A DNA stretch of 54,428 nt, taken from positions 1 to 54,428 of IMG/VR virus record IMGVR_UViG_3300020122_000519. The stretch is one strand, 5' to 3'. The first letter of the stretch is position 1. The number at the start of each line of letters is the position of its first letter. A program made the position numbers and the translations under genes. Source of the stretch: a virus. Its lineage: Duplodnaviria > Caudoviricetes. The notes under the pieces were generated by a model. The model saw only the letters and a list, made by a program, of their open reading frames with translations, made no database searches and had not been told where the DNA came from. Of this stretch, positions 1-54,428 are shown in pieces.

Positions 1-127
1 AACGCGGCAGGACCTGGTAGTAGCCCCCGCCGCTGCCCTCCAGCCGCATCGGGTCCGCGTCGGGCTCGAGCCGGGCCAGCGCCACCGTCTCGGTGGTCCG
101 AGCTGGTGCTGGGGGCGTCGGGGCCGG
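1..127. repeat. 127-bp terminal direct repeat, copy 1 (circular contig overlap)
   Basis: 1-127 is identical to 54302-54428; the portal ORF reads through the join in frame. Confidence 0.95.
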
Positions 128-286
128 GATCGAGGTGGGCGCGGAGAGCCCTAGCGTCTGCGCGGCCTTGGAGATCTTGGCCAGCGTGCTCCCCCGGACG
201 GACTTCCCCGCGTACGCGGTGCGCACGGTGCGGGGGTCGACTTCAGCCAAGGCGGCGACGCGTGCGAGCTGGGCGCGATCGAGCAT
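1..286 (-). CDS. 5' part of the portal gene across the circular join, with an N-terminal LacI-like HTH
   Basis: ATG at 286 is in frame with the GTG at 85 (=54386) and has no stops; adds MLDRAQLARVAALAEVDPRTVRTAYAGKSVRGSTLAKISKAAQTLGL followed by a Pro/Thr linker. Confidence 0.8.
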   Translation of the reverse strand, partial: MLDRAQLARVAALAEVDPRTVRTAYAGKSVRGSTLAKISKAAQTLGLSAPTSIPAPTPPAPARTTETVALARLEPDADPMRLEGSGGGYYQVLPR

Positions 287-325
287 CCTGAATAAGAAGC
301 AGCGCTCGGCTCGTCAGGACTTGCG

Positions 326-353
326 CAAATTGCCGACAAATTGCAGCAAATGC
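326..353 (-). promoter_or_regulatory. Tandem motif upstream of portal (putative late-promoter element)
   Basis: + strand CAAATTGC at 326 and 337 and CAAATGC at 347, spaced 11 and 10 bp, in the TerL-portal gap. Confidence 0.45.
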
Positions 354-374
354 TCTTGCTGCGAGTTGCTGCCT

Positions 375-1799
375 TTACCGGCGGCGGCCCCACCGGGTGA
401 CGATCGGCTCGCTCCCGAAGCTCGGGGGGGCTCCGGAGTCGACCAGGTGGCGGTAGGCCCCCGACAGGGCGTCCACGTCGTCCTTCTTGCCTTCAGGGAA
501 GCGCTCCAGGGCCAGCAGGAAGGCCTCGTTCCACGGGCCGCGGACGATGGAGACGTTCTTCGCGGGCGGGCTCGCCTGGGAGGAGATGGGGCCCGCCCGG
601 GTCACCTTGTCCCCGGTCTCCGGAGCGGCCCGGACGGTGTAACCCTGGAGCTTCTTGACCAGGTAGCCCGCTTGGAACTTGCCGGCCTGGCCCGGGTCCT
701 GGGGCAGGCTGATCTCCACCCCCTCGCCGTCGTCCTTGGCCGTGGTGAGGATCCGCTCCTCGACCCCCGCCGGCGGCCACCGACCGCGCTCCACGTGCTC
801 GACGGTGAGCTTCCCGTCCTCATCCTGGGCCAAGCGGCACCCCACCGTCCAGTCTGGGTCCGAGCCGGACTCGGGCTCGGTGCCGGCCAAGTCCCAGTGT
901 CGCACCCGCCGCGCTTCTGTGGGCCCCTTGTCCACGAAGGTGAACCACTCCCGGCGGAAGTAGAGGCCCGCCGCGGGGCGGATGTTCCAGTCGCCCGCGC
1001 GCAGCTGGGCGCGGCGCACCGGGTCCAAGCCCATGAGCCGCTGGGCGTAGCCCGGGTCATTCTCGGAGAGCTTGGGGTTGTCCTCGATGCGTGCGGGGAT
1101 GAAGACGCGGGTCAAGGGCAGGGGGAGCTTGATGCGCTCGCTGGGCGGCGCGGCGTGCCACGCCTTCAGCATCGCTTGGGCCTCTTGCAGCTGGAGCCAC
1201 CGCTCTCCTTGATCCTCGTTGAGGTACCACAGGTGCTCCCCGGGTTTTCCCTTGATGCCCGTCCATTCCTCGCCGGGGGGCAGGCCTAGCCACGGCGCCC
1301 ACCGCCGCTGCACCCAGTCGTGCCCCTCGCCGCCGGGGTTGGAGCCAGAGCGGATCCGCAGCGGGATGCCGGCGCTCGAGCGCGCTCGCGCGAGCATGTA
1401 CTCGTACTGCCTCCGGGTGAAGGAGGTGAGCTCGTCGAAGGCTAAGTACTGGAACTCGGACGACTGGTAGGCGTCCACCGACTCCTCGTGCTCCAGGTGG
1501 CCGAACCAGATGAGGGCCCCGGACGGGAAGCGCCAGAAGTGCTTGGACTCGTTGTAGCGGCCCCCTAAGCGCGGGTACCACAGCTTGGAGCGCGGGATGA
1601 CGCTGGTCTCCAACTCGGGGTAGGTGCGCCGCAGGTAGAGTGCCTGGTACTCGGGCCGCTCGATGTAGCGCAGGGCGCCCATCAACAGTCCCTCGGACTT
1701 GCCCCCGCCGGCGGCCCCCCCGTAGAGCAACTCGTACGTCGCCGACTTGAGGAAGTCTGTCTGCCTGCCGGGGTTCGGCTTCCAGGCGGCCTCCGGCAT
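375..1799 (-). CDS. terL: Terminase large subunit
   Basis: YGGAAGGGKS Walker A, FDELTSF Walker B, GSNPGG, C-terminal RNase H-like WDLA...KDDVDA. Confidence 0.95.
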   Translation of the reverse strand: MPEAAWKPNPGRQTDFLKSATYELLYGGAAGGGKSEGLLMGALRYIERPEYQALYLRRTYPELETSVIPRSKLWYPRLGGRYNESKHFWRFPSGALIWFGHLEHEESVDAYQSSEFQYLAFDELTSFTRRQYEYMLARARSSAGIPLRIRSGSNPGGEGHDWVQRRWAPWLGLPPGEEWTGIKGKPGEHLWYLNEDQGERWLQLQEAQAMLKAWHAAPPSERIKLPLPLTRVFIPARIEDNPKLSENDPGYAQRLMGLDPVRRAQLRAGDWNIRPAAGLYFRREWFTFVDKGPTEARRVRHWDLAGTEPESGSDPDWTVGCRLAQDEDGKLTVEHVERGRWPPAGVEERILTTAKDDGEGVEISLPQDPGQAGKFQAGYLVKKLQGYTVRAAPETGDKVTRAGPISSQASPPAKNVSIVRGPWNEAFLLALERFPEGKKDDVDALSGAYRHLVDSGAPPSFGSEPIVTRWGRRR

Positions 1800-1803
1800 G
1801 CGG

Positions 1804-2151
1804 CTACTGCTCCGAGGCCGGGTCCGCGTCTTCCCGTGGCAGGTAGATGCTGGGGCCCTTCACCTCGGCCTTGAGGTTGATGTCGATGTCCTGCTCCTGC
1901 TTGGGCTTGCCCCAGGCGTGCTCGATGATGACTTCGTTGGCCCGGACGACGAAGGAGGTGGCGTTCTTGCCCTTGGCGATCTTCTCCAGGCGCTCGAGGG
2001 CCCCGCGCGACTTCTCCCGGCACAGTTCTTTGAAGCTGCGCTGCTCCTCGGTGAGCGGGGGGCGGCCGTGCCGGTTGATGCGCGGGTCTCCGGGCTTGAA
2101 CCCGCCGCGGGTGGGCTTGCGCCCTGTTTTAGGGCTGTTCCTACTGCCCAC
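1804..2151 (-). CDS. terS: Probable terminase small subunit
   Basis: Directly upstream of TerL; FKPGDPRINRHGRP N-terminal motif; WGKPKQ. Confidence 0.75.
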   Translation of the reverse strand: MGSRNSPKTGRKPTRGGFKPGDPRINRHGRPPLTEEQRSFKELCREKSRGALERLEKIAKGKNATSFVVRANEVIIEHAWGKPKQEQDIDINLKAEVKGPSIYLPREDADPASEQ

Positions 2152-2169
2152 GAACGGCCTCCAGCGCGG

Positions 2170-2448
2170 TCAAGACATCGCCTCCTTGATCGCCACGTTC
2201 ACTTCCCGGGCCTCATCCTGACTCAGACGTCGGCGCAGGTACTCCGCTGGCGGTGGCCCGTGGAGCTGCCAGATCTTGAACTCCCCGCCAGGGTGGATGC
2301 CCATCTCCTTCGCGCGGGCGTTGGCGTGCATCGGCCCTGCGCCGTCGATGATGCAGGCGCCCAAGCCGCTCGTCCCCTTCTTGCGCTCCCGGTAGTCGGG
2401 GCGGCGGCCGGCGATCCAGTACCAGTTGAGCGATAGGCCGTTGGCCAT
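2170..2448 (-). CDS. Hypothetical protein
   Basis: 92-aa ORF coupled to the upstream gene. Confidence 0.55.
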   Translation of the reverse strand: MANGLSLNWYWIAGRRPDYRERKKGTSGLGACIIDGAGPMHANARAKEMGIHPGGEFKIWQLHGPPPAEYLRRRLSQDEAREVNVAIKEAMS

Positions 2449-2714
2449 TACGGATTGCTCCCGACCTGGCCGCCCCAGGCTTTGAATTTTTCAAAAGCCT
2501 CGCGATCGTTTTTGGCTGCGAATGACTGGACGAAGCGAAGCTGATTCGACGACGCAAACGCAAGCGCTGGATCGTCGGCGCTGAAGAGCGTGTAGACGGT
2601 GTCACAGGCGTTCCCGTCGTACCGGCACCAAATCTGATAGCTAGGCCGAATTTCGTCGGGGCTAAGTGGTGGTCTCGGTCCGCAACCGGGCATCCAATCG
2701 TATCGCTTATCCAT
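2448..2714 (-). CDS. Hypothetical protein
   Basis: MDKRYDW... start at 2714 overlaps the upstream stop; 88 aa. Confidence 0.55.
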   Translation of the reverse strand: MDKRYDWMPGCGPRPPLSPDEIRPSYQIWCRYDGNACDTVYTLFSADDPALAFASSNQLRFVQSFAAKNDREAFEKFKAWGGQVGSNP

Positions 2715-2938
2715 CAGTCGTCGTCGTTCCGGAAGCGAACCGAGTCGACCAACTCTGGCATGGCGCGCTCGAGCTCCGAGAGGAAGACGACCCGCTTGCG
2801 CCGCCCCATCGGTCGACCCACGTGGGCGAACTGCACCCCGTTGGAGGTGAGGAGGGTGGCGATCCGGTAGGAGCTGACGCCGCTCATGCGCGCCAACTCG
2901 CCGACCGAATAGAAGGATTGCGAAGGCCTTCGGCGCAC
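2714..2938 (-). CDS. Small HTH DNA-binding protein (MerR/Xis-like)
   Basis: YSVGELARMSGVSSYRIATLL. Confidence 0.7.
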   Translation of the reverse strand: MRRRPSQSFYSVGELARMSGVSSYRIATLLTSNGVQFAHVGRPMGRRKRVVFLSELERAMPELVDSVRFRNDDD

Positions 2939-2947
2939 GGGATGACC

Positions 2948-3421
2948 TCATTGTCTCGCACCGAACTCTTGGATGCAACACTCGAGACTTGACATACCTA
3001 AGGCTTTGAGCTTGAGCCACTGCCTCGCTCGCAGGTAGTCGTCCTTGCTCGTCTCCCGTAGGCGGACGAGCCAGTCCCGGATGTCGCGCGTCGTCTTGGA
3101 CTCCGCCCACTCCTGCACCGCCTTGGCGTTGTGCGTCAGGACCGCTATCAACGAGGCGTCGTTGTCCGGCTCTTGGAAGGCCCATCTCAGGATGTCTCGC
3201 GATGGCTTGGTGCAGCGCTCGAGCCGCTCTTCGATGCGGCGATAGCGCTGGGCGGCCTCCACTAGGTGCAAGGGGACGTCGTGGCTCGGCTTGGGTGTCC
3301 AGCCTCCGCCTTCCAGCGAGGCGATCATCCCGCCGAAGTTGCTCTTGAGACCCAAGGCGCCAGCCCCCTCGCGGAAGAACCACCGGAGGTCTGCGGCCGC
3401 ACGGTCGGCGTAGCCGTTCAC
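2948..3421 (-). CDS. Hypothetical protein, possibly a late transcription regulator by position
   Basis: Helical ORF with GTGA coupling at the end of the delayed-early arm; start uncertain (3421 or 3457). Confidence 0.5.
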   Translation of the reverse strand: MNGYADRAAADLRWFFREGAGALGLKSNFGGMIASLEGGGWTPKPSHDVPLHLVEAAQRYRRIEERLERCTKPSRDILRWAFQEPDNDASLIAVLTHNAKAVQEWAESKTTRDIRDWLVRLRETSKDDYLRARQWLKLKALGMSSLECCIQEFGARQ

Positions 3422-3807
3422 TGTGCTGGCCTCACTTTCCCGTCGTGGTAGACGCATAGTTGACCGCGCTTGATTGGGCCGCCAGCGGTCAGCCGTGCGA
3501 TTCGGTCCCAGCGGCGTTGATCGTTCTCGTACACGGTCTTGAAGATCCGCGAGTACCTGGCGACGAAGAAGGCGTTCATCGCCTCCATGGAGCCCGGTGG
3601 CGGGTTGCCGGCCCTCTGCATGCAGTAGGCGAGGTCTGCGGCGAGCTGCTCGTCGCTGTGCTCCTTGTCCCACTGCCGGACGAGGCGCGGCGGGACTCTG
3701 GCGATCATCCCGTTCTCGAAGCGGCGCGCGCGGGGACTCCAGTTGCCGCCCAAGCGGACGACGCGAGCGGGCTCTGGGATGTCGGGCAACACCAGCCTGC
3801 CGATCAT
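3418..3807 (-). CDS. Hypothetical protein
   Basis: ATGA-coupled ORF MIGRLVLP... Confidence 0.55.
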   Translation of the reverse strand: MIGRLVLPDIPEPARVVRLGGNWSPRARRFENGMIARVPPRLVRQWDKEHSDEQLAADLAYCMQRAGNPPPGSMEAMNAFFVARYSRIFKTVYENDQRRWDRIARLTAGGPIKRGQLCVYHDGKVRPAQ

Positions 3808-4022
3808 GCGCCGTATTTCTCCCGCGCCACTTCGAACTCTTCGATCCTCGCCCCAGCGCCACACTTGCCGACATGCTCCGCGCCCTGCTTGCGTACCTCG
3901 GAAATTGTCGAGTCAGGCTGAAGCGCGAACGAGCCGACGACGGTCAACTCCATCTTGCACGTTCGACACCTGACACCCCAGACCCGGCCGCTCTTCTCCA
4001 GCTTCTCTGACAGTTCGCTCAT
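3804..4022 (-). CDS. Small putative Zn-binding protein
   Basis: CRTC...HVGKC. Confidence 0.55.
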   Translation of the reverse strand: MSELSEKLEKSGRVWGVRCRTCKMELTVVGSFALQPDSTISEVRKQGAEHVGKCGAGARIEEFEVAREKYGA

Positions 4023-4237
4023 GGCTCCCTCGTTTTTCGCGTTCGCGCTTCTTTTTCCGACGCCTCACACACTTCACACCGTCCGTGGCGTTCGCGGACG
4101 GAGCAGAAGAAAGTCTCGCCGCACGTGCATGCGATGCTCACCTGCTTCGGCGTGACGAACTGCACGGCCTCATGCCCCCAGAGCATCCAACGGAAGAGAT
4201 GAAACCAACGCCTGACGTAGGCCCACAGAATCCTCAC
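4019..4237 (-). CDS. Small Cys-rich protein
   Basis: CTCG...C...CEVC. Confidence 0.5.
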   Translation of the reverse strand: MRILWAYVRRWFHLFRWMLWGHEAVQFVTPKQVSIACTCGETFFCSVRERHGRCEVCEASEKEARTRKTREP

Positions 4238-4389
4238 CGCTCACCCTCGTGGCATGCAGCGGTGTGCCGCCTCACTTCGTCGAACGTCCGCGCTCGGAAG
4301 TCGCAGTACCAGCACTTCCAACTCTTTGGATCGCCGCCCGAGGTGAGCCAGCGCTTGATGCGGCCGGCGAAGACGCCAGCGCGCTTCAC
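4234..4389 (-). CDS. C2H2-type zinc-finger micro-protein
   Basis: CWYC-x12-H-x4-H; GTGA-coupled on both sides. Confidence 0.6.
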   Translation of the reverse strand: MKRAGVFAGRIKRWLTSGGDPKSWKCWYCDFRARTFDEVRRHTAACHEGER

Positions 4390-4823
4390 GGCGTCATCTT
4401 CATCCCGCCCCCGGGGATGCTCGTGGGCGGAGGCTTGGGGATGCTGGCGGCGGGCGCCTCCTGCGGCCTCGATGGGGGAAGTAGGAGCCCGGCTTGCTCC
4501 GCCTTGGCGCGGATCGCGAGCAGCCGCTCCTCCTCCTTCCACTTCGCCATCTCCGCCGGGTCCTTGATGATTCGCGTGGCGTACTCGCGGTTGGCGGCGA
4601 CGGTGAGGAGCGCCATCGTGTGCTGGTCCATCTGGACGTTCTTGTGCTGGCACCACAGGACTTCGCCGACGAGCGCCTTCTTCAAGTGGCGCGGGACGTT
4701 CAACTCGTGGCGCGAGCAGAAGAACTTACCGTTCTTGGGATCCACCTTCTCGTCCTTGCAGTCCTTGGCGATGCAGTAGGGCTTGTTGATGGTGCTGCCG
4801 TCGGCCTTCAGTAACTCGGACAC
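4386..4823 (-). CDS. Hypothetical protein with a Cys/His cluster
   Basis: CIAKDC...FCSRH; GGAGG upstream of GTG. Confidence 0.55.
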   Translation of the reverse strand: MSELLKADGSTINKPYCIAKDCKDEKVDPKNGKFFCSRHELNVPRHLKKALVGEVLWCQHKNVQMDQHTMALLTVAANREYATRIIKDPAEMAKWKEEERLLAIRAKAEQAGLLLPPSRPQEAPAASIPKPPPTSIPGGGMKMTP

Positions 4824-5026
4824 GCTTGCTCCTCCTGGCTCTTGGGTTCTTCCCACAGCACTTCGATGCGGGTCTCTCTGGGGACGCAGCCGGGCACGAC
4901 GTCTCCGTGCTGCCACGCGGTGAAGACCCTAGAGACTTCGCGGCGGTTCAAGCCCTTCTGCTCGCGGGCGAGCGAGACGCGCGCGTAGATGCGGATGGTC
5001 CAGTGGCAGGGGCCGCCGAAGCTCAT
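4808..5026 (-). CDS. Hypothetical protein
   Basis: 72-aa ORF, ATGA-coupled. Confidence 0.4.
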   Translation of the reverse strand: MSFGGPCHWTIRIYARVSLAREQKGLNRREVSRVFTAWQHGDVVPGCVPRETRIEVLWEEPKSQEEQACPSY

Positions 5027-5664
5027 CGGGTCCTCCGGTAGACGAAGACTGCGGAGGCGAACCGCGCGGGACCCGCTTCGTCTGGCCTCTGGTCGCCTTC
5101 AGCGAACGGGACCCGGCCGTCGATGAAGTGAGTCCAGACTTCGATCTCGTCCCAGAACGTCCGGACGGTGAAGCGCATCCCCTCGCGCCACTCCGAGCGG
5201 ATGGCGACTTCCTTTACGCCCCGTCGCTCGACGTTCTCTTGCCACCAACCCTCGGCCGTCGCGGCGGGTCCCAAGTTACAGAACAGCGGCGACGAGCGGG
5301 CAACCTGCTCGAGCGCCCACTTGGTGAAACGCATCGGGTTGCCCCTTGAGTACGGAAAGTTGTTCCAGCACCGGTGTTTCCCGACGTGGAGAGTCGGCGC
5401 GTCGTGCTCCTTGGTGAGGTACTCGGGGCACAGGTGGTTCGCGTCGGTCGAGGCCACGTCCAGCGTGAAGGGCCCGAAGGCGCGGTCGAGCTTCGCGAAG
5501 AGTTCGGGCGGCGTCTTGTACTCGTCTGAGTCCTGCTTGTCCGAGCGCGGGCGACCGAGCAGGGGCGAGCGGGTGGACTGTGGTAGCCGCTCGACCGGGA
5601 CGACGGTTCCCCGCTCCGTCAACGCGACGAGTTGCCCGTCGTCGATGTCGCGCTCGGCAATCAT
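5023..5664 (-). CDS. Phage DNA N6-adenine methyltransferase (Dam-like), variant NFPY motif
   Basis: DEYKTPPELFAKLD...FTLDVAS; WNNFPY in place of NPPY; GRVPF...ARFASAVFVY. Confidence 0.8.
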   Translation of the reverse strand: MIAERDIDDGQLVALTERGTVVPVERLPQSTRSPLLGRPRSDKQDSDEYKTPPELFAKLDRAFGPFTLDVASTDANHLCPEYLTKEHDAPTLHVGKHRCWNNFPYSRGNPMRFTKWALEQVARSSPLFCNLGPAATAEGWWQENVERRGVKEVAIRSEWREGMRFTVRTFWDEIEVWTHFIDGRVPFAEGDQRPDEAGPARFASAVFVYRRTR

Positions 5665-6044
5665 GACGCCACGCCCTCCCACGGGTAGACTTCAATCTCA
5701 ATCCGCGGGTCGAACTTGTCGTCAAACCGGATGGCCTCGATCTTCACCACCTGAGAGTCGTCGTCCCACGCGACGCCCTTGAGCGAGTCGAGGCTCACCT
5801 TGAGCAGGTTGTCCAAGTCGCCGATGCGCCTCGGGCGGTAGGCGCGGAGCACCACGCGCACCGGGCCCCGGAAGCGCGCGGGCTGGCCATCGCTCGCGGG
5901 GCTGAAGCGGGCCGCCACCTTGGCTTTGTACTCTCGAGCTGCGCGGCTCAGCACCACCCTGGAGCGCCCGCCGACGGTGATGCTGCGCCAGTAGTCATTG
6001 GCGCTCGGAGGGAATGGGAGGGTGGCTGCCCAACCTGCTCCCAT
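5661..6044 (-). CDS. rusA: RusA Holliday junction resolvase
   Basis: LPFPPSANDYW, DLDNLLKVSLDSL, DDSQV. Confidence 0.9.
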   Translation of the reverse strand: MGAGWAATLPFPPSANDYWRSITVGGRSRVVLSRAAREYKAKVAARFSPASDGQPARFRGPVRVVLRAYRPRRIGDLDNLLKVSLDSLKGVAWDDDSQVVKIEAIRFDDKFDPRIEIEVYPWEGVAS

Positions 6045-6502
6045 CAGGGCGCCTCCGGAATGAGTGCCTTCAGTCCCGACTTGAGTTGGCGCTGGAGCTT
6101 CCGGAAGCGCTCCCAGCGCGGCTCGCAGACGTTCTCGAGGACGTCGAACTCGCGCCGGACCAGGTACTCGGCGAAGTCGAGCGCCTCCGCGTCCTCCATC
6201 TGCGTAGACTCCCAGAACACGTTCCCCGTCATCGAACCTCGGCCCCGAATCGCGAAGCGGCGGACCTGGGCCGGCGTCTCGAAGCGGAGGAAGCCCTCCT
6301 CCCACTCGAAGTGCGTGAACAACTCCTCGTCGTCCTCGAAGAAGGCGCCCGAGTCCAACTCGAGGCACATCTCGCCCTCGCCGTCGAAGAACTCCGCTTT
6401 GAGCAGGGCTCCGCTGAAGTTACCCCGCTCGTCGTTGCAACAGAGGTGGACGTCGATCAAGCTGCCTCCTGGATTGTCGCGGTGGGTCCGCACATCGCGC
6501 AC
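6044..6502 (-). CDS. Hypothetical protein
   Basis: Acidic 152-aa ORF coupled to rusA. Confidence 0.55.
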   Translation of the reverse strand: MRDVRTHRDNPGGSLIDVHLCCNDERGNFSGALLKAEFFDGEGEMCLELDSGAFFEDDEELFTHFEWEEGFLRFETPAQVRRFAIRGRGSMTGNVFWESTQMEDAEALDFAEYLVRREFDVLENVCEPRWERFRKLQRQLKSGLKALIPEAP

Positions 6503-6669
6503 TCAACGCGCGGGAGAATCTCGCCCAACTCCTTGCGGACGAGCTTGAGCGCGTTGTGGGGGTTTCGCCCGTAGCCGTCCGTGCAGGCGTCGAGCAGCTC
6601 CTCGAGCGTCCGGCGGATCTCCTCGCGGGAGAACACGGCCAAACCGCAACTCTTGCATTGGGACTTCAC
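6457..6669 (-). CDS. Small putative Zn-ribbon protein
   Basis: CKSCG...CAMCG; GGAG RBS before GTG. Confidence 0.5.
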   Translation of the reverse strand: MKSQCKSCGLAVFSREEIRRTLEELLDACTDGYGRNPHNALKLVRKELGEILPRVECAMCGPTATIQEAA

Positions 6670-6905
6670 GCTGTCTCCTTCAGGGCTGTCTCCCCTGCGG
6701 ACGTCAGGAAGAACGAGCGGGCCACCATGTCTCGCCGCTCGAGCAGTCCCTTCGCGACGCAGGCGTTGACGAGGCACATCACGCCGTTCGTCGAGCCGAT
6801 GCCCATCAGGCCGCACAACTCCCGGATGGAGGGCGGGCGCTTGGCCTGCCACCCGTCGTGGATGAGCTTGAGCAGCTCGAGTTGGCGGGGAGTGGGCGGC
6901 CTCAC
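6666..6905 (-). CDS. Stand-alone LexA-type DNA-binding domain (no S24 protease)
   Basis: TPRQLELL...PPSIRELCGLMGIGSTNGV...KGLLERR...ARS. Confidence 0.85.
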   Translation of the reverse strand: MRPPTPRQLELLKLIHDGWQAKRPPSIRELCGLMGIGSTNGVMCLVNACVAKGLLERRDMVARSFFLTSAGETALKETA

Positions 6906-7360
6906 GGCGCACCGCCGATCGTCCGCGTCTGGAAGTGGAGCAGCGGCAGCACCAGGTCCCTCGCGCGCTGCACCGCGCCGGGCTCGTTCCACAGGCGGCT
7001 GAGCCCGGACGGGTGCGGCAGGATGACGAACTCCCGTGGCCCGACTGGCGATGCGAGCTTGGTGAACGGCTCGAAGTCGAAGCCAAACGCCTGCGTGACT
7101 TTGGCGCCCAAGAGCACCAGCGTGGCTCCGCTGTCGAGAGACTCGCGCTGGACGTCCTTGGCCGCGAGCCGGGCCGCCTTCATGGACCACTTCCCGACGC
7201 ACAGGTTGATGCGGCGCTCCCACGCGCGCATGTACCAAGTGCGGTTCAGGCCGAGGATCTTCGCCAGTCGACCGCCGCTGGCGTTCTCCGGCAGCGGGTA
7301 GAGCGCGAACTTGGGGTCCGCGCCGTACGGGTTCATCTCGCCGATCAACCAAGGCCTCAC
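6902..7360 (-). CDS. Uracil-DNA glycosylase-superfamily protein
   Basis: LIGEMNP motif A, SGGRL, VLLG, LPHPSG motif B. Confidence 0.7.
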   Translation of the reverse strand: MRPWLIGEMNPYGADPKFALYPLPENASGGRLAKILGLNRTWYMRAWERRINLCVGKWSMKAARLAAKDVQRESLDSGATLVLLGAKVTQAFGFDFEPFTKLASPVGPREFVILPHPSGLSRLWNEPGAVQRARDLVLPLLHFQTRTIGGAP

Positions 7361-7731
7361 GCCGTCTCTCCTTCCCCGAGGCTCGCCGCCAGCGAGCACG
7401 CCTTGCCCAACACGGCGCCCACCTGCGACTTAGGGCGGTGGACGAGCCACTTGGCCTCGCCGCCCCGGTTGATGGGCTCGAGCGTCGGCTCCAGTGCCTC
7501 CACCAGCATCGAGAACGACGCAGGCTCGAACTCTTTGGGCAGGCCGGGCGGGGCGCCCACCGCCTTGTTCACGAAGTCCAACGCCTGTCGCGCGAGCGAG
7601 GTGTCTCCGCCAGCGGCTTGGAGGAACAACTGCCACTCGTCGAGCGGCAGGGTGTCGAAGTTCGGCTGGCCGCGACACTGGCCGGCGACGTAGAGGAAGC
7701 GCGCTTTGCGTAAGCAGTCGAGCAGGCTCAC
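7357..7731 (-). CDS. Hypothetical protein
   Basis: GTGA-coupled 124-aa ORF. Confidence 0.5.
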   Translation of the reverse strand: MSLLDCLRKARFLYVAGQCRGQPNFDTLPLDEWQLFLQAAGGDTSLARQALDFVNKAVGAPPGLPKEFEPASFSMLVEALEPTLEPINRGGEAKWLVHRPKSQVGAVLGKACSLAASLGEGETA

Positions 7732-9302
7732 GCGACACTCCCAAAGCAAATGGAAGCAGGAGGCGTTACGGACCCGGCCTCCTGCTCCACTCCGTTGGGC
7801 TCATTCGCCCGTTGGGTTTCTTCGTCAGCGCGCCGCATCTGCTCTCCGACGCTGCAGGCGACTGCTTCGGCTAGAGGGGGGGGCATGGCCTGTCCGCGCT
7901 GGCTCCAGCGGGAGCGCTTGGTCTTGCCGCTGAAGCACCAGTCCTCAGGGAAGCCTTGGAGGATGGTTCCCGCGAGCTCGCTCAAGACGACCGCGTTCGG
8001 CCCGCTGTGGCTCCTGTGCTCCTCGTCGTGGTGGCCTGGAACGCCCAAGCCCCGGTGCGTGACCGTCGTCCCGGGCCTGCTCCACGGCCAGTCGAGCAAC
8101 CTCGCGTCGTCCTGCTTCGTCGACTGCGTCCGCGCGGGGTTGTCGCTGCTCGTGTCGTGGTGCGGTCGGACCGCCAGCATCGCCTGGTGACCGCGACCGT
8201 TGGCCGTCACCGTCCGGACCGGCTCTTCGGGGTCGAGCGGGGGTTGGTTCCGAAGCTCAAGCCGCTCGGGCAGCTCCAGCATCGAGCCCGCCTGCGCGAC
8301 GCGGCCGCCGTTGGTCCGCACCACCATCGAGGGCGCGTCCAACTGCGAGATGGGGTGGTTCGCCTTTGGCTCCAGCGCCAAGACGACTTGCGGCGCGCTG
8401 TGCCCGCTGCCGCCGCCCCGGATGGTCGGTGAGGGTTCGTCGGGCTTGGGCTGCGGGTGTCCCTCGGTGTCGAGCAGCAGAACGCTGCTCTGGCACCGCT
8501 CCTTCGCTCCGAGCGTGCGCGCGGGCTGCGCGGGCGGGTGTCGCGGATTTAAGAGCACGTTGCCATCGGAGAGGTTCGACACTCCGACGACCCGCGCAGG
8601 TTTATCCTCGACGCTTCCGTGCTGGGCTGAGTTCTGGGCGCGCTTCCGTAACCGGCACGGGCGCCCCAACTGCTCGAGGCTCAAGTGGCCCAGCGCGTCT
8701 CGGCACGTCACCCAGGGCTTGAGCGCGTGCAGTCCCAAGGAGCCCGCGAGCAGCTCCCCGGGGTCGCAATGCGTCGGCATCGGCCACTGGATGCAGGGGC
8801 CGGAGAGGTGTCCAAACCAGAAGGGTCGAACCCTGTGCTGTGGGACGCCGTAGTCGGCCGCGTCCAGCGTGGCGAAGTCGGCGATGCAGTAGCCGACCTT
8901 CGCCAGTGGGGCCAGCGCGGCTTGGAGGTGGTGCCACTGCGTGGAGTCCTCGAGGCCCGGGACGTTCCCGATGAGGTACGCGTCCGGCTTGAGCAGTTCG
9001 ATCAACTCGCAGGTGACGTGCAGCATGTCGCGCTCGTCTTGGACGCCCAACCGCTTCCCCGCGCGGCTCCACGGTGTGCAGGGCGGGTCCGCGACGAAGA
9101 GCCGGATGCGCGGCAGCCTCGCTCCCAGCTTGGCCAGGCGCAGGAAGTCGCGCGCGTCCATCTGGAGCGGGCGGTGGCCCAAGTTCTCCTCGTACGAGTC
9201 GCAGGCGTCCAGGTCCTTGTCGACGGCCAGGTCGAAGAGGATTCCGGCGCGTCGGAAGCCCTCCGCCATCCCACCCGAGCAGGGGAAGATCTCAACGTTC
9301 AA
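7728..9302 (-). CDS. DNA (cytosine-5) methyltransferase with an expanded repetitive variable region and atypical motifs
   Basis: FPCSGG (motif I), PPCTPWSRAG (IV), GNV in place of ENV (VI), YGVPQHRVR (VIII), LQGFP, GQAMPP (X); TTGA coupling to the helicase. Confidence 0.85.
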   Translation of the reverse strand: MNVEIFPCSGGMAEGFRRAGILFDLAVDKDLDACDSYEENLGHRPLQMDARDFLRLAKLGARLPRIRLFVADPPCTPWSRAGKRLGVQDERDMLHVTCELIELLKPDAYLIGNVPGLEDSTQWHHLQAALAPLAKVGYCIADFATLDAADYGVPQHRVRPFWFGHLSGPCIQWPMPTHCDPGELLAGSLGLHALKPWVTCRDALGHLSLEQLGRPCRLRKRAQNSAQHGSVEDKPARVVGVSNLSDGNVLLNPRHPPAQPARTLGAKERCQSSVLLLDTEGHPQPKPDEPSPTIRGGGSGHSAPQVVLALEPKANHPISQLDAPSMVVRTNGGRVAQAGSMLELPERLELRNQPPLDPEEPVRTVTANGRGHQAMLAVRPHHDTSSDNPARTQSTKQDDARLLDWPWSRPGTTVTHRGLGVPGHHDEEHRSHSGPNAVVLSELAGTILQGFPEDWCFSGKTKRSRWSQRGQAMPPPLAEAVACSVGEQMRRADEETQRANEPNGVEQEAGSVTPPASICFGSVA

Positions 9303-10630
9303 AGCAGGGACTCCTGGCTGACTGGCTCCGCCTCTGGGTCCGCGAGTAGCCCGCTGGCCTGGTGGAACGGGAGCTTGATGAAAGTGTCCCCGCTCGTCTT
9401 CCCGTTCTGGTTCTTGAGCACCCCCAACCGGACGAAGTCCTCGTCCGGAGCTTTGGCCACGCCCAGCGCGAGCCGGGCTAAGTTCTCGAAGGCCCCCGGC
9501 GCCTCTCGGCAGTCCGCTAAGCGTGGGAGCGCGTCTGGCTTGGTGCCTTCCCGGTTGTGCGTGTGGGCGATGACGACGAAGGGCGCCTTGAACTCGTCCG
9601 CCAGCTCGCGCCCGCCGGAGAGGAAGTCCTGGACGTCCAGGTCCCTCCGGTCCCCCCGCCCGAAGCGCACCGCCGTCATGTTGTCGACGACGACGATGGA
9701 CGCCCCGCGCTCCGCGTACGCCTCCCGCGCGGCGAGGAGAATCTCCGCGGGCTTCAAGCCCGGCCGGTCGTCTACCAGGATTCGCGAGTCCCACGAGTGG
9801 ACGTGGCCCTTGGCCTCCTCCAGGTTGAACCACTGCCCTTCCGTGAGCGGCCGGTTCCTCAAGACGAACTGGGGGATGCCCGAGGCGTGGGCTAAGTACC
9901 GGAAGCCAAGCCACTCCTCGCGGTCCTCAAGCGAGAAGATGGCCCCCACCTGGCCGCGCCGGGCGACGTTGCGCAGCACGCTCGCCGCGATGCCTGACTT
10001 GACCACCCCCGCGCGGCCGCACAGCACGACGAGGGTGGGGTGGATGCCGCCTATCGCGCCGTCGATCTCCGGGTAGCCGGTGGGGACGTTGGGCAGGATT
10101 CGCCCGTCCTGCACCGCGCGGATCCGCTTGCTCGCGGCGTCCGAGCCCTGGGAGGCCCCCCGCCACGCGCTCGAGTGGCCGGGCACGGTGTTCGCCGCGT
10201 GGTGCATCTCCTGCGCGAGCTCAGGACCGACCGCCTCCCCGGTCTCCGCCAGCGCGATGATCCGCCGCGCGGCCTCGTACGCCCGCCGGCGGGAGGCCAA
10301 GTTCTTCAAGGCGACCGCGAGCGCCAGAGCTTCCGCGCTGGTGGCTAGTACGGGGCTGAAGCAGGGGGCGAAGTTCCTCCACGCCACCCGCTCGCCGCCT
10401 AGGCGCAACAACTCCGACTCGAGCGCTTCGCGGACGGGCGCCAGTCCCCGCGGCAGCGCGGCGGCGAAGGCCTCGAAGACCAAGCGCGCCGGGCGCTCCG
10501 AGAAGTCGTCACCTTGGAGGCCCAGCGAATCGAGCAGGGCCCGCGCCTTCGAGGCGCCCAGGACGCGCCCCTCTTCGGCCACGATGGCCAAGAGCTTCTG
10601 CTCGAGTTGGGGGTTGGACAGGAGGCTCAC
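9299..10630 (-). CDS. DnaB-like replicative helicase (divergent)
   Basis: PTGYPEID, GRAGVVKS (atypical Walker A), FSLED, VVVDN, KNQNG; follows the initiator gene. Confidence 0.8.
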   Translation of the reverse strand: MSLLSNPQLEQKLLAIVAEEGRVLGASKARALLDSLGLQGDDFSERPARLVFEAFAAALPRGLAPVREALESELLRLGGERVAWRNFAPCFSPVLATSAEALALAVALKNLASRRRAYEAARRIIALAETGEAVGPELAQEMHHAANTVPGHSSAWRGASQGSDAASKRIRAVQDGRILPNVPTGYPEIDGAIGGIHPTLVVLCGRAGVVKSGIAASVLRNVARRGQVGAIFSLEDREEWLGFRYLAHASGIPQFVLRNRPLTEGQWFNLEEAKGHVHSWDSRILVDDRPGLKPAEILLAAREAYAERGASIVVVDNMTAVRFGRGDRRDLDVQDFLSGGRELADEFKAPFVVIAHTHNREGTKPDALPRLADCREAPGAFENLARLALGVAKAPDEDFVRLGVLKNQNGKTSGDTFIKLPFHQASGLLADPEAEPVSQESLL

Positions 10631-11499
10631 GTGAGCAGGCCTCCGGTGTAGGGGACGGGCTCGGGCCTGCCGTTACTCGATCGCCCGTTGGACTCGGCGT
10701 TGGCTATGAAGCGCTCGAGGTTCGAGCCGTTCCGGCAGATGAGCTCCAAGTCGTCGTAGCGGGTGTGGTTCGCGTTCTCCCCGCAGTTGTGGGGCGTCTT
10801 CGAGCAGCCGTCGATCGCCCGCTTGATCTGCGCGACGGAGTAGCCGTCCTTGAGGCGGGCGCTGACGGCCTTGCGGCGGTCGTCGGTCAGCCTCGAGGTG
10901 GGAGGCTTCTTCATCACCTTCTGCCAGTAGGTGAAGACCTCCGTCGCAGCGTCGGTGCCCTGAAGGGGGAGTTCAGAAGCGCCAGAAGTCGATCCCGTTT
11001 CGCTTCGGGTGGGGATCGGGGATGGGGTTGGGGATGAGGTCGGGGACGGGGACGAGGATGGAGGGTGACATGGTGTGACACTTTCGGACGCTCCCGGACG
11101 AGTCCGGACAACTTCGGACACGTCGTTAATGATTCCGGAGCCTTGCGCGGCTAAAACAGCCCTAGCTTTTTGTCGTTCCTCGGCCTTGCGAAGCTTCTCG
11201 GTTTTGCGTGCTTCCTGGGCCTCGATGAACTTGGGCGCCAAAAGCACATCCCCGCGGCGCCAAGTCACCACTTTGACCCGCTCCAAGTCCTTGAGCCCCG
11301 GCTCAACCACTTCCCCGGGGAGGTCGGTCATCACGGAGACGGTCTCGACCCGGCCGAGTTCGCCGCAGTCCATCGAGCCCACCGTGTCGAGTCGGCGCAT
11401 CAGGAGCGGCCAGAGAGCCTTGGCCTGCCAACTCATCGCCTTCCAGGTGGGAGTGTCCCGGGTGTACAGCTTGACGTAGTGCTCGTCCTCGAAGCGCAT
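10627..11499 (-). CDS. Phage replication initiator / replisome organizer
   Basis: YVKLY N-terminal domain, S/P/T linker, C-terminal VFTYW...RLKDGYSVAQIKRAID domain; upstream of the helicase. Confidence 0.8.
   Translation of the reverse strand: MRFEDEHYVKLYTRDTPTWKAMSWQAKALWPLLMRRLDTVGSMDCGELGRVETVSVMTDLPGEVVEPGLKDLERVKVVTWRRGDVLLAPKFIEAQEARKTEKLRKAEERQKARAVLAAQGSGIINDVSEVVRTRPGASESVTPCHPPSSSPSPTSSPTPSPIPTRSETGSTSGASELPLQGTDAATEVFTYWQKVMKKPPTSRLTDDRRKAVSARLKDGYSVAQIKRAIDGCSKTPHNCGENANHTRYDDLELICRNGSNLERFIANAESNGRSSNGRPEPVPYTGGLLT
11061..11175. repeat. Iteron-like 10-bp periodic repeats inside the initiator gene (putative ori)
   Basis: gagggtgaca/tggtgtgaca/ctttcggacg/ctcccggacg/agtccggaca/acttcggaca in exact 10-bp phase, then an AT-richer tract. 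Confidence 0.7.
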
Positions 11500-11500
11500 G

Positions 11501-11908
11501 TCAGCGCGCCCCCAGCTTTATGGAACCCGGATCCTTGGGCGGCGGTAGCGAGCGGATGAAATCCAAGAGCTCTTGCTCGGGCCGAAACCACTCGCTCTCC
11601 ATGCGCAAATGACGAAAGCGCTCGTGGTAGTCATGCTCTCGAAGGAAGCCGCCCAAAATAAGTCCAACCACACGCAATCGCGAGAACGGGTAGCCGACTT
11701 GGGCCTGCTTAAGACGATGACCGGGCCATCGCTGAGTACAGCCGATTTTGATCGGTCCCCCGTCTTCGCCTTGAAAGAAGTAAGCCCAGTTTTGAAATAC
11801 CTCTTTTGGCGACTGGTCCACCCAACGAAGTCGGGTCTCCCGGTACGGATCGATGTCGATTGCCGGTAATAGGCGGTGCGTGTCGCTGCTCGACTGGTCC
11901 CCTCGCAT
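11501..11908 (-). CDS. GIY-YIG-like T5orf172/MUG113-family protein
   Basis: YFFQ...IKIG...RL...E...H..F...EWF; lower GC than neighbours. Confidence 0.75.
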   Translation of the reverse strand: MRGDQSSSDTHRLLPAIDIDPYRETRLRWVDQSPKEVFQNWAYFFQGEDGGPIKIGCTQRWPGHRLKQAQVGYPFSRLRVVGLILGGFLREHDYHERFRHLRMESEWFRPEQELLDFIRSLPPPKDPGSIKLGAR

Positions 11909-11927
11909 TGTCCTAAGACCAGTCGGC

Positions 11928-12119
11928 CTAAGCCGCTATGAGCTGCGCGAAGTCGCGACGCCGCTTGAACTGGGCGAGACGCGCGGGCTTGACGTAAAGC
12001 TTGCCCCGGGACCAGAAGCCGTAGAGGGGGCCCCGGAGGATGAGGGCTCGAACTTTGGTCGCAGTAGTGCCAAGCTCGCGCGCGACCGCACGGAGGCCGT
12101 AGGGGCACTCGCGGCTCAC
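11928..12119 (-). CDS. Excisionase-like HTH protein
   Basis: YGLRAVARELGTTATKVRALILRG.L...KLYV; basic; adjacent to attP; start uncertain. Confidence 0.65.
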   Translation of the reverse strand: MSRECPYGLRAVARELGTTATKVRALILRGPLYGFWSRGKLYVKPARLAQFKRRRDFAQLIAA

Positions 12120-12125
12120 GGCAGC

Positions 12126-12162
12126 GAAGGAGAGGGCAGGAAAACTAACTGCCCCCTCCTCC
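12126..12162 (-). terminator. 14-bp hairpin directly after the tRNA 3' fragment
   Basis: GGAGGAGGGGGCAG-loop-CTGCCCTCTCCTTC with two G:U pairs on the - strand; no U-tract. Confidence 0.45.
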
Positions 12163-12163
12163 T

Positions 12164-12210
12164 GAGCGGGAAAAGAGATTTGAACTCTCGACCCTCGCCT
12201 TGGCAAGGCG
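12164..12210 (-). mobile_element. attP core: 3' half of tRNA-Gly(GCC)
   Basis: - strand CGCCTTGCCAAGGCGAGGGTCGAGAGTTCAAATCTCTTTTCCCGCTC gives anticodon arm, T arm and acceptor 3' strand; no 5' half; ~300 bp downstream of int. Confidence 0.9.
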
Positions 12211-12506
12211 GAAGGCCGCTGGTTTGAGCCCCGTCCCATTCGCACACCTCTCAAAACTGCCCGCCCGGATGCTGCGACACATCCGAGCGGGGCCTTTCAG
12301 TCGCCCGAAAGCGAAGAAGGCCAAAGGGTTAATGGGTCGGCCGGTCGCAGGGTCGGCCCAACTGTCGTGAAGGTAAATGAAGAGTCTGACATGTGTCAAC
12401 GAGTGCACGCTTGGTTGGCGTGTTTCATCAACACGGGCGCGGACTTGCGCGTGTCGATTTTTGTGCGAGTGGTTTTCCGGTGGATCCGACATACAAGCGG
12501 GAGCGA

Positions 12507-13571
12507 CTACAACACCAGTCGGTCCAACTCGCGGCGTTGGTAGGCGAGCGAGACGTGGGTGTAGATCTCCTCGGTGGGCGAGGCGTTCGCGTGGCCGACC
12601 AGGAGCCGGATGCACAGAGGGTCGGCCCCCGCCTCGCGGTGGAGCGTCACCGCAGTGTGCCTCAAGTCGTGGAACCGGATGCGGCGGGTCCGCGGAACGA
12701 GCCACAGTACGAAGCCGCAGCGTGGGCACGCCTTCGTCTCCTTGAGCGCGAGCAGCTCCTTGTGGCCGCACCCCTTGCGCCGGCACTTGGCCTCGTAGCC
12801 CAGAACAACCCCCGCGTCCCCCATCGCCACTTTCAAGATACGACTGAGCTTCGTGTCCTTTCGAAACCGGCCGCCATCCTCGCGGGGAAAGACGAGCTCG
12901 CTCGGGCTCATCTCAATGGCGCGCCGGATAGCCTCGAAGGCGGCGGCAGGAATCGGGACGCGGCGCGGGCGGCCCGTCTTGGTGGTGTCGCGCCCGTGGC
13001 TGCGGCGGATCCACGCCAAGCGCTGAGCGAGGTCCACGTCTTCTTTTCGCAAGCCGAAAAGTTCGCCCTTCCGGTCCCCCATCACCAGAGCAACGGTGAA
13101 GAGGTCTCTCCGGTCAGGGCGCACGCACCGGAGCACCGCGCGCGCCTCTTCCAAGGACAGCGTGTCATAGGCGGGCCTGGGCACCTTGCATCGCGTCGCC
13201 AACTTGAACGGGTTGACCGCTGGCCATTTCTTGCTCTTTTGTGCGAACGCCGCGACTCGCGAGCCCACCGAGAGGGCCTTGTTCTTGGTCGCAGGGCCGA
13301 TGTCCGTCATGGAGGCGATGGCGCGCTCGATGTCGCAGGGCTGGAGGCTCTTCGCCGTGAGGTGGCCAATCTCTCGATTGAGGCGCTCGACGTGCCCCCG
13401 GGCGTTGCCGGGGTCCTGAAACCTACTCGCGACCGTTTGGAGCCACTCTGCGGAAATTTCGCGGAACGTTAAAACGTGTTCACTCACATCTAAATCCAGC
13501 ATCAACTGTCGGAGCTTCCGCACGTCCTCCGGCGTATCGAGCCGGATGACATAACCAGACTTCCTTGACAC
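12507..13571 (-). CDS. int: Tyrosine integrase with an internal Zn-ribbon insertion
   Basis: GDRKGEL (R), TKTG (K), FHDLRH, GH, IYTH (Y); CRRKGCGH...CPRC insert. Confidence 0.95.
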   Translation of the reverse strand: MSRKSGYVIRLDTPEDVRKLRQLMLDLDVSEHVLTFREISAEWLQTVASRFQDPGNARGHVERLNREIGHLTAKSLQPCDIERAIASMTDIGPATKNKALSVGSRVAAFAQKSKKWPAVNPFKLATRCKVPRPAYDTLSLEEARAVLRCVRPDRRDLFTVALVMGDRKGELFGLRKEDVDLAQRLAWIRRSHGRDTTKTGRPRRVPIPAAAFEAIRRAIEMSPSELVFPREDGGRFRKDTKLSRILKVAMGDAGVVLGYEAKCRRKGCGHKELLALKETKACPRCGFVLWLVPRTRRIRFHDLRHTAVTLHREAGADPLCIRLLVGHANASPTEEIYTHVSLAYQRRELDRLVL

Positions 13572-13672
13572 GCGCGGAAACCCCCAATTGCTTGAGGACC
13601 GCCCTTTAATTCATTTATTCAGTTACACGCAAATCCACCGACAGTGATTTCAGTGTGTTACGCGGCATCCAC

Positions 13673-13891
13673 TCAAGTGCGCTTGGGTGGGAGCCCCCAC
13701 TTCTCCTCTAACTCCTTGATACCATTGCTCAAGATGAGCCTGATCAGGTCCGACTCGTCGACCTGGCGGTGATTGGCCAAGGCCTCGAGCCGCTCCTTTA
13801 TCTCGTGGGGCACGCGGACGACGAGGTTCCCCATCGGCTTCCGCTTCTTCTTCCTGAGACCCGCCTCATCGGCGTCGTCGATTGGCGCCAC
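13673..13891 (-). CDS. Ribbon-helix-helix (Arc/CopG-like) regulator, candidate immunity repressor
   Basis: LVVRVPHEIKERLEALANHRQVDESDLIRLIL; first leftward gene at the divergence point; start uncertain. Confidence 0.75.
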   Translation of the reverse strand: MAPIDDADEAGLRKKKRKPMGNLVVRVPHEIKERLEALANHRQVDESDLIRLILSNGIKELEEKWGLPPKRT

Positions 13892-13971
13892 AGCCAAACC
13901 TCGCACGTGAGTTGACCTCGATTCTTTAGGCGGCAACGCGCCGCATGGAAAGAACAATGCCACAGCCAAGC

Positions 13972-14030
13972 AGTAATCGCAATGCGTACGCTTGCGTACG
14001 TTGACAAACGCAATGCGTTCGCATTACTAT
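13972..14030 (+). promoter_or_regulatory. Rightward sigma70-type promoter with overlapping operator repeats
   Basis: TTGACA (14001)-18 nt-TACTAT (14025); CGCAATGCGT(A/T)CGC at 13978 and 14009; TGCGTACG at 13983 and 13993. Confidence 0.75.
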
Positions 14031-14060
14031 TCTCTCCATCAACGATTGGGGAGGCAGCAA

Positions 14061-14279
14061 ATGGCGACCCGGAGCGAAGCGGTTGAGGTTGTGATGAGCC
14101 CGGAGGTGACGGTTCGCAGGCAGAAGGCGACGAAGGCCTTCTTGAACAAGCTCGTGCGGCTGGGCGCAGTGGCTCCGCCGACCTCTTGCGGTGAAGAGAC
14201 GCTCTGCCCGGACGACCGCATTCGCCCGTGCGTCAAACCCCATGGCCACGACGGGTGGCACGACGCGGGGGTTCGCTAA
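14061..14279 (+). CDS. Hypothetical early protein
   Basis: GGGAGG RBS; first rightward ORF; C...C..PHGH...H tail. Confidence 0.6.
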   Translation: MATRSEAVEVVMSPEVTVRRQKATKAFLNKLVRLGAVAPPTSCGEETLCPDDRIRPCVKPHGHDGWHDAGVR

Positions 14280-14600
14280 ATGAGCGCGCCCAAGTTCACG
14301 CCGGGCCCGTGGCGTGTCGGCCCGTCTCACGAAGAGGGCTCGTGTGAGTACATAGACCACGGCATCTATACGGCGGGGAGCGTCGCGGTCCTCTATTCAA
14401 CAGAGGACGGCAGCCACGAAACCAGAAGGGCCAACGCCGCCCTCATCGCCGCTGCTCCGGAGCTGTACGAGGCGCTGCGCGAAGTTAAGTCTGCGCTGGA
14501 AGACCATCTCTTGGTCCAGCCGAATTCGGCGTTCGCCGATGCCGGACGCGACCTCGTGTCGAAGATCAACGCCGCTCTCGCCAAGGCGGAGTGCCGCTAG
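14280..14600 (+). CDS. Conserved-type phage hypothetical protein
   Basis: FTPGPW...ANAALIAAAPELYEAL pattern common in phage early genes. Confidence 0.75.
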   Translation: MSAPKFTPGPWRVGPSHEEGSCEYIDHGIYTAGSVAVLYSTEDGSHETRRANAALIAAAPELYEALREVKSALEDHLLVQPNSAFADAGRDLVSKINAALAKAECR

Positions 14601-15032
14601 ATGAGCACCTCCCACAACACCAAGTCCCAGTTCCAAAAGTACGAGAAGACCAAACACGGCGCCGCCCTCGCCGCCCTCGTCGTCTCCGCGGCCAAGGACC
14701 ACTTCTCGGGGCTGATGCCCTCGGTCGACTACCTCGAGTACCGCCACGACGTGGAGCGCCAAGCGGCGGACCTGGACGTCCTCAAGGAGTACGAGGCCTC
14801 GTTGAGGGTCCAGATGAACCCGGAGCTAGGCGGCGAGGCGGCGCGCTTGCTCGTCTCCATCCGCAAGCGTCTGGAGGAGGACCACAAGGAGGCCATCGCC
14901 CAGAGGATGCAAGCGCGGACCCGAGCCGAAGAGGCGAAGGACTCCCTCGCCAAGGCGGAGAGGCGCTGCTCCAACATCGAGGACCTCCTCGACAAGACCA
15001 ACTCGATGGTCGACCGCTTGGAGAAGGCTTAA
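14601..15032 (+). CDS. Coiled-coil hypothetical protein
   Basis: 143 aa with a heptad-rich C-terminus. Confidence 0.65.
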   Translation: MSTSHNTKSQFQKYEKTKHGAALAALVVSAAKDHFSGLMPSVDYLEYRHDVERQAADLDVLKEYEASLRVQMNPELGGEAARLLVSIRKRLEEDHKEAIAQRMQARTRAEEAKDSLAKAERRCSNIEDLLDKTNSMVDRLEKA

Positions 15033-15036
15033 GCCA

Positions 15037-15279
15037 ATGGCCAAGTGCGACCACTGCGAGGGCGCGGGGAGCGTAGAAGCCGTCGCCCTGCACCCCGAGT
15101 ACGGGCGGATGACGTGCGGTGACTGCGGCGGGTGTGGCTCGTTCTGCGACTACTGCGGAGACCCGCTCAACTCGCCCAACCCTGACGCGCTGGAGCACGT
15201 CTGTGCGGGGTGCTCGGAGGAGATGGCGGAGGCCGCCCACGCGGACGTCCTCGCCGACACCGCGAGGGACTCCTCATGA
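15037..15279 (+). CDS. Cys-rich Zn-finger protein (DnaJ-like CxxCxGxG)
   Basis: CDHCEGAG, CGDCGGCG, CDYC, CAGC. Confidence 0.65.
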   Translation: MAKCDHCEGAGSVEAVALHPEYGRMTCGDCGGCGSFCDYCGDPLNSPNPDALEHVCAGCSEEMAEAAHADVLADTARDSS

Positions 15280-15440
15280 CCGTCACCAAGAAGGGGATGA
15301 CAGCGGAGGTCCGCAACGGTGTCGCCATCCTCTCGGAGCCAATCCAGTGCCGCTGCGGTCGGATGGCCTACATCGTCCGGGTGGATGGCGGGACTCGGTG
15401 CGTGGAGTGCGCCAGTCGCTCGGAGGAGGGTTCTCGATGA
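15276..15440 (+). CDS. Small Zn-finger protein
   Basis: CRCG...CVEC; ATGA-coupled. Confidence 0.55.
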   Translation: MTVTKKGMTAEVRNGVAILSEPIQCRCGRMAYIVRVDGGTRCVECASRSEEGSR

Positions 15441-15667
15441 GGCCCCTTCTCCGTTCCGACCTGGACAACGCCAACTGTTCGGTTCCGGGATGCAAGCACA
15501 TCCACCCTGCGCCGACCCGAGAGGCCCCGATGTGGATTCACGGCAAGTGCCACCCGAATGCGGGCGTTGAGGTCAGCTACGACGGCGGCGGCGCCCTCAC
15601 AATCGCGTGCCATCTCTGTCAGCTTTTGGTCGCGAAGGTGCTCGTCCAGGGGGAGGGTTCGCGATGA
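15437..15667 (+). CDS. Small Cys/His-rich protein
   Basis: CSVPGCKH...CH...CHLC; ATGA-coupled. Confidence 0.6.
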   Translation: MRPLLRSDLDNANCSVPGCKHIHPAPTREAPMWIHGKCHPNAGVEVSYDGGGALTIACHLCQLLVAKVLVQGEGSR

Positions 15668-15759
15668 AAGAGCACTCCCCTCAGGAGTACGCCGAGAACC
15701 TGCGAATCCTCCGCCGCCTCATCCGTGAGGCGCTCAAGGTCGAGAGGGTGCCGCGCTAA
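15664..15759 (+). CDS. 31-aa micro-ORF
   Basis: MKEHSPQEY...; GGAGG RBS, coupled at both ends. Confidence 0.45.
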   Translation: MKEHSPQEYAENLRILRRLIREALKVERVPR

Positions 15760-16004
15760 TGGCCGACTGGACCCACGTCATCTGCCTCGACTGCTGGAAC
15801 AAGCGCTTCCCGGGGCGAAGCGCGGCAGTGAACGCCATTGACTCGGACGGCGTCGAGGCTAGGCCCGAGCCCTGTTGCTTCTGCCACAGCGCCACCAACG
15901 CCGGAGTCTTCGTCCGCGAGGACCCAAAGTCGGAGGCGCTCAAGTGCGGCGGCACGCACCCGTGCGAGGCGGAGGCGCCTTGGGCGACGTGGAGGAAGCC
16001 TTAA
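15759..16004 (+). CDS. Small Cys-rich protein
   Basis: CLDCW...CCFC. Confidence 0.55.
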   Translation: MADWTHVICLDCWNKRFPGRSAAVNAIDSDGVEARPEPCCFCHSATNAGVFVREDPKSEALKCGGTHPCEAEAPWATWRKP

Positions 16005-16042
16005 GAGGTCTTCTTGAAGTCAACGATTGGGGAGAACAAAAC

Positions 16043-17023
16043 ATGAGTGAGACAGCCGCGAAACCAGTTAACGGAAACACGCCGCAACAGCCACAGCAGC
16101 AACCACCGCCGCCAGGGGGCCAACTGCCAACGCCAGCGTCGATCGTGAAGGGCGAGCGCACGCCGCTGCCCTTCGAGCCCCATACGGTCGACGATGTCTG
16201 GCGGCTCGCCACGATGCTCAAGACGTCGAACCTCCTTCCCGACGCTTTGAGGGAGCGCCCTGAGAACATCCTCCTCACCATCATGACCGGCCGAGAACTT
16301 GGCCTCTCGGCGATGCAGTCCTTGCGGCTCATCTGCATCGTCAAGGGCAAACCCTACATCTTCGCCGCGCTCAAGCTCGCCCTCGTGAAGCAGTCGCCTA
16401 CCTGCGTCAAGTTCAAGTGCGTCGAGAGCACTGCGGAGATCGCCACCTTCGAGACGGACCGCAAGGACGAGGGCGTGACGCGACTGTCCTTCACCATCGA
16501 GCAGGCGCGACGGGCCGGACTGCTAAGCAAGCAGGGGCGGAACGGGGAGCCGTCCAACTGGGACATGTACCCGGAGGTGATGCTGCGCTGGCGAGCGATC
16601 TCCCAACTCGCGGACATGGTCTACCCGGACATCACGCAGAACGTCGGCGCTCGCGAGGAGTTGGCGGCGGACGATCTTGAGGACCGCGGTTTCCTCGAGC
16701 GCGTGGTGCCCGCCTCCGTCGCCCCGCCAGCGCCCCCTCAAAGCTCTCCTACCCCGCAGGCTGTCGACCCCGGTACTGGTTCCCCCCAATCGTCGGGCGA
16801 GGCACCTGCGGGGCAGGAGGTAGTTCGCAGGATGCCCATCGAAGACGTCCCGGCGGACCCTATCGATTTAGAAGTTGCTGCGATCAAGAAGGCGCTCGCC
16901 GAAGCCAAGACCAAGAAGGAGTGCCTCGCGCTGACCAACCGGATCATGGCGCTGCCGGCGGTCGAGAAGCAGGCGGTGGCGAAGTTCTACGAGGACCGGG
17001 CGAAGCAGCTGCCCGCGAAATGA
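16043..17023 (+). CDS. RecT/Red-beta-family single-strand annealing protein
   Basis: GRELGLSAMQSL...IVKGKP, ARRAGL...W..YPEVML.WRA. Confidence 0.8.
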   Translation: MSETAAKPVNGNTPQQPQQQPPPPGGQLPTPASIVKGERTPLPFEPHTVDDVWRLATMLKTSNLLPDALRERPENILLTIMTGRELGLSAMQSLRLICIVKGKPYIFAALKLALVKQSPTCVKFKCVESTAEIATFETDRKDEGVTRLSFTIEQARRAGLLSKQGRNGEPSNWDMYPEVMLRWRAISQLADMVYPDITQNVGAREELAADDLEDRGFLERVVPASVAPPAPPQSSPTPQAVDPGTGSPQSSGEAPAGQEVVRRMPIEDVPADPIDLEVAAIKKALAEAKTKKECLALTNRIMALPAVEKQAVAKFYEDRAKQLPAK

Positions 17024-17036
17024 GGGAGACAAGACC

Positions 17037-18344
17037 ATGGGACTCACTGGATCCGCCATACACCGCGCGCGCGTCTGCCTACCTTCGGAGCTGCTCCCCC
17101 GGACCCTCCACGCTGGCAGCCGCTGGGCGACTTGGGGGCGGGTGGGCCACAAGTTCCTCTGCGAGGTGAGCACCCTGGGGCGCGAGGAGGCCTTGGACAA
17201 TGCCCCGCCGGAGTACCGGGAGGCGCTCGCCCTCATCGAGGTGGACAAGCTCCCGGTCGACCCCTCCAAGTTCGCCCCCGAAGTCGTCTACCGCTACGAC
17301 GTCCGGGCGGACGAGGCTCGGGAAGTGGCGCGGGGCGAGTCGGACCGCCCCTACGCGAACGACGAGAGCCCGGGCGTCATCTGGGGGACGGCCGACGTCG
17401 CGGGGTTGACCGAGGACGCGGTCGCCATCATTGATTTTAAGTTTGGCTTCGGGGACGTCGTCCCGGCCGCGAAGAATTGGCAGCTGCGCACCTACGCGCT
17501 GATGGCTTGCCGGGCGCACGGCAGGAGCAAGGCCATCGTCTTCCTGTGCCGGCTCAGGGACGACGGCACGCCTTGGTACGACCGGGCAGAGTTGGGGATG
17601 CTCGAGCTGGACGCGGCCGCGCAGGAGCTCTTCGAGTTGTGTGACCGCATCGAGGTCGCGAAGGCGCTCGGGCGCGAGCACTGGATCCCCATCGAGGGCC
17701 CCCACTGCCGCTTCTGCAAGGCCTTCAACTCCTGCCCGGCCAAGGCGAGCTTGGCGACCGCGCTGGGGACCGGGCAGATAGTTCCGTACGGCGAAATCAC
17801 CCCCCGGAACGCCCCCCTCATCGTCGAGCGCCTGTGGGCCGCCAAGCACGTCATCGCGAAGGTGGAGGAGTCCTTGGACGAGTATGCCCGCGCCCACCCC
17901 ATCGACCTAGGGGACGGGTGGGTCTACGCGGAGAAGAAGCTGCCGCGGGAGAGTATCGACCCGCTGTTGGCCCAGCCCATCCTCAAGGAGCGCGGGTTGG
18001 AGGGGGCGATCGTCACCATCCCAAAAGTCACCAAGGAGGGCCTCGAGGACGAGGTGCGCAAGCAGGTCGCGGCCAAGTACCCGAAAGGCCCCAAGCCCAA
18101 GGGCATCTTGGGCAAGACGCGGGACGGCGCGCTCGCAGCGCTGCGGCTCGCCGGGGCGGCCACCACGACGTACGCCGCCACCGTCACCAGGTGGAGGCCC
18201 AAGCCGGGCGAGATTTCTGTGCCTGCACTGCCCGACTCGAGCGGAGCAGGTCCGGCGCCGTCAACTCGAACCGAGGCAGCTCTTCCGGTGGAGAACGGCG
18301 ACGGACAGCCGGCACAGGAAGTTCCTCAGGAAGGGCTGGCCTAG
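17037..18344 (+). CDS. PD-(D/E)XK exonuclease (Cas4-like/DUF2800-like), recombination partner
   Basis: GTAD...IIDFKFG, QLRTYA, HCRFC...CP. Confidence 0.85.
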   Translation: MGLTGSAIHRARVCLPSELLPRTLHAGSRWATWGRVGHKFLCEVSTLGREEALDNAPPEYREALALIEVDKLPVDPSKFAPEVVYRYDVRADEAREVARGESDRPYANDESPGVIWGTADVAGLTEDAVAIIDFKFGFGDVVPAAKNWQLRTYALMACRAHGRSKAIVFLCRLRDDGTPWYDRAELGMLELDAAAQELFELCDRIEVAKALGREHWIPIEGPHCRFCKAFNSCPAKASLATALGTGQIVPYGEITPRNAPLIVERLWAAKHVIAKVEESLDEYARAHPIDLGDGWVYAEKKLPRESIDPLLAQPILKERGLEGAIVTIPKVTKEGLEDEVRKQVAAKYPKGPKPKGILGKTRDGALAALRLAGAATTTYAATVTRWRPKPGEISVPALPDSSGAGPAPSTRTEAALPVENGDGQPAQEVPQEGLA

Positions 18345-18367
18345 GGCCAGCGAAGGAGGGGTTTTAG

Positions 18368-19048
18368 GTGGAGACGCTGCTGATTCTGGACACCGAGACG
18401 AGCGGGTTGGACCCGGCCAAGGACGTGCTCTTGGAGGTGGGCGCCATCCGCTGGAGCATCACCTACGCGTGCGTGCTCTCGGCGTGGTCGACGCTGGTGC
18501 AGGCGGAGAAGAACGACGCGGAGAAGGTCAACCGCATCCCGACCGCAGCGCTGGCCAACGCCTCCCCGCGCGAGGTCGTCTTCGGGCTGCTCAAACAGCT
18601 GGCGGGGAAGTCGGACGCGATCGTGGCGCACAACGCTGAGTTCGACCGCAGCTTCCTGCCGGAGCTAGGCAAGCCCTGGGTCTGCTCCATGGAGGACATC
18701 CCCTGGCCCGACGCCAAGCCGGGCGGCTTCAGCTCCGTCGTGGCGCTCGCGTTGGCCAACGACATCGCGGTGGCGCAGGCGCACCGGGCGCTGACGGACT
18801 GCTTCTTGTTGGCGCGCCTGTTCGAGCGGATGGTCGAGAAGGGCGTGGACGTGCGCGCGCTCATCCAGCACGGCTTGAGGCCCAAGGCCACCTTCGTCTC
18901 GCTCGCCCCGTTCGAGGAGAAGGACAAGGTGAAGGCGCACGGGTTCAAGTGAAAGGCCGAGACCAAGCAGTGGCTCCGGAGGATGGCGATCGAGGACGTC
19001 GGCAGCTTGCCCTTCAAGGTGAAGCGACTGGAGGCATCCGGTGCCTGA
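18368..19048 (+). CDS. DnaQ-like 3'-5' exonuclease with an in-frame TGA (18950-18952) in its C-terminal domain
   Basis: LDTETSG, VAHNAEFD, AHRALTD; frame stays open to 19048 after GFK*KAETKQW. Confidence 0.85.
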
Positions 19049-19304
19049 GGACTTCATCCAAACCGCCCACCTCGCTCTGGACTGGTTTGGATGGCCCGGA
19101 GAGAGCGAGGCGCGCATCTTCGAGCGAGTGGCCGAATGGTTCTACCGCGAGACGTACTTCATTCGTTCCGGCAAGGACGTGCCGCTTGCGATGTATCAGG
19201 ACGAGGCCAAGCGCAAAGAAGTGTGGGCGAATTGGTGCAACGCCACGGGCGAGAGGGTGCGTCGGGAGTTGCTCAAGTTCGCGATGCCTGGAGGTGAGGG
19301 ATGA
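19041..19304 (+). CDS. Hypothetical protein
   Basis: 87 aa; GGAGG RBS. Confidence 0.55.
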   Translation: MPEDFIQTAHLALDWFGWPGESEARIFERVAEWFYRETYFIRSGKDVPLAMYQDEAKRKEVWANWCNATGERVRRELLKFAMPGGEG

Positions 19305-19567
19305 GCGTCGATCCCTACAACGGTGAGCGCCGCAAGGAGCTGAGCGAGCGCGCCCGGCAGAAAGCGGCCGCGCGCTTTGAATTGAGTCGACGGATTGTCG
19401 CCTACGTACGAGCCAACCCTGAGGTCTTGCGCGCAGAGGTGGCGCGGCACTTCCGCGTCTCAGCGGGACGTGTGAACAAGGCGCTAGCGGATTCTGGGAC
19501 CCCGATGGCAACACCAATGAGGGAATCGAAACAGGGGTCCGCCGGTCGGGATTGGCCCGGCCGGTAG
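19301..19567 (+). CDS. Small HTH-like protein
   Basis: RAEVARHFRVSAGRVNKAL. Confidence 0.55.
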   Translation: MSVDPYNGERRKELSERARQKAAARFELSRRIVAYVRANPEVLRAEVARHFRVSAGRVNKALADSGTPMATPMRESKQGSAGRDWPGR

Positions 19568-19597
19568 TCTTTTCAAACCAACGGAGGAGGAGCCCAA

Positions 19598-20044
19598 GTG
19601 GGAAAGAAGAATGGGGACGAGAAGAAGCAGCAGCAGCCTGAAGTCTTGAAGACCATCACCGAGGCCTTGCCTGTCGCGCTGACCGACAAGCAGCGGTTGG
19701 AGATCGGCTTGGAGTTGGCGCGGGCGGAGGGGGAGATCGCCGACCACGACACGCGCTCGAGCGAGGTGAAGCAGGGACTCAAGGCCAAGGAGGCGGAGAT
19801 CCGCGCGCGCATCAGCCAGCTGTCCACTTCCTTGCGCAATGGCCAGAAGTTCCAAGACGTCCAGGTCGACATCGTCGCTGACTTCGAGTCGAACCGGGCG
19901 CGCTACGTCCGCCAGGACACGGGCGAGGAGGTTCGCAACCGCGCCTTGGACGCCTCGGAGCGCCAGGGCCTGCTCCTGCCGGAAGACGAGGGCGAACTGG
20001 AGGAGGCTGAGCTGCCGAGCGGAGTGTCGCGGGCGGAGGAGTGA
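19598..20044 (+). CDS. Hypothetical phage protein (coiled-coil)
   Basis: Strong RBS; R.DTGE.V..R motif. Confidence 0.7.
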   Translation: MGKKNGDEKKQQQPEVLKTITEALPVALTDKQRLEIGLELARAEGEIADHDTRSSEVKQGLKAKEAEIRARISQLSTSLRNGQKFQDVQVDIVADFESNRARYVRQDTGEEVRNRALDASERQGLLLPEDEGELEEAELPSGVSRAEE

Positions 20045-20184
20045 TGCTCGGCCGCATCCTCTGCGTCTTCGGGCTGCACCTGGCGCCACCGGGCATCAGC
20101 ACGAAGCTCAGCGTCTTCTTCGAGTGCGCGCGCTGCCGGGCGCTCGTGCCCGGGGACTGGCACCGGAAGGAGTCGAGGCGGTGA
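20044..20184 (+). CDS. Small Cys/His prophage protein (DUF1660-like)
   Basis: MLGRILCVFGLH...CARC. Confidence 0.55.
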   Translation: MLGRILCVFGLHLAPPGISTKLSVFFECARCRALVPGDWHRKESRR

Positions 20185-21890
20185 AGGAGTCGGCACCGCT
20201 CACCTTCGCCGCGAAGGGCCCCGGAGTCCGCGTGGACTTGAAGAAGCTCGTCGAGTCCCGCGCGCTGGTGCAGGCGAACAGCGGGGGCGGCAAGTCGTGG
20301 CTGCTCAGGGCGCTCCTCGAGCAGACCTCCGGGCGCGTGCAGCAGTTCGTCTTCGACCCCGAGGGCGAGTTCCACACGCTGCGCGAGCGCTTCGACTACG
20401 TCTTGGCGGCCAAACACGGTGGGGACGTCGAGGCCTCCGCGCATACCGCTGCGCTCTTGGTCCGCCGGCTGATGGAGATGAACGTCAGCGCCGTCTTTGA
20501 CCTCTACGACTTGTCGAAGGACGAGAAGCGGGAGTTCCTCCGCCGCGCCCTGGTGGAACTGATGAATCTGCCTCGGGAACTGTGGCGGCCGGTGCTGGCG
20601 GTGGTGGATGAGATCCACGACTTCGCCCCCGAGGCCGGCCACGGCGAGGCCCAGTCGCTCGACGCGGTCCGCGACACCGCGAGCCGCGGGCGCAAGCGAT
20701 TGGTCTGCCTGGTGGGAGCGACGCAGCGGCTGGGCAAGCTCAGCAAGGACGTGGCGGCGGAGTTGATCAACAAATTCGTGGGGCGCACCTCGCTGGACGT
20801 GGACTTGAAGCGCGCGGTGTCTGAGCTTGGGATGAGCCCGAAGGAGGGCGGCCCCGTCCTCCGCTCGCTCGGGGCTGGCGAGTTCTACGCCTACGGCCCG
20901 GCCATCTCGAACGAGGTGGTCCTGGTGCGCGGGCCCACGCCAATCACCCGGCCACCGAAGGTGGGCGCGGCCGCGAAGGCTCCACCGCCTGCACCGGAGA
21001 AGGTGCGCGCGGTGTTGGCCCAGTTTGCAGACTTGCCCAAGGAGGCGGAGGAGCGGGCGCAGACGGTCGAGGCGCTCCAGAAAGAGGTCCGCGAGTTGAA
21101 GCGGAAGCTCAAGGAAGCCCCGAAGGCGAAGGTGGAGATCAAGGAGGTCCCGGTGCTGAAGGAGAAGGAGTTGAAGCGGCTGGAGAAGGTGGCCGAGCGG
21201 TTGGCGGCGGTCTCGTCGGAGGCGAGCGCGGCGGCGCAGGCGATTGTAGCGCCGCTAAAGGCGTTCTCAGGTCACTCCTCGTCGCTGCCGCTCGCGTTGC
21301 CTCGGATACCTGTTCCCGGGGAGATCGGCAGGACCAGGGCGGCGCCGATGATCGCCCAGGGGAACAACGGGACCGTCGCCCGCATCAACCATCCCCCGTC
21401 CAGCTACGTCGCGGTCGACGCCGCCGGGGTAATCGGCAAGGGCGAGCGCAGGGTCCTCGCTGCGGTAGCCCAGCATGAGCATGGCGTGGACCGCGTCCAA
21501 CTCTCCGTCTTGACTGGCTACGCCCGATCCAGCCGCGACACCTACCTCCAGCGCCTCCGGGCCGCCGACTTGGTCTGTGAGCGCGGAGACGCGATCTTCG
21601 TCACTGAGAAGGGGAAGGCAGAGCTCGGGAGCGACTTCACGCCGTTGCCCACCGGGGACGCGCTCCGCGAGTACTGGATGCGCTCGCTGCCGGAAGGTGA
21701 GCGCCGAGTGTTGGAGAACGTCGCGGGGCAATGGCCCGGCGAGGTGACTCGGGACGCGGTATCCGAGGCCACGGGTTACGCCCGGTCGAGCCGAGACACG
21801 TACCTCCAGCGACTCTCGGCGCGGAAGCTCGTCGTCACCAGCAAGGACGGTGTTCGTGCGTCGGACATGCTCTTCGATGGTGGACAATGA
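20181..21890 (+). CDS. HerA/FtsK-like ATPase with tandem C-terminal winged-helix repeats
   Basis: ANSGGGKS, FDPEGEF, VVDEIH, RGRKR, ATQR; TGYARSSRDTYLQRL occurs twice. Confidence 0.85.
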   Translation: MKESAPLTFAAKGPGVRVDLKKLVESRALVQANSGGGKSWLLRALLEQTSGRVQQFVFDPEGEFHTLRERFDYVLAAKHGGDVEASAHTAALLVRRLMEMNVSAVFDLYDLSKDEKREFLRRALVELMNLPRELWRPVLAVVDEIHDFAPEAGHGEAQSLDAVRDTASRGRKRLVCLVGATQRLGKLSKDVAAELINKFVGRTSLDVDLKRAVSELGMSPKEGGPVLRSLGAGEFYAYGPAISNEVVLVRGPTPITRPPKVGAAAKAPPPAPEKVRAVLAQFADLPKEAEERAQTVEALQKEVRELKRKLKEAPKAKVEIKEVPVLKEKELKRLEKVAERLAAVSSEASAAAQAIVAPLKAFSGHSSSLPLALPRIPVPGEIGRTRAAPMIAQGNNGTVARINHPPSSYVAVDAAGVIGKGERRVLAAVAQHEHGVDRVQLSVLTGYARSSRDTYLQRLRAADLVCERGDAIFVTEKGKAELGSDFTPLPTGDALREYWMRSLPEGERRVLENVAGQWPGEVTRDAVSEATGYARSSRDTYLQRLSARKLVVTSKDGVRASDMLFDGGQ

Positions 21891-22099
21891 CGCTCGCCAT
21901 CGCCCTCATGCTCTTTGCCCTCTGGCTCTACACGCTCATTCTCTTGGGTAAGGCCCGTAGGAATTTCCTCAAGGCCATGAAGCAGGCGGACGAGGCCCTG
22001 AATCAGAGGGACGCCGCGATCGCCATCGCAAAGACATTCGGGCGAGAGCTCGACTTGTGGAGGAACAGGGCGCACCGGTCGAATGGGGCGAGCGCGTGA
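21887..22099 (+). CDS. Small membrane protein
   Basis: N-terminal hydrophobic helix. Confidence 0.55.
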   Translation: MTLAIALMLFALWLYTLILLGKARRNFLKAMKQADEALNQRDAAIAIAKTFGRELDLWRNRAHRSNGASA

Positions 22100-22548
22100 A
22101 AGCGTTGACCCTCTGGCGCCCCTGGCCGTGGGCCTTCTTCTATCCACCGGCCGAGCTGCGCAAGCGCCTGGAAAACAGGACGTGGCCACTGCCAAAGAGC
22201 ATGCTCGGCCAGCGCGTAGCGTTTCATGCCGGGAAATATTGGGACGCGGCCGGGGCGAAGTACATCGCGGCACAGATGCCAGCCGCCACCAGCACCGCTG
22301 GCCAGGTCGACCAAGGAATCATCGGCACGGTCAAGCTCGTCGGATGTGTCCATAAGGAGGACCTCTTTCAAGACGCGCCGCCTTCGGGGATGCCGGACGG
22401 GCAAGCGCGGTGGTTCTTCGGGCCCTACGCCTTCGTCACGGATGCTGAGTGCCTTCTCCCGAAGCCCATCCCATGCAAGGGCTCGCAAGGCTTCTGGACG
22501 GTGCCACCTGAAATCGAAGCGGAGATCCGCGCGCAGGGGGCCGCCTGA
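22096..22548 (+). CDS. ASCH-domain protein
   Basis: KALTLWRPW...KRLENRTW...HAG...GIIG...KGSQGFW. Confidence 0.85.
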   Translation: MKALTLWRPWPWAFFYPPAELRKRLENRTWPLPKSMLGQRVAFHAGKYWDAAGAKYIAAQMPAATSTAGQVDQGIIGTVKLVGCVHKEDLFQDAPPSGMPDGQARWFFGPYAFVTDAECLLPKPIPCKGSQGFWTVPPEIEAEIRAQGAA

Positions 22549-22802
22549 TGCCCCGCTGGTCCATACCCATCAAGGACGAGCAGGGCAACGTCATCGGCAT
22601 CGCCTGCGGAAGCAGTCCGCGCCGGAAGGTCCCCGACTGCTCGGTATGCACCCAGGAGAAAGGCCCCATCTTGTGCGACGGGCCCGCGCCGGTAGGCTCG
22701 AAGCGAAAGAGCTGCGACGCGCCCATGTGCCGCACGTGCGCGCACAGGACCGGCCCCGATCGCGACATGTGCCCGAGGCATTACGCGGAGGGGCACCGGT
22801 AG
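22548..22802 (+). CDS. Cys-rich Zn-finger protein
   Basis: CSVC...LCD...CDAPMCRTC...CPRH. Confidence 0.65.
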   Translation: MPRWSIPIKDEQGNVIGIACGSSPRRKVPDCSVCTQEKGPILCDGPAPVGSKRKSCDAPMCRTCAHRTGPDRDMCPRHYAEGHR

Positions 22803-23326
22803 TGCCATCGCTGCCCGCCAGAGTCCTCGAGGACATCGCGGCCGCACTGGACCCGCACGCGGTGGACCCCGGGGAGGCGGAGGCCTTGAGGCTCATCGAA
22901 CGTATCCGCGAAGCGCTCGAGCCAAAGCGCTCCGTCCAACTCGCCCGGAAGCGCAGGCGAGCGTCGAAGGCCGAGAAGAACGCCGAGACCGCGAGCATCC
23001 GCGGGGCGGTGTTCAAGAGGGCGGAGGGGCGCTGCGAGCTCCACATCCCCCAATATGGGCGCTGCCCTCAACCGGCGTCCGAGATGCACCACTGCTTCGG
23101 GCGGGTGCGCGTTCGCCAAGGCGAGCGCAACTGCCTCGCGCTCTGCTACCTCTGCCACAGGGACTTGACGCGTAACGTCCCGAGCGCCGGTGACTGCTGG
23201 TGGCAGGTCGCGACAGCGCTGGAGGGCCTGGGATTCAGGGAAGAGGCGGGGCGGGCCTTCGTGCTTTGCCAACGGGCGACCGCGCGCGAGGAGCAGGGCC
23301 GACGGCTGAGGGAGAATCTGGGATGA
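22802..23326 (+). CDS. HNH-like nuclease
   Basis: RAEGRCE...C...EMHH...NCLALCYLCH. Confidence 0.7.
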   Translation: MPSLPARVLEDIAAALDPHAVDPGEAEALRLIERIREALEPKRSVQLARKRRRASKAEKNAETASIRGAVFKRAEGRCELHIPQYGRCPQPASEMHHCFGRVRVRQGERNCLALCYLCHRDLTRNVPSAGDCWWQVATALEGLGFREEAGRAFVLCQRATAREEQGRRLRENLG

Positions 23327-23601
23327 GCGACTTAGGGGAAGGAACCAGAACGACGCTCCCGACGCGTCAGGAGCTTTGGGATTGGTCGACGAAGTACGAC
23401 GACCCTCTGATCATGGCGTTCCTGTACGCAGCGCGGGCGCGAGACAGCCACGGCGACGAATTCCCGGTCGATCTCGGCGCACTCATTCTGGAGATGACGA
23501 AACGCAACAAGGAGATGCGCGAGCGGTTCTCAAGGCTCCTGAGCACGACTGTCGCACCCACAATCATCGTTGCCTCACCATCAAAGCAGGAGGAGGGCTA
23601 G
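23323..23601 (+). CDS. Hypothetical protein
   Basis: ATGA-coupled 92-aa ORF. Confidence 0.5.
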   Translation: MSDLGEGTRTTLPTRQELWDWSTKYDDPLIMAFLYAARARDSHGDEFPVDLGALILEMTKRNKEMRERFSRLLSTTVAPTIIVASPSKQEEG

Positions 23602-23802
23602 GTGCGGCGCTCCATCGTCTGGGCTCTCTGCAACCACGCGAGCCAGAGCCGCGAGGGCCAAGGCGAAATCACCATCGAGATGCCGGACAACGCCACGGAC
23701 GAGGAGTGCGAGGAGGCCTGCGCTGACGCTCTCGATACGCTCATCGGCAACGAGTTTGACACGGGATGGAACGAAGTGATGCCGGACGGGACGGAGAAAT
23801 GA
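23602..23802 (+). CDS. Small acidic hypothetical protein
   Basis: GGAGG RBS; 66 aa. Confidence 0.55.
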   Translation: MRRSIVWALCNHASQSREGQGEITIEMPDNATDEECEEACADALDTLIGNEFDTGWNEVMPDGTEK

Positions 23803-24068
23803 ACGACGGGACCAATTGGGAGCACGTGGCTGGGTTTTGGAAGCGAGACTTCGACCAAGCCGTGCTTCGTCTAGATGTGGCGGAGAAGGAGAACAAGAAA
23901 CTGAAGGCCGCCCTCCGGTTGTGTGAGAAGGCGCTCAACGGAATCAAGTACTGCGACGCGATAGAGGGCGACGTGTTTTGCGAACACGCCGCGCCGCCAT
24001 GTCACAAGTGCGACAACTGCCGCGCCGCCCTCGCCGCTATCCGAGAGATGGGAGTCGGAGATGGCTGA
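23799..24068 (+). CDS. Hypothetical protein
   Basis: Coiled coil plus a Cys cluster. Confidence 0.5.
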   Translation: MNDGTNWEHVAGFWKRDFDQAVLRLDVAEKENKKLKAALRLCEKALNGIKYCDAIEGDVFCEHAAPPCHKCDNCRAALAAIREMGVGDG

Positions 24069-24276
24069 GTTCGAATGGGACCAGCGCGAGCGGTGGATTT
24101 CGAACCGTGGCAAGGGGCCGCTTCAAGCTCGCATTCTTTGTGTTGCGGATGGCGTAGCCACAATGGAGCGGTGGCGCGGCGGACGAAAGACGCGATTCAA
24201 GCTCTCGGTCCAATACCTACAATCCAGCAAATGCGGCTGGGTTCGCCGAGAGATGGGAGTGAGCACAGATGATTGA
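24061..24276 (+). CDS. Hypothetical protein bracketed by 15-bp direct repeats
   Basis: 71 aa; CCGAGAGATGGGAGT at 24041 and 24246. Confidence 0.5.
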   Translation: MAEFEWDQRERWISNRGKGPLQARILCVADGVATMERWRGGRKTRFKLSVQYLQSSKCGWVRREMGVSTDD

Positions 24277-24730
24277 TCCAGAAGAAGAGCTTAAACAGTA
24301 CAGAGAAGCGCGTGCGCAAGTGTTTGCTGCCGGTAATTGGAAGCCTAGTGAGCTGTACCAAGCCGCGTATGACCTCCTGGCCGAGCGCGACTCCCTCCGC
24401 AAGGCGTTTCAAAACGCGGACGCCGATGCCAAGGACTTCAGGGCGCAGCGGGACTCCCTCCGAGAGCAGTTTGCGAAGGCGCTCGACCGCAAGGCGCAAG
24501 AACTCGAGGCGCTCAACTCGGTCAACGCCATGCGCTTGGGTGACGCGTTGGTACATCTCGAAGCCGCAAACGCGCGCATCGCGGCTCTCGAGGACTTCAT
24601 CCGGCAGTGGGAGTGGGACGGTGAAGTCGACGGAAAGCCGTGCTGCATCGAATGCGCGGCGCTCAAGGGCGCACTGCACCGCCCTGGGTGCGAACTGGCT
24701 ATGCTGCTCGATCTCAAGATTGAAACGTAA
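24269..24730 (+). CDS. Coiled-coil protein with a C-terminal CxxC...H...C
   Basis: Last rightward ORF. Confidence 0.6.
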   Translation: MIDPEEELKQYREARAQVFAAGNWKPSELYQAAYDLLAERDSLRKAFQNADADAKDFRAQRDSLREQFAKALDRKAQELEALNSVNAMRLGDALVHLEAANARIAALEDFIRQWEWDGEVDGKPCCIECAALKGALHRPGCELAMLLDLKIET

Positions 24731-24760
24731 AAAGGGCCCATACCCCGATGGTATGAGCCC
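24729..24760 (-). terminator. Intrinsic terminator ending the late operon
   Basis: - strand GGGCTCATACC-ATCGG-GGTATGGGCCC-TTTTT at the convergence point. Confidence 0.8.
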
Positions 24761-24813
24761 CAACCCCGTCGCTGTGCGGTCCACTTGCACCGGCCTACTT
24801 TTGGCGAAGGCCG

Positions 24814-24945
24814 TCAGGGTTGCCACTTGTCGCTGCGTGCGGCGCGGAAGACGAAGCCCACCAGGAAGCCGAGCAGGACGCCCACCGCTACGCAGGCGGC
24901 CTCGCGGTCTGTCTTGATCCCCACTGCGGAGAGCCACTCCGTCAC
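24814..24945 (-). CDS. 43-aa single-pass membrane micro-protein
   Basis: ACVAVGVLLGFLVGFVF followed by basic residues. Confidence 0.45.
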   Translation of the reverse strand: MTEWLSAVGIKTDREAACVAVGVLLGFLVGFVFRAARSDKWQP

Positions 24946-24949
24946 GGCT

Positions 24950-25477
24950 TCAGAAGTCGAGCGCGAGGACCGGGTGGAGTTCGACGCCGTTGGGCGCGAC
25001 GCCCGTCTGCCCGTGGAGCTTGTCGAAGAACGCGACGCCCGTGACGGTGACGGGCTTGGGTGTGCGCAGCTTCTTGAAGGCCGCCCCCACGCGCATGACT
25101 TTGAGCAGGGCGTGCCGCGCGGCGAGCATCTGCGCGGCCTGCTCCTTTGGGGCCCCGTCCAGACACCTCGGGGAGGGGACTTCGACGATCATCGTCTTCG
25201 AGGTGTCCGCCGGGTCCGCGATGACGACGTGGAAGTCCTGGTCCGCTTCCAACTTCGCGCCGATGAGCACCGCTTTGACTCGGTACACCACGCGCTCCGC
25301 CTGGGCCCTCGGTGCGTCGTCTTGCCAGGCGGGAGCGCCGTAGGCGCGGAGCTGCGTGACAGTCGCGTCTACTGGGTGTGAGAAGTCGATGGAAGTCGCG
25401 GCGGGGTCGGAGAGGGTCTTCACCGCCCACCTCTCCGTCCCACAGCCGAGAGCCAGTGCGAGCAGGGCGGCGATCAT
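24950..25477 (-). CDS. Exported protein / lipoprotein, probable OB-fold
   Basis: MIAALLALALGC lipobox-like, CGTERWAVKT, EADQDFH, TGVAFFD...ELHPV. Confidence 0.75.
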   Translation of the reverse strand: MIAALLALALGCGTERWAVKTLSDPAATSIDFSHPVDATVTQLRAYGAPAWQDDAPRAQAERVVYRVKAVLIGAKLEADQDFHVVIADPADTSKTMIVEVPSPRCLDGAPKEQAAQMLAARHALLKVMRVGAAFKKLRTPKPVTVTGVAFFDKLHGQTGVAPNGVELHPVLALDF

Positions 25478-26268
25478 GCGGGCGTCGTCCAGGCTTCAGA
25501 CCAGCAGAGCGGCAGATACTCGAGCGGCATGAGGCAGTACCCGTCGAGCCCCCACGACGGGCCCCAGGAATTCTTGCAGAGGACGTACTTCTTGCCGTTG
25601 AGCGTGAGGTAGCCGGGACTGCACAGGCAGTGCCCACCGAGCACGCCTTCCTTGCTCGTGTCGGGCATGGGGACGATTCCGTCCGCGCCGGTGCTCTCAA
25701 AGCTCGCAAACACGGTGAATCCGAAGACCACGGGCTTGGGCTCGGCGAGCACGGCCAGGACGTTGTCCGGGTTGGTGTAGTCGACCTGCTGAGGCAGTCC
25801 GCAGCGGTACGGCTGCGCGGCCACGTCGCAACCCGAATTCGGCGCCTGGGACGGGTCTCCGGTGTACGGCAGCCACGTCTCTGGGCAGGTGCCCCACTTG
25901 TAGAGCGTGGCCATCGTGTCCGCCACGGAGGCGCCGGCGTCGGCGGGGAAGGTCCCCTCTGCCATCCGGGTGCGGGCGTAGATGTAGGCCGGGGATAGGT
26001 CTCCGCCGAGAGGGGTCGAGCTCTTCCCCCACAAGGCGCAGTTGATCTCCTTGAAGGCCGCCTCCCCGTGCCCCGTGCAGCTCCCTTCCTGGCCCTGGTC
26101 GCGGACAGGGCGGCAGAGCGGGCGCATGTCGACGCTGTCCGGGAGCTGGACCGCCTTGGGTTCGTACTTCGGTGCGGCCTTGAGGAGCCAGTGGTCTGCG
26201 GGCGGCGGCCGGTAGTCGTACCTCCGGCCGAGGACTGACTTCGCGGGCTTCGGCATGAGCATCGTCAT
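25474..26268 (-). CDS. Papain-like (C1A) cysteine protease
   Basis: PDSVDMR, DQGQEGSC (Q, C), GGHC (H), KNSWG (N). Confidence 0.9.
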   Translation of the reverse strand: MTMLMPKPAKSVLGRRYDYRPPPADHWLLKAAPKYEPKAVQLPDSVDMRPLCRPVRDQGQEGSCTGHGEAAFKEINCALWGKSSTPLGGDLSPAYIYARTRMAEGTFPADAGASVADTMATLYKWGTCPETWLPYTGDPSQAPNSGCDVAAQPYRCGLPQQVDYTNPDNVLAVLAEPKPVVFGFTVFASFESTGADGIVPMPDTSKEGVLGGHCLCSPGYLTLNGKKYVLCKNSWGPSWGLDGYCLMPLEYLPLCWSEAWTTPA

Positions 26269-27047
26269 CACCAGGCCCCGAAGTAGATGGTGTTCCCGCG
26301 GAGCACCGCCGCACCCTCGGCGCTCTTGGTGGGCAGAAGCCCGAAGTTGATGGAGAGGTGCCCACCGACGAAGTAGCCCTGCCCTGCCGGCAGGATGCCG
26401 CCACCGCCGTCCAACAGGTGCTTGCCCACGGAGAGGCACACCAGCGAACTCAGCGTGCACAGCCCCAGCGCGCCGGAGAGCTCGCCGAACTCTTGGCCGG
26501 AGTTGGAGGTGACGCGGGTCCCGAAGGCCATCAGCGCCAGGTCGAACATGTCGTACGTGCGCCCGAAGAACTGCCCCTCGAGCCGGGTGTCTGAGAACGA
26601 GACTTGGAGCCCCGCCCCGGCGAGGACCTGGACCGGGTTGGGGTTGGCGCCTAGGTCCACCAGCACCATCGGGAAGGTCGGCCCCAGCTGGTAGGTGACG
26701 TCCGCGCGGGCTTTCCCCGGGGCAAGAAGAGCGGCCGCCAGAGCGATGGCGACGAGAGCCTTCGCGGCGCCCCCGCCACTTTGGATTGGCGATGGCTTGG
26801 CGTGGTCGGGGGTGAGCGCGAGTGTGTTCAAGAAGCTGCTCTTGCAGAGCGCGTCGAGCCAGGCTGCGGCGTAGAGCAGCTCCCCGTCCGCCTTTTTGAG
26901 CGACGGGAAGAACTTGACCAGGATGGCCGTGCCCTTCTCGAGGGCCTTGATGAGGAAGGACGCCGCGGCGACGACGCCCAAGACGGACGCGACCAAGCCC
27001 TGCCAGTTCTGCTGCACGAAGACGAACAGCGAAGAGATGAAACCCAT
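26268..27047 (-). CDS. Membrane protein: holin-like N-terminus, internal signal peptide, beta-barrel-like C-terminal domain
   Basis: TM helix GLVASVLGVVAAASFLI; KALVAIALAAALLAPGKARA|D; alternating amphipathic strands. Confidence 0.65.
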   Translation of the reverse strand: MGFISSLFVFVQQNWQGLVASVLGVVAAASFLIKALEKGTAILVKFFPSLKKADGELLYAAAWLDALCKSSFLNTLALTPDHAKPSPIQSGGGAAKALVAIALAAALLAPGKARADVTYQLGPTFPMVLVDLGANPNPVQVLAGAGLQVSFSDTRLEGQFFGRTYDMFDLALMAFGTRVTSNSGQEFGELSGALGLCTLSSLVCLSVGKHLLDGGGGILPAGQGYFVGGHLSINFGLLPTKSAEGAAVLRGNTIYFGAW

Positions 27048-27052
27048 GTCCT

Positions 27053-27622
27053 TCAACCTCCTGTTGGTGGTGCTGCTTGCGACATCTGCGCTTGGACCCA
27101 GCCGACGACGTCCGCGAGGACGATGCTGGACCCCGGACAATCTCGATGGGTGGTGGCTGGATCCTGATGGTGTAAGCGGAGCGTGGACGGCTCGAGTCCT
27201 GCGGCGCGGTGGAGCGTGGCCAGGCCTGAGGCCAGGTTCGCGCGCATGCCTTCGGGGAGCTGCTCGAGCGAGAAGTCGCCGATCATCTCCACGCCCCAGG
27301 ACACCGCGTTCCAGCTCGGGGAGTGGACCCCGGGCGCGGTGAGTGGGGTGAAGACCCAGATTCCTTCAGGCTCCACGAAGAGGTGGGGCCCGGCGTGCCA
27401 CTTGAGCTCGTCCCGGTAGTACTTGACGAAGCCGCGCATGTGCGAGTCGCCCGGGAAGTCGGGCCAGAAGTCCCGGCCCGGCACGCGCACGGAGAGCGTC
27501 GGGTCGTAGGAGTTGTGGAGGACCACGAAGCTCGGGCGCCAAGCGGTGATTGTGAGACCGCGCACGTAGGCGTCGAAGTCCGCAGCGCTGAAGCGCTTGC
27601 AGATAGGCGTGGTCCAGGGCAT
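27053..27622 (-). CDS. Endolysin, N-acetylmuramoyl-L-alanine amidase (Amidase_2/PGRP-like)
   Basis: VVLHNS, PHLFV, GVH...N..SWGVEMIGDF, LHH...CPG. Confidence 0.85.
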   Translation of the reverse strand: MPWTTPICKRFSAADFDAYVRGLTITAWRPSFVVLHNSYDPTLSVRVPGRDFWPDFPGDSHMRGFVKYYRDELKWHAGPHLFVEPEGIWVFTPLTAPGVHSPSWNAVSWGVEMIGDFSLEQLPEGMRANLASGLATLHRAAGLEPSTLRLHHQDPATTHRDCPGSSIVLADVVGWVQAQMSQAAPPTGG

Positions 27623-27628
27623 GTGGAG

Positions 27629-27823
27629 CTACCGGTCGCGGCAGGGGTGCTTGGTGCTGCGGTCGCAGGGCGGGAGCCGGCGCGGTGGGTCGACGAGTTG
27701 GACGCACGTCTCCGTCACGCCGGCATCGCACTCAGGGTAGACCTTGGCGAAGACGGAGCGCTCGGAGCCCTTGGACTCAAAGCACGCCCCGCTACAGCTC
27801 GACGCGCTTAGTAGTGCGGTCAT
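27629..27823 (-). CDS. Small Cys-rich, possibly exported protein
   Basis: MTALLSASSC, weak lipobox; six Cys; overlaps the upstream ORF. Confidence 0.35.
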   Translation of the reverse strand: MTALLSASSCSGACFESKGSERSVFAKVYPECDAGVTETCVQLVDPPRRLPPCDRSTKHPCRDR

Positions 27824-28046
27824 GAGTAACGCGCTTCGCAGCGTCCCGCGCCGCGCGGATTTGGATCTCCCACCGGCCGAAGAGAAATGGGATGCCTTCC
27901 GCTGAATGGAGGTGTCGAAACTTCCTCCGCCACAGTCGCCCCTTGAAGTGCTCGAGCGCTGCGCCTGCGGCGAGACCGACGAGAAGGATTTCGACGCCGA
28001 GGAGGGCGTGCTCCCAGGTGAGCGCGGTCCAGTCGATGATGGCCAT
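27792..28046 (-). CDS. Small membrane protein
   Basis: Hydrophobic helix followed by a basic tail. Confidence 0.5.
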   Translation of the reverse strand: MAIIDWTALTWEHALLGVEILLVGLAAGAALEHFKGRLWRRKFRHLHSAEGIPFLFGRWEIQIRAARDAAKRVTHDRTTKRVEL

Positions 28047-28049
28047 GCC

Positions 28050-28406
28050 TCACCCCCCATCGGTCGGAACCTTTCCGAATGGACGAGTCTCTTCGCGGCG
28101 GTAGAGCTCGAGCTTCTGGTGCGACTCGCGGAGCATCTTGGCGAGGTCCTTCAGGTCGTCAATCTCGCCCTCGATGAACGCCACGCGCTTCTCGAACGCT
28201 GCCATTCGGGCTGCGTCTTGGCCGCGCTCGCGGGCTTGAAGGTCGAACTTGGCCTCCAGCCTGGCGATGGAGATGCGCAGTTCTTCGACGGCGGCAACCA
28301 AGTCTTCGCGGCCATCCATCCGCAAATGGATGCGACGCAGCTCGCCCCGAATCTCGTTGAGGGTGGAGAGCAGAGGGTCATTGACCACTGGCGTCTTGTC
28401 GCTCAC
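28050..28406 (-). CDS. Coiled-coil protein
   Basis: GTGA-coupled and heptad-rich. Confidence 0.6.
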   Translation of the reverse strand: MSDKTPVVNDPLLSTLNEIRGELRRIHLRMDGREDLVAAVEELRISIARLEAKFDLQARERGQDAARMAAFEKRVAFIEGEIDDLKDLAKMLRESHQKLELYRREETRPFGKVPTDGG

Positions 28407-28645
28407 GGTTTGCCCTCGAGCTTCTTGAGCTTCTCTTCCAACTCGGCGATCCGCGCGTCCTGCTTGCGGTTGTAGTTCCACAAGCCCTTGGTCTCGAGGA
28501 AGAATCGGGCGATGTACCCGACCGCCACGATGATGGCGGCGATGGCGCTGAAGATCCTGCCCAGGTCGGCCCCGGCGAAGACACCGGCCATGAGCACCGG
28601 GAGGCCGATTCCGGTCCCGGCCGACTCCACCATTCGCGGAGACAT
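28403..28645 (-). CDS. Holin-like membrane protein
   Basis: Two hydrophobic segments and a charged C-terminus; first gene of the lysis block. Confidence 0.5.
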   Translation of the reverse strand: MSPRMVESAGTGIGLPVLMAGVFAGADLGRIFSAIAAIIVAVGYIARFFLETKGLWNYNRKQDARIAELEEKLKKLEGKP

Positions 28646-28692
28646 ATGGAATTCCGAAGGTCTCAAGGCTAGGTGTAGTGGCAGATCAGGAC

Positions 28693-30531
28693 TTACGGCT
28701 GCTGCTCGAGAGTCCAAGTGACCGAGTTGGCGGTGCAGGTAGCGGTCACGCAGCACAGGTGGAGCTGGATCGTCCCCGCCGCAGAGGCGTAGCAGCTCCA
28801 GGTGGCCCCGCCCGCGCTTGTTGGCGTCGAGTGTGGCGAGACGTAACAAGGTACGTCCACAAGCGAACCCGGAGTCGTCTCGGCAGTATCAGCGCAACCC
28901 GTGGACGCTGGCACGGTGGTGGCGGCTGTGATGAACTTGTGCGCGCCTCCGATGGTGCCGAACTGAATGTTTTTGTCGCTGCCGACATCGGTGTACTTGA
29001 TGTTTGATGTGCAACTCGGGTCTTGGCAGATTTGAGCAGTCGTCCCGCCCACGAGGTTGTTGATGGCGCCCGAAGCGAAATAGGTGCTCGCGGGTCCTAT
29101 GATTTTGAGTCCGAACGTTCCGCCGTCCCCCTGGTTGGACGTCATGTAGAGGTAGTTGTTCGGTTCGAGCAGGATGCCCGTGGTCGCGCCAGCGGCGCCC
29201 TCAAAGTCACTCGAGGCGATGAGTGCAGAGGTTCCGATGCTTGCGGCGATGGTGCCAGAGGTGTTTGCGTTGCCTATCGCGACTCCCACCTGGGTGAAGC
29301 CGTTGATAGTGTCGTCGAATTCGGAGAAGAGGCGAACGCCGATCAAGTTGTAGCCGGTGCGCACGCCGTGCGTGTACATGCTGTTCAGCCCGGAAATCAG
29401 CTCGGCTGGCCCAGGCACGTACGACAGTCCGTCGTACATGATGCACCCGGAAGATGCGTCGATCTTCCCCGAGACGTTCCCGGTTATCAGCGCTGTGTGT
29501 CCAGGGTAGGCGTCGATTCCGAAGAGACAATTCCCGCCGAAGATGGTGTTGCTGAAGAGACTCATCCTCCCGACGTTCTGCCAAGTGGCGAAGGCCTCAA
29601 ACCCGGCGGTGTTCGAGTTCCACCTGAGATGAACTGCATCGGAGTTGGCGGCGTAGAAACTACTGTTGGACGCAGCATCGTTGAAGTCGAAATTCGTGAA
29701 GGCTACCGGGGCCTGAGGCGAGCAATAACCGTTCGCCTCGTTCCCCCCGAGCGTGAAAGCCCCGGTCTGAGCCTCACTCCGCATGCCCGATATGATTATC
29801 CCGGCGGAGTCGTTCGCCTGCCCCGAATAGGAGCCCATCAGTCCGGTGGGGTTCGGGCCGTTCGGGATGGCGCAATCGGTCGTGATGTGCGTCGCGTTGG
29901 CGAGGATGGCGAACGTGCTGGCATTTGTCGGCAATGTGTACTCTGCGAAGGGCGAGCAAATTGGCGTGATGATTTGCATCATCGGCCAGAAAGCCGTGCT
30001 TCCGGAGTAGCCGCCCGCCAGCGTGAGGACCGTGGCAGTGTTTGAGGCGATGACCAATGTCTCTCCAGCGCCTGGGCCGGCCGTGACCTTGAACAAGAGT
30101 CCGCGCAGGGCATTGGTGGTCCACCCCGCGCCGGTAACTGTCACCGTAGGCAGCACGCCAGGCACGTTCGTGATGTCTGTCGCGCTCGCGACGGTGCCCG
30201 TCTGAGCGCCGGTGATCGACGCTGCGGCGGTCGCGCCGTGTACCCAGAGCGAACCGTAGGAGCCGGATGCATAGTCAGACGAGAATGTGAATCCGTCCCA
30301 CGTGGAACAGTTGAAGTTGCCCGCTCCCACCGAGACCTCGATCGGGTGGTCGACGTACTTCGGGATCGAGCGCTCTGCGGCCTGCATCGCCCCCGCGCCC
30401 TGACTTGAGCTGACCGAGATGACCTGAGCGCCAGTGGTAGTCCCGACAGGAGAGGGGATGGGCGAAGGGAGGACCTGCGCCAACGCGGCGCTCGCCAAGA
30501 GACTGGTCGCAACGGAGACTCTCAGCGACAT
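28693..30531 (-). CDS. 612-aa tailspike/adhesin-like protein with a Sec signal peptide
   Basis: MSLRVSVATSLLASAALA|Q; G/T/S/N-rich beta-helix-like body; many Cys. Confidence 0.7.
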   Translation of the reverse strand: MSLRVSVATSLLASAALAQVLPSPIPSPVGTTTGAQVISVSSSQGAGAMQAAERSIPKYVDHPIEVSVGAGNFNCSTWDGFTFSSDYASGSYGSLWVHGATAAASITGAQTGTVASATDITNVPGVLPTVTVTGAGWTTNALRGLLFKVTAGPGAGETLVIASNTATVLTLAGGYSGSTAFWPMMQIITPICSPFAEYTLPTNASTFAILANATHITTDCAIPNGPNPTGLMGSYSGQANDSAGIIISGMRSEAQTGAFTLGGNEANGYCSPQAPVAFTNFDFNDAASNSSFYAANSDAVHLRWNSNTAGFEAFATWQNVGRMSLFSNTIFGGNCLFGIDAYPGHTALITGNVSGKIDASSGCIMYDGLSYVPGPAELISGLNSMYTHGVRTGYNLIGVRLFSEFDDTINGFTQVGVAIGNANTSGTIAASIGTSALIASSDFEGAAGATTGILLEPNNYLYMTSNQGDGGTFGLKIIGPASTYFASGAINNLVGGTTAQICQDPSCTSNIKYTDVGSDKNIQFGTIGGAHKFITAATTVPASTGCADTAETTPGSLVDVPCYVSPHSTPTSAGGATWSCYASAAGTIQLHLCCVTATCTANSVTWTLEQQP

Positions 30532-30680
30532 GGGACCTCCTTCACAGTCTTCCCGTCAGGTTGGAGCACGTGGCACGTGGCCGGGGGCGGCTGCTTCGGA
30601 GGAGGGGGAGGGACGGGCTTCTTGGGCTTCGCCGCGGCGCAGGCGACGAGCAGGAGCAGCGACAGGACGAGGTTCCTCAT
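30522..30680 (-). CDS. 52-aa Pro-rich putative lipoprotein
   Basis: MRNLVLSLLLLVAC lipobox; GGAGG RBS; coupled on both sides. Confidence 0.6.
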   Translation of the reverse strand: MRNLVLSLLLLVACAAAKPKKPVPPPPPKQPPPATCHVLQPDGKTVKEVPCR

Positions 30681-31126
30681 TGCTGTCCCGCCTCCACAGT
30701 CATGAGGATTCCGCCATCCCAACTCCCACCGGAGCAGGTGACGCCGCTGCTGGCGTAGAGCCACCGGCCGAAGGGCTGGGCGACCTGGAGTTCGGGCCCC
30801 ATCGAGTACGCCGCCCCAGTCGGGAAGGTGAAATTCGCGTAGGTCGGCGCCGCCACCCAAGATGCTTGAGCCGGCGAGTAGTAGTAGCCGACCGCGCTCC
30901 CAGCCGTGAATGTTGAGGAGTCCGAGCACTTCGCGAGGGCGTGGAAGCTGATGGTGCCGCCCAGAGAGAAGCCCTGGGTGGCGGAGTTGGGGGCCGCGCG
31001 GGTGCCCGCTTGCACCTCGGTCCAGATGATTTGAGCCAGGGGGCCCGTCCACACGGCCGCGTAGGCCGCGCTCAGGGCGAACCCCAGCGTCGCGGCGAGC
31101 GCCGCGAGGAGTCTTTTAGGTGACAT
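30677..31126 (-). CDS. Secreted beta-rich protein, apparent paralog of 46164-46700
   Basis: MSPKRLLAALAATLGFALSAAYA|A signal peptide; shared ordered motifs. Confidence 0.7.
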   Translation of the reverse strand: MSPKRLLAALAATLGFALSAAYAAVWTGPLAQIIWTEVQAGTRAAPNSATQGFSLGGTISFHALAKCSDSSTFTAGSAVGYYYSPAQASWVAAPTYANFTFPTGAAYSMGPELQVAQPFGRWLYASSGVTCSGGSWDGGILMTVEAGQQ

Positions 31127-31181
31127 TGGAGTACCTCTCGTTACGTGGTTTGGCTTTTGTGCGGCTTCGGCCTATTCAGTC

Positions 31182-31688
31182 GTGATGCCGAAGCGTCGTC
31201 CAATTGCTGATCGCTTCTGGGAGAAGGTCGACAAGAACGGCCCGACGATGCCGAACATGGACACGCCTTGCTGGCTGTGGACGGGTCGCCGAGACGCCAA
31301 TGGCTACGGGCGACTTCCTATTCGAAACGGCAGGGCGCGGAGGCCCACTCTCGCGCATCGCATTGGATTCGAAGTGCAGGGCGGGGTCTTGACTACCGAG
31401 AAACCCAACGTGCTGCATCATTGCGACAACCGGGTGTGCGTCAGGGGCGACCATCTGTTTCCCGGGACGCCGTACGACAACAATTTCGACGCCAGAACCA
31501 AGGGTCGAGCGCGTTGGGCTAATGGAGAGACTCATGTTCGCGCCAAGCTGACGGCCGAAAACGTGCGGGAGATCAAAAAGCTGCTCGCTGAGGGGAGAAC
31601 GCAAGCCCAGTTGGCTGTGCTCTTTGGTGTGACACCGGCAAACATCTGGAAGATCGCCTCTGGGAACGGTTGGCGTTCGCTTGGTTAG
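31182..31688 (+). CDS. HNH homing-type endonuclease with C-terminal HTH
   Basis: RFWEKV...CWLWTG...GYG...AHR...HHCDNRVCV...HLF.GT..DN. Confidence 0.9.
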   Translation: MMPKRRPIADRFWEKVDKNGPTMPNMDTPCWLWTGRRDANGYGRLPIRNGRARRPTLAHRIGFEVQGGVLTTEKPNVLHHCDNRVCVRGDHLFPGTPYDNNFDARTKGRARWANGETHVRAKLTAENVREIKKLLAEGRTQAQLAVLFGVTPANIWKIASGNGWRSLG

Positions 31689-31739
31689 GGACTGAAACAT
31701 CGTTCAGTTGAGGATCGGGCTCGGAAGGGGAGACGATTC

Positions 31740-32090
31740 GTGATGCGCGGGCAGGGGTCGCTCCCTATGCCTCGTCACCTCGGCGAGGCGCCCGCGGCAG
31801 TCACAAAACCGAGGAGCGATGCGAGGATCGCTGTGCAAAACCAGAAACTGTCGTCTTACGTCGCTGATGCCGTGTCGAAGGGCTGGCGACTGGAGCAGCA
31901 AACGGACTCGTCCGTTTCGCTCCTGGTCGGTAGGCCCACCAACCATCTCCTGCACTTCTTCATCGGCGTCTTCACCTGCGGCCTGTGGTGGGCGGTGTGG
32001 TTGATCATCGGGCTGACAAACAAGCAGGAGCGCATCTTCGCTTCGATTGACGAAAGCGGAGAGGTCAAGACGACGCGGGTTGCGATATGA
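31740..32090 (+). CDS. Membrane protein (moron-like)
   Basis: NHLLHFFIGVFTCGLWWAVWLII; antisense to the late operon. Confidence 0.7.
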   Translation: MMRGQGSLPMPRHLGEAPAAVTKPRSDARIAVQNQKLSSYVADAVSKGWRLEQQTDSSVSLLVGRPTNHLLHFFIGVFTCGLWWAVWLIIGLTNKQERIFASIDESGEVKTTRVAI

Positions 32091-32620
32091 AGCCCGCGCT
32101 GACGAGGCCTGCGCTTGTTCTCGTGGTTGCCGCAGGCTGTTTCGGCTGCGGTGGGCAGAACGTCTTCTTCACTTGCCCGTCGTCCCGCTTCCAGATGGTG
32201 TCGTCTGACCAACCGCTGGACTGCCAAAAGTTCGCTCACAACGAGGAAGCGGCCTTCTCCTTGCTCGCCCAGCGCGGGATCGTGCCCGAGAGCAGCTGGC
32301 ACGACTACCAACGCGTCTCGGTGCTCTACCAATTCTCCTGGCTCGTACACGCGCGGCCCGGTTGCGTCGCGTGCGGCGTCGTGCCTCGAGACATCGACCT
32401 CTACGAGCCCAACAGCATCACGATCTCCAGCGGTGGCGAGGCGCTGCTCCATTCGATGCTTCATCACTGGGATTACATCCACGGCCGCGTCGACACGATG
32501 TTCCATCCGAGTTGGTGCGAGAAGGGCTATGGGCAGGTCGACAGCTGCCCTGGTTCGGCGGATGACGTGTACCAAAAGACGATGGTGGAGGACCTCACCG
32601 AGCCTGACGGTGGGCGTTAG
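32087..32620 (+). CDS. Putative lipoprotein with a degenerate zincin-like motif (moron-like)
   Basis: LVLVVAAGC lipobox; ALLHSMLHH. Confidence 0.6.
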   Translation: MKPALTRPALVLVVAAGCFGCGGQNVFFTCPSSRFQMVSSDQPLDCQKFAHNEEAAFSLLAQRGIVPESSWHDYQRVSVLYQFSWLVHARPGCVACGVVPRDIDLYEPNSITISSGGEALLHSMLHHWDYIHGRVDTMFHPSWCEKGYGQVDSCPGSADDVYQKTMVEDLTEPDGGR

Positions 32621-33504
32621 AAGGTCTCGAAGCTGATACCATCCAACTGGACCGTGTCTCCATTGTTTGCAACTACCACTTGCACATCCCCACCGGTCGT
32701 CACGACCACACCGGCCACCACTTGGGCGGAGCCGTTGAAGCAGGCGTATTGTCGCGTGGAGGGCGGACGAAATCCCGCCGGGAGGTTGAAGGCGGCGAGG
32801 TACGTGGTCGCCGTTGCTCGCGACACGTTGCCGCTGACATACGTCCGGCCGTTCGAGTCCCGATAGTAGCGGGGCGTCGTGGATCCAGCCGAGAAGCTGT
32901 TGAGGAAGGACGAGATGTTGGTCGGTCCGGACTGCGCCTGCACCTTGGCGGTCGCGCCGTTGATCCTCGCCGAGAACGTGTTGTTGCTCGAGTCGACCCA
33001 CGTGTCCCCGTTGGCGGGCGCGCTGGGGGTGACATGGGGGACGAGGTTGAACGCTCCCACCACCGGGCTGGCGTGCTGATGCTGGGCCTGCATCGGCCAG
33101 GCGTTGACGTCCTGGCTGCCGCCGTAGATGCCAACGCCGCCCGCTCCTGCGCCGGACTGGGCGATGCCGGACGTCCCGAATCCCCCCGCGCCGGAAGCCC
33201 CTCCAATCACTCCGGCGTAGCCCGCGCCGCTCGCGGTGGCGTTGATGACGTTCGATCCGGACCCGGTCGCAGATATCGCGCCGCCGATGGCCGCGCCGAC
33301 GGTGAAGGTCTGCGTCGCCGTCCAGGTGTTCGCCGTGGAGAAGATGGCGATGACGAAGTTGACCAGGCGCTGCGCGTAGTCGGTGAGGAGTTGGAACGCG
33401 GAGGCGAATGTCGCGCCGTTGTCCAAGTCAGCATCCGCAGGCTCGCTGATGGTGACGGTGTTGGAGGCCGCGTTGGCGGGGTTGCCGGTATATGAGCTTG
33501 GCAC
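32617..33504 (-). CDS. Tail fibre protein
   Basis: Follows the baseplate genes; ANTWTATQTF, Gly-rich shaft, LPAGFRP...LDGISF C-terminal domain. Confidence 0.8.
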   Translation of the reverse strand: MPSSYTGNPANAASNTVTISEPADADLDNGATFASAFQLLTDYAQRLVNFVIAIFSTANTWTATQTFTVGAAIGGAISATGSGSNVINATASGAGYAGVIGGASGAGGFGTSGIAQSGAGAGGVGIYGGSQDVNAWPMQAQHQHASPVVGAFNLVPHVTPSAPANGDTWVDSSNNTFSARINGATAKVQAQSGPTNISSFLNSFSAGSTTPRYYRDSNGRTYVSGNVSRATATTYLAAFNLPAGFRPPSTRQYACFNGSAQVVAGVVVTTGGDVQVVVANNGDTVQLDGISFETF

Positions 33505-33516
33505 CTGATCTGACTC

Positions 33517-33975
33517 CTAGAGATGCGCCCACCGCTTGCGATGGACGATTCTCGAAATTGCCGACTGATGTACGGAGAATGCTCTCGCGACTGCGCCCTG
33601 GCTCTCTCCGCCGAGTATGCGCTTTCTGATCGCGAGCACGTCTTCGTTCCGGAGTCTGCTCATGCCGTGGCTCGCGCCTCTCGACTGCCGGCCCTTCGAG
33701 GTCTTGTCCGCCATGTTGTCGGATATCGTTCCGAGGAACATGTGCGCCGGGTTCACGCAGAGCCTGTTGTCGCACGAGTGGCAAACGCAGAGGTCGACCG
33801 GAATCGCCCCGTTGGTCAGTTCCCACGCCATCCTGTGGGCGTATGCCGGTTTCCCGTTTCTCCAGATGACGCCGTAGCCGACATGCCATCTCGTGCCGGA
33901 CCAAACGAGACAGCCGGTCTTGTCGTCCTTCTTCGCCTTGGACCAAAAGCGATTCTGGATCGGGATCTCTTTCAT
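33517..33975 (-). CDS. HNH homing-type endonuclease with C-terminal HTH
   Basis: RFWSK...C.VWSG...GYG...AHR...CHSCDNRLCVNPAH.F.GT..DN. Confidence 0.9.
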   Translation of the reverse strand: MKEIPIQNRFWSKAKKDDKTGCLVWSGTRWHVGYGVIWRNGKPAYAHRMAWELTNGAIPVDLCVCHSCDNRLCVNPAHMFLGTISDNMADKTSKGRQSRGASHGMSRLRNEDVLAIRKRILGGESQGAVARAFSVHQSAISRIVHRKRWAHL

Positions 33976-33980
33976 GAGCT

Positions 33981-34946
33981 TTAGTTGGCCGGCGGCGTCC
34001 AACTCGTCACGGACGCGCCGCCCAAGATTCCGTCTGTCGAAGAGCCCAGGCCGCGGATCGGGTAGCCCACGAGCTTGCCCGTCTTGAGCACGGAGATGCT
34101 CGAGCACACCGTGCTTGCCTTCTTCCAACTCTTGAGCACCTTGCGGAAGCGCGCAGCGTCTTGGCTGGTGTCCGTCGGCGGGACTTGAGACACGTAGTAG
34201 CGGTCACCAGAGGTAAAGGTGCCAGAGGCGGTGAATTGGGTGCCCGACACAGGGTTGTTGCCGATGCTGTTCAGCGTTTGCGGTGAGCCGAAGGTGATGC
34301 CGCCGTCCGTCGAGACGGCGTACTGAGCTGTGCCAGTAGCCCCGCCCGTGGTGATTTTGATGCACAACTGCACGTCAGGACTGGCGATCCCGACGAACCC
34401 GCTGAGCGTACCGGAGCCCGTACCGACGTGGATGGGCGAGGTCCAGTTGGAGGAACCCAGCCACGCGGCCGGGTAGGGGTGGTCCACGATGATCGAGAAC
34501 GCTGACCAGAAGGATAGGTTCCAGTTGGGGTAGGCTGGATTCCAGCTCTTGTTGGTGCCGATGGCGGTGATGACGAGCGCGCCACTCCCGTTCAGGCTGA
34601 ACTTCGATCCCCGCTGCATCAGGAAGACGTCCTGGTAGCCCATCGAGAACAGCTGGGAGAGGATGCCGAAGGCGGTCCCGCCGAAGACCCAGGCGTCCCA
34701 CGCCTGCTTGAGCCGCAGGGCGTAGGCGGTACTCGACTCGTTGACGCCCTGGATCAACCCCCGCTCGTTGCCGATGGCTCCCAGCGAGTCCGCCGCGGCG
34801 TACTGGGGGAAGCGCTGAACCACCGCCGCGCGCGCCTGGCTCGCCAGGAAGTCCTTCACGATCCCGTAGGCCCTGGTGAAGGACTGGCCGTATGCGCCTT
34901 GCAGCGCGATCGGCATCAGCGCCGGCTGTGCGTCACGGTAGCCCAC
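33981..34946 (-). CDS. Baseplate wedge protein (P2 gpI / Mu gp48-like)
   Basis: Position; LGAIGNERG...ES...Y..RL..AW; carries the ITTGG/STDGG domain. Confidence 0.7.
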   Translation of the reverse strand: MGYRDAQPALMPIALQGAYGQSFTRAYGIVKDFLASQARAAVVQRFPQYAAADSLGAIGNERGLIQGVNESSTAYALRLKQAWDAWVFGGTAFGILSQLFSMGYQDVFLMQRGSKFSLNGSGALVITAIGTNKSWNPAYPNWNLSFWSAFSIIVDHPYPAAWLGSSNWTSPIHVGTGSGTLSGFVGIASPDVQLCIKITTGGATGTAQYAVSTDGGITFGSPQTLNSIGNNPVSGTQFTASGTFTSGDRYYVSQVPPTDTSQDAARFRKVLKSWKKASTVCSSISVLKTGKLVGYPIRGLGSSTDGILGGASVTSWTPPAN

Positions 34947-34947
34947 T

Positions 34948-36651
34948 TTAAGTCACGATGTACGAGACGCCGGCCAAGTTGAAGGCGACGACGTTGCCAG
35001 AGGGCAGCTGCGTGTCCGTGTTCGGCGCCGGCACGGTCAAGAAGACCTCCGTCACGCCCGCCTGCTTCTGGTTGAGCGCGGCCTCGATGTCGCTCCAGTG
35101 GACGACCCCGCCGATTGGAGTGGCGCGCTGCAAGGCCGTGAAGGCCGCCGACACCGCGCCCTGGACCGCAGCCAACGACTGTGCCGGGCAGAAGACTTGC
35201 GCGGTGATGGAGAGCGTGTCGGTGACCGCGTTCTGGATGGAGAGCAGCTCGCAGACGCCCAAGCGCTGCTGGACGTAGGTGGTGATGTTGGCGAGCGCCG
35301 TCGCCGAGATGGGGCCGTTGATGCCGGCCAAAACGATGTCCACCTGCCCCGCCACGGTTCCGTCGGCGCCGATCTGCGTCTGGGAGACCTCCGAGCCGCC
35401 GTTGGGCGCCGTCCTGCACAGGTAGTCGAACGTCGCGTCGGACCCGCCGCCCACGCCGATCGCGCTCCACTTGTTCTCGTCTCGCGCCTGGAGCGCGGGG
35501 TCGCTCTCCTGGTCGAGGCCCGGGGTCAGGATCCAAGAGGCGTAGGAGGTGAAGCTGTAGGTGTCGGTCGCGGTGAAGCTGTTGGCGAGAGTGAGCGTCA
35601 GGCCCGTCGAGCCCAAGCCGTTGAGCAAGGGGATGGGGTAGCTCCCGCCGCCCGGGATGGTGAAGGGGGAGGCGTAGTTGTTGCCGCCGTCCAGGCTGAT
35701 CTGGAGGACGCCCGCGCCGAGTCCCCCGGTGGTGACCACCTTGACCACCACCGAGTAGTTGCCGTTGGGGCTCCCGGACACTGCCACCGTCCCCGCCCCG
35801 CCGCCGCTGTGGGAGACGGAGCTGGTGCCCGGGGCCGGGTTGTTCGCGGTCAGCCCGGGCTTGGGGGTGAGGAGGATGGTGAGGGTGCCGTTCTGGACGT
35901 TGTACGCCGCCCCGGGCTGGATGGCCGAGAAGGGCAGCGAGACGGTGGTGCCGGGCGAGATGGTGGTGCCCGTGGTGTTGGAGAACTGGTAGGCGTTGAC
36001 CCCGCCGCCCGCGGTGTTGGCGACGATGATGTCGCCAGGGTTGATGGTGAGCGGAGAGGCGCTCGCTGAGAGGGTGAGCGAGACCAAGCCCGAGGTCGCC
36101 CCGGGGTTGAAGCGCTCGTTCTCGTAGAGCTGGTCCGAGAGCAGGGTGAGCCAGCCGCCCGTGGCGTACTGCACCAAGCCCCCGCCGGCAATCCCCGGGA
36201 TGGCGTTGCCCGACAAGTCGGCGAGCGTGGTCGCGTCCGCCTCGACGAGCGTGCGAGCTGCGCCGCCAGACTCCCAGTCGTTCACCGGGAATGGCGGGAA
36301 GACCGTCTGGAAGAGGTACTGGTCACCCACCGCGAAGACGCCCGCGAACTGGAGCCTCACGCCGGAGCCGGAGATGACGTAGGTTCCGTTGCTCGGGACG
36401 GTGAAGGGCCCCGAGTAGGTGTTCCCGTCGTCCAAGCTGTACTTGAACGCCGCGGTGCCCGGGCTGCCACCTGTCGTGATGACGATGATGACGTCGTAGG
36501 AGTTGACCGGGGCGCCCGAGGCCACGACGGTGCCCGCGCCGTTGCCTACTTGCTGCATCGGCCCGATGCCTTGGAGGGTCTCCAAGAGCAGTGCCTTGGC
36601 CTGGTCCGCCGTGACGGGCGGCAGGAGGGTCGCGAGGGTGACGAGGGCCAT
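34948..36651 (-). CDS. Baseplate J-like protein
   Basis: ATGGWL, PGAAYN, GLDQESDPALQAR; two ITTGG/SLDGG-type domains. Confidence 0.85.
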   Translation of the reverse strand: MALVTLATLLPPVTADQAKALLLETLQGIGPMQQVGNGAGTVVASGAPVNSYDVIIVITTGGSPGTAAFKYSLDDGNTYSGPFTVPSNGTYVISGSGVRLQFAGVFAVGDQYLFQTVFPPFPVNDWESGGAARTLVEADATTLADLSGNAIPGIAGGGLVQYATGGWLTLLSDQLYENERFNPGATSGLVSLTLSASASPLTINPGDIIVANTAGGGVNAYQFSNTTGTTISPGTTVSLPFSAIQPGAAYNVQNGTLTILLTPKPGLTANNPAPGTSSVSHSGGGAGTVAVSGSPNGNYSVVVKVVTTGGLGAGVLQISLDGGNNYASPFTIPGGGSYPIPLLNGLGSTGLTLTLANSFTATDTYSFTSYASWILTPGLDQESDPALQARDENKWSAIGVGGGSDATFDYLCRTAPNGGSEVSQTQIGADGTVAGQVDIVLAGINGPISATALANITTYVQQRLGVCELLSIQNAVTDTLSITAQVFCPAQSLAAVQGAVSAAFTALQRATPIGGVVHWSDIEAALNQKQAGVTEVFLTVPAPNTDTQLPSGNVVAFNLAGVSYIVT

Positions 36652-36657
36652 GCGGGT

Positions 36658-37059
36658 CTACGTGGTCGCCTGTTGCGGAGCGAGGAGCGTCACGGTGACG
36701 GAGGTGACGGCCAGGATGAAGGTGAAAGGTCCGGCCGCAGTCGCGACGTTGATGCTGAGCTTCAACGACTTGGACGCTGAGATGAATTGGACGCCGCACG
36801 TGCAGGAGAGGACCCGCTCGTCTTTGAGACACTCGGCCTGAACGTCGGAGGCGAGCTGTGGCAGCGTCTTGGGGCCGATTGCCTCGTTGAGGTAGCTGCG
36901 GATGTCGGTCCCGTAGTTCGGGTCGTAGAACAGTCCACCGCGCGGGGTCTCGAGCCGGTGGGCGAGCGCCTGTCCTAAGTTGGTCGTCCCCGACACCAGG
37001 CCGAAGTTTGGATCCAAGTCATTCAGGAATCCGATGTCTGAGCCGAAGTCGACGGCCAT
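36658..37059 (-). CDS. Baseplate gp25/gpW/gp46-like protein
   Basis: RLETPRGGLFYDPNYG...DERV. Confidence 0.8.
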   Translation of the reverse strand: MAVDFGSDIGFLNDLDPNFGLVSGTTNLGQALAHRLETPRGGLFYDPNYGTDIRSYLNEAIGPKTLPQLASDVQAECLKDERVLSCTCGVQFISASKSLKLSINVATAAGPFTFILAVTSVTVTLLAPQQATT

Positions 37060-37064
37060 TTAGG

Positions 37065-37709
37065 TCACGCAGTCTTGGACACGAGGGAGAGCGCCGCGTT
37101 GACCGCCGCGCCGAAGGCCCCGACGGCTCCGGACATCGTCACGGACGCGGCCGAGAGCGCGGCGTTCGCCGCATTGGCGACGGGAGTCGCGGAGTGGCTG
37201 GGGTCCGCGAGGCCCTCGATCGCGAGCTCGTACGCCGTCATCGCCGCGCAGAAGGTGTCGATCGCCAGCTGGAACGTCTCCCACCCCGTCACCAGCGTCG
37301 CGACGGCTGCGGCGAACTGGTTGCCCAAGACGAGCTGCTGGCTCGCGCTCGCCCCCAGGTTGACCGCCGGCGCGACGAGGCTCGCGCTCTGCGAGGCCTG
37401 CGCGGTCCACTGCGCGAGCCCTGGGGCCTCCCACAGCCGCAGCTCTGGCTTGCTGGGGTCGCCCCCGTCCCAAGCCAGCATCGCCCGAGGGGACTGGCTG
37501 GGGTCCACGGTGAGCGAGAAGCCGGGGAAGGGGAGCTTCAGGGGGATGCCCGAGTGCCCTGGGATGCGCGGGTCGTCGGGTTGGAAGTCGAAGGCGTTCG
37601 AGCCGCTCTGGGCTACCACGCGCCCGCCCCACACCCGCGAGTACATCTCCCGGGGGAACTGGGCCCGGATGAAGGCGGCCGCGCTCTCTTTCCCGCGGTC
37701 GAGGTTCAC
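37065..37709 (-). CDS. Baseplate central spike (gpV/gp45-like)
   Basis: Position; OB-like N-terminus ending WDGGDPSKP. Confidence 0.65.
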   Translation of the reverse strand: MNLDRGKESAAAFIRAQFPREMYSRVWGGRVVAQSGSNAFDFQPDDPRIPGHSGIPLKLPFPGFSLTVDPSQSPRAMLAWDGGDPSKPELRLWEAPGLAQWTAQASQSASLVAPAVNLGASASQQLVLGNQFAAAVATLVTGWETFQLAIDTFCAAMTAYELAIEGLADPSHSATPVANAANAALSAASVTMSGAVGAFGAAVNAALSLVSKTA

Positions 37710-38065
37710 GTCGCGTCACCGTTGGTCACAAACCCGTGCCACCCGCAGCCGCCGATCACCTGGATGCTCGGGGTGGTCGAGATGTCGGAGAGCGATGTCC
37801 CGCTCACGCCCCAGCGCGGCCGTCCTTGGGCTTCCCGCTGCGCCATCTCCGGCCTCCCATCGTGGGCCTTGAAGGGCACCGAGATGAAGTGCGCCCCTTC
37901 GGCGTAGCCCGTCCCGTCGTCGCGCATCACTCTGGGGCAGCTGGCCGCACACTTGGGGCACTGGAAGTAGAGGACGTCGGCGTCCGCGACGCGGTCGACC
38001 CCGACGTTCTCGTTGGCGCTCAAGTCCAAGCGGTAGAGCTTGGCGTCTAACAGGGCGAGCTTCAC
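37706..38065 (-). CDS. DUF6527-like metal-binding protein
   Basis: FQCPKC...H...W...TPSI...CGWHGFVTNG. Confidence 0.65.
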   Translation of the reverse strand: MKLALLDAKLYRLDLSANENVGVDRVADADVLYFQCPKCAASCPRVMRDDGTGYAEGAHFISVPFKAHDGRPEMAQREAQGRPRWGVSGTSLSDISTTPSIQVIGGCGWHGFVTNGDAT

Positions 38066-38733
38066 TCGAACCAGATCCTCACGCGGCTGTCCGCGTCCGC
38101 GATGAAGTGCTCCACCACGGACACCGGCCGCCCGTTGAAAGTCTCCCCCGGGTTGACCTTCGGCGCCTCGGAGGCGATGACTTGGATGCCTTCCAAGGGC
38201 ATGTAGTCGATGAGCTCGAAGTCGGTGAGCGCGGACTGAGCGAAGCCGTCCACCCCGAAGAAGACCGTACCGTCCACGAGGGTCCGCCACACGCACCCGC
38301 CGCCAGCCGCGTCCGCCAGGGATGAGAGGGCTTCGGAGGCCGACTGCTGGACCATGCTCCAGAAAGGCAGCTGGGTGGCCAAGTCCTCCGGGATCGAGGT
38401 CCCCGACAGGCTCTCCCCGGCGTCCTTTAACGCATCGTTCAACGGCTGCGAGACTTGAACGCCTCGATAAAACCGGGGCGTGACGAGCTTGCCCAAACCG
38501 TTCTGCCCGCCCACCATGCGCAATGTGACGTTCTGCGCGTAGGCGTCCCCGCGGAGGATGGTCCCCTTGAAGGTGAACGTCCCACCGTTGGTGACCAGCG
38601 TTCCGGTGCCCCCTTGGGGCAGCTGCGAGGCCGTCTGTGCGTCTGCCACGAGCTCCGCCGTCCACAGGCCGACGCGCGGGCGGAGCACCCGGGCCTTCAT
38701 GATCGGGTATCCATTGAGGGTGGTGTTCGCCAT
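38062..38733 (-). CDS. Baseplate hub protein
   Basis: Position upstream of the spike; PRVGLWTAEL, WRTLVDGTVFFG. Confidence 0.65.
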   Translation of the reverse strand: MANTTLNGYPIMKARVLRPRVGLWTAELVADAQTASQLPQGGTGTLVTNGGTFTFKGTILRGDAYAQNVTLRMVGGQNGLGKLVTPRFYRGVQVSQPLNDALKDAGESLSGTSIPEDLATQLPFWSMVQQSASEALSSLADAAGGGCVWRTLVDGTVFFGVDGFAQSALTDFELIDYMPLEGIQVIASEAPKVNPGETFNGRPVSVVEHFIADADSRVRIWFE

Positions 38734-38738
38734 CGCGC

Positions 38739-39467
38739 CTAGTGCCCTGTGGGGCTCATGAACTTGGGGTCGAAGCTCGCCAGCGGGGCCGCCTGCGGCT
38801 GGAAGGAGGCCAGCTGGTTACCGGGCGAACCGCGGACGAAGGATGCTGCGGCGATCGGCGTCTCCGTGGCGTTCTTGTTGTCAGGCTTACGCCACTCGAT
38901 GAGTTCGATGTCTTGCTCCCAGCAACCGTTGGTGCCCGGGGTCGGATGCAGGAGGCTGATCCTGCTGATGAGCACCGCGCTGATGCTCTGGAGCGCGAGC
39001 GCGGGGTGGTAGACATCCACCGCGAGAGAGGCTGCGTTATGCGCCGCCTCAAACATCGGCTGCAACAACGGCATGATCAACCACAGCGCGTAGAGCTGCT
39101 GCCGCGTCCAGATGCGCTCGGTCACCTTGATGGTCGCGGGGTCGAACCCCTGGTGAGTGATGGTCGCAAAGTTCTTGCCCGGAGACTTCTTGATGTCGAA
39201 GCGCTTCGCCCGGCCGCCGCTGACCGAGCACAACCCGGGGAGCGTCTGCCCCGCGAGGCGGACCACGGCCCACTCTGGGAAGTTGGAGTTGGAGGGGTCG
39301 AGGGAGGAGGGTTGGTCCCAGAAGGGGATCGGGTTCCTCCCGCCGGTCGCGTCCAGGCCGAAGGTGTTGATGCCCGGGACGTCGTCGGACGGGATGTTCT
39401 GCTGGGGCCCTCCTCCACTCACCCAGGGCGAGGCGAGCATCGGGTATGGGGCGGCGGGGTCGCTCAA
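38739..39467 (-). CDS. Tail tube initiator / distal tail protein
   Basis: TTGA-coupled to the tape measure gene; LAGQTLPG...IELIEW. Confidence 0.6.
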   Translation of the reverse strand: MSDPAAPYPMLASPWVSGGGPQQNIPSDDVPGINTFGLDATGGRNPIPFWDQPSSLDPSNSNFPEWAVVRLAGQTLPGLCSVSGGRAKRFDIKKSPGKNFATITHQGFDPATIKVTERIWTRQQLYALWLIMPLLQPMFEAAHNAASLAVDVYHPALALQSISAVLISRISLLHPTPGTNGCWEQDIELIEWRKPDNKNATETPIAAASFVRGSPGNQLASFQPQAAPLASFDPKFMSPTGH

Positions 39468-41014
39468 TGGGAGACCCCCATCTGCTGCGCGAGCGTGTCC
39501 AGCGCGCCCTGGAGCTCGCCCAAGCCCAAGCGGTGGATGAGGGTCCCCAACTCCTGGTGCGAGACGCTGGCCTCGGGGTGGATGTTGATGGTCTGGGTGA
39601 TGGGCGCGTGGAGTCCGCCGCTCATCTTGCTGTCGGGGATGACGCTCTCCCCTTCGCCACCCTCGCCGATCCACGCGAGCGTCGGGCCGTCCACGTGGCC
39701 GCCCGAGGCGAAGTGCGCAGAAGCGAGTTTCGCCTGCTCGTCCCACCCGAGCGTGTTGATGTCGACGCCAGGCGGCAAGGAGACGCTCTGGCTGGCGCCC
39801 GTGCCCACGAAGGCGCTCTTGACGTGCTCCGCGGCCGTACCGATCTTCGCGTTGAGGGCGAAGACGTCCATCAGACTGCCGATTCCCGTGTCGAGCCAGA
39901 GTTCCGCGAGCTTGGTGATGGGCGGGATGACCTTGATCACCAGGTCCGTGATCGCCGCCACTGCTGAGCCGAATTGGTAGAGGCCATCGGTGAAGCGCCG
40001 CATCCCCTCGTCGCTGGCCAAGGGCGCGAGGAGCTTCTCCACCGAGTCGAAGAGGTGGTCCAGCATGACTCCCCAGCGCTTGCCGGATTCGGTGGCGGGG
40101 TCCATCGCGGTCGCCACCTTGCCGATGATCTCCGACAGACGGTCCAACGCCCCGGACTCGGCCACCCGGCCCAAGAGGTCATCCCAGGTGTTGCGCAGCT
40201 TCTGGATCTGCCCGGGCAGGGTCTTCCCCATGTCCTCGGTGGTCTGCCCCACCTTCCCGTGGAGGTCCCCGAAGGTCGACAGGACGGCCTTCATCACGCG
40301 GTCCGCGTCGAACATCGTCCCGCGCAGCTCCTTGAGGTTTACCCCGGACATCCCGAGCTTCTTGGCCAGGGCCTCTAAGGGGATGCCCATCTGCTCGAAG
40401 GTCATCGCCACCTGGCGGCCCATCACCTTGCCCTGCTGGTTCATCTGGGCGAAGGTGGCGATGGTGGCCTCGGCCGGCGGCCCCATCATCTTCTCAACGT
40501 CCAGGGCGAACTGGGAGATCTTGGATATCGAGAGGTCTCCCTCGGTGGCCTTGAGCCCTCCCAAGAGCCCCTTGCCGAAGATCTTGGCGATCCGGTCGTA
40601 GGACTCGCCGAACTGGTTGGCGAAGCCCTTGACCTCCTCCATCACGTCGTGGGCCTGCCCTGCGCTGCCGGTCAAGCCCTTGAAGGCGATTAGGGTCTTC
40701 TGCTCGAAGAGGCCAGCCTCGATCGCCGACTTCGCCAGCTCCACGCCGAGTTCGGCCGCCTTCTCGACCAACTCCCCGATGACCGCCACGCCCTCCTTGG
40801 CGAGTTCGAAGACGGCGAACTTCTCGGCGATCCCCTCGAGGAATTGGTCCTTGAGGTCCTTGTTCGCGTGAGAGACCTTCGCGAAGAAGTCGTCCGACTC
40901 CTTGCCGGCGTCGTGACTCTTCTTCTGCACCTTCTCGAGCGCCGAGGACATCTTGTCGGCGGTGGCCGACATCTTGTCCTGCAACTCGAGGATGAATTGC
41001 AGGGTGTCGCCCAT
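39464..41014 (-). CDS. Tape measure protein
   Basis: Helical, Ala/Lys-rich; C-terminal FASGG.V.GPT...IGEGG.E. Confidence 0.85.
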   Translation of the reverse strand: MGDTLQFILELQDKMSATADKMSSALEKVQKKSHDAGKESDDFFAKVSHANKDLKDQFLEGIAEKFAVFELAKEGVAVIGELVEKAAELGVELAKSAIEAGLFEQKTLIAFKGLTGSAGQAHDVMEEVKGFANQFGESYDRIAKIFGKGLLGGLKATEGDLSISKISQFALDVEKMMGPPAEATIATFAQMNQQGKVMGRQVAMTFEQMGIPLEALAKKLGMSGVNLKELRGTMFDADRVMKAVLSTFGDLHGKVGQTTEDMGKTLPGQIQKLRNTWDDLLGRVAESGALDRLSEIIGKVATAMDPATESGKRWGVMLDHLFDSVEKLLAPLASDEGMRRFTDGLYQFGSAVAAITDLVIKVIPPITKLAELWLDTGIGSLMDVFALNAKIGTAAEHVKSAFVGTGASQSVSLPPGVDINTLGWDEQAKLASAHFASGGHVDGPTLAWIGEGGEGESVIPDSKMSGGLHAPITQTINIHPEASVSHQELGTLIHRLGLGELQGALDTLAQQMGVSH

Positions 41015-41020
41015 CGGGAG

Positions 41021-41478
41021 TCAGCGCTTCGGGTCAAAGCGTTTCATGAATCGAACGACGAGGAGGGCCCCTGCCAAGTCTTTGGCGTCGCCCTTCTTGC
41101 GCACGAAGGCCTGGAGGCACCGCGCCTGCTCGAGGGGGCCGGACTCGAGCAGGTTTAGAGCTTTTTTACTTCGATGACCTCGTCAGCCCCGGCTGCATCC
41201 GTGAGCTTGTCGGACCACTTCTCGAGCAGGAGCGGCCGCTCGTTTAGGATCTGCTGGAACGTCTCGCTGTCGGGGTAGGCCAGGCAGGTCGCCAATAGCC
41301 CCTTGTTCGCCTCCGGGATCTTCGCTCGGTCCGAGCCGTGGCGCGTCCGGTAGGCGTCCATCTCCACGCCGTTGGGGACCCGGAAGACGACCTCCGCAGT
41401 CTTCGACTTGAACGCGACCAACTCGCGACCTGAATTCGCAGCGTCCGCCTTCAGCTGTTTCAACTTCGCCTCATCCAT
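41021..41478 (-). CDS. Tail assembly chaperone (41155-41478) with a -1 frameshift extension to 41021
   Basis: A AAA AAG slippery site at 41167-41161; -1 frame open (ALNLLESG...FDPKR*) up to just before the tape measure gene. Confidence 0.8.
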
Positions 41479-41493
41479 CTAGTTTGCCTCGCC

Positions 41494-42015
41494 TTACCCG
41501 AGCGTCATGAACTGGTTGGCCGGGTTCACCGTGAGAGCGGACTGGCCGTTTCGGAGCAGGTAGAAGTAGGAGCACTCGATCTTGTGGGCAAGCGCGTCTT
41601 GGCCGGTCTTGAAGGAGCTGCTGATCTTGTTGATCGAGACGCCGCGGCATAGGTCTACGTAGAGGGGGCCTAAGTTCAGGCCACTCCCGTCCTGCTTGGC
41701 CACGCGGACATCGAAGCGCGCGAGCATGTAGCCGGAGCCGGGCGTGCCGTTGATCGCGCAGATCGCCGTGAGGAGGTTCTCGAGCTCCAGTGCGAGGATG
41801 GTGAATGACAGGCTCGGCTTGTACTGCCCCACCGTCTCGCCGAGCTTCTGGGGCGTGCCGTTCGCGTAGATCTCCCCCTTCTTGAGCTCCTCGGCGTAGT
41901 CGATGTCGAGGATGCCCGGGAGGGGGGCGCCGCTCGCGGTGAAGGTGAGGGCTGAGAAGTCCCATCGGTAGCCGTTGATCAGCGGAGCGGGGATGGGCGT
42001 CGGGTTGGTCGGCAT
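41494..42015 (-). CDS. Tail tube protein
   Basis: Follows the sheath; INGYRWDFS...IDY. Confidence 0.8.
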   Translation of the reverse strand: MPTNPTPIPAPLINGYRWDFSALTFTASGAPLPGILDIDYAEELKKGEIYANGTPQKLGETVGQYKPSLSFTILALELENLLTAICAINGTPGSGYMLARFDVRVAKQDGSGLNLGPLYVDLCRGVSINKISSSFKTGQDALAHKIECSYFYLLRNGQSALTVNPANQFMTLG

Positions 42016-42053
42016 GGTGCCCTCTTGGCTGTTGGATTGAAGGGCCTAGGCGA

Positions 42054-43781
42054 TCAGACGGTCAGCGTCGGGTTGAGGAACCCGATGTTCACCGCGATGG
42101 TGTGCGCGTAACCGAACGGCTGGATCCGCACGGTCTCGTTGATGGTCCTGGACGCGTAGACGTTGTTCGACTGGTCGATGACGACGGAGCTGGAGATCGC
42201 CGCGCCCGGCCCCGTGACGCCCGCCTGGAGCGCCCCGTTGACGGTGTCTTGGATGGTCGCCGCCTGGGCCGGCGTCACCGTCCCGCCGGTCGCGTTGAGC
42301 CTGAGGGTGTCGTTCAGGAACTGGACCGTGGCCGGGTAGGCGACGGTGCAGGCCAGGTCCATCACCCGGCGGTTTTGAGAAGGCGCGAAGTCGCTGCCCA
42401 CCGTCTCGAACATGTGCCCGTTGGTGATGTAGAAGCCGGTGAGGCCCTGGATGGTGCGCGCGGTGGTGAAGTTGAGCGCGTCCAGCGCGGGGGTAAGTCC
42501 CTCGTCGCGCAGGAGCGAGACGACGCCCAACAGCGAGCCGTCCTTCACCCGCCCCAAGTCGTTCTGCTCTGGCACCAGGGCTTCGCGAGCCGCGACGGAG
42601 ATGCCGATGTTCCGCGTGAGCTGGCCGCTGCCCGGGATGGAGCTCTGGACGACTTCGAAGCCGGCGCACACGTTGACCCGGGTGCACACGGTGGACGCGA
42701 AGGCGGAGGAGATCTGCGCGTCGGAGTCCTGAGCGCACTCCATATCCGCGTGGGTGTAGCGGAAGTAGGTGGACGCTGCTGACACCGCCAAGGTCTCCAA
42801 ACCCGCCGCCATCGCCGCTGAGCCGGAGACGCTCGATGCGGGACCCACCAGGTGGACGAAGCCGAAAGACGCGTTGGAGGCCATCAGCGCCGCCCACGCG
42901 TTCTGCACGTCCGTCAGGACGAAGCCCGGAGCGGTGCAGGTGAACGCGTAGGTGTCGAGCGCGACGTACGTGCCAGAGGCGAAGGTGAGCGTCAGGCCCG
43001 TGTTGGGGATGACGAAGGACCCTCCGGAGGGGATGAGGTAGGTGGCCGAGAACGTCTTGCCGCCGTCCTGGCTGAACTGGAACTGCCCGACTCCCAGCGC
43101 TCCTCCGGTGGTGATGAGCGCCACCACGCTGTAGGCGTCGTTCGGAGAGCCGCTCACGGTGACTGCCGGGACCCCGGTACCCGTGTGGACGACCGCCGAG
43201 TTGGTCCCCGCGACGGAAGGGTTGATGGGCATCGCCAGCACCTGGCCGCCTGCGACGTCCAAGGAGTGCGTCACGGCCTCGGACAAAGGCCCGTAGCCCA
43301 AGTCGATGACGGCTTGGACCGGGTTGGTCTCTGGGATGAGGGTGTTGATGGTGCCGGAGACGCCGCCGGTCAAGAAGGTCTGCGAGGCAGCGACCGCCAA
43401 GTCGGCGGGGCCGGTGGCGACGGCCGTCACCAAGGCGGCGGCAGGTGCGCTGCCGGCGATCGCGGTCACCACGTCCGAGTTGAGCGTCGTCGCGGCCTTG
43501 ATCTGGACGGTGATCGCCTTGTTCACCACGGTGATGGTGGGCGCTTGGACGCTGTTGCCCGTGGTGTAGGTGACGGAGATTTGGTTTCCAGCTGCGCCGG
43601 CCGCGACGGCGGTGAAGGTGACTCCGTCCGGGTTGGTGGTGGAGGGGATCAACTTCGAGGCCGCCACCGACGCGGTCGCCTTCGAGCAGATACCCATCTT
43701 GACACAGACTTTTGAGACGTTCGCCGGGATGGTCCCGAGCGCCCCGTCCTGAATGGTGAAGTTGACGGCTGGAATCGCCAT
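42054..43781 (-). CDS. Contractile tail sheath (DUF2586-like)
   Basis: IQDGALG, LGYGPL, GRVKDG, GFYIT, RRVMD. Confidence 0.85.
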   Translation of the reverse strand: MAIPAVNFTIQDGALGTIPANVSKVCVKMGICSKATASVAASKLIPSTTNPDGVTFTAVAAGAAGNQISVTYTTGNSVQAPTITVVNKAITVQIKAATTLNSDVVTAIAGSAPAAALVTAVATGPADLAVAASQTFLTGGVSGTINTLIPETNPVQAVIDLGYGPLSEAVTHSLDVAGGQVLAMPINPSVAGTNSAVVHTGTGVPAVTVSGSPNDAYSVVALITTGGALGVGQFQFSQDGGKTFSATYLIPSGGSFVIPNTGLTLTFASGTYVALDTYAFTCTAPGFVLTDVQNAWAALMASNASFGFVHLVGPASSVSGSAAMAAGLETLAVSAASTYFRYTHADMECAQDSDAQISSAFASTVCTRVNVCAGFEVVQSSIPGSGQLTRNIGISVAAREALVPEQNDLGRVKDGSLLGVVSLLRDEGLTPALDALNFTTARTIQGLTGFYITNGHMFETVGSDFAPSQNRRVMDLACTVAYPATVQFLNDTLRLNATGGTVTPAQAATIQDTVNGALQAGVTGPGAAISSSVVIDQSNNVYASRTINETVRIQPFGYAHTIAVNIGFLNPTLTV

Positions 43782-43863
43782 GGTCGCTCCTCGAAGGCGC
43801 AGGCCCGCGTTACGGCCGCGCGCCGAAGGACTCGTCGGTGGTGAGGTGAGTGTTTAAGAAGCC

Positions 43864-44280
43864 CTAGTACCCGTGCCGCTCGGAGAGGACGCGTTCGATT
43901 GCCTCGTCGTATGCCTCGAGGGACATCTCCGCGTGCATCGGCCACTTGTGGAAGGCCTTGGCAGCGGCGAAGTGGCAGGGGTCCGTCCCGCGCACCTTGG
44001 CGAGCAGCTCCACCGCGCTGGAGGACAGCTGCACCGGGTCCACCCCGCGGAGCAGCTCGTGAACCTGGGGCGGCAGGTGTCCCCAGTCCTGCTGGTGTTT
44101 GACCTCGGCCTTGTACTCCGCCGCTTGCTTCGCGCTCATCGTCTCTTGCTGCCGCTTCGTGAGCTGCTCGAAGGGCTTGAGCTTCCGGAAGACTGTGGGC
44201 GCGAATTGCCGCGGCGCGGGCTTGGGCTTCGTGGCCTCCGCCTTCGACTCGCTCGCCTCGCCAAACTCTGTCTCGCTCAT
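43864..44280 (-). CDS. Hypothetical protein upstream of the sheath
   Basis: C-terminal AAAKAFHKW...Y..AI. Confidence 0.6.
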   Translation of the reverse strand: MSETEFGEASESKAEATKPKPAPRQFAPTVFRKLKPFEQLTKRQQETMSAKQAAEYKAEVKHQQDWGHLPPQVHELLRGVDPVQLSSSAVELLAKVRGTDPCHFAAAKAFHKWPMHAEMSLEAYDEAIERVLSERHGY

Positions 44281-45122
44281 AGTTGGTCGATCACCTGTGT
44301 GGAGAGGTTCAAGGAGAATGGCGGCGCCGCGGGGATGGTGTCTTGCTGGAGTTGCAGCACCGGCTTCTTCACGGACCACCGCAGGACGTAGAGCCGGCCC
44401 ACCTTGTTGATCATCCCGTCCCGCTGCCAACCGCCGCCGACGATGCTCTTCGTCGCCTGGAGCGCGAAGTGGATCCCGTTGATGACGGCGTCCCTCAAGA
44501 CTTCAGCCCTGTCGTAGTCGATGCCCCAGCAGTGCGTCTCGAAGCGCGCGACGTCGGTCAGCAGAGACCGCTGCTGGAAGCGCTGGTCCTGCCCCTGCGC
44601 GTAGTCCTCCGTGCCGCGGAAGTCGTCGTCCACGGGGACGTGGATAACCCTCGGGTAGAGGCTGTCCTGACTCGAGAGCTCCTCCGCTCCGCACAAGAAC
44701 GTTACGGCTGGCAGCGCTTGAAAGCTGAAGGTGTCGCCGACGTTGAAGGTCCCGGAGAAGTTGAGCACCAGCCCCGAGGGGCCCGGGGAGAGGTTGGTGG
44801 GGGTGATCGGCGGCAGGGGCGCTGGGTAGCCTGGGGCTCCCGCCGGGAGGACGAATGGAGCCGAGAGGTTGCCCTGGCTGTTGGGGTTGCCGACGTTGTT
44901 CCCGTTGTCCAGCGACAGCTGCCCCTGCGCGGTCCCCGGCGCGCCCCCGGTCGTCACGACGAGCAGGCAGTTGTAGGTCCCAAGGACTGCCGACGAGGCG
45001 TCTAAAGAGACGCTCCCGCTGCCGGTGTTCGATGGCCCGGGGGTCACCGTGGGCTGGTTCCCCGTCGGTGGCTGCGCCGTGGAGATCGCCGAATTCACGG
45101 CGTTCAAGATGTCGCGAATCAT
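44277..45122 (-). CDS. Tail terminator / neck protein with an inserted VTTGG/SLDNG domain
   Basis: Position; PRVIHVP..D.F, HCWG.D. Confidence 0.65.
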   Translation of the reverse strand: MIRDILNAVNSAISTAQPPTGNQPTVTPGPSNTGSGSVSLDASSAVLGTYNCLLVVTTGGAPGTAQGQLSLDNGNNVGNPNSQGNLSAPFVLPAGAPGYPAPLPPITPTNLSPGPSGLVLNFSGTFNVGDTFSFQALPAVTFLCGAEELSSQDSLYPRVIHVPVDDDFRGTEDYAQGQDQRFQQRSLLTDVARFETHCWGIDYDRAEVLRDAVINGIHFALQATKSIVGGGWQRDGMINKVGRLYVLRWSVKKPVLQLQQDTIPAAPPFSLNLSTQVIDQL

Positions 45123-45676
45123 CCGGCGCCAAGGGCTGGGAACCCCTTCCTAAACGCATCTTTCGCCACCGCCTCGAAGCGCTTGCCCCACTCGTCGGGC
45201 AAGCCCCGCGCGTCCGGCAGGAAGGGGCGGGCGCGGATGGTGACTTGCTTCACCTTCACCCACTGGCTCTGGGAGCGGCCGCGCTGGGTAACTCTCCCGC
45301 CGCGCATCGCCCGCGCCACGCCCGGTAGCTTCATCTTGAAGGTGAGGTAGGGCTTGTTCTTAGCCGTGACGATGCCTCCCTCGTTCATCAGGCGCGCGTA
45401 AACGGTCGGGTTCGAGACGACGACTCGCCCGGGTACCGAGTCGTCCATGAAGGCGTTGCGCAGCCTCCGGGTGTCGTTGAGGGGCTGCCCGCCGCGCGCG
45501 ACGGGCGGGTAGGGGTCCCCATAGGGAGACACGCCGTGCTCGAAGCTCGCCTTGATGCGCGTCACGGCCTCGGCGGCCACCGAGCGGGTCACCGGAGCGA
45601 CCGCCGCACCGCGCGATAAGTCTCGCAACTCGGACACCAGCTGCGCGAGCTTCTCTATCCCGTTGCCGGAGAGCAT
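45119..45676 (-). CDS. Virion morphogenesis protein (Mu gpG-like)
   Basis: SPYGDPY, L.DT.RL, YARLMNEGG, IRARPFL. Confidence 0.85.
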   Translation of the reverse strand: MLSGNGIEKLAQLVSELRDLSRGAAVAPVTRSVAAEAVTRIKASFEHGVSPYGDPYPPVARGGQPLNDTRRLRNAFMDDSVPGRVVVSNPTVYARLMNEGGIVTAKNKPYLTFKMKLPGVARAMRGGRVTQRGRSQSQWVKVKQVTIRARPFLPDARGLPDEWGKRFEAVAKDAFRKGFPALGAG

Positions 45677-45681
45677 CCGCC

Positions 45682-46149
45682 TTACCTTCGGCTCGTCCCG
45701 CGGGTGGAGTTGCCGGTCGAGCAGTTGATCGGGCTCGCCGTCACCGCTTCCGGCTGGGCATCGCTGGACGGCACGCCCGGGGCCCCATTGGGGGAGCTGT
45801 CCTGCACGTCAGGCACTACTTTCCCCGCGGCGACGTCCTTGAGCCACGAGACGGCCAGCTTGTAGTTGTCCAAGTAGGAGCCGTCGAGTTCCGGGTTGAA
45901 CCCGCGCAGGCAGATGAGCCGGTAGGCCGCGATGTCGCAGCTCTTCTGGACGATGTCGGAGCCCCACTGCTTGAGCGGCAGGGTGAACTGGTCCCGGAGG
46001 TAGCCGTCGATCTCCTCGCTCGCCCTCAAGAGCGCCGCGTTCTGCGTCGCCGAGCTGGACGTCGTCGGGTGGGCGAGCGCCGCAGCGCTGACCACCGTCG
46101 TCAAGTCGGAGATCGCCGCGTACTGCTGGCCGACCGTGACGTAGGGCAC
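45682..46149 (-). CDS. Head-tail adaptor (Mu gp36/DUF1320-like)
   Basis: ASEEIDGYL...LPL...DIAAYRL...Y..A..WL.DVA.G. Confidence 0.85.
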   Translation of the reverse strand: MPYVTVGQQYAAISDLTTVVSAAALAHPTTSSSATQNAALLRASEEIDGYLRDQFTLPLKQWGSDIVQKSCDIAAYRLICLRGFNPELDGSYLDNYKLAVSWLKDVAAGKVVPDVQDSSPNGAPGVPSSDAQPEAVTASPINCSTGNSTRGTSRR

Positions 46150-46163
46150 TTTGGAATCCGCCC

Positions 46164-46700
46164 TTACGGGGGAGTGATGAACTCGATGGCCACGCCCACG
46201 CCGGCATCGAGCGTTCCCGACTGCTGGAGGTTCTCCCCGGTCCAGGTGTAGCGGGTCAGCGGCGACTCGATGATCAGCGGGCCCTGGACTGGAAACTCAA
46301 GAGTGTTGGTGAGCACCGAGGCTTTTCCGGATTGCCCGGCATCCACCTCCATGTCGTAGGCGGGACAGCGTTTCCAGACGAGCGTCGAGGGGGAGGAGGC
46401 CATCGGGTCCGGCCCGTAGTGCCAGCAGCGCATCCACGAGAGGTCCGTGGCGTTCTGGAGAGTGTTGGTCGAGCTCGCCCGGATGCTCACCTTGGCGTAG
46501 TCGGCGATCGGCCGACTCCCGAAGGCGAACGCGCTGGAGGTGGTGGCGACCCCGTCCGTGACCAGCGCGGGCGCGGCCTGCGTCATGCCGTTGGTCCCGT
46601 TGCCCGTCTGGACCTGCTGGAAGGTGATGTAGTCGCCCGCGAGCGCGCCGCCAGCCAGGCCGAGCGCGAAGACAGTCGTCAGAAGAAGCTTCTTTTTCAT
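46164..46700 (-). CDS. Secreted beta-rich protein within the head module
   Basis: MKKKLLLTTVFALGLAGGALA|G signal peptide; Cys pair. Confidence 0.75.
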   Translation of the reverse strand: MKKKLLLTTVFALGLAGGALAGDYITFQQVQTGNGTNGMTQAAPALVTDGVATTSSAFAFGSRPIADYAKVSIRASSTNTLQNATDLSWMRCWHYGPDPMASSPSTLVWKRCPAYDMEVDAGQSGKASVLTNTLEFPVQGPLIIESPLTRYTWTGENLQQSGTLDAGVGVAIEFITPP

Positions 46701-46717
46701 GGCTCTTTGTCGTCTCC

Positions 46718-46840
46718 CTAGTGCCGGACGTGGAAGTCCCGGAATTGGTGGAAGGATTGCGGCTGGGTGTGGAAGCCGTGCGTCTGGACGGGCTTGGCGA
46801 ACGCGGTGGCCAAGACGAAGCTGGCGAGGATGAGCTTCAC
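46718..46840 (-). CDS. 40-aa His/Phe-rich peptide with a signal sequence
   Basis: MKLILASFVLATAFA|KPVQTHGFHTQPQSFHQFRDFHVRH; GTGA-coupled. Confidence 0.5.
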   Translation of the reverse strand: MKLILASFVLATAFAKPVQTHGFHTQPQSFHQFRDFHVRH

Positions 46841-47181
46841 TTCTTCGCCTTCTTTCCCTTGCCCACCTCGGCCGAATCCGGCGAGGCCTCCTGCGTCACG
46901 CCGGAGAAGTCCGCCTCGTCCTTCTCGGGCTCCTTCGCGTCCTTCTTGCCCGGGCCGGAGTGGAACTTTAAGAAGTGGTCCCGGCGCAGGATCTCCTCGT
47001 GGCGCTCGTCGACCGTCTCCACCTCGTGGACGGGCCCGACTCTGAGGACGATCCCCGGTGTCGGCTTGGCCGGCCGCCGGTGGGTGGTCTTCTCGTCCTC
47101 CTCGAAGGGGTGGCACCCGGGGACGCGGTAGTGCGTCTGCCCGGGTGGCAGTCCGACCACTTGGACGTAGAGCTTGGCCAT
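46837..47181 (-). CDS. Hypothetical head-module protein (Mu gp35 position)
   Basis: Follows the major capsid gene; charged C-terminal tail. Confidence 0.6.
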   Translation of the reverse strand: MAKLYVQVVGLPPGQTHYRVPGCHPFEEDEKTTHRRPAKPTPGIVLRVGPVHEVETVDERHEEILRRDHFLKFHSGPGKKDAKEPEKDEADFSGVTQEASPDSAEVGKGKKAKK

Positions 47182-47211
47182 GGGCGATGCCTTCGGGGTC
47201 AGGAGTCTTGG

Positions 47212-47246
47212 AACAAACCCCGGCCAGTGGATTCCACCAGCCGGGG
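47212..47246 (-). terminator. Intrinsic terminator after the major capsid gene
   Basis: CCCCGGCTGGTGG-AAT-CCACTGGCCGGGG-TTTGTT. Confidence 0.8.
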
Positions 47247-47277
47247 CACTTCATCCGTGCGTTGTGAGGGTGCTGAT

Positions 47278-48246
47278 CTAGGCGCTGGCGCTGTAAGCGA
47301 GGAACCACGGGCCGTAGCCGGCCGCGCCTCGGGCCTCCACGCCGTACTGGAACTCGTGGCGCTCCCACACCGGCATGTCGGTGGGCTTGGTGAGCATCGC
47401 GAAGATGGGCGGCTCGCGCAGCTGCCAGATGAAGGGCTTGATGCTGCTGCGCACGTCGGTCAGGTACCAGGTGGAGTCCTGGCCCGCCAAGTCGTCCACG
47501 ACGATGTAGTCGGCCGTCCCCACCAGGTGGTTCCGGCTGGGCGCTCCGGCGGCCACCGCGCCGACGGAAGCAGACGGGGAGACCCACTCCTCCTCGAGGA
47601 TCTGGATCGCCTGCGCCTCGAGCGCGGGGGGGACGATCAAGAGGTTCGGGTTCACCTTCAGCGGCAACCCGTCCGCGCCCTTGTAGCCGCGCATGGTCTG
47701 CTTGACGGCCTGGAAGTTGGCGTGGGTGAGCGGGAAGCCCGAGGACGAGTAGTTGGTCTGCGTCGTCGAGCTCGGGTCGTCCGGGTTCTGCGGGTGCGAG
47801 GCGGAGAAGAACGCCTGCCCGTCGTAGGTGATGACGTTCTTCCCGTTGGGCAGGGCCCCGCTGATGACCGTCTTGTCCGTGCTCACCGGGTTGAACAGCG
47901 TCACGTCCGGCCACTTCTTCGCCTGCTCGCCGATCGCCCGGACCAACGGCTCGTAGGCCTTGATCTTGTTGTCCTGCACGTCGAACTTGTCGACCGCCAC
48001 CGTCAACTCGAACGGCATGTTCGTGAGCTGGTAGTTGCGCAGGGCGGCGTTTCGCACCTTTCTCTCGTCGAACCAGATCCGCAGCTGAGGCACGCGGTCC
48101 ATCCACACGTGCGTCTCAGACTGAGACTCGCTCGTCACCAGCGATGCCACCTTGTTCCAGAGAACAGCCTGTTTCAAGAAGGCTTCCTGGTAGATGGCGT
48201 TATAACGTGTATAGATTGCACCGATGGCTGATGACGAAATGTCCAC
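47278..48246 (-). CDS. Major capsid protein (Mu gpT-like)
   Basis: YDGQAFFSASHP, LIVPPALE, IKPFIWQLRE, YGVEARGAAGYG. Confidence 0.95.
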   Translation of the reverse strand: MDISSSAIGAIYTRYNAIYQEAFLKQAVLWNKVASLVTSESQSETHVWMDRVPQLRIWFDERKVRNAALRNYQLTNMPFELTVAVDKFDVQDNKIKAYEPLVRAIGEQAKKWPDVTLFNPVSTDKTVISGALPNGKNVITYDGQAFFSASHPQNPDDPSSTTQTNYSSSGFPLTHANFQAVKQTMRGYKGADGLPLKVNPNLLIVPPALEAQAIQILEEEWVSPSASVGAVAAGAPSRNHLVGTADYIVVDDLAGQDSTWYLTDVRSSIKPFIWQLREPPIFAMLTKPTDMPVWERHEFQYGVEARGAAGYGPWFLAYSASA

Positions 48247-48258
48247 AACTTCCTCCTA

Positions 48259-48705
48259 TTGAGGGGCTTGCGAATGCAGACCGATGACGAGCGTCGCGCG
48301 TATCAGCGCGAGTACAGGGCTAGGAATCGTGCGAAGTGGGCGGCGAAGGCTCGCGAATGGCGCGAGGCCAATCCTGAGAAGGTGAAGGAGAACTCAAAGT
48401 CCTATTACTGGGCGAACCGCAACCGACTGCTGGCGCGCATGCGCATGAATCAACTCCGGCGCGATTACGGAATCACGTCTGAACAATACGACGCGATGTT
48501 GAAGGCGCAGGGTGGTCAGTGCGCCATCTGCGGCTCCAAGCATCCCGGCAGGCGCAATGGGTGTTTTGCGGTGGATCACTGTCACAAGACCAAGCGCGTT
48601 CGCGCCTTGCTCTGCATTCAATGCAACTCGACTTTGGCCAACGCTAAAGACTCGATTGAACGACTCGAACTCGCGATTGAGTACCTAAGGCGCCACTCCG
48701 GCTGA
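48259..48705 (+). CDS. Endonuclease VII-family homing-type nuclease, antisense in the head operon
   Basis: YGIT...Q.G.CAIC...VDHCH...VRALLCIQCN; start may be the ATG at 48274. Confidence 0.9.
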   Translation: MRGLRMQTDDERRAYQREYRARNRAKWAAKAREWREANPEKVKENSKSYYWANRNRLLARMRMNQLRRDYGITSEQYDAMLKAQGGQCAICGSKHPGRRNGCFAVDHCHKTKRVRALLCIQCNSTLANAKDSIERLELAIEYLRRHSG

Positions 48706-48706
48706 C

Positions 48707-49171
48707 TTACGGCGTGCCAGGGATAGTGAAGACCTTGGCCTGCTGGGAGGCGAAGCCGGGCAGGGTGATCAACCCGACGCAGCGGCCGGCGGCCGCGCGC
48801 GTGGTGCTGTTGCTGGTCGCTCGCACGGTGTGGTCATCCTCGGCGTAGACCAAGGTGCCCACCGCGGACTGAGCGATGGTGTCGGTGCCCAAGATGTCCC
48901 ACTCCATGATGCCGTACTCGACCTCGACGATGAGGGCCCCCAGCGAGTGCCCTGACACCGTGTTGTCGTACTCCCGGATCGCCCGGCCGACGGTGAGGAA
49001 GGTGTGGCTGTCGCTCTGGGTCGCGGTGCCTGCCGGGGTCACGTAGCCCGTGGTCAGCAGCTGCACGAGCGCGCCCTGGTAGATGTGGACGTTGTCCGCG
49101 ATCGGGTAGGACGCGCGGAAGATCGGCCCGTTGTCTCGAGTCGTGCTGCGGTTTGCGCTGAGGGCGGCCAT
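48707..49171 (-). CDS. Head decoration / cement protein
   Basis: Between protease and capsid; IYQGALV, VYAEDDHTV. Confidence 0.8.
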   Translation of the reverse strand: MAALSANRSTTRDNGPIFRASYPIADNVHIYQGALVQLLTTGYVTPAGTATQSDSHTFLTVGRAIREYDNTVSGHSLGALIVEVEYGIMEWDILGTDTIAQSAVGTLVYAEDDHTVRATSNSTTRAAAGRCVGLITLPGFASQQAKVFTIPGTP

Positions 49172-49261
49172 CTGGACGTACCTTTCACGTGCCGGGCGCT
49201 TTTCTCGCGTCCGGTTCTAGAGTTCGGTTTGAGGGTGAGCTGTGAGGTAAGGCGCGCTTCT

Positions 49262-50593
49262 TTAGGTGCGCAGACCGGTCTGCTTCCGGGTGGCCACGAC
49301 GCCGAGCACGGGATCCCGGTCCTGGTCCTTGAACATCTTCATCATCTTCGCGCGCTGCTTGCGGACCTCGGCGGCCTGGTCCTGGTCGGTCATCTTGATG
49401 GCCTCGACCATCTCCTCGTTGTCGATGCCGCAGTGCCGCGCGACCTCTTCCTGCTCTCGGCTGAGCATGGCCGTCTCCTTCCCGTCCTTGGTCTTGACCT
49501 CGACGACGGAGCGGGTGTTGAGGACCACCGGGGCCACGCTCAAGAACTCCTCGAACTCGTCGTACGAGCGCGACAGCCAGTACTTGGCTGTACCGGGCGT
49601 CAGCTTGCCCTCCGCCTTGCCCTTCTCGATGAGCAGGTTCAGCTTCTCGGCCTCGCGCTCCTGCTTGAGCGCCACGACGGTCTCGTGGTCCTCGTCGTAC
49701 TGGTCCGACTTGACGCGCATCGCCTTGAGCCGCGCCATCTGCTTGGTCGAGTCGGAGGTGCCGGTGAGGACGGTGAGCATCTTCGCCACTTCCGAATTGC
49801 GCCGGAGCATGTTCGGCTTTGCGCCCTCCAAGTCCTCGTGCTCGACCTCGTCGTCGCCGTCGCCCTCCGTCTTGTCGACGTCCTGCCCGTCGACCGCGGA
49901 GGCCTTCACCGGTGGCCCTTCGGCCACGCCCATCGCCTTCATCGACTCAGGCGAGAGGCTCATGTGCTTGCCGAGCGCTTTCAACTCCTCCTGCGCCGGC
50001 GCGTCCCCGTCGCCGTCGTGCAGGGCCTTGAGGCGGTCCGCGTGGATGCCGCACGCCTTCGACAGGTCCGCGAAGGACTTCCCGCCCTTCAGGTAGCTGG
50101 CCAGGTGATCGGCGATCTGGTGTTTCATTGTTTGAGCCTCGCGGGTGCGTCGGTTGGCCGCCACGGTCTCGATTGCGTCCATGGCGGGGATGTTGGTGAG
50201 CGCTACGTTGATGAGCTCGACGATTTCCTGAGTCTTGGTGTCGGTCTCGAAGGCGGGGGAGAAGTAGACCCACTCGCCGTCCTCAATCTCTTCGCGCGCG
50301 GCGGGCGTCCACTCGATGTTGGTGCAGTAGATGCCGTCGTCGCGCAGCTCCAAGTCGCACTTGCCGGCCGACTTGCCGTCCTGGGGGGAGGTCCCCTTGA
50401 GCGCGAAGTGGTCGTAGTCGAAGGTGACTTTGAGCGCGCGCCGCTGGTAGGTCTCCATCAACTCGGCGGCGGACTCCTTGCTCAGCTTGAAGACGCCCTT
50501 GGTGCTCGGGTTGGCCCCGAAGCGGAAGAGGCGGAACTCCTTCTTGGCCTTGAGCCTCCGGGCCAGGACGACGACGGGCTTACCTGTCTTCAC
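49262..50593 (-). CDS. Mu gpI-like prohead protease with a C-terminal scaffold (probable internal start at 50128)
   Basis: FDYDH, EWTP.A, YFSPAF, ALTNIPA; GAGG upstream of MKHQIAD. Confidence 0.9.
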   Translation of the reverse strand: MKTGKPVVVLARRLKAKKEFRLFRFGANPSTKGVFKLSKESAAELMETYQRRALKVTFDYDHFALKGTSPQDGKSAGKCDLELRDDGIYCTNIEWTPAAREEIEDGEWVYFSPAFETDTKTQEIVELINVALTNIPAMDAIETVAANRRTREAQTMKHQIADHLASYLKGGKSFADLSKACGIHADRLKALHDGDGDAPAQEELKALGKHMSLSPESMKAMGVAEGPPVKASAVDGQDVDKTEGDGDDEVEHEDLEGAKPNMLRRNSEVAKMLTVLTGTSDSTKQMARLKAMRVKSDQYDEDHETVVALKQEREAEKLNLLIEKGKAEGKLTPGTAKYWLSRSYDEFEEFLSVAPVVLNTRSVVEVKTKDGKETAMLSREQEEVARHCGIDNEEMVEAIKMTDQDQAAEVRKQRAKMMKMFKDQDRDPVLGVVATRKQTGLRT

Positions 50594-50657
50594 GGTGTGT
50601 CAGGGGCGCTGCGTGCGTTGCGACACTCGCTAAATAGATAAGGGCCAAGTCGTCGTC

Positions 50658-50685
50658 GAAACTGCGACAAACTGCTCACTAATGC
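50658..50685 (-). promoter_or_regulatory. Tandem motif upstream of the protease gene, resembling 326-353
   Basis: + strand GAAACTGC 50658, CAAACTGC 50668, CTAATGC 50679. Confidence 0.45.
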
Positions 50686-50692
50686 CCGAATG

Positions 50693-51481
50693 TCACTGCC
50701 CGTAGCCTGTGAGTTTCAACTCGTAGAGGTTCGCCAGCTCCGGCGGCCGGGAGGCCAAATCCGGCTCGAAATCCTCGGCCGGCGTCCCGAACCCCTCGTC
50801 CGGGTCCGCGTCCGGCGCCTCCTCGTCGATCCCCTCCTCCTTGGCCTCCTCGTCGGTCAAGGGGACGATGTCGGAGCGGCACTGGTGGTGGAGCGGCGGC
50901 TGGTGGCTGGCCCAGAAGTCGTCGTCCGCCTTGAGCACCGTCCCGTGCAGCTCCTCGCAGACCTCGCTCGTCCGGCTGTCCAAGATGGCCACGAAGCGGC
51001 AGTAGGGGTGCGTCGCGCGCACCTCGGGCCGGCTGTTCTGGGCCCACCGGCCGGCGCTGTAGGCGCTCTGGACGTTGGTGCGGAAGATGGTCTCGATGCG
51101 GGAGGGGTCCTCCTGGCCCCACTGGTCCTCGAGCAGCTCCCCCACGCGCTCGCGGAAGTCCTCGAGCGTCTCCCCGTTCTCCACGGCCGACTCGATCGCC
51201 CGCCACACCTCCGAGACGACGTCTAAGTCCGCCACACCTGAGACGGTGAAGGCTTTGAGCTTGGCGCGCTCCTCGAGCGCGTAGAACTCCTCCGCCGAGA
51301 GCTTGAGCTTGTTGCGCAGGAACTCGATGGCCCGGCCGACCGCGGTCTCGAAGTCTTGGGCTTCAGGGGACTCGAGCTCGTCCAAGTCCTCGCCGCTGGG
51401 CGCCTCGTCCTCCTTCTCCTCCTCCGCGGCCAGGGTGACGAGCCGGGTAGGCGAGAGCGCGACCATGACGAGCTTAGCCAT
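50693..51481 (-). CDS. Head morphogenesis protein (Mu gpF / SPP1 gp7-like)
   Basis: AFTVSG, TIFRTNVQSAYSAGRW, DSRT, PPLHHQCRS. Confidence 0.92.
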   Translation of the reverse strand: MAKLVMVALSPTRLVTLAAEEEKEDEAPSGEDLDELESPEAQDFETAVGRAIEFLRNKLKLSAEEFYALEERAKLKAFTVSGVADLDVVSEVWRAIESAVENGETLEDFRERVGELLEDQWGQEDPSRIETIFRTNVQSAYSAGRWAQNSRPEVRATHPYCRFVAILDSRTSEVCEELHGTVLKADDDFWASHQPPLHHQCRSDIVPLTDEEAKEEGIDEEAPDADPDEGFGTPAEDFEPDLASRPPELANLYELKLTGYGQ

Positions 51482-51722
51482 GGTGCCAGTTCTCGATGGG
51501 CAAGGGGTCCGCGCAGAGGTTTGATGGGTTCCGGCGGTGCTCAATGCAGTGGATGGTCCACAGGCCGTCCGCGCTGGGGTAAGAGTCCCCGAGCGCGTCC
51601 GCCTCGCAGACGAAGGTCCCGTCCGGCTCGAAGAGTTGGAAGCGGTCCCCCGCGCGCAGGCCCTCGAAGGGCACGTCTACCCAGCCCTTCCCCACGAGCT
51701 TCTGGGCCTTGCGGTCGGCCAC
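51474..51722 (-). CDS. Hypothetical protein
   Basis: 82 aa; FEGLRAGDRFQLFEPDG. Confidence 0.55.
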   Translation of the reverse strand: MADRKAQKLVGKGWVDVPFEGLRAGDRFQLFEPDGTFVCEADALGDSYPSADGLWTIHCIEHRRNPSNLCADPLPIENWHHG

Positions 51723-52256
51723 TTACTTGAGCCCCAGGAATTGGTAGAGGTCCCCTGGCGAGCAGTTGGCGGGCTCGAGCGTCTCCGCGCCTGGGTAGCC
51801 GGAGTCCTTGAGCACCCAGGCGACCAACTCCGAGCAGAACATCGAGTGCGCGGCGTGGATGGGGTTGGCCCACTTCTTCTTGAGCCACCGACCGAAGAGC
51901 ACCAGCGCCATCCCGAAAAGCCCGGTGTAGTCGTACACCTCGCCCAGCCAGGCCCCGGCCTCCTTGACGCCCGCGTCCAAGGCGTGCTGCCCGCCCCACA
52001 CGCCCACGATCGTGTTCCTCTGGGTGAAGCGCTCCCGGCTGGTCATCCGGACGCCGAAGGCGGAGGCCTCGATCACCATCTCCTTGCCGAAGACGGTCAG
52101 GTCCTCGCGCAGGATGAGGAAGGCGTGGGAGCAGGGGGCTTTGGTCACCTTGCGGATGAGCCAGGACAGGAAGCCCCGCTCCTTCGAGAACCCGATGGAG
52201 ATCGCCGTGCTCTGGCCCCCCGCGCGCTCGAGCGCTTCTTTGATCGAGCCGCTCAC
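51723..52256 (-). CDS. Permuted papain-like NlpC/P60 enzyme (YiiX/YaeF-like)
   Basis: SHA...VIEA...G..YD...FCSELV, with His before Cys. Confidence 0.85.
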   Translation of the reverse strand: MSGSIKEALERAGGQSTAISIGFSKERGFLSWLIRKVTKAPCSHAFLILREDLTVFGKEMVIEASAFGVRMTSRERFTQRNTIVGVWGGQHALDAGVKEAGAWLGEVYDYTGLFGMALVLFGRWLKKKWANPIHAAHSMFCSELVAWVLKDSGYPGAETLEPANCSPGDLYQFLGLK

Positions 52257-52504
52257 TTGGCGATCCTCGCCCTCACCGCGGCGTCTTTCGCCTCGAGGAG
52301 CTTGCGCAAGGCGACCGAGCGCTCCGGGTTACGCGGCAGGGTGGCCACCAGGTCCCTGGCAAGCTCGCAGAAGGGCTTGGACACCTTCGCGAGCGCCTCC
52401 GGCAGGTGCCCGTACTCGAAGAACTGGAGGATGGGCTCCGGCTCCCTCAACTCGGGAGGGGCCTTGACCCCGTGCTGCTCGGACAGCTCCACGGCCTCAC
52501 CCAC
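52253..52504 (-). CDS. Small helical-hairpin protein, Acb2/Tad1-like candidate nucleotide sponge
   Basis: FFEYGHLP...LA...LP..PERSVALRKLLEAKD..VRA. Confidence 0.55.
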   Translation of the reverse strand: MGEAVELSEQHGVKAPPELREPEPILQFFEYGHLPEALAKVSKPFCELARDLVATLPRNPERSVALRKLLEAKDAAVRARIAK

Positions 52505-54428
52505 GGTGGTCCACCTTGGCGGAGAGGTGCCCGACCAACTCGGCCAGGAGGATCGATCGCTCCACCACCCCGCGCAGCTGCCCCGGCTTCAGGTGCTGGT
52601 ACATCTTCTTCACTTTGGCGCGTAGATCCTCGTAGTCCGTCGCGGAGTCGACGAGGGAGAGCAGTTCGTTCACACGGTCTCCCATCGCCTTGCCGCCGGC
52701 GCCCTTTGCGGCTTCCGCTAGGTCGTCCACGTAGACCTGACCCTTGCGCCCCCCGGGCTTCAAGCCCTGGCGCCACCGGTTGCCGAAGGTGTCGCGCTTG
52801 GCCTGGACCTCCAGCGGCTGGTCCGCGGAGCCGTCCGGGCGCGGCTCGTCGCCTAAGACCGGGGGCGGCACCCCCACCGATCCCCCGGGGCCGCGCGGCC
52901 GCTCCGGCTGCTGCCCGGGCGTCGGCGGGGGGCGGGGCGGGGAGCGCTTCTCGTCGAGCACCGGCACCCCGTGCTTGTCGAGCAGGGCGTGGATGTCGGC
53001 CTCGGTGCCGGCGAGGAAGGGGACCGCGCTGGCGATCTTGGCCACCGCGTCCGCCGCCTTGGACTCGTCCTCGGGCGGGTCGACCTTGTAGGTGACTTCC
53101 GGCACCAGCCGCCGCCAGTCCACGCCCAGCTGCTCGGCCTCGGCCTCCCAGTTGTAGCGGACGAAGGGCGAGAGGACGGAGGCCGCGATGACTTGCTGGA
53201 GCGCCTCGACGTCGGCTTTCAGGTAGTCCGCCCGGACGTTCTCGTGGACCTGGGCGGCCGCGCGGCTGCCGGCGGCCCCCGTAATCTCCGTGGAGAGGTT
53301 CTGCCCCAGGGTGCAGATGGCGATGGAGGTGTTGATCCGCTTGATCCGCGTCTCGAAGAACGAGTCCGTATTCACCGAGGAGTCGGACGTCTTGAGCATC
53401 TCGACGTCGAAGCCGGGCTTGCCTTCCGCGTACCGGGGCAGGCGGATGGTGGTCTCGTTCCCGAAGTTCTGGAGTGCGGCCGCGAAGGCGGCCTTGTCGT
53501 TTGTGCTCGCCTCGGAAGGGACGAAGGCCTTCACCACGCCCACCGAGAACTTCTCCGAGGCGCGGGCCCAGTCCCGCCAGAGGAACTTGCGGTCGATCCA
53601 CAGGTAGCCCAGCACCCGGATGAGGCCGTAGAGCCAGCCGTGGTTGTGGCCCGAAGGCGTGAAGAACACCCACCGGCCGTCACCTGGGGCGAGCTCTATC
53701 TGACCGTCCTGGTGGATGAGCCAGTAGGAGCGGGTATCCCACCGCCAGTACAGGAACTGGGGGTGCCAGGACTTGAGCGTCGGGTAGACGACGTCGTTGC
53801 CGTCCTCGTCCTTGTCCCACGCCCACACCAACTCGCCGATGCCGGCGTTGAGCATGATGCCCCACGCGGCGAGCTCTTTGAGCGTGGCGGAGGGCATCAT
53901 CCGCTCCCAGTTGTCCTCCACGCACTTGGCGATGCGCTGCTTGAGCTCGATGACCTCCGGGGTGTCGGTCTCGCCTTCGCCCTGGACGTGCTGGGTGGCC
54001 CCCCCGGCGCCCCCGTCCGGTGCGGGGGGCGCGGCGGGGAGCGCGGAGGCGTGCTCGTCGCCCTGGCCCTGCCACTTGAACTCCATCGGCAGGCCGAAGA
54101 CCGCATTGACGCGGGTGGAGACGCAGCCGGTGACGTGGTCGTCCATCCGGGTGGCGTCGGAGAGCAGCGCGGCGGACTGGAACTGGCCTTGCTCGAGCTC
54201 TTCGATCGCCTGGTCCACCACGGGGTACGCATCCCAGGCGTGCTGCACCGAGATGGGTAACTCGAGGTAAGCCTTGAGGGAAGGCTGGATGTTCCCCGTG
54301 GAACGCGGCAGGACCTGGTAGTAGCCCCCGCCGCTGCCCTCCAGCCGCATCGGGTCCGCGTCGGGCTCGAGCCGGGCCAGCGCCACCGTCTCGGTGGTCC
54401 GAGCTGGTGCTGGGGGCGTCGGGGCCGG
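52497..54428 (-). CDS. Portal protein (Mu gp29/DUF935-like), continuing into 1-286 (~696 aa in total)
   Basis: DDHV....STR, GLIR.L, W....EKF, I....LGQNL, AQVHENVR.D...AD. Confidence 0.9.
   Translation of the reverse strand, partial: PAPTPPAPARTTETVALARLEPDADPMRLEGSGGGYYQVLPRSTGNIQPSLKAYLELPISVQHAWDAYPVVDQAIEELEQGQFQSAALLSDATRMDDHVTGCVSTRVNAVFGLPMEFKWQGQGDEHASALPAAPPAPDGGAGGATQHVQGEGETDTPEVIELKQRIAKCVEDNWERMMPSATLKELAAWGIMLNAGIGELVWAWDKDEDGNDVVYPTLKSWHPQFLYWRWDTRSYWLIHQDGQIELAPGDGRWVFFTPSGHNHGWLYGLIRVLGYLWIDRKFLWRDWARASEKFSVGVVKAFVPSEASTNDKAAFAAALQNFGNETTIRLPRYAEGKPGFDVEMLKTSDSSVNTDSFFETRIKRINTSIAICTLGQNLSTEITGAAGSRAAAQVHENVRADYLKADVEALQQVIAASVLSPFVRYNWEAEAEQLGVDWRRLVPEVTYKVDPPEDESKAADAVAKIASAVPFLAGTEADIHALLDKHGVPVLDEKRSPPRPPPTPGQQPERPRGPGGSVGVPPPVLGDEPRPDGSADQPLEVQAKRDTFGNRWRQGLKPGGRKGQVYVDDLAEAAKGAGGKAMGDRVNELLSLVDSATDYEDLRAKVKKMYQHLKPGQLRGVVERSILLAELVGHLSAKVDHRG
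54302..54428. repeat. 127-bp terminal direct repeat, copy 2
   Basis: Identical to 1-127. Confidence 0.95.

Follow-up and report, generated by a model that had tools for sequence, protein, structure and literature searches.

A putative export cassette with a tailspike-like beta-helix protein among the late genes of a temperate myovirus

Introduction

Phage particles are built inside the cell, and the receptor-binding and depolymerase proteins of tailed phages are taken as cytoplasmic. Because particles assemble inside the cell, export signals on a tailspike-like phage protein are odd. Such a protein appears to be encoded in the stretch of tailed-phage DNA analyzed here, the 54,428 nucleotides of IMG/VR record IMGVR_UViG_3300020122_000519 (the window), raising the question of whether it joins the particle or works outside it. 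A preliminary description of the window had noted three coupled late-strand genes between the tail fibre and lysis genes, all with export signals, and had proposed that their products fold and form disulfides in the periplasm and join the particle at lysis. In a literature search, no description of signal-bearing phage spikes was found.

Three coupled genes in a late-operon setting

The cluster and the neighboring features are:
30677-31126, minus strand: gene for the 149-aa predicted exported protein (open reading frame and Shine-Dalgarno (SD) motif GAGAGG)
30522-30680, minus strand: gene for the 52-aa lipoprotein precursor (open reading frame and SD motif GGAGG)
28693-30531, minus strand: gene for the 612-aa predicted exported beta-helix protein of tailspike/depolymerase type (open reading frame)
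30536-30543, minus strand: SD motif GAAGGAGG of the 612-aa gene, 4 nt ahead of the ATG
32617-33504, minus strand: tail fibre of 295 aa without a signal (matches to PHROG families of minor tail and structural proteins)
28403-28645, minus strand: 80-aa holin-like protein (two hydrophobic segments and a short coiled coil)
27053-27622, minus strand: endolysin, an N-acetylmuramoyl-L-alanine amidase (Pfam Amidase_2, E 8e-8; PHROG endolysin)
24733-24761, minus strand: 12-bp hairpin followed by a T-run, the strongest stem among the terminator-like sites

The 149-aa and 52-aa genes share 4 nt (ATGA), at the stop of the former and the start of the latter. The 52-aa gene in turn runs 10 nt into the 612-aa gene and contains, within its 3' end, the SD motif of the latter. 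The three genes are translationally coupled. The presence of GAAGGAGG before the 612-aa ATG supports the annotated start and hence translation of the leader. The reading frames, overlaps, SD motifs and leaders all bear out the preliminary account of three coupled late-strand genes with export signals. The placement between tail fibre and lysis genes is also right in position, with the qualification that a plus-strand island of 1.4 kb (31182-32620) intervenes on the fibre side, between the cluster and the tail-fibre gene.

The cluster shares its strand with the structural and lysis genes, and downstream of it lie small transmembrane proteins and the Amidase_2 endolysin. The hairpin at 24733-24761 is the probable end of a long minus-strand late transcription unit that includes the cluster. 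Between the two no strong hairpin was found, and the total count of terminator-like sites was not above that in shuffled sequences. The phage is a temperate myovirus (contractile tail), its temperate nature following from an integrase at 12507-13571. A further signal-bearing protein is encoded at 46164-46700, directly after the major capsid gene and in the usual slot of a decoration protein; both this protein and its leader are kept in a related phage.

Exported morons near tail genes are known from lambda (lom and bor), and T5 Llp and phi80/N15 Cor are exclusion lipoproteins encoded beside receptor-binding genes. The cluster could likewise be lysogenic-conversion cargo (a moron), with surface or periplasmic factors that benefit the lysogen through superinfection exclusion or matrix remodelling rather than late functions. 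Consistent with that reading, the phage is temperate, the GC3 of the 612-aa gene is 0.78 versus 0.91-0.95 in core structural genes, and the opposite-strand island severs the cluster from the tail genes, so that the cluster needs its own promoter or read-through. The 52-aa product resembles Llp and Cor by description, as a small lipoprotein next to receptor-binding genes. However, the genes overlap one another and lie on the strand of the holin-like and endolysin genes, with 47 nt from the stop of the 612-aa gene to the start of the holin-like gene. In the related locus L003, the homologue of the 149-aa gene is coupled to the fibre gene, starting 10 nt past the tail-fibre stop. Similarly, in the unrelated myophage L094 the equivalent pair, a small signal-bearing protein directly preceding a leader-bearing beta-helix, is found between genes for neck and sheath. 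A promoter scan turned up no promoter-like site, which is weak evidence as the consensus was of the E. coli type. Conversion cargo is, on balance, a rather improbable account of the cluster.

Export signals and their conservation

Leaders were read from the sequence and with a crude classifier at several thresholds. The 149-aa protein starts with MSPKR, providing a basic KR, and continues with 14 uncharged residues and the predicted cleavage site AYA/AV (leader, residues 1-23). The 612-aa protein starts with MSLR (R4), followed by VSVATSLLASAALA, a run of 14 uncharged residues, with cleavage predicted at ALA/QV:
30478-30531, minus strand: predicted Sec signal peptide of the 612-aa protein, codons 1-18 (sequence)

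Both leaders have the n-region, h-region and small residues at -3 and -1 expected for Sec and signal peptidase I. The 52-aa protein has MRN, the stretch LVLSLLLL and a lipobox L-V-A-C with Cys14, the arrangement of a bacterial lipoprotein in which a lipobox follows a short hydrophobic leader. The weakest of the three leaders belongs to the 612-aa protein. This leader is only moderately hydrophobic (best 10-residue Kyte-Doolittle mean 1.85), was accepted by the crude classifier at the loosest threshold only, and forms a detached low-confidence helix (residues 3-12) in the AlphaFold2 (AF2) model.

Conservation of the leaders was surveyed among relatives. Hydrophobic N-termini are found in 5/5 members of the 149-aa family and, unrelated to one another in sequence, in 5/5 close members of the 612-aa family (P0001-P0005). 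Among full-length distant relatives of the 612-aa protein, 75-78 of 142 have signal-peptide-like N-termini depending on the threshold, while among control internal Met-initiated segments the number ranges from 1/659 to 38/659 (0.2-5.8%). The leaders are therefore kept far above the level of control segments, in agreement with the export signals first proposed, and judged from sequence they look real and maintained as a feature despite sequence divergence.

Alternatively, the hydrophobic N-termini might not be export signals, but rather the result of wrong starts or assembly segments of cytoplasmic fibre proteins. The weak leader of the 612-aa protein would fit, as would the absence of a basic n-region in P0003 and P0004 and the leader of P0002, which is long enough for an anchor. 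In principle M49, invariant among the close homologues, could also be an internal start. However, M49 is preceded only by a poor SD-like run, and in the window, L002 and L003 the annotated starts come with strong SD motifs. Many 612-aa relatives have textbook leaders of the kind MKK...AFAQ, and the enrichment over controls is more than tenfold. It is very improbable that the N-termini are anything other than export signals.

In the 612-aa family, members without a signal start with another helix, conserved among them and of the INxAWxxL type. Given that helix, the leader appears to replace an attachment module, not to be added to one.

The 612-aa protein: fold, modules and cysteines

The AF2 model of the 612-aa protein (pLDDT 75, pTM 0.75) has the following parts:
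28972-30432, minus strand: right-handed parallel beta-helix body, residues ~34-520 (VIA-align, Foldseek)
29992-30198, minus strand: inserted module, residues ~112-180 (GTVASAT...TVTGAGWT..LRG...GPGAG...SNTATVLTL)
28696-28965, minus strand: C-terminal Cys-rich module, residues 523-612 (seven of 14 Cys)

In VIA-align the body reached Z 21.1 to 7chu, 20.9 to alginate lyase 6kfn and 20.0 to RbmB 9ozl, with AlgE4 also matched, and Z 17-18 to many phage tailspikes. The best Foldseek matches were the tailspikes phi297 gp61 and LKA1 gp49 (E 1e-9 to 1e-8, probability 1.0). The fibre- or spike-like features and beta-helix body claimed in the preliminary description are thus present: GWTTNALRG, GPGAG and IASNTATVLTL lie at residues 136-171, and the fold is of the tailspike/depolymerase type at a Z of 21. 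Going by the model, the protein would be glycan-binding and probably glycan-cleaving. Searches of Pfam, PHROG and NCBIfam gave no family match.

Two groups of known proteins share this architecture in part. The tailspike depolymerases (phi297 gp61, LKA1 gp49, Sf6, HK620, AP22 gp54 and the Klebsiella K1 lyase; Foldseek E 1e-9 to 1e-6 and Z 16-18 across the group) have a beta-helix of similar length, a small C-terminal beta domain and a gene beside fibre genes. However, they form trimers in the cytoplasm, lack a signal peptide and carry a particle-binding domain at the N-terminus, whereas the 612-aa protein has a Sec-type leader and 14 conserved Cys, and matches no Pfam beta-helix or pectate-lyase model. 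Alginate lyase 6kfn, Vibrio RbmB 9ozl and AlgE4 are Sec-exported bacterial enzymes, secreted or periplasmic monomers with the highest Z to the body (20-21). Plant-pathogen pectate lyases, too, pass through Sec and acquire their disulfides before secretion. Unlike the 612-aa protein, the matched lyases and epimerases are encoded by cellular genes and have neither the C-terminal knob nor the GAGWT insert; identity is 10-13%.

Close homologues of the 612-aa protein are 63, 57, 53 and 44% identical to it. The part common to most distant relatives is the inserted module: most of the 296 matches at E<=1e-3 cover residues ~40-180, and 133 stretches with the motif were confirmed in viral contigs. At the other end, P0006, P0007 and P0008 align with residues 517-610 (39-62% identity), and P0007 (107 aa) consists of a leader and the Cys-rich module alone. 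By sequence comparison the Cys-rich module is a mobile domain, found also on other beta-helix bodies and by itself behind a signal peptide. Its structural neighbors in the Atlas are viral proteins and tail-fibre-type C-termini, which serve as leads only.

The N-terminus of the mature protein leaves little room for a further domain. The first beta strand is at residue 36 and the structural alignments begin at residues 33-37, so that with predicted cleavage after residue 18 only ~16 residues, not conserved in close homologues, precede the helix. An N-terminal particle-binding (adaptor) domain was sought in the model and none was found; with the helix starting so close to the predicted cleavage site, the 612-aa protein has no such domain.

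All 14 Cys of the 612-aa protein are invariant in four close homologues. Across the phage, the signal-bearing proteins have 31 Cys in 1240 aa (2.5%) and 23 signal-free proteins 65 Cys in 7746 aa (0.84%), a threefold difference in density (odds ratio 3.0, Fisher p 3e-6). This enrichment fits oxidative folding outside the cytoplasm. In the distant 612-aa family, however, the median Cys number is 6 with and 6.5-7 without a leader (p 0.12-0.21), weakening a link between Cys and export as a general rule. The proposal of periplasmic folding with disulfides therefore gains from the Cys density of this phage and loses from the wider family.

The 149-aa and 52-aa proteins

The AF2 model of the 149-aa protein (pLDDT 77) has an all-beta jelly-roll domain after the leader. 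Two Cys are invariant in its family, which also has a conserved C-terminal motif, SWDGG...E..QQ. The top two of 48,161 chains matched to the model were YomS 6i5o (Z 8.7) and XepA 6i56 (Z 8.6), borderline values with rmsd 3.5-3.8 over 100 residues and a next match at Z 7.7; according to the warning of the search tool, a Z near 8 may reflect a common arrangement. Neither protein was listed when the family profile was compared with PDB sequences (hmmsearch to E 10), and the 149-aa protein has no Pfam match. The L003 homologue is 49% identical, with a different but canonical leader, and the small signal-bearing L094 protein aligns with the family in hhalign (probability 84%, E 7e-6).

XepA and YomS come from Bacillus subtilis prophages. 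XepA, whose name stands for 'PBSX exported protein', is seen once the prophage has been induced; it ends up beyond the membrane and is missing from mature particles (PMC6834076). The same paper describes a PBSX host-cell lysis system made up of XepA, the amidase XlyA and the putative holins XhlA/XhlB, and places YomS adjoining the tail-protein cassette of SPbeta. XepA and YomS are late proteins encoded beside tail or lysis genes, XepA being exported, and the 149-aa protein agrees with this description in its leader and gene position. They differ in having a monoderm host, no sequence similarity to the 149-aa protein and no described beta-helix partner. XepA also has two domains and forms pentamers.

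The mature part of the 52-aa product is 39 aa long and rich in proline, including a PPPPP stretch, and contains two Cys besides Cys14. It has no NCBIfam or Pfam family, and weak PHROG matches to the Rz-like spanin families phrog_812 and phrog_3198 (E 5e-3, residues 4-34). Like the lambda Rz1-type o-spanins, it is a very small lipoprotein, predicted to reach the outer membrane, with a penta-proline stretch (a described Rz1 feature, PMC6139136) and a gene beside lysis genes. It differs from them in that its upstream partner is not helical and its PHROG scores are weak.

Together the 149- and 52-aa proteins could form a two-component spanin, composed of an i-spanin with an uncleaved N-terminal anchor and an Rz1-like o-spanin. 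The pair would then be a lysis system with the 612-aa gene as the sole oddity, which is compatible with the reading we favor for the 612-aa protein (see below). Gene order, sizes and the small overlap are as expected of a 'separated' spanin, the 52-aa product has the lipobox, size, prolines, Cys and PHROG matches described above, and no other spanin candidate was recognized near the amidase. However, the periplasmic part of the 149-aa model is an all-beta jelly roll and not the mainly helical or coiled-coil domain of i-spanins, and the canonical AXA site suggests cleavage rather than an anchor. Further, the 149-/52-aa pairing is not kept in L003, the one relative with context, where what comes after the 149-aa homologue is a signal-bearing protein of 233 aa and not a lipoprotein, and the PHROG matches of the 52-aa product lie mostly over its leader and proline run. 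As more than 120 of the i-spanins listed in PMC6139136 have no predicted coiled coil, the non-helical model is still compatible with a spanin-like function. A spanin formed by the two proteins is unlikely, if worth bearing in mind.

Does the 612-aa protein join the particle?

The preliminary description favored extracytoplasmic virion maturation, in which the 612-aa spike, possibly along with the 149-aa protein, folds and oxidizes in the periplasm and docks at lysis, when holin and endolysin mix the compartments and the finished particles take up the periplasm-folded spike. Fibres and decoration proteins of model phages such as T4 can be added to particles in vitro, and the tailspike-type fold with its C-terminal knob is what a docking spike would have. 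The genomic contexts also offer points in favor. In L003 the slot of the 612-aa gene is taken by a signal-free 712-aa pectate-lyase-like protein, and in L002 a baseplate-type gene (BppU_N) immediately precedes P0003, the closest homologue with context, which stands last in a tail module. The leader-bearing protein after the major capsid gene points the same way, as does the resemblance between AQVLPSPIPS, the mature N-terminus of the 612-aa protein, and AQTIPTPSPT of the 233-aa L003 protein, which alone is not significant.

Against docking, only ~16 unconserved residues lie between the cleavage site and the helix, and the INxAWxxL helix of the signal-free members differs from the leader. A normal fibre without a signal is already encoded by the phage. 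The N-terminus of this fibre is conserved in L003 and in Myxococcus phage Mx4 (tblastn) and is absent from the 612-aa protein. Relatives of the 612-aa protein are found not solely in tail modules but beside replication and RNA-repair genes too: the L088 member is located after replication genes and the L091/L096 members adjoin a helicase, a Thg1-like enzyme and an RNA ligase. In addition, XepA is absent from particles (PMC6834076). Given the missing particle-binding domain and fibre-type N-terminus, the non-tail contexts and the XepA precedent, the claim that these proteins join the virion is not supported, and we consider maturation of this kind unlikely. Slightly less likely again is a broader version, in which the peripheral particle parts of this lineage (the beta-helix spike, perhaps the 149-aa jelly roll, and the post-capsid signal-bearing protein, as one) would be secreted, oxidized in the periplasm and snapped on at lysis, as in a two-compartment assembly line.

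Discussion

The account we favor, tentatively and at a little under an even chance, is that the cluster encodes an exported, periplasm-folded accessory set that acts on the envelope at exit and is not part of the cytoplasmic particle. From the gene structure, the leaders and their conservation, the fold, the cysteine pattern and the synteny, we infer that the three genes may form an export cassette within the late operon of the temperate myovirus. Two of the products would leave the cytoplasm via Sec and signal peptidase I and one as a lipoprotein. In the 612-aa protein a signal peptide would take the place of the usual N-terminal particle-binding module, and the protein would fold in the periplasm, forming up to seven disulfides there. 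It would then be a free enzyme and not a virion part, released at lysis and directed at the host's own envelope or extracellular polysaccharide. Its use may be in clearing matrix for progeny escape, in receptor destruction on the dying cell or debris, or in both. The 149-aa product would be an exported jelly-roll protein like XepA of PBSX and YomS of SPbeta, and the 52-aa product a small Rz1-type outer-membrane lipoprotein, either an o-spanin or a receptor-masking lipoprotein.

Several observations favor this exit role. Secreted polysaccharide lyases and epimerases are among the matches of the 612-aa body, besides phage tailspikes. Family members lie outside tail modules (L088, L091/L096), and the pairing of a small signal-bearing protein with a leader-bearing beta-helix recurs in L094. 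The cluster belongs to the late operon, and the L003 homologue of the 149-aa gene follows directly on the fibre stop. The lack of an adaptor domain and the precedents of XepA and WceF count on the same side. Other observations go against it: the 612-aa body and C-terminal knob look like a virion tailspike, the gene occupies the slot of the signal-free L003 protein, and P0003 stands at the tail-module end behind BppU_N. The leader of the 612-aa protein is also only moderately hydrophobic, Cys number is leader-independent in the distant family, and the match of the 149-aa protein to XepA and YomS is one of fold only, borderline and with no sequence link.

A bacterial enzyme offers a comparison. 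Pantoea stewartii WceF (6TGF) is an exported trimer with a tailspike-like fold that cleaves the producer's own exopolysaccharide (EPS) (PMC7949094). It shows that a protein built like a tailspike can be active, as a free enzyme, beyond the cytoplasm. WceF is likened to the 612-aa protein by description, and differs in being chromosomal, encoded in an EPS operon and still equipped with a P22-like head-binding domain. Its signal is of the Tat type, hence it is exported folded.

A Sec leader on a tailspike-type enzyme in a late operon recurs in many uncultured phages. Either some phages may secrete free, disulfide-hardened glycan-degrading enzymes for exit or exclusion, or they may finish their particles outside the cytoplasm. 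Under either answer, a beta-helix protein encoded beside a fibre gene is not always a virion part, which matters for annotation, and periplasmic expression may be needed for activity when depolymerases are searched for and expressed. Phages that infect diderms would offer a possible equivalent of XepA and YomS, and either answer would change the view of how phages are released from matrix-rich soil bacteria.

Results

Export signals of a three-gene cluster

The preliminary description listed three minus-strand genes with export signals, and these were confirmed among the open reading frames of the window:

30677-31126, minus strand, 149-aa protein with a Sec-type leader
30522-30680, minus strand, 52-aa lipoprotein
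28693-30531, minus strand, 612-aa protein with a Sec-type leader

As read from the sequence, the 149-aa leader (MSPKR, 14 uncharged residues, then AYA before AV at the predicted cleavage site) is of the textbook Sec type, the 52-aa protein carries the lipobox LVAC, and the 612-aa leader (MSLR, VSVATSLLASAALA, then ALA before QV) is regular but weaker. The 149-aa and 52-aa genes overlap by 4 nt (ATGA) and the 52-aa and 612-aa genes by 10 nt. A Shine-Dalgarno-like motif precedes each start, the strongest (GAAGGAGG) lying ahead of the 612-aa gene; as all three starts have such a motif, the hydrophobic N-termini are translated.

The leaders were assessed by their conservation across homologues and by a crude leader test. 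The 149-aa family is small, with four relatives in 5.8 billion proteins and one in L003, a related myophage. Each of the five has a hydrophobic N-terminus, unrelated in sequence to the others, and two Cys are kept throughout. The L003 homologue (49% identical) begins MKKVFLGLLLLAGAAALAQS, and its start lies 10 nt past the fibre stop with an AGGAG motif ahead. Only four close relatives of the 612-aa protein were found (63, 57, 53 and 44% identity), each with a hydrophobic N-terminus. An exhaustive HMMER search with the 612-aa protein returned 296 proteins at E<=1e-3, most about 480-520 aa long and covering query residues 40-180. After 11 of 153 sequences were set aside (shorter than 350 aa or not starting with Met), 75-78 of the 142 distant relatives passed the leader test, depending on the threshold (84 in an earlier, looser version), which is a floor because the test missed several obvious leaders; control internal Met-initiated segments passed in 1/659 to 38/659 cases. 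The 612-aa query itself passes at the loosest threshold only. Judged from sequence, the cluster proteins are very probably exported. That the hydrophobic N-termini are instead non-signal artefacts is hardly credible, as both the Shine-Dalgarno-like motifs and the conservation of the leaders speak against it.

Genomic setting of the cluster

The virus record is complete, with direct repeats at its ends; it has 54,428 bp and about 65% G+C. PHROG and Pfam scans found the gene set of a contractile-tailed phage on its minus strand, listed here with the integrase gene:

52497-54386, minus strand, portal, first in late-strand order
47278-48246, minus strand, capsid, after the portal and before the neck
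42054-43781, minus strand, sheath, after the neck and before the tape measure and baseplate W and J
34948-36651, minus strand, baseplate W and J, following the tape measure
33981-34946, minus strand, I-like protein, after baseplate J
32617-33504, minus strand, tail fibre of 295 aa, after the I-like protein
12507-13571, integrase

RecT, exonuclease and replication genes are also present, and with the integrase they are the reason for considering the phage temperate. Its nearest cultured relatives are distant by sequence: the sheath is 38-41% identical to those of Thermus and Meiothermus phages and 35% identical to that of Myxococcus phage Mx4, with which baseplate J (35%), the I-like protein (32%) and the fibre N-terminus (36%) also share identity. 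No signal-like N-termini were seen in 17 translated Mx4 proteins, those after the Mx4 fibre included. A baseplate J search of Acidobacteriota gave weak matches in just 2 of 401 genomes, and blastn matches of window positions 28000-34000 to GenBank phage records were limited to two short HNH stretches. The baseplate J of L003 is 68% identical to that of the window phage.

Two further genes were observed. A second HNH endonuclease with an HTH tail (33517-34128, minus strand) lies between the baseplate I-like and fibre genes; about 150 nt of its longest ORF fall within the end of the I-like gene, and its true start is probably later. A 683-aa early-strand protein (19839-21890, plus strand) shows weak PHROG similarity to terminase large subunits (E 5e-14); the true terminase gene lies at 375-1799, and the 683-aa protein is probably an unrelated ATPase or nuclease.

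The cluster had been placed between the tail fibre and lysis genes. The lysis side of that placement stands: a gene for a holin-like protein with two TM segments begins 47 nt downstream of the cluster, followed by those for a coiled-coil protein, a one-TM protein and an Amidase_2 endolysin. On the other side, however, a 1.4-kb plus-strand island parts the cluster from the fibre:

within 31182-32620, plus strand, HNH endonuclease of 168 aa
within 31182-32620, plus strand, one-TM protein of 116 aa (phrog_34413)
within 31182-32620, plus strand, lipoprotein of 177 aa with 8 Cys

L003 has no such island at the equivalent place, its 149-aa homologue lying directly next to the fibre gene. The island seems to have been inserted later and is likely cargo expressed in the lysogen. 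Lysogenic expression of the cluster itself is quite improbable, since similar genes are tightly coupled to late genes in three phages.

The 80-aa holin-like gene overlaps that of the 118-aa coiled-coil protein, the GTG at 28406 sharing 2 nt with the stop codon, suggesting translational coupling, and an 84-aa one-TM protein follows; none of these three proteins (28050-28645, minus strand) matched known holin or spanin families. The last genes of the late unit (24950-27140, minus strand) encode a protein of 290 aa that has three hydrophobic segments, a papain-family protein (Peptidase_C1, E 3e-13) and a 175-aa lipoprotein; a cysteine protease after the endolysin is unusual. Beyond the 175-aa lipoprotein gene lies the strongest hairpin of the region (12 bp, 24733-24761), where the long minus-strand unit seems to terminate. 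A promoter scan with an E. coli-type consensus, which may not be the host's, gave no sites.

The 612-aa protein

Neither the 612-aa nor the 149-aa protein had a tblastn match in 50,697 GenBank phage records or any match in Pfam, PHROGs or NCBIfam, and a profile of the four close 612-aa homologues gave a single, chance-level match among PDB sequences. A genome-contig scan with alignment A4 of the 612-aa family returned 3 weak loci only. In the AlphaFold2 model (94-row alignment; pLDDT 75, pTM 0.75), a helix at the N-terminus stands apart, beta strands begin at residue 36, and the C-terminus forms a beta domain of its own. VIA-align matched it to 7chu (Z 21.1), alginate lyase (20.9), Vibrio RbmB (20.0), AlgE epimerases (18-19) and many phage tailspikes (16-18), with all alignments beginning at model residues 33-37. 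The best Foldseek matches were the phi297 gp61 and LKA1 gp49 tailspikes (E 1e-9 to 1e-8), and viral depolymerases rank first in a Foldseek search of BFVD. These matches assign the body to the depolymerase/tailspike type and bear out the spike-like, beta-helix-like body first noticed in the sequence.

The many Cys also pointed out there number 14, all invariant in the four close homologues, and seven lie in the last 90 residues. This Cys-rich C-terminal module also ends other beta-helix proteins (P0006, P0008) and, with a leader, makes up the whole of the 107-aa protein P0007; by its distribution it appears to be mobile. In the window phage, there are 31 Cys among the 1240 mature residues of six signal-bearing proteins, as against 65 among the 7746 residues of 23 signal-free ones (odds ratio 3.0, p 3e-6). 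Leader-bearing and leaderless members of the distant family show no difference in Cys number (median 6 versus 6.5-7, p 0.12-0.21), which speaks against a general rule.

An approximately 50-residue module of the 612-aa protein (W-T-x-N...GTGxGQ...SNTA) also occurs in a large and uniform family of phage proteins of about 480 aa, which start MATTNGNRKILDLKRWE (for example 2900-4339 of L024; viral contigs L006-L083) and account for the majority of the 80 viral loci listed. Phage surface proteins thus widely share this module as a building block.

Only about 16 residues, unconserved among close homologues, separate the predicted cleavage site from the helix of the 612-aa protein, leaving no room for a particle-binding domain. 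Family members that lack a leader either have a very short N-terminus or carry there a conserved INxAWxxL-type helical segment, which suggests that leader and attachment segment are alternatives. According to the preliminary description, the exported spike folds in the periplasm and joins the particle at lysis. Such attachment is unlikely in our view, and gains a little from a leader-bearing protein, P0159, that is kept with its leader in a related phage. P0159 (178 aa; 46164-46700, minus strand) has a textbook Sec leader, MKKKLLLTTVFALGLAGGALA followed by GD, and its gene immediately follows that of the major capsid protein, a position typical of decoration proteins. Its homologue (L171 1498-2049) is 37% identical, with its own leader and in the same place. 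Several short motifs of P0159 recall the 149-aa family; homology was not established (hhalign probability 4% with the single sequence, 21% profile versus profile).

The 149-aa protein and the 52-aa lipoprotein

The 149-aa model (pLDDT 77) is an all-beta jelly roll. A fold search of 48,161 representative chains gave YomS of SPbeta (Z 8.7), XepA of PBSX (Z 8.6) and a next match at 7.7; the XepA/YomS match of this model is borderline, and no sequence link was found between the family and XepA/YomS in Pfam or with the family profile among PDB sequences. XepA (PBSX exported protein) is described as appearing after induction, being exported past the membrane and missing from mature particles, and as belonging to the PBSX lysis system with the putative holins XhlA and XhlB and the amidase XlyA; YomS adjoins the SPbeta tail cassette (PMC6834076). 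This biology is consistent with the 149-aa protein being an exported late phage protein near tail and lysis genes.

Once processed, the 52-aa lipoprotein would be 39 aa long, with a run of prolines (PPPPP) and two Cys. Given its weak PHROG matches to Rz-like spanins (E 5e-3) and the penta-proline stretch described for Rz1 (PMC6139136), it is plausibly an o-spanin. By position upstream of this o-spanin candidate, the 149-aa protein would be the i-spanin; however, its model is not helical, it has a predicted cleavage site, and no lipoprotein comes after its homologue in L003. Complex prediction of the mature 612-aa and 149-aa proteins scored 0.00 in two runs without controls, a result neutral either way.

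Related loci

Synteny was usable in one close relative, L003, where the order is fibre, leader-bearing 149-aa homologue, leader-bearing 233-aa Cys-rich protein, 712-aa protein and small TM proteins:

L003 13877-14578, plus strand, Cys-rich protein of 233 aa, Sec-type leader, flanked by the 149-aa homologue and the 712-aa spike

The 712-aa protein is pectate-lyase-like, with a CBM5/12 domain and no leader. No family was found for the 233-aa protein, and BLASTP of the 612-aa protein against these two gave no significant similarity; the mature starts of the 233-aa and 612-aa proteins are alike (AQTIPTPSPT versus AQVLPSPIPS). From this order, the spike slot holds a signal-free enzyme in L003 and an unrelated signal-bearing one in the window phage.

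In a different phage, L002, a BppU_N baseplate-type gene is followed by a 57% homologue of the 612-aa protein and by another paralogue with a leader (32% over residues 42-216). In another myophage, L094, the neck and sheath genes flank a pair: a small leader-bearing protein, distantly related to the 149-aa family (E 7e-6 and 84% probability in hhalign), and immediately after it a beta-helix that also has a leader. At locus L088, replication genes are followed by three leader-bearing proteins, one of 145 aa and two large ones, L092 has a tandem of three leader-bearing large proteins, and in L091 and L096 a protein with the Cys-rich C-terminal module adjoins a helicase, a Thg1-like enzyme and an RNA ligase. 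These contexts indicate that the genes are phage-borne, often paired with a small exported protein, and not confined to the tail module.

Discussion

Exported late phage proteins are already known, namely XepA, secreted endolysins and spanins, and Llp, Cor, Lom and Bor are further exported phage proteins. The full-text literature searched, which covers few subscription journals, held no description of a tailed phage whose tailspike-type protein carries a Sec leader. The family census made here indicates that the combination is widespread. In bacteria, tailspike-like enzymes that are exported have been described, WceF among them (PMC7949094).

It is quite possible, at somewhat less than even chances, that the cluster encodes exported accessory proteins belonging to the phage's late or exit programme, with the large protein a free enzyme that is not in the particle. 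This is held more tentatively than export itself because absence from the particle and purpose are both inferred. The 612-aa beta-helix would pass through Sec and then be oxidised and folded in the periplasm, with the 149-aa protein as a XepA/YomS-like exported partner and the 52-aa lipoprotein as an o-spanin or a receptor-masking factor. As a free enzyme, the 612-aa protein would have the glycans of its own host as substrate and be released at lysis, and may serve to clear the matrix for escaping progeny or to destroy receptors on the dying cell and its debris.
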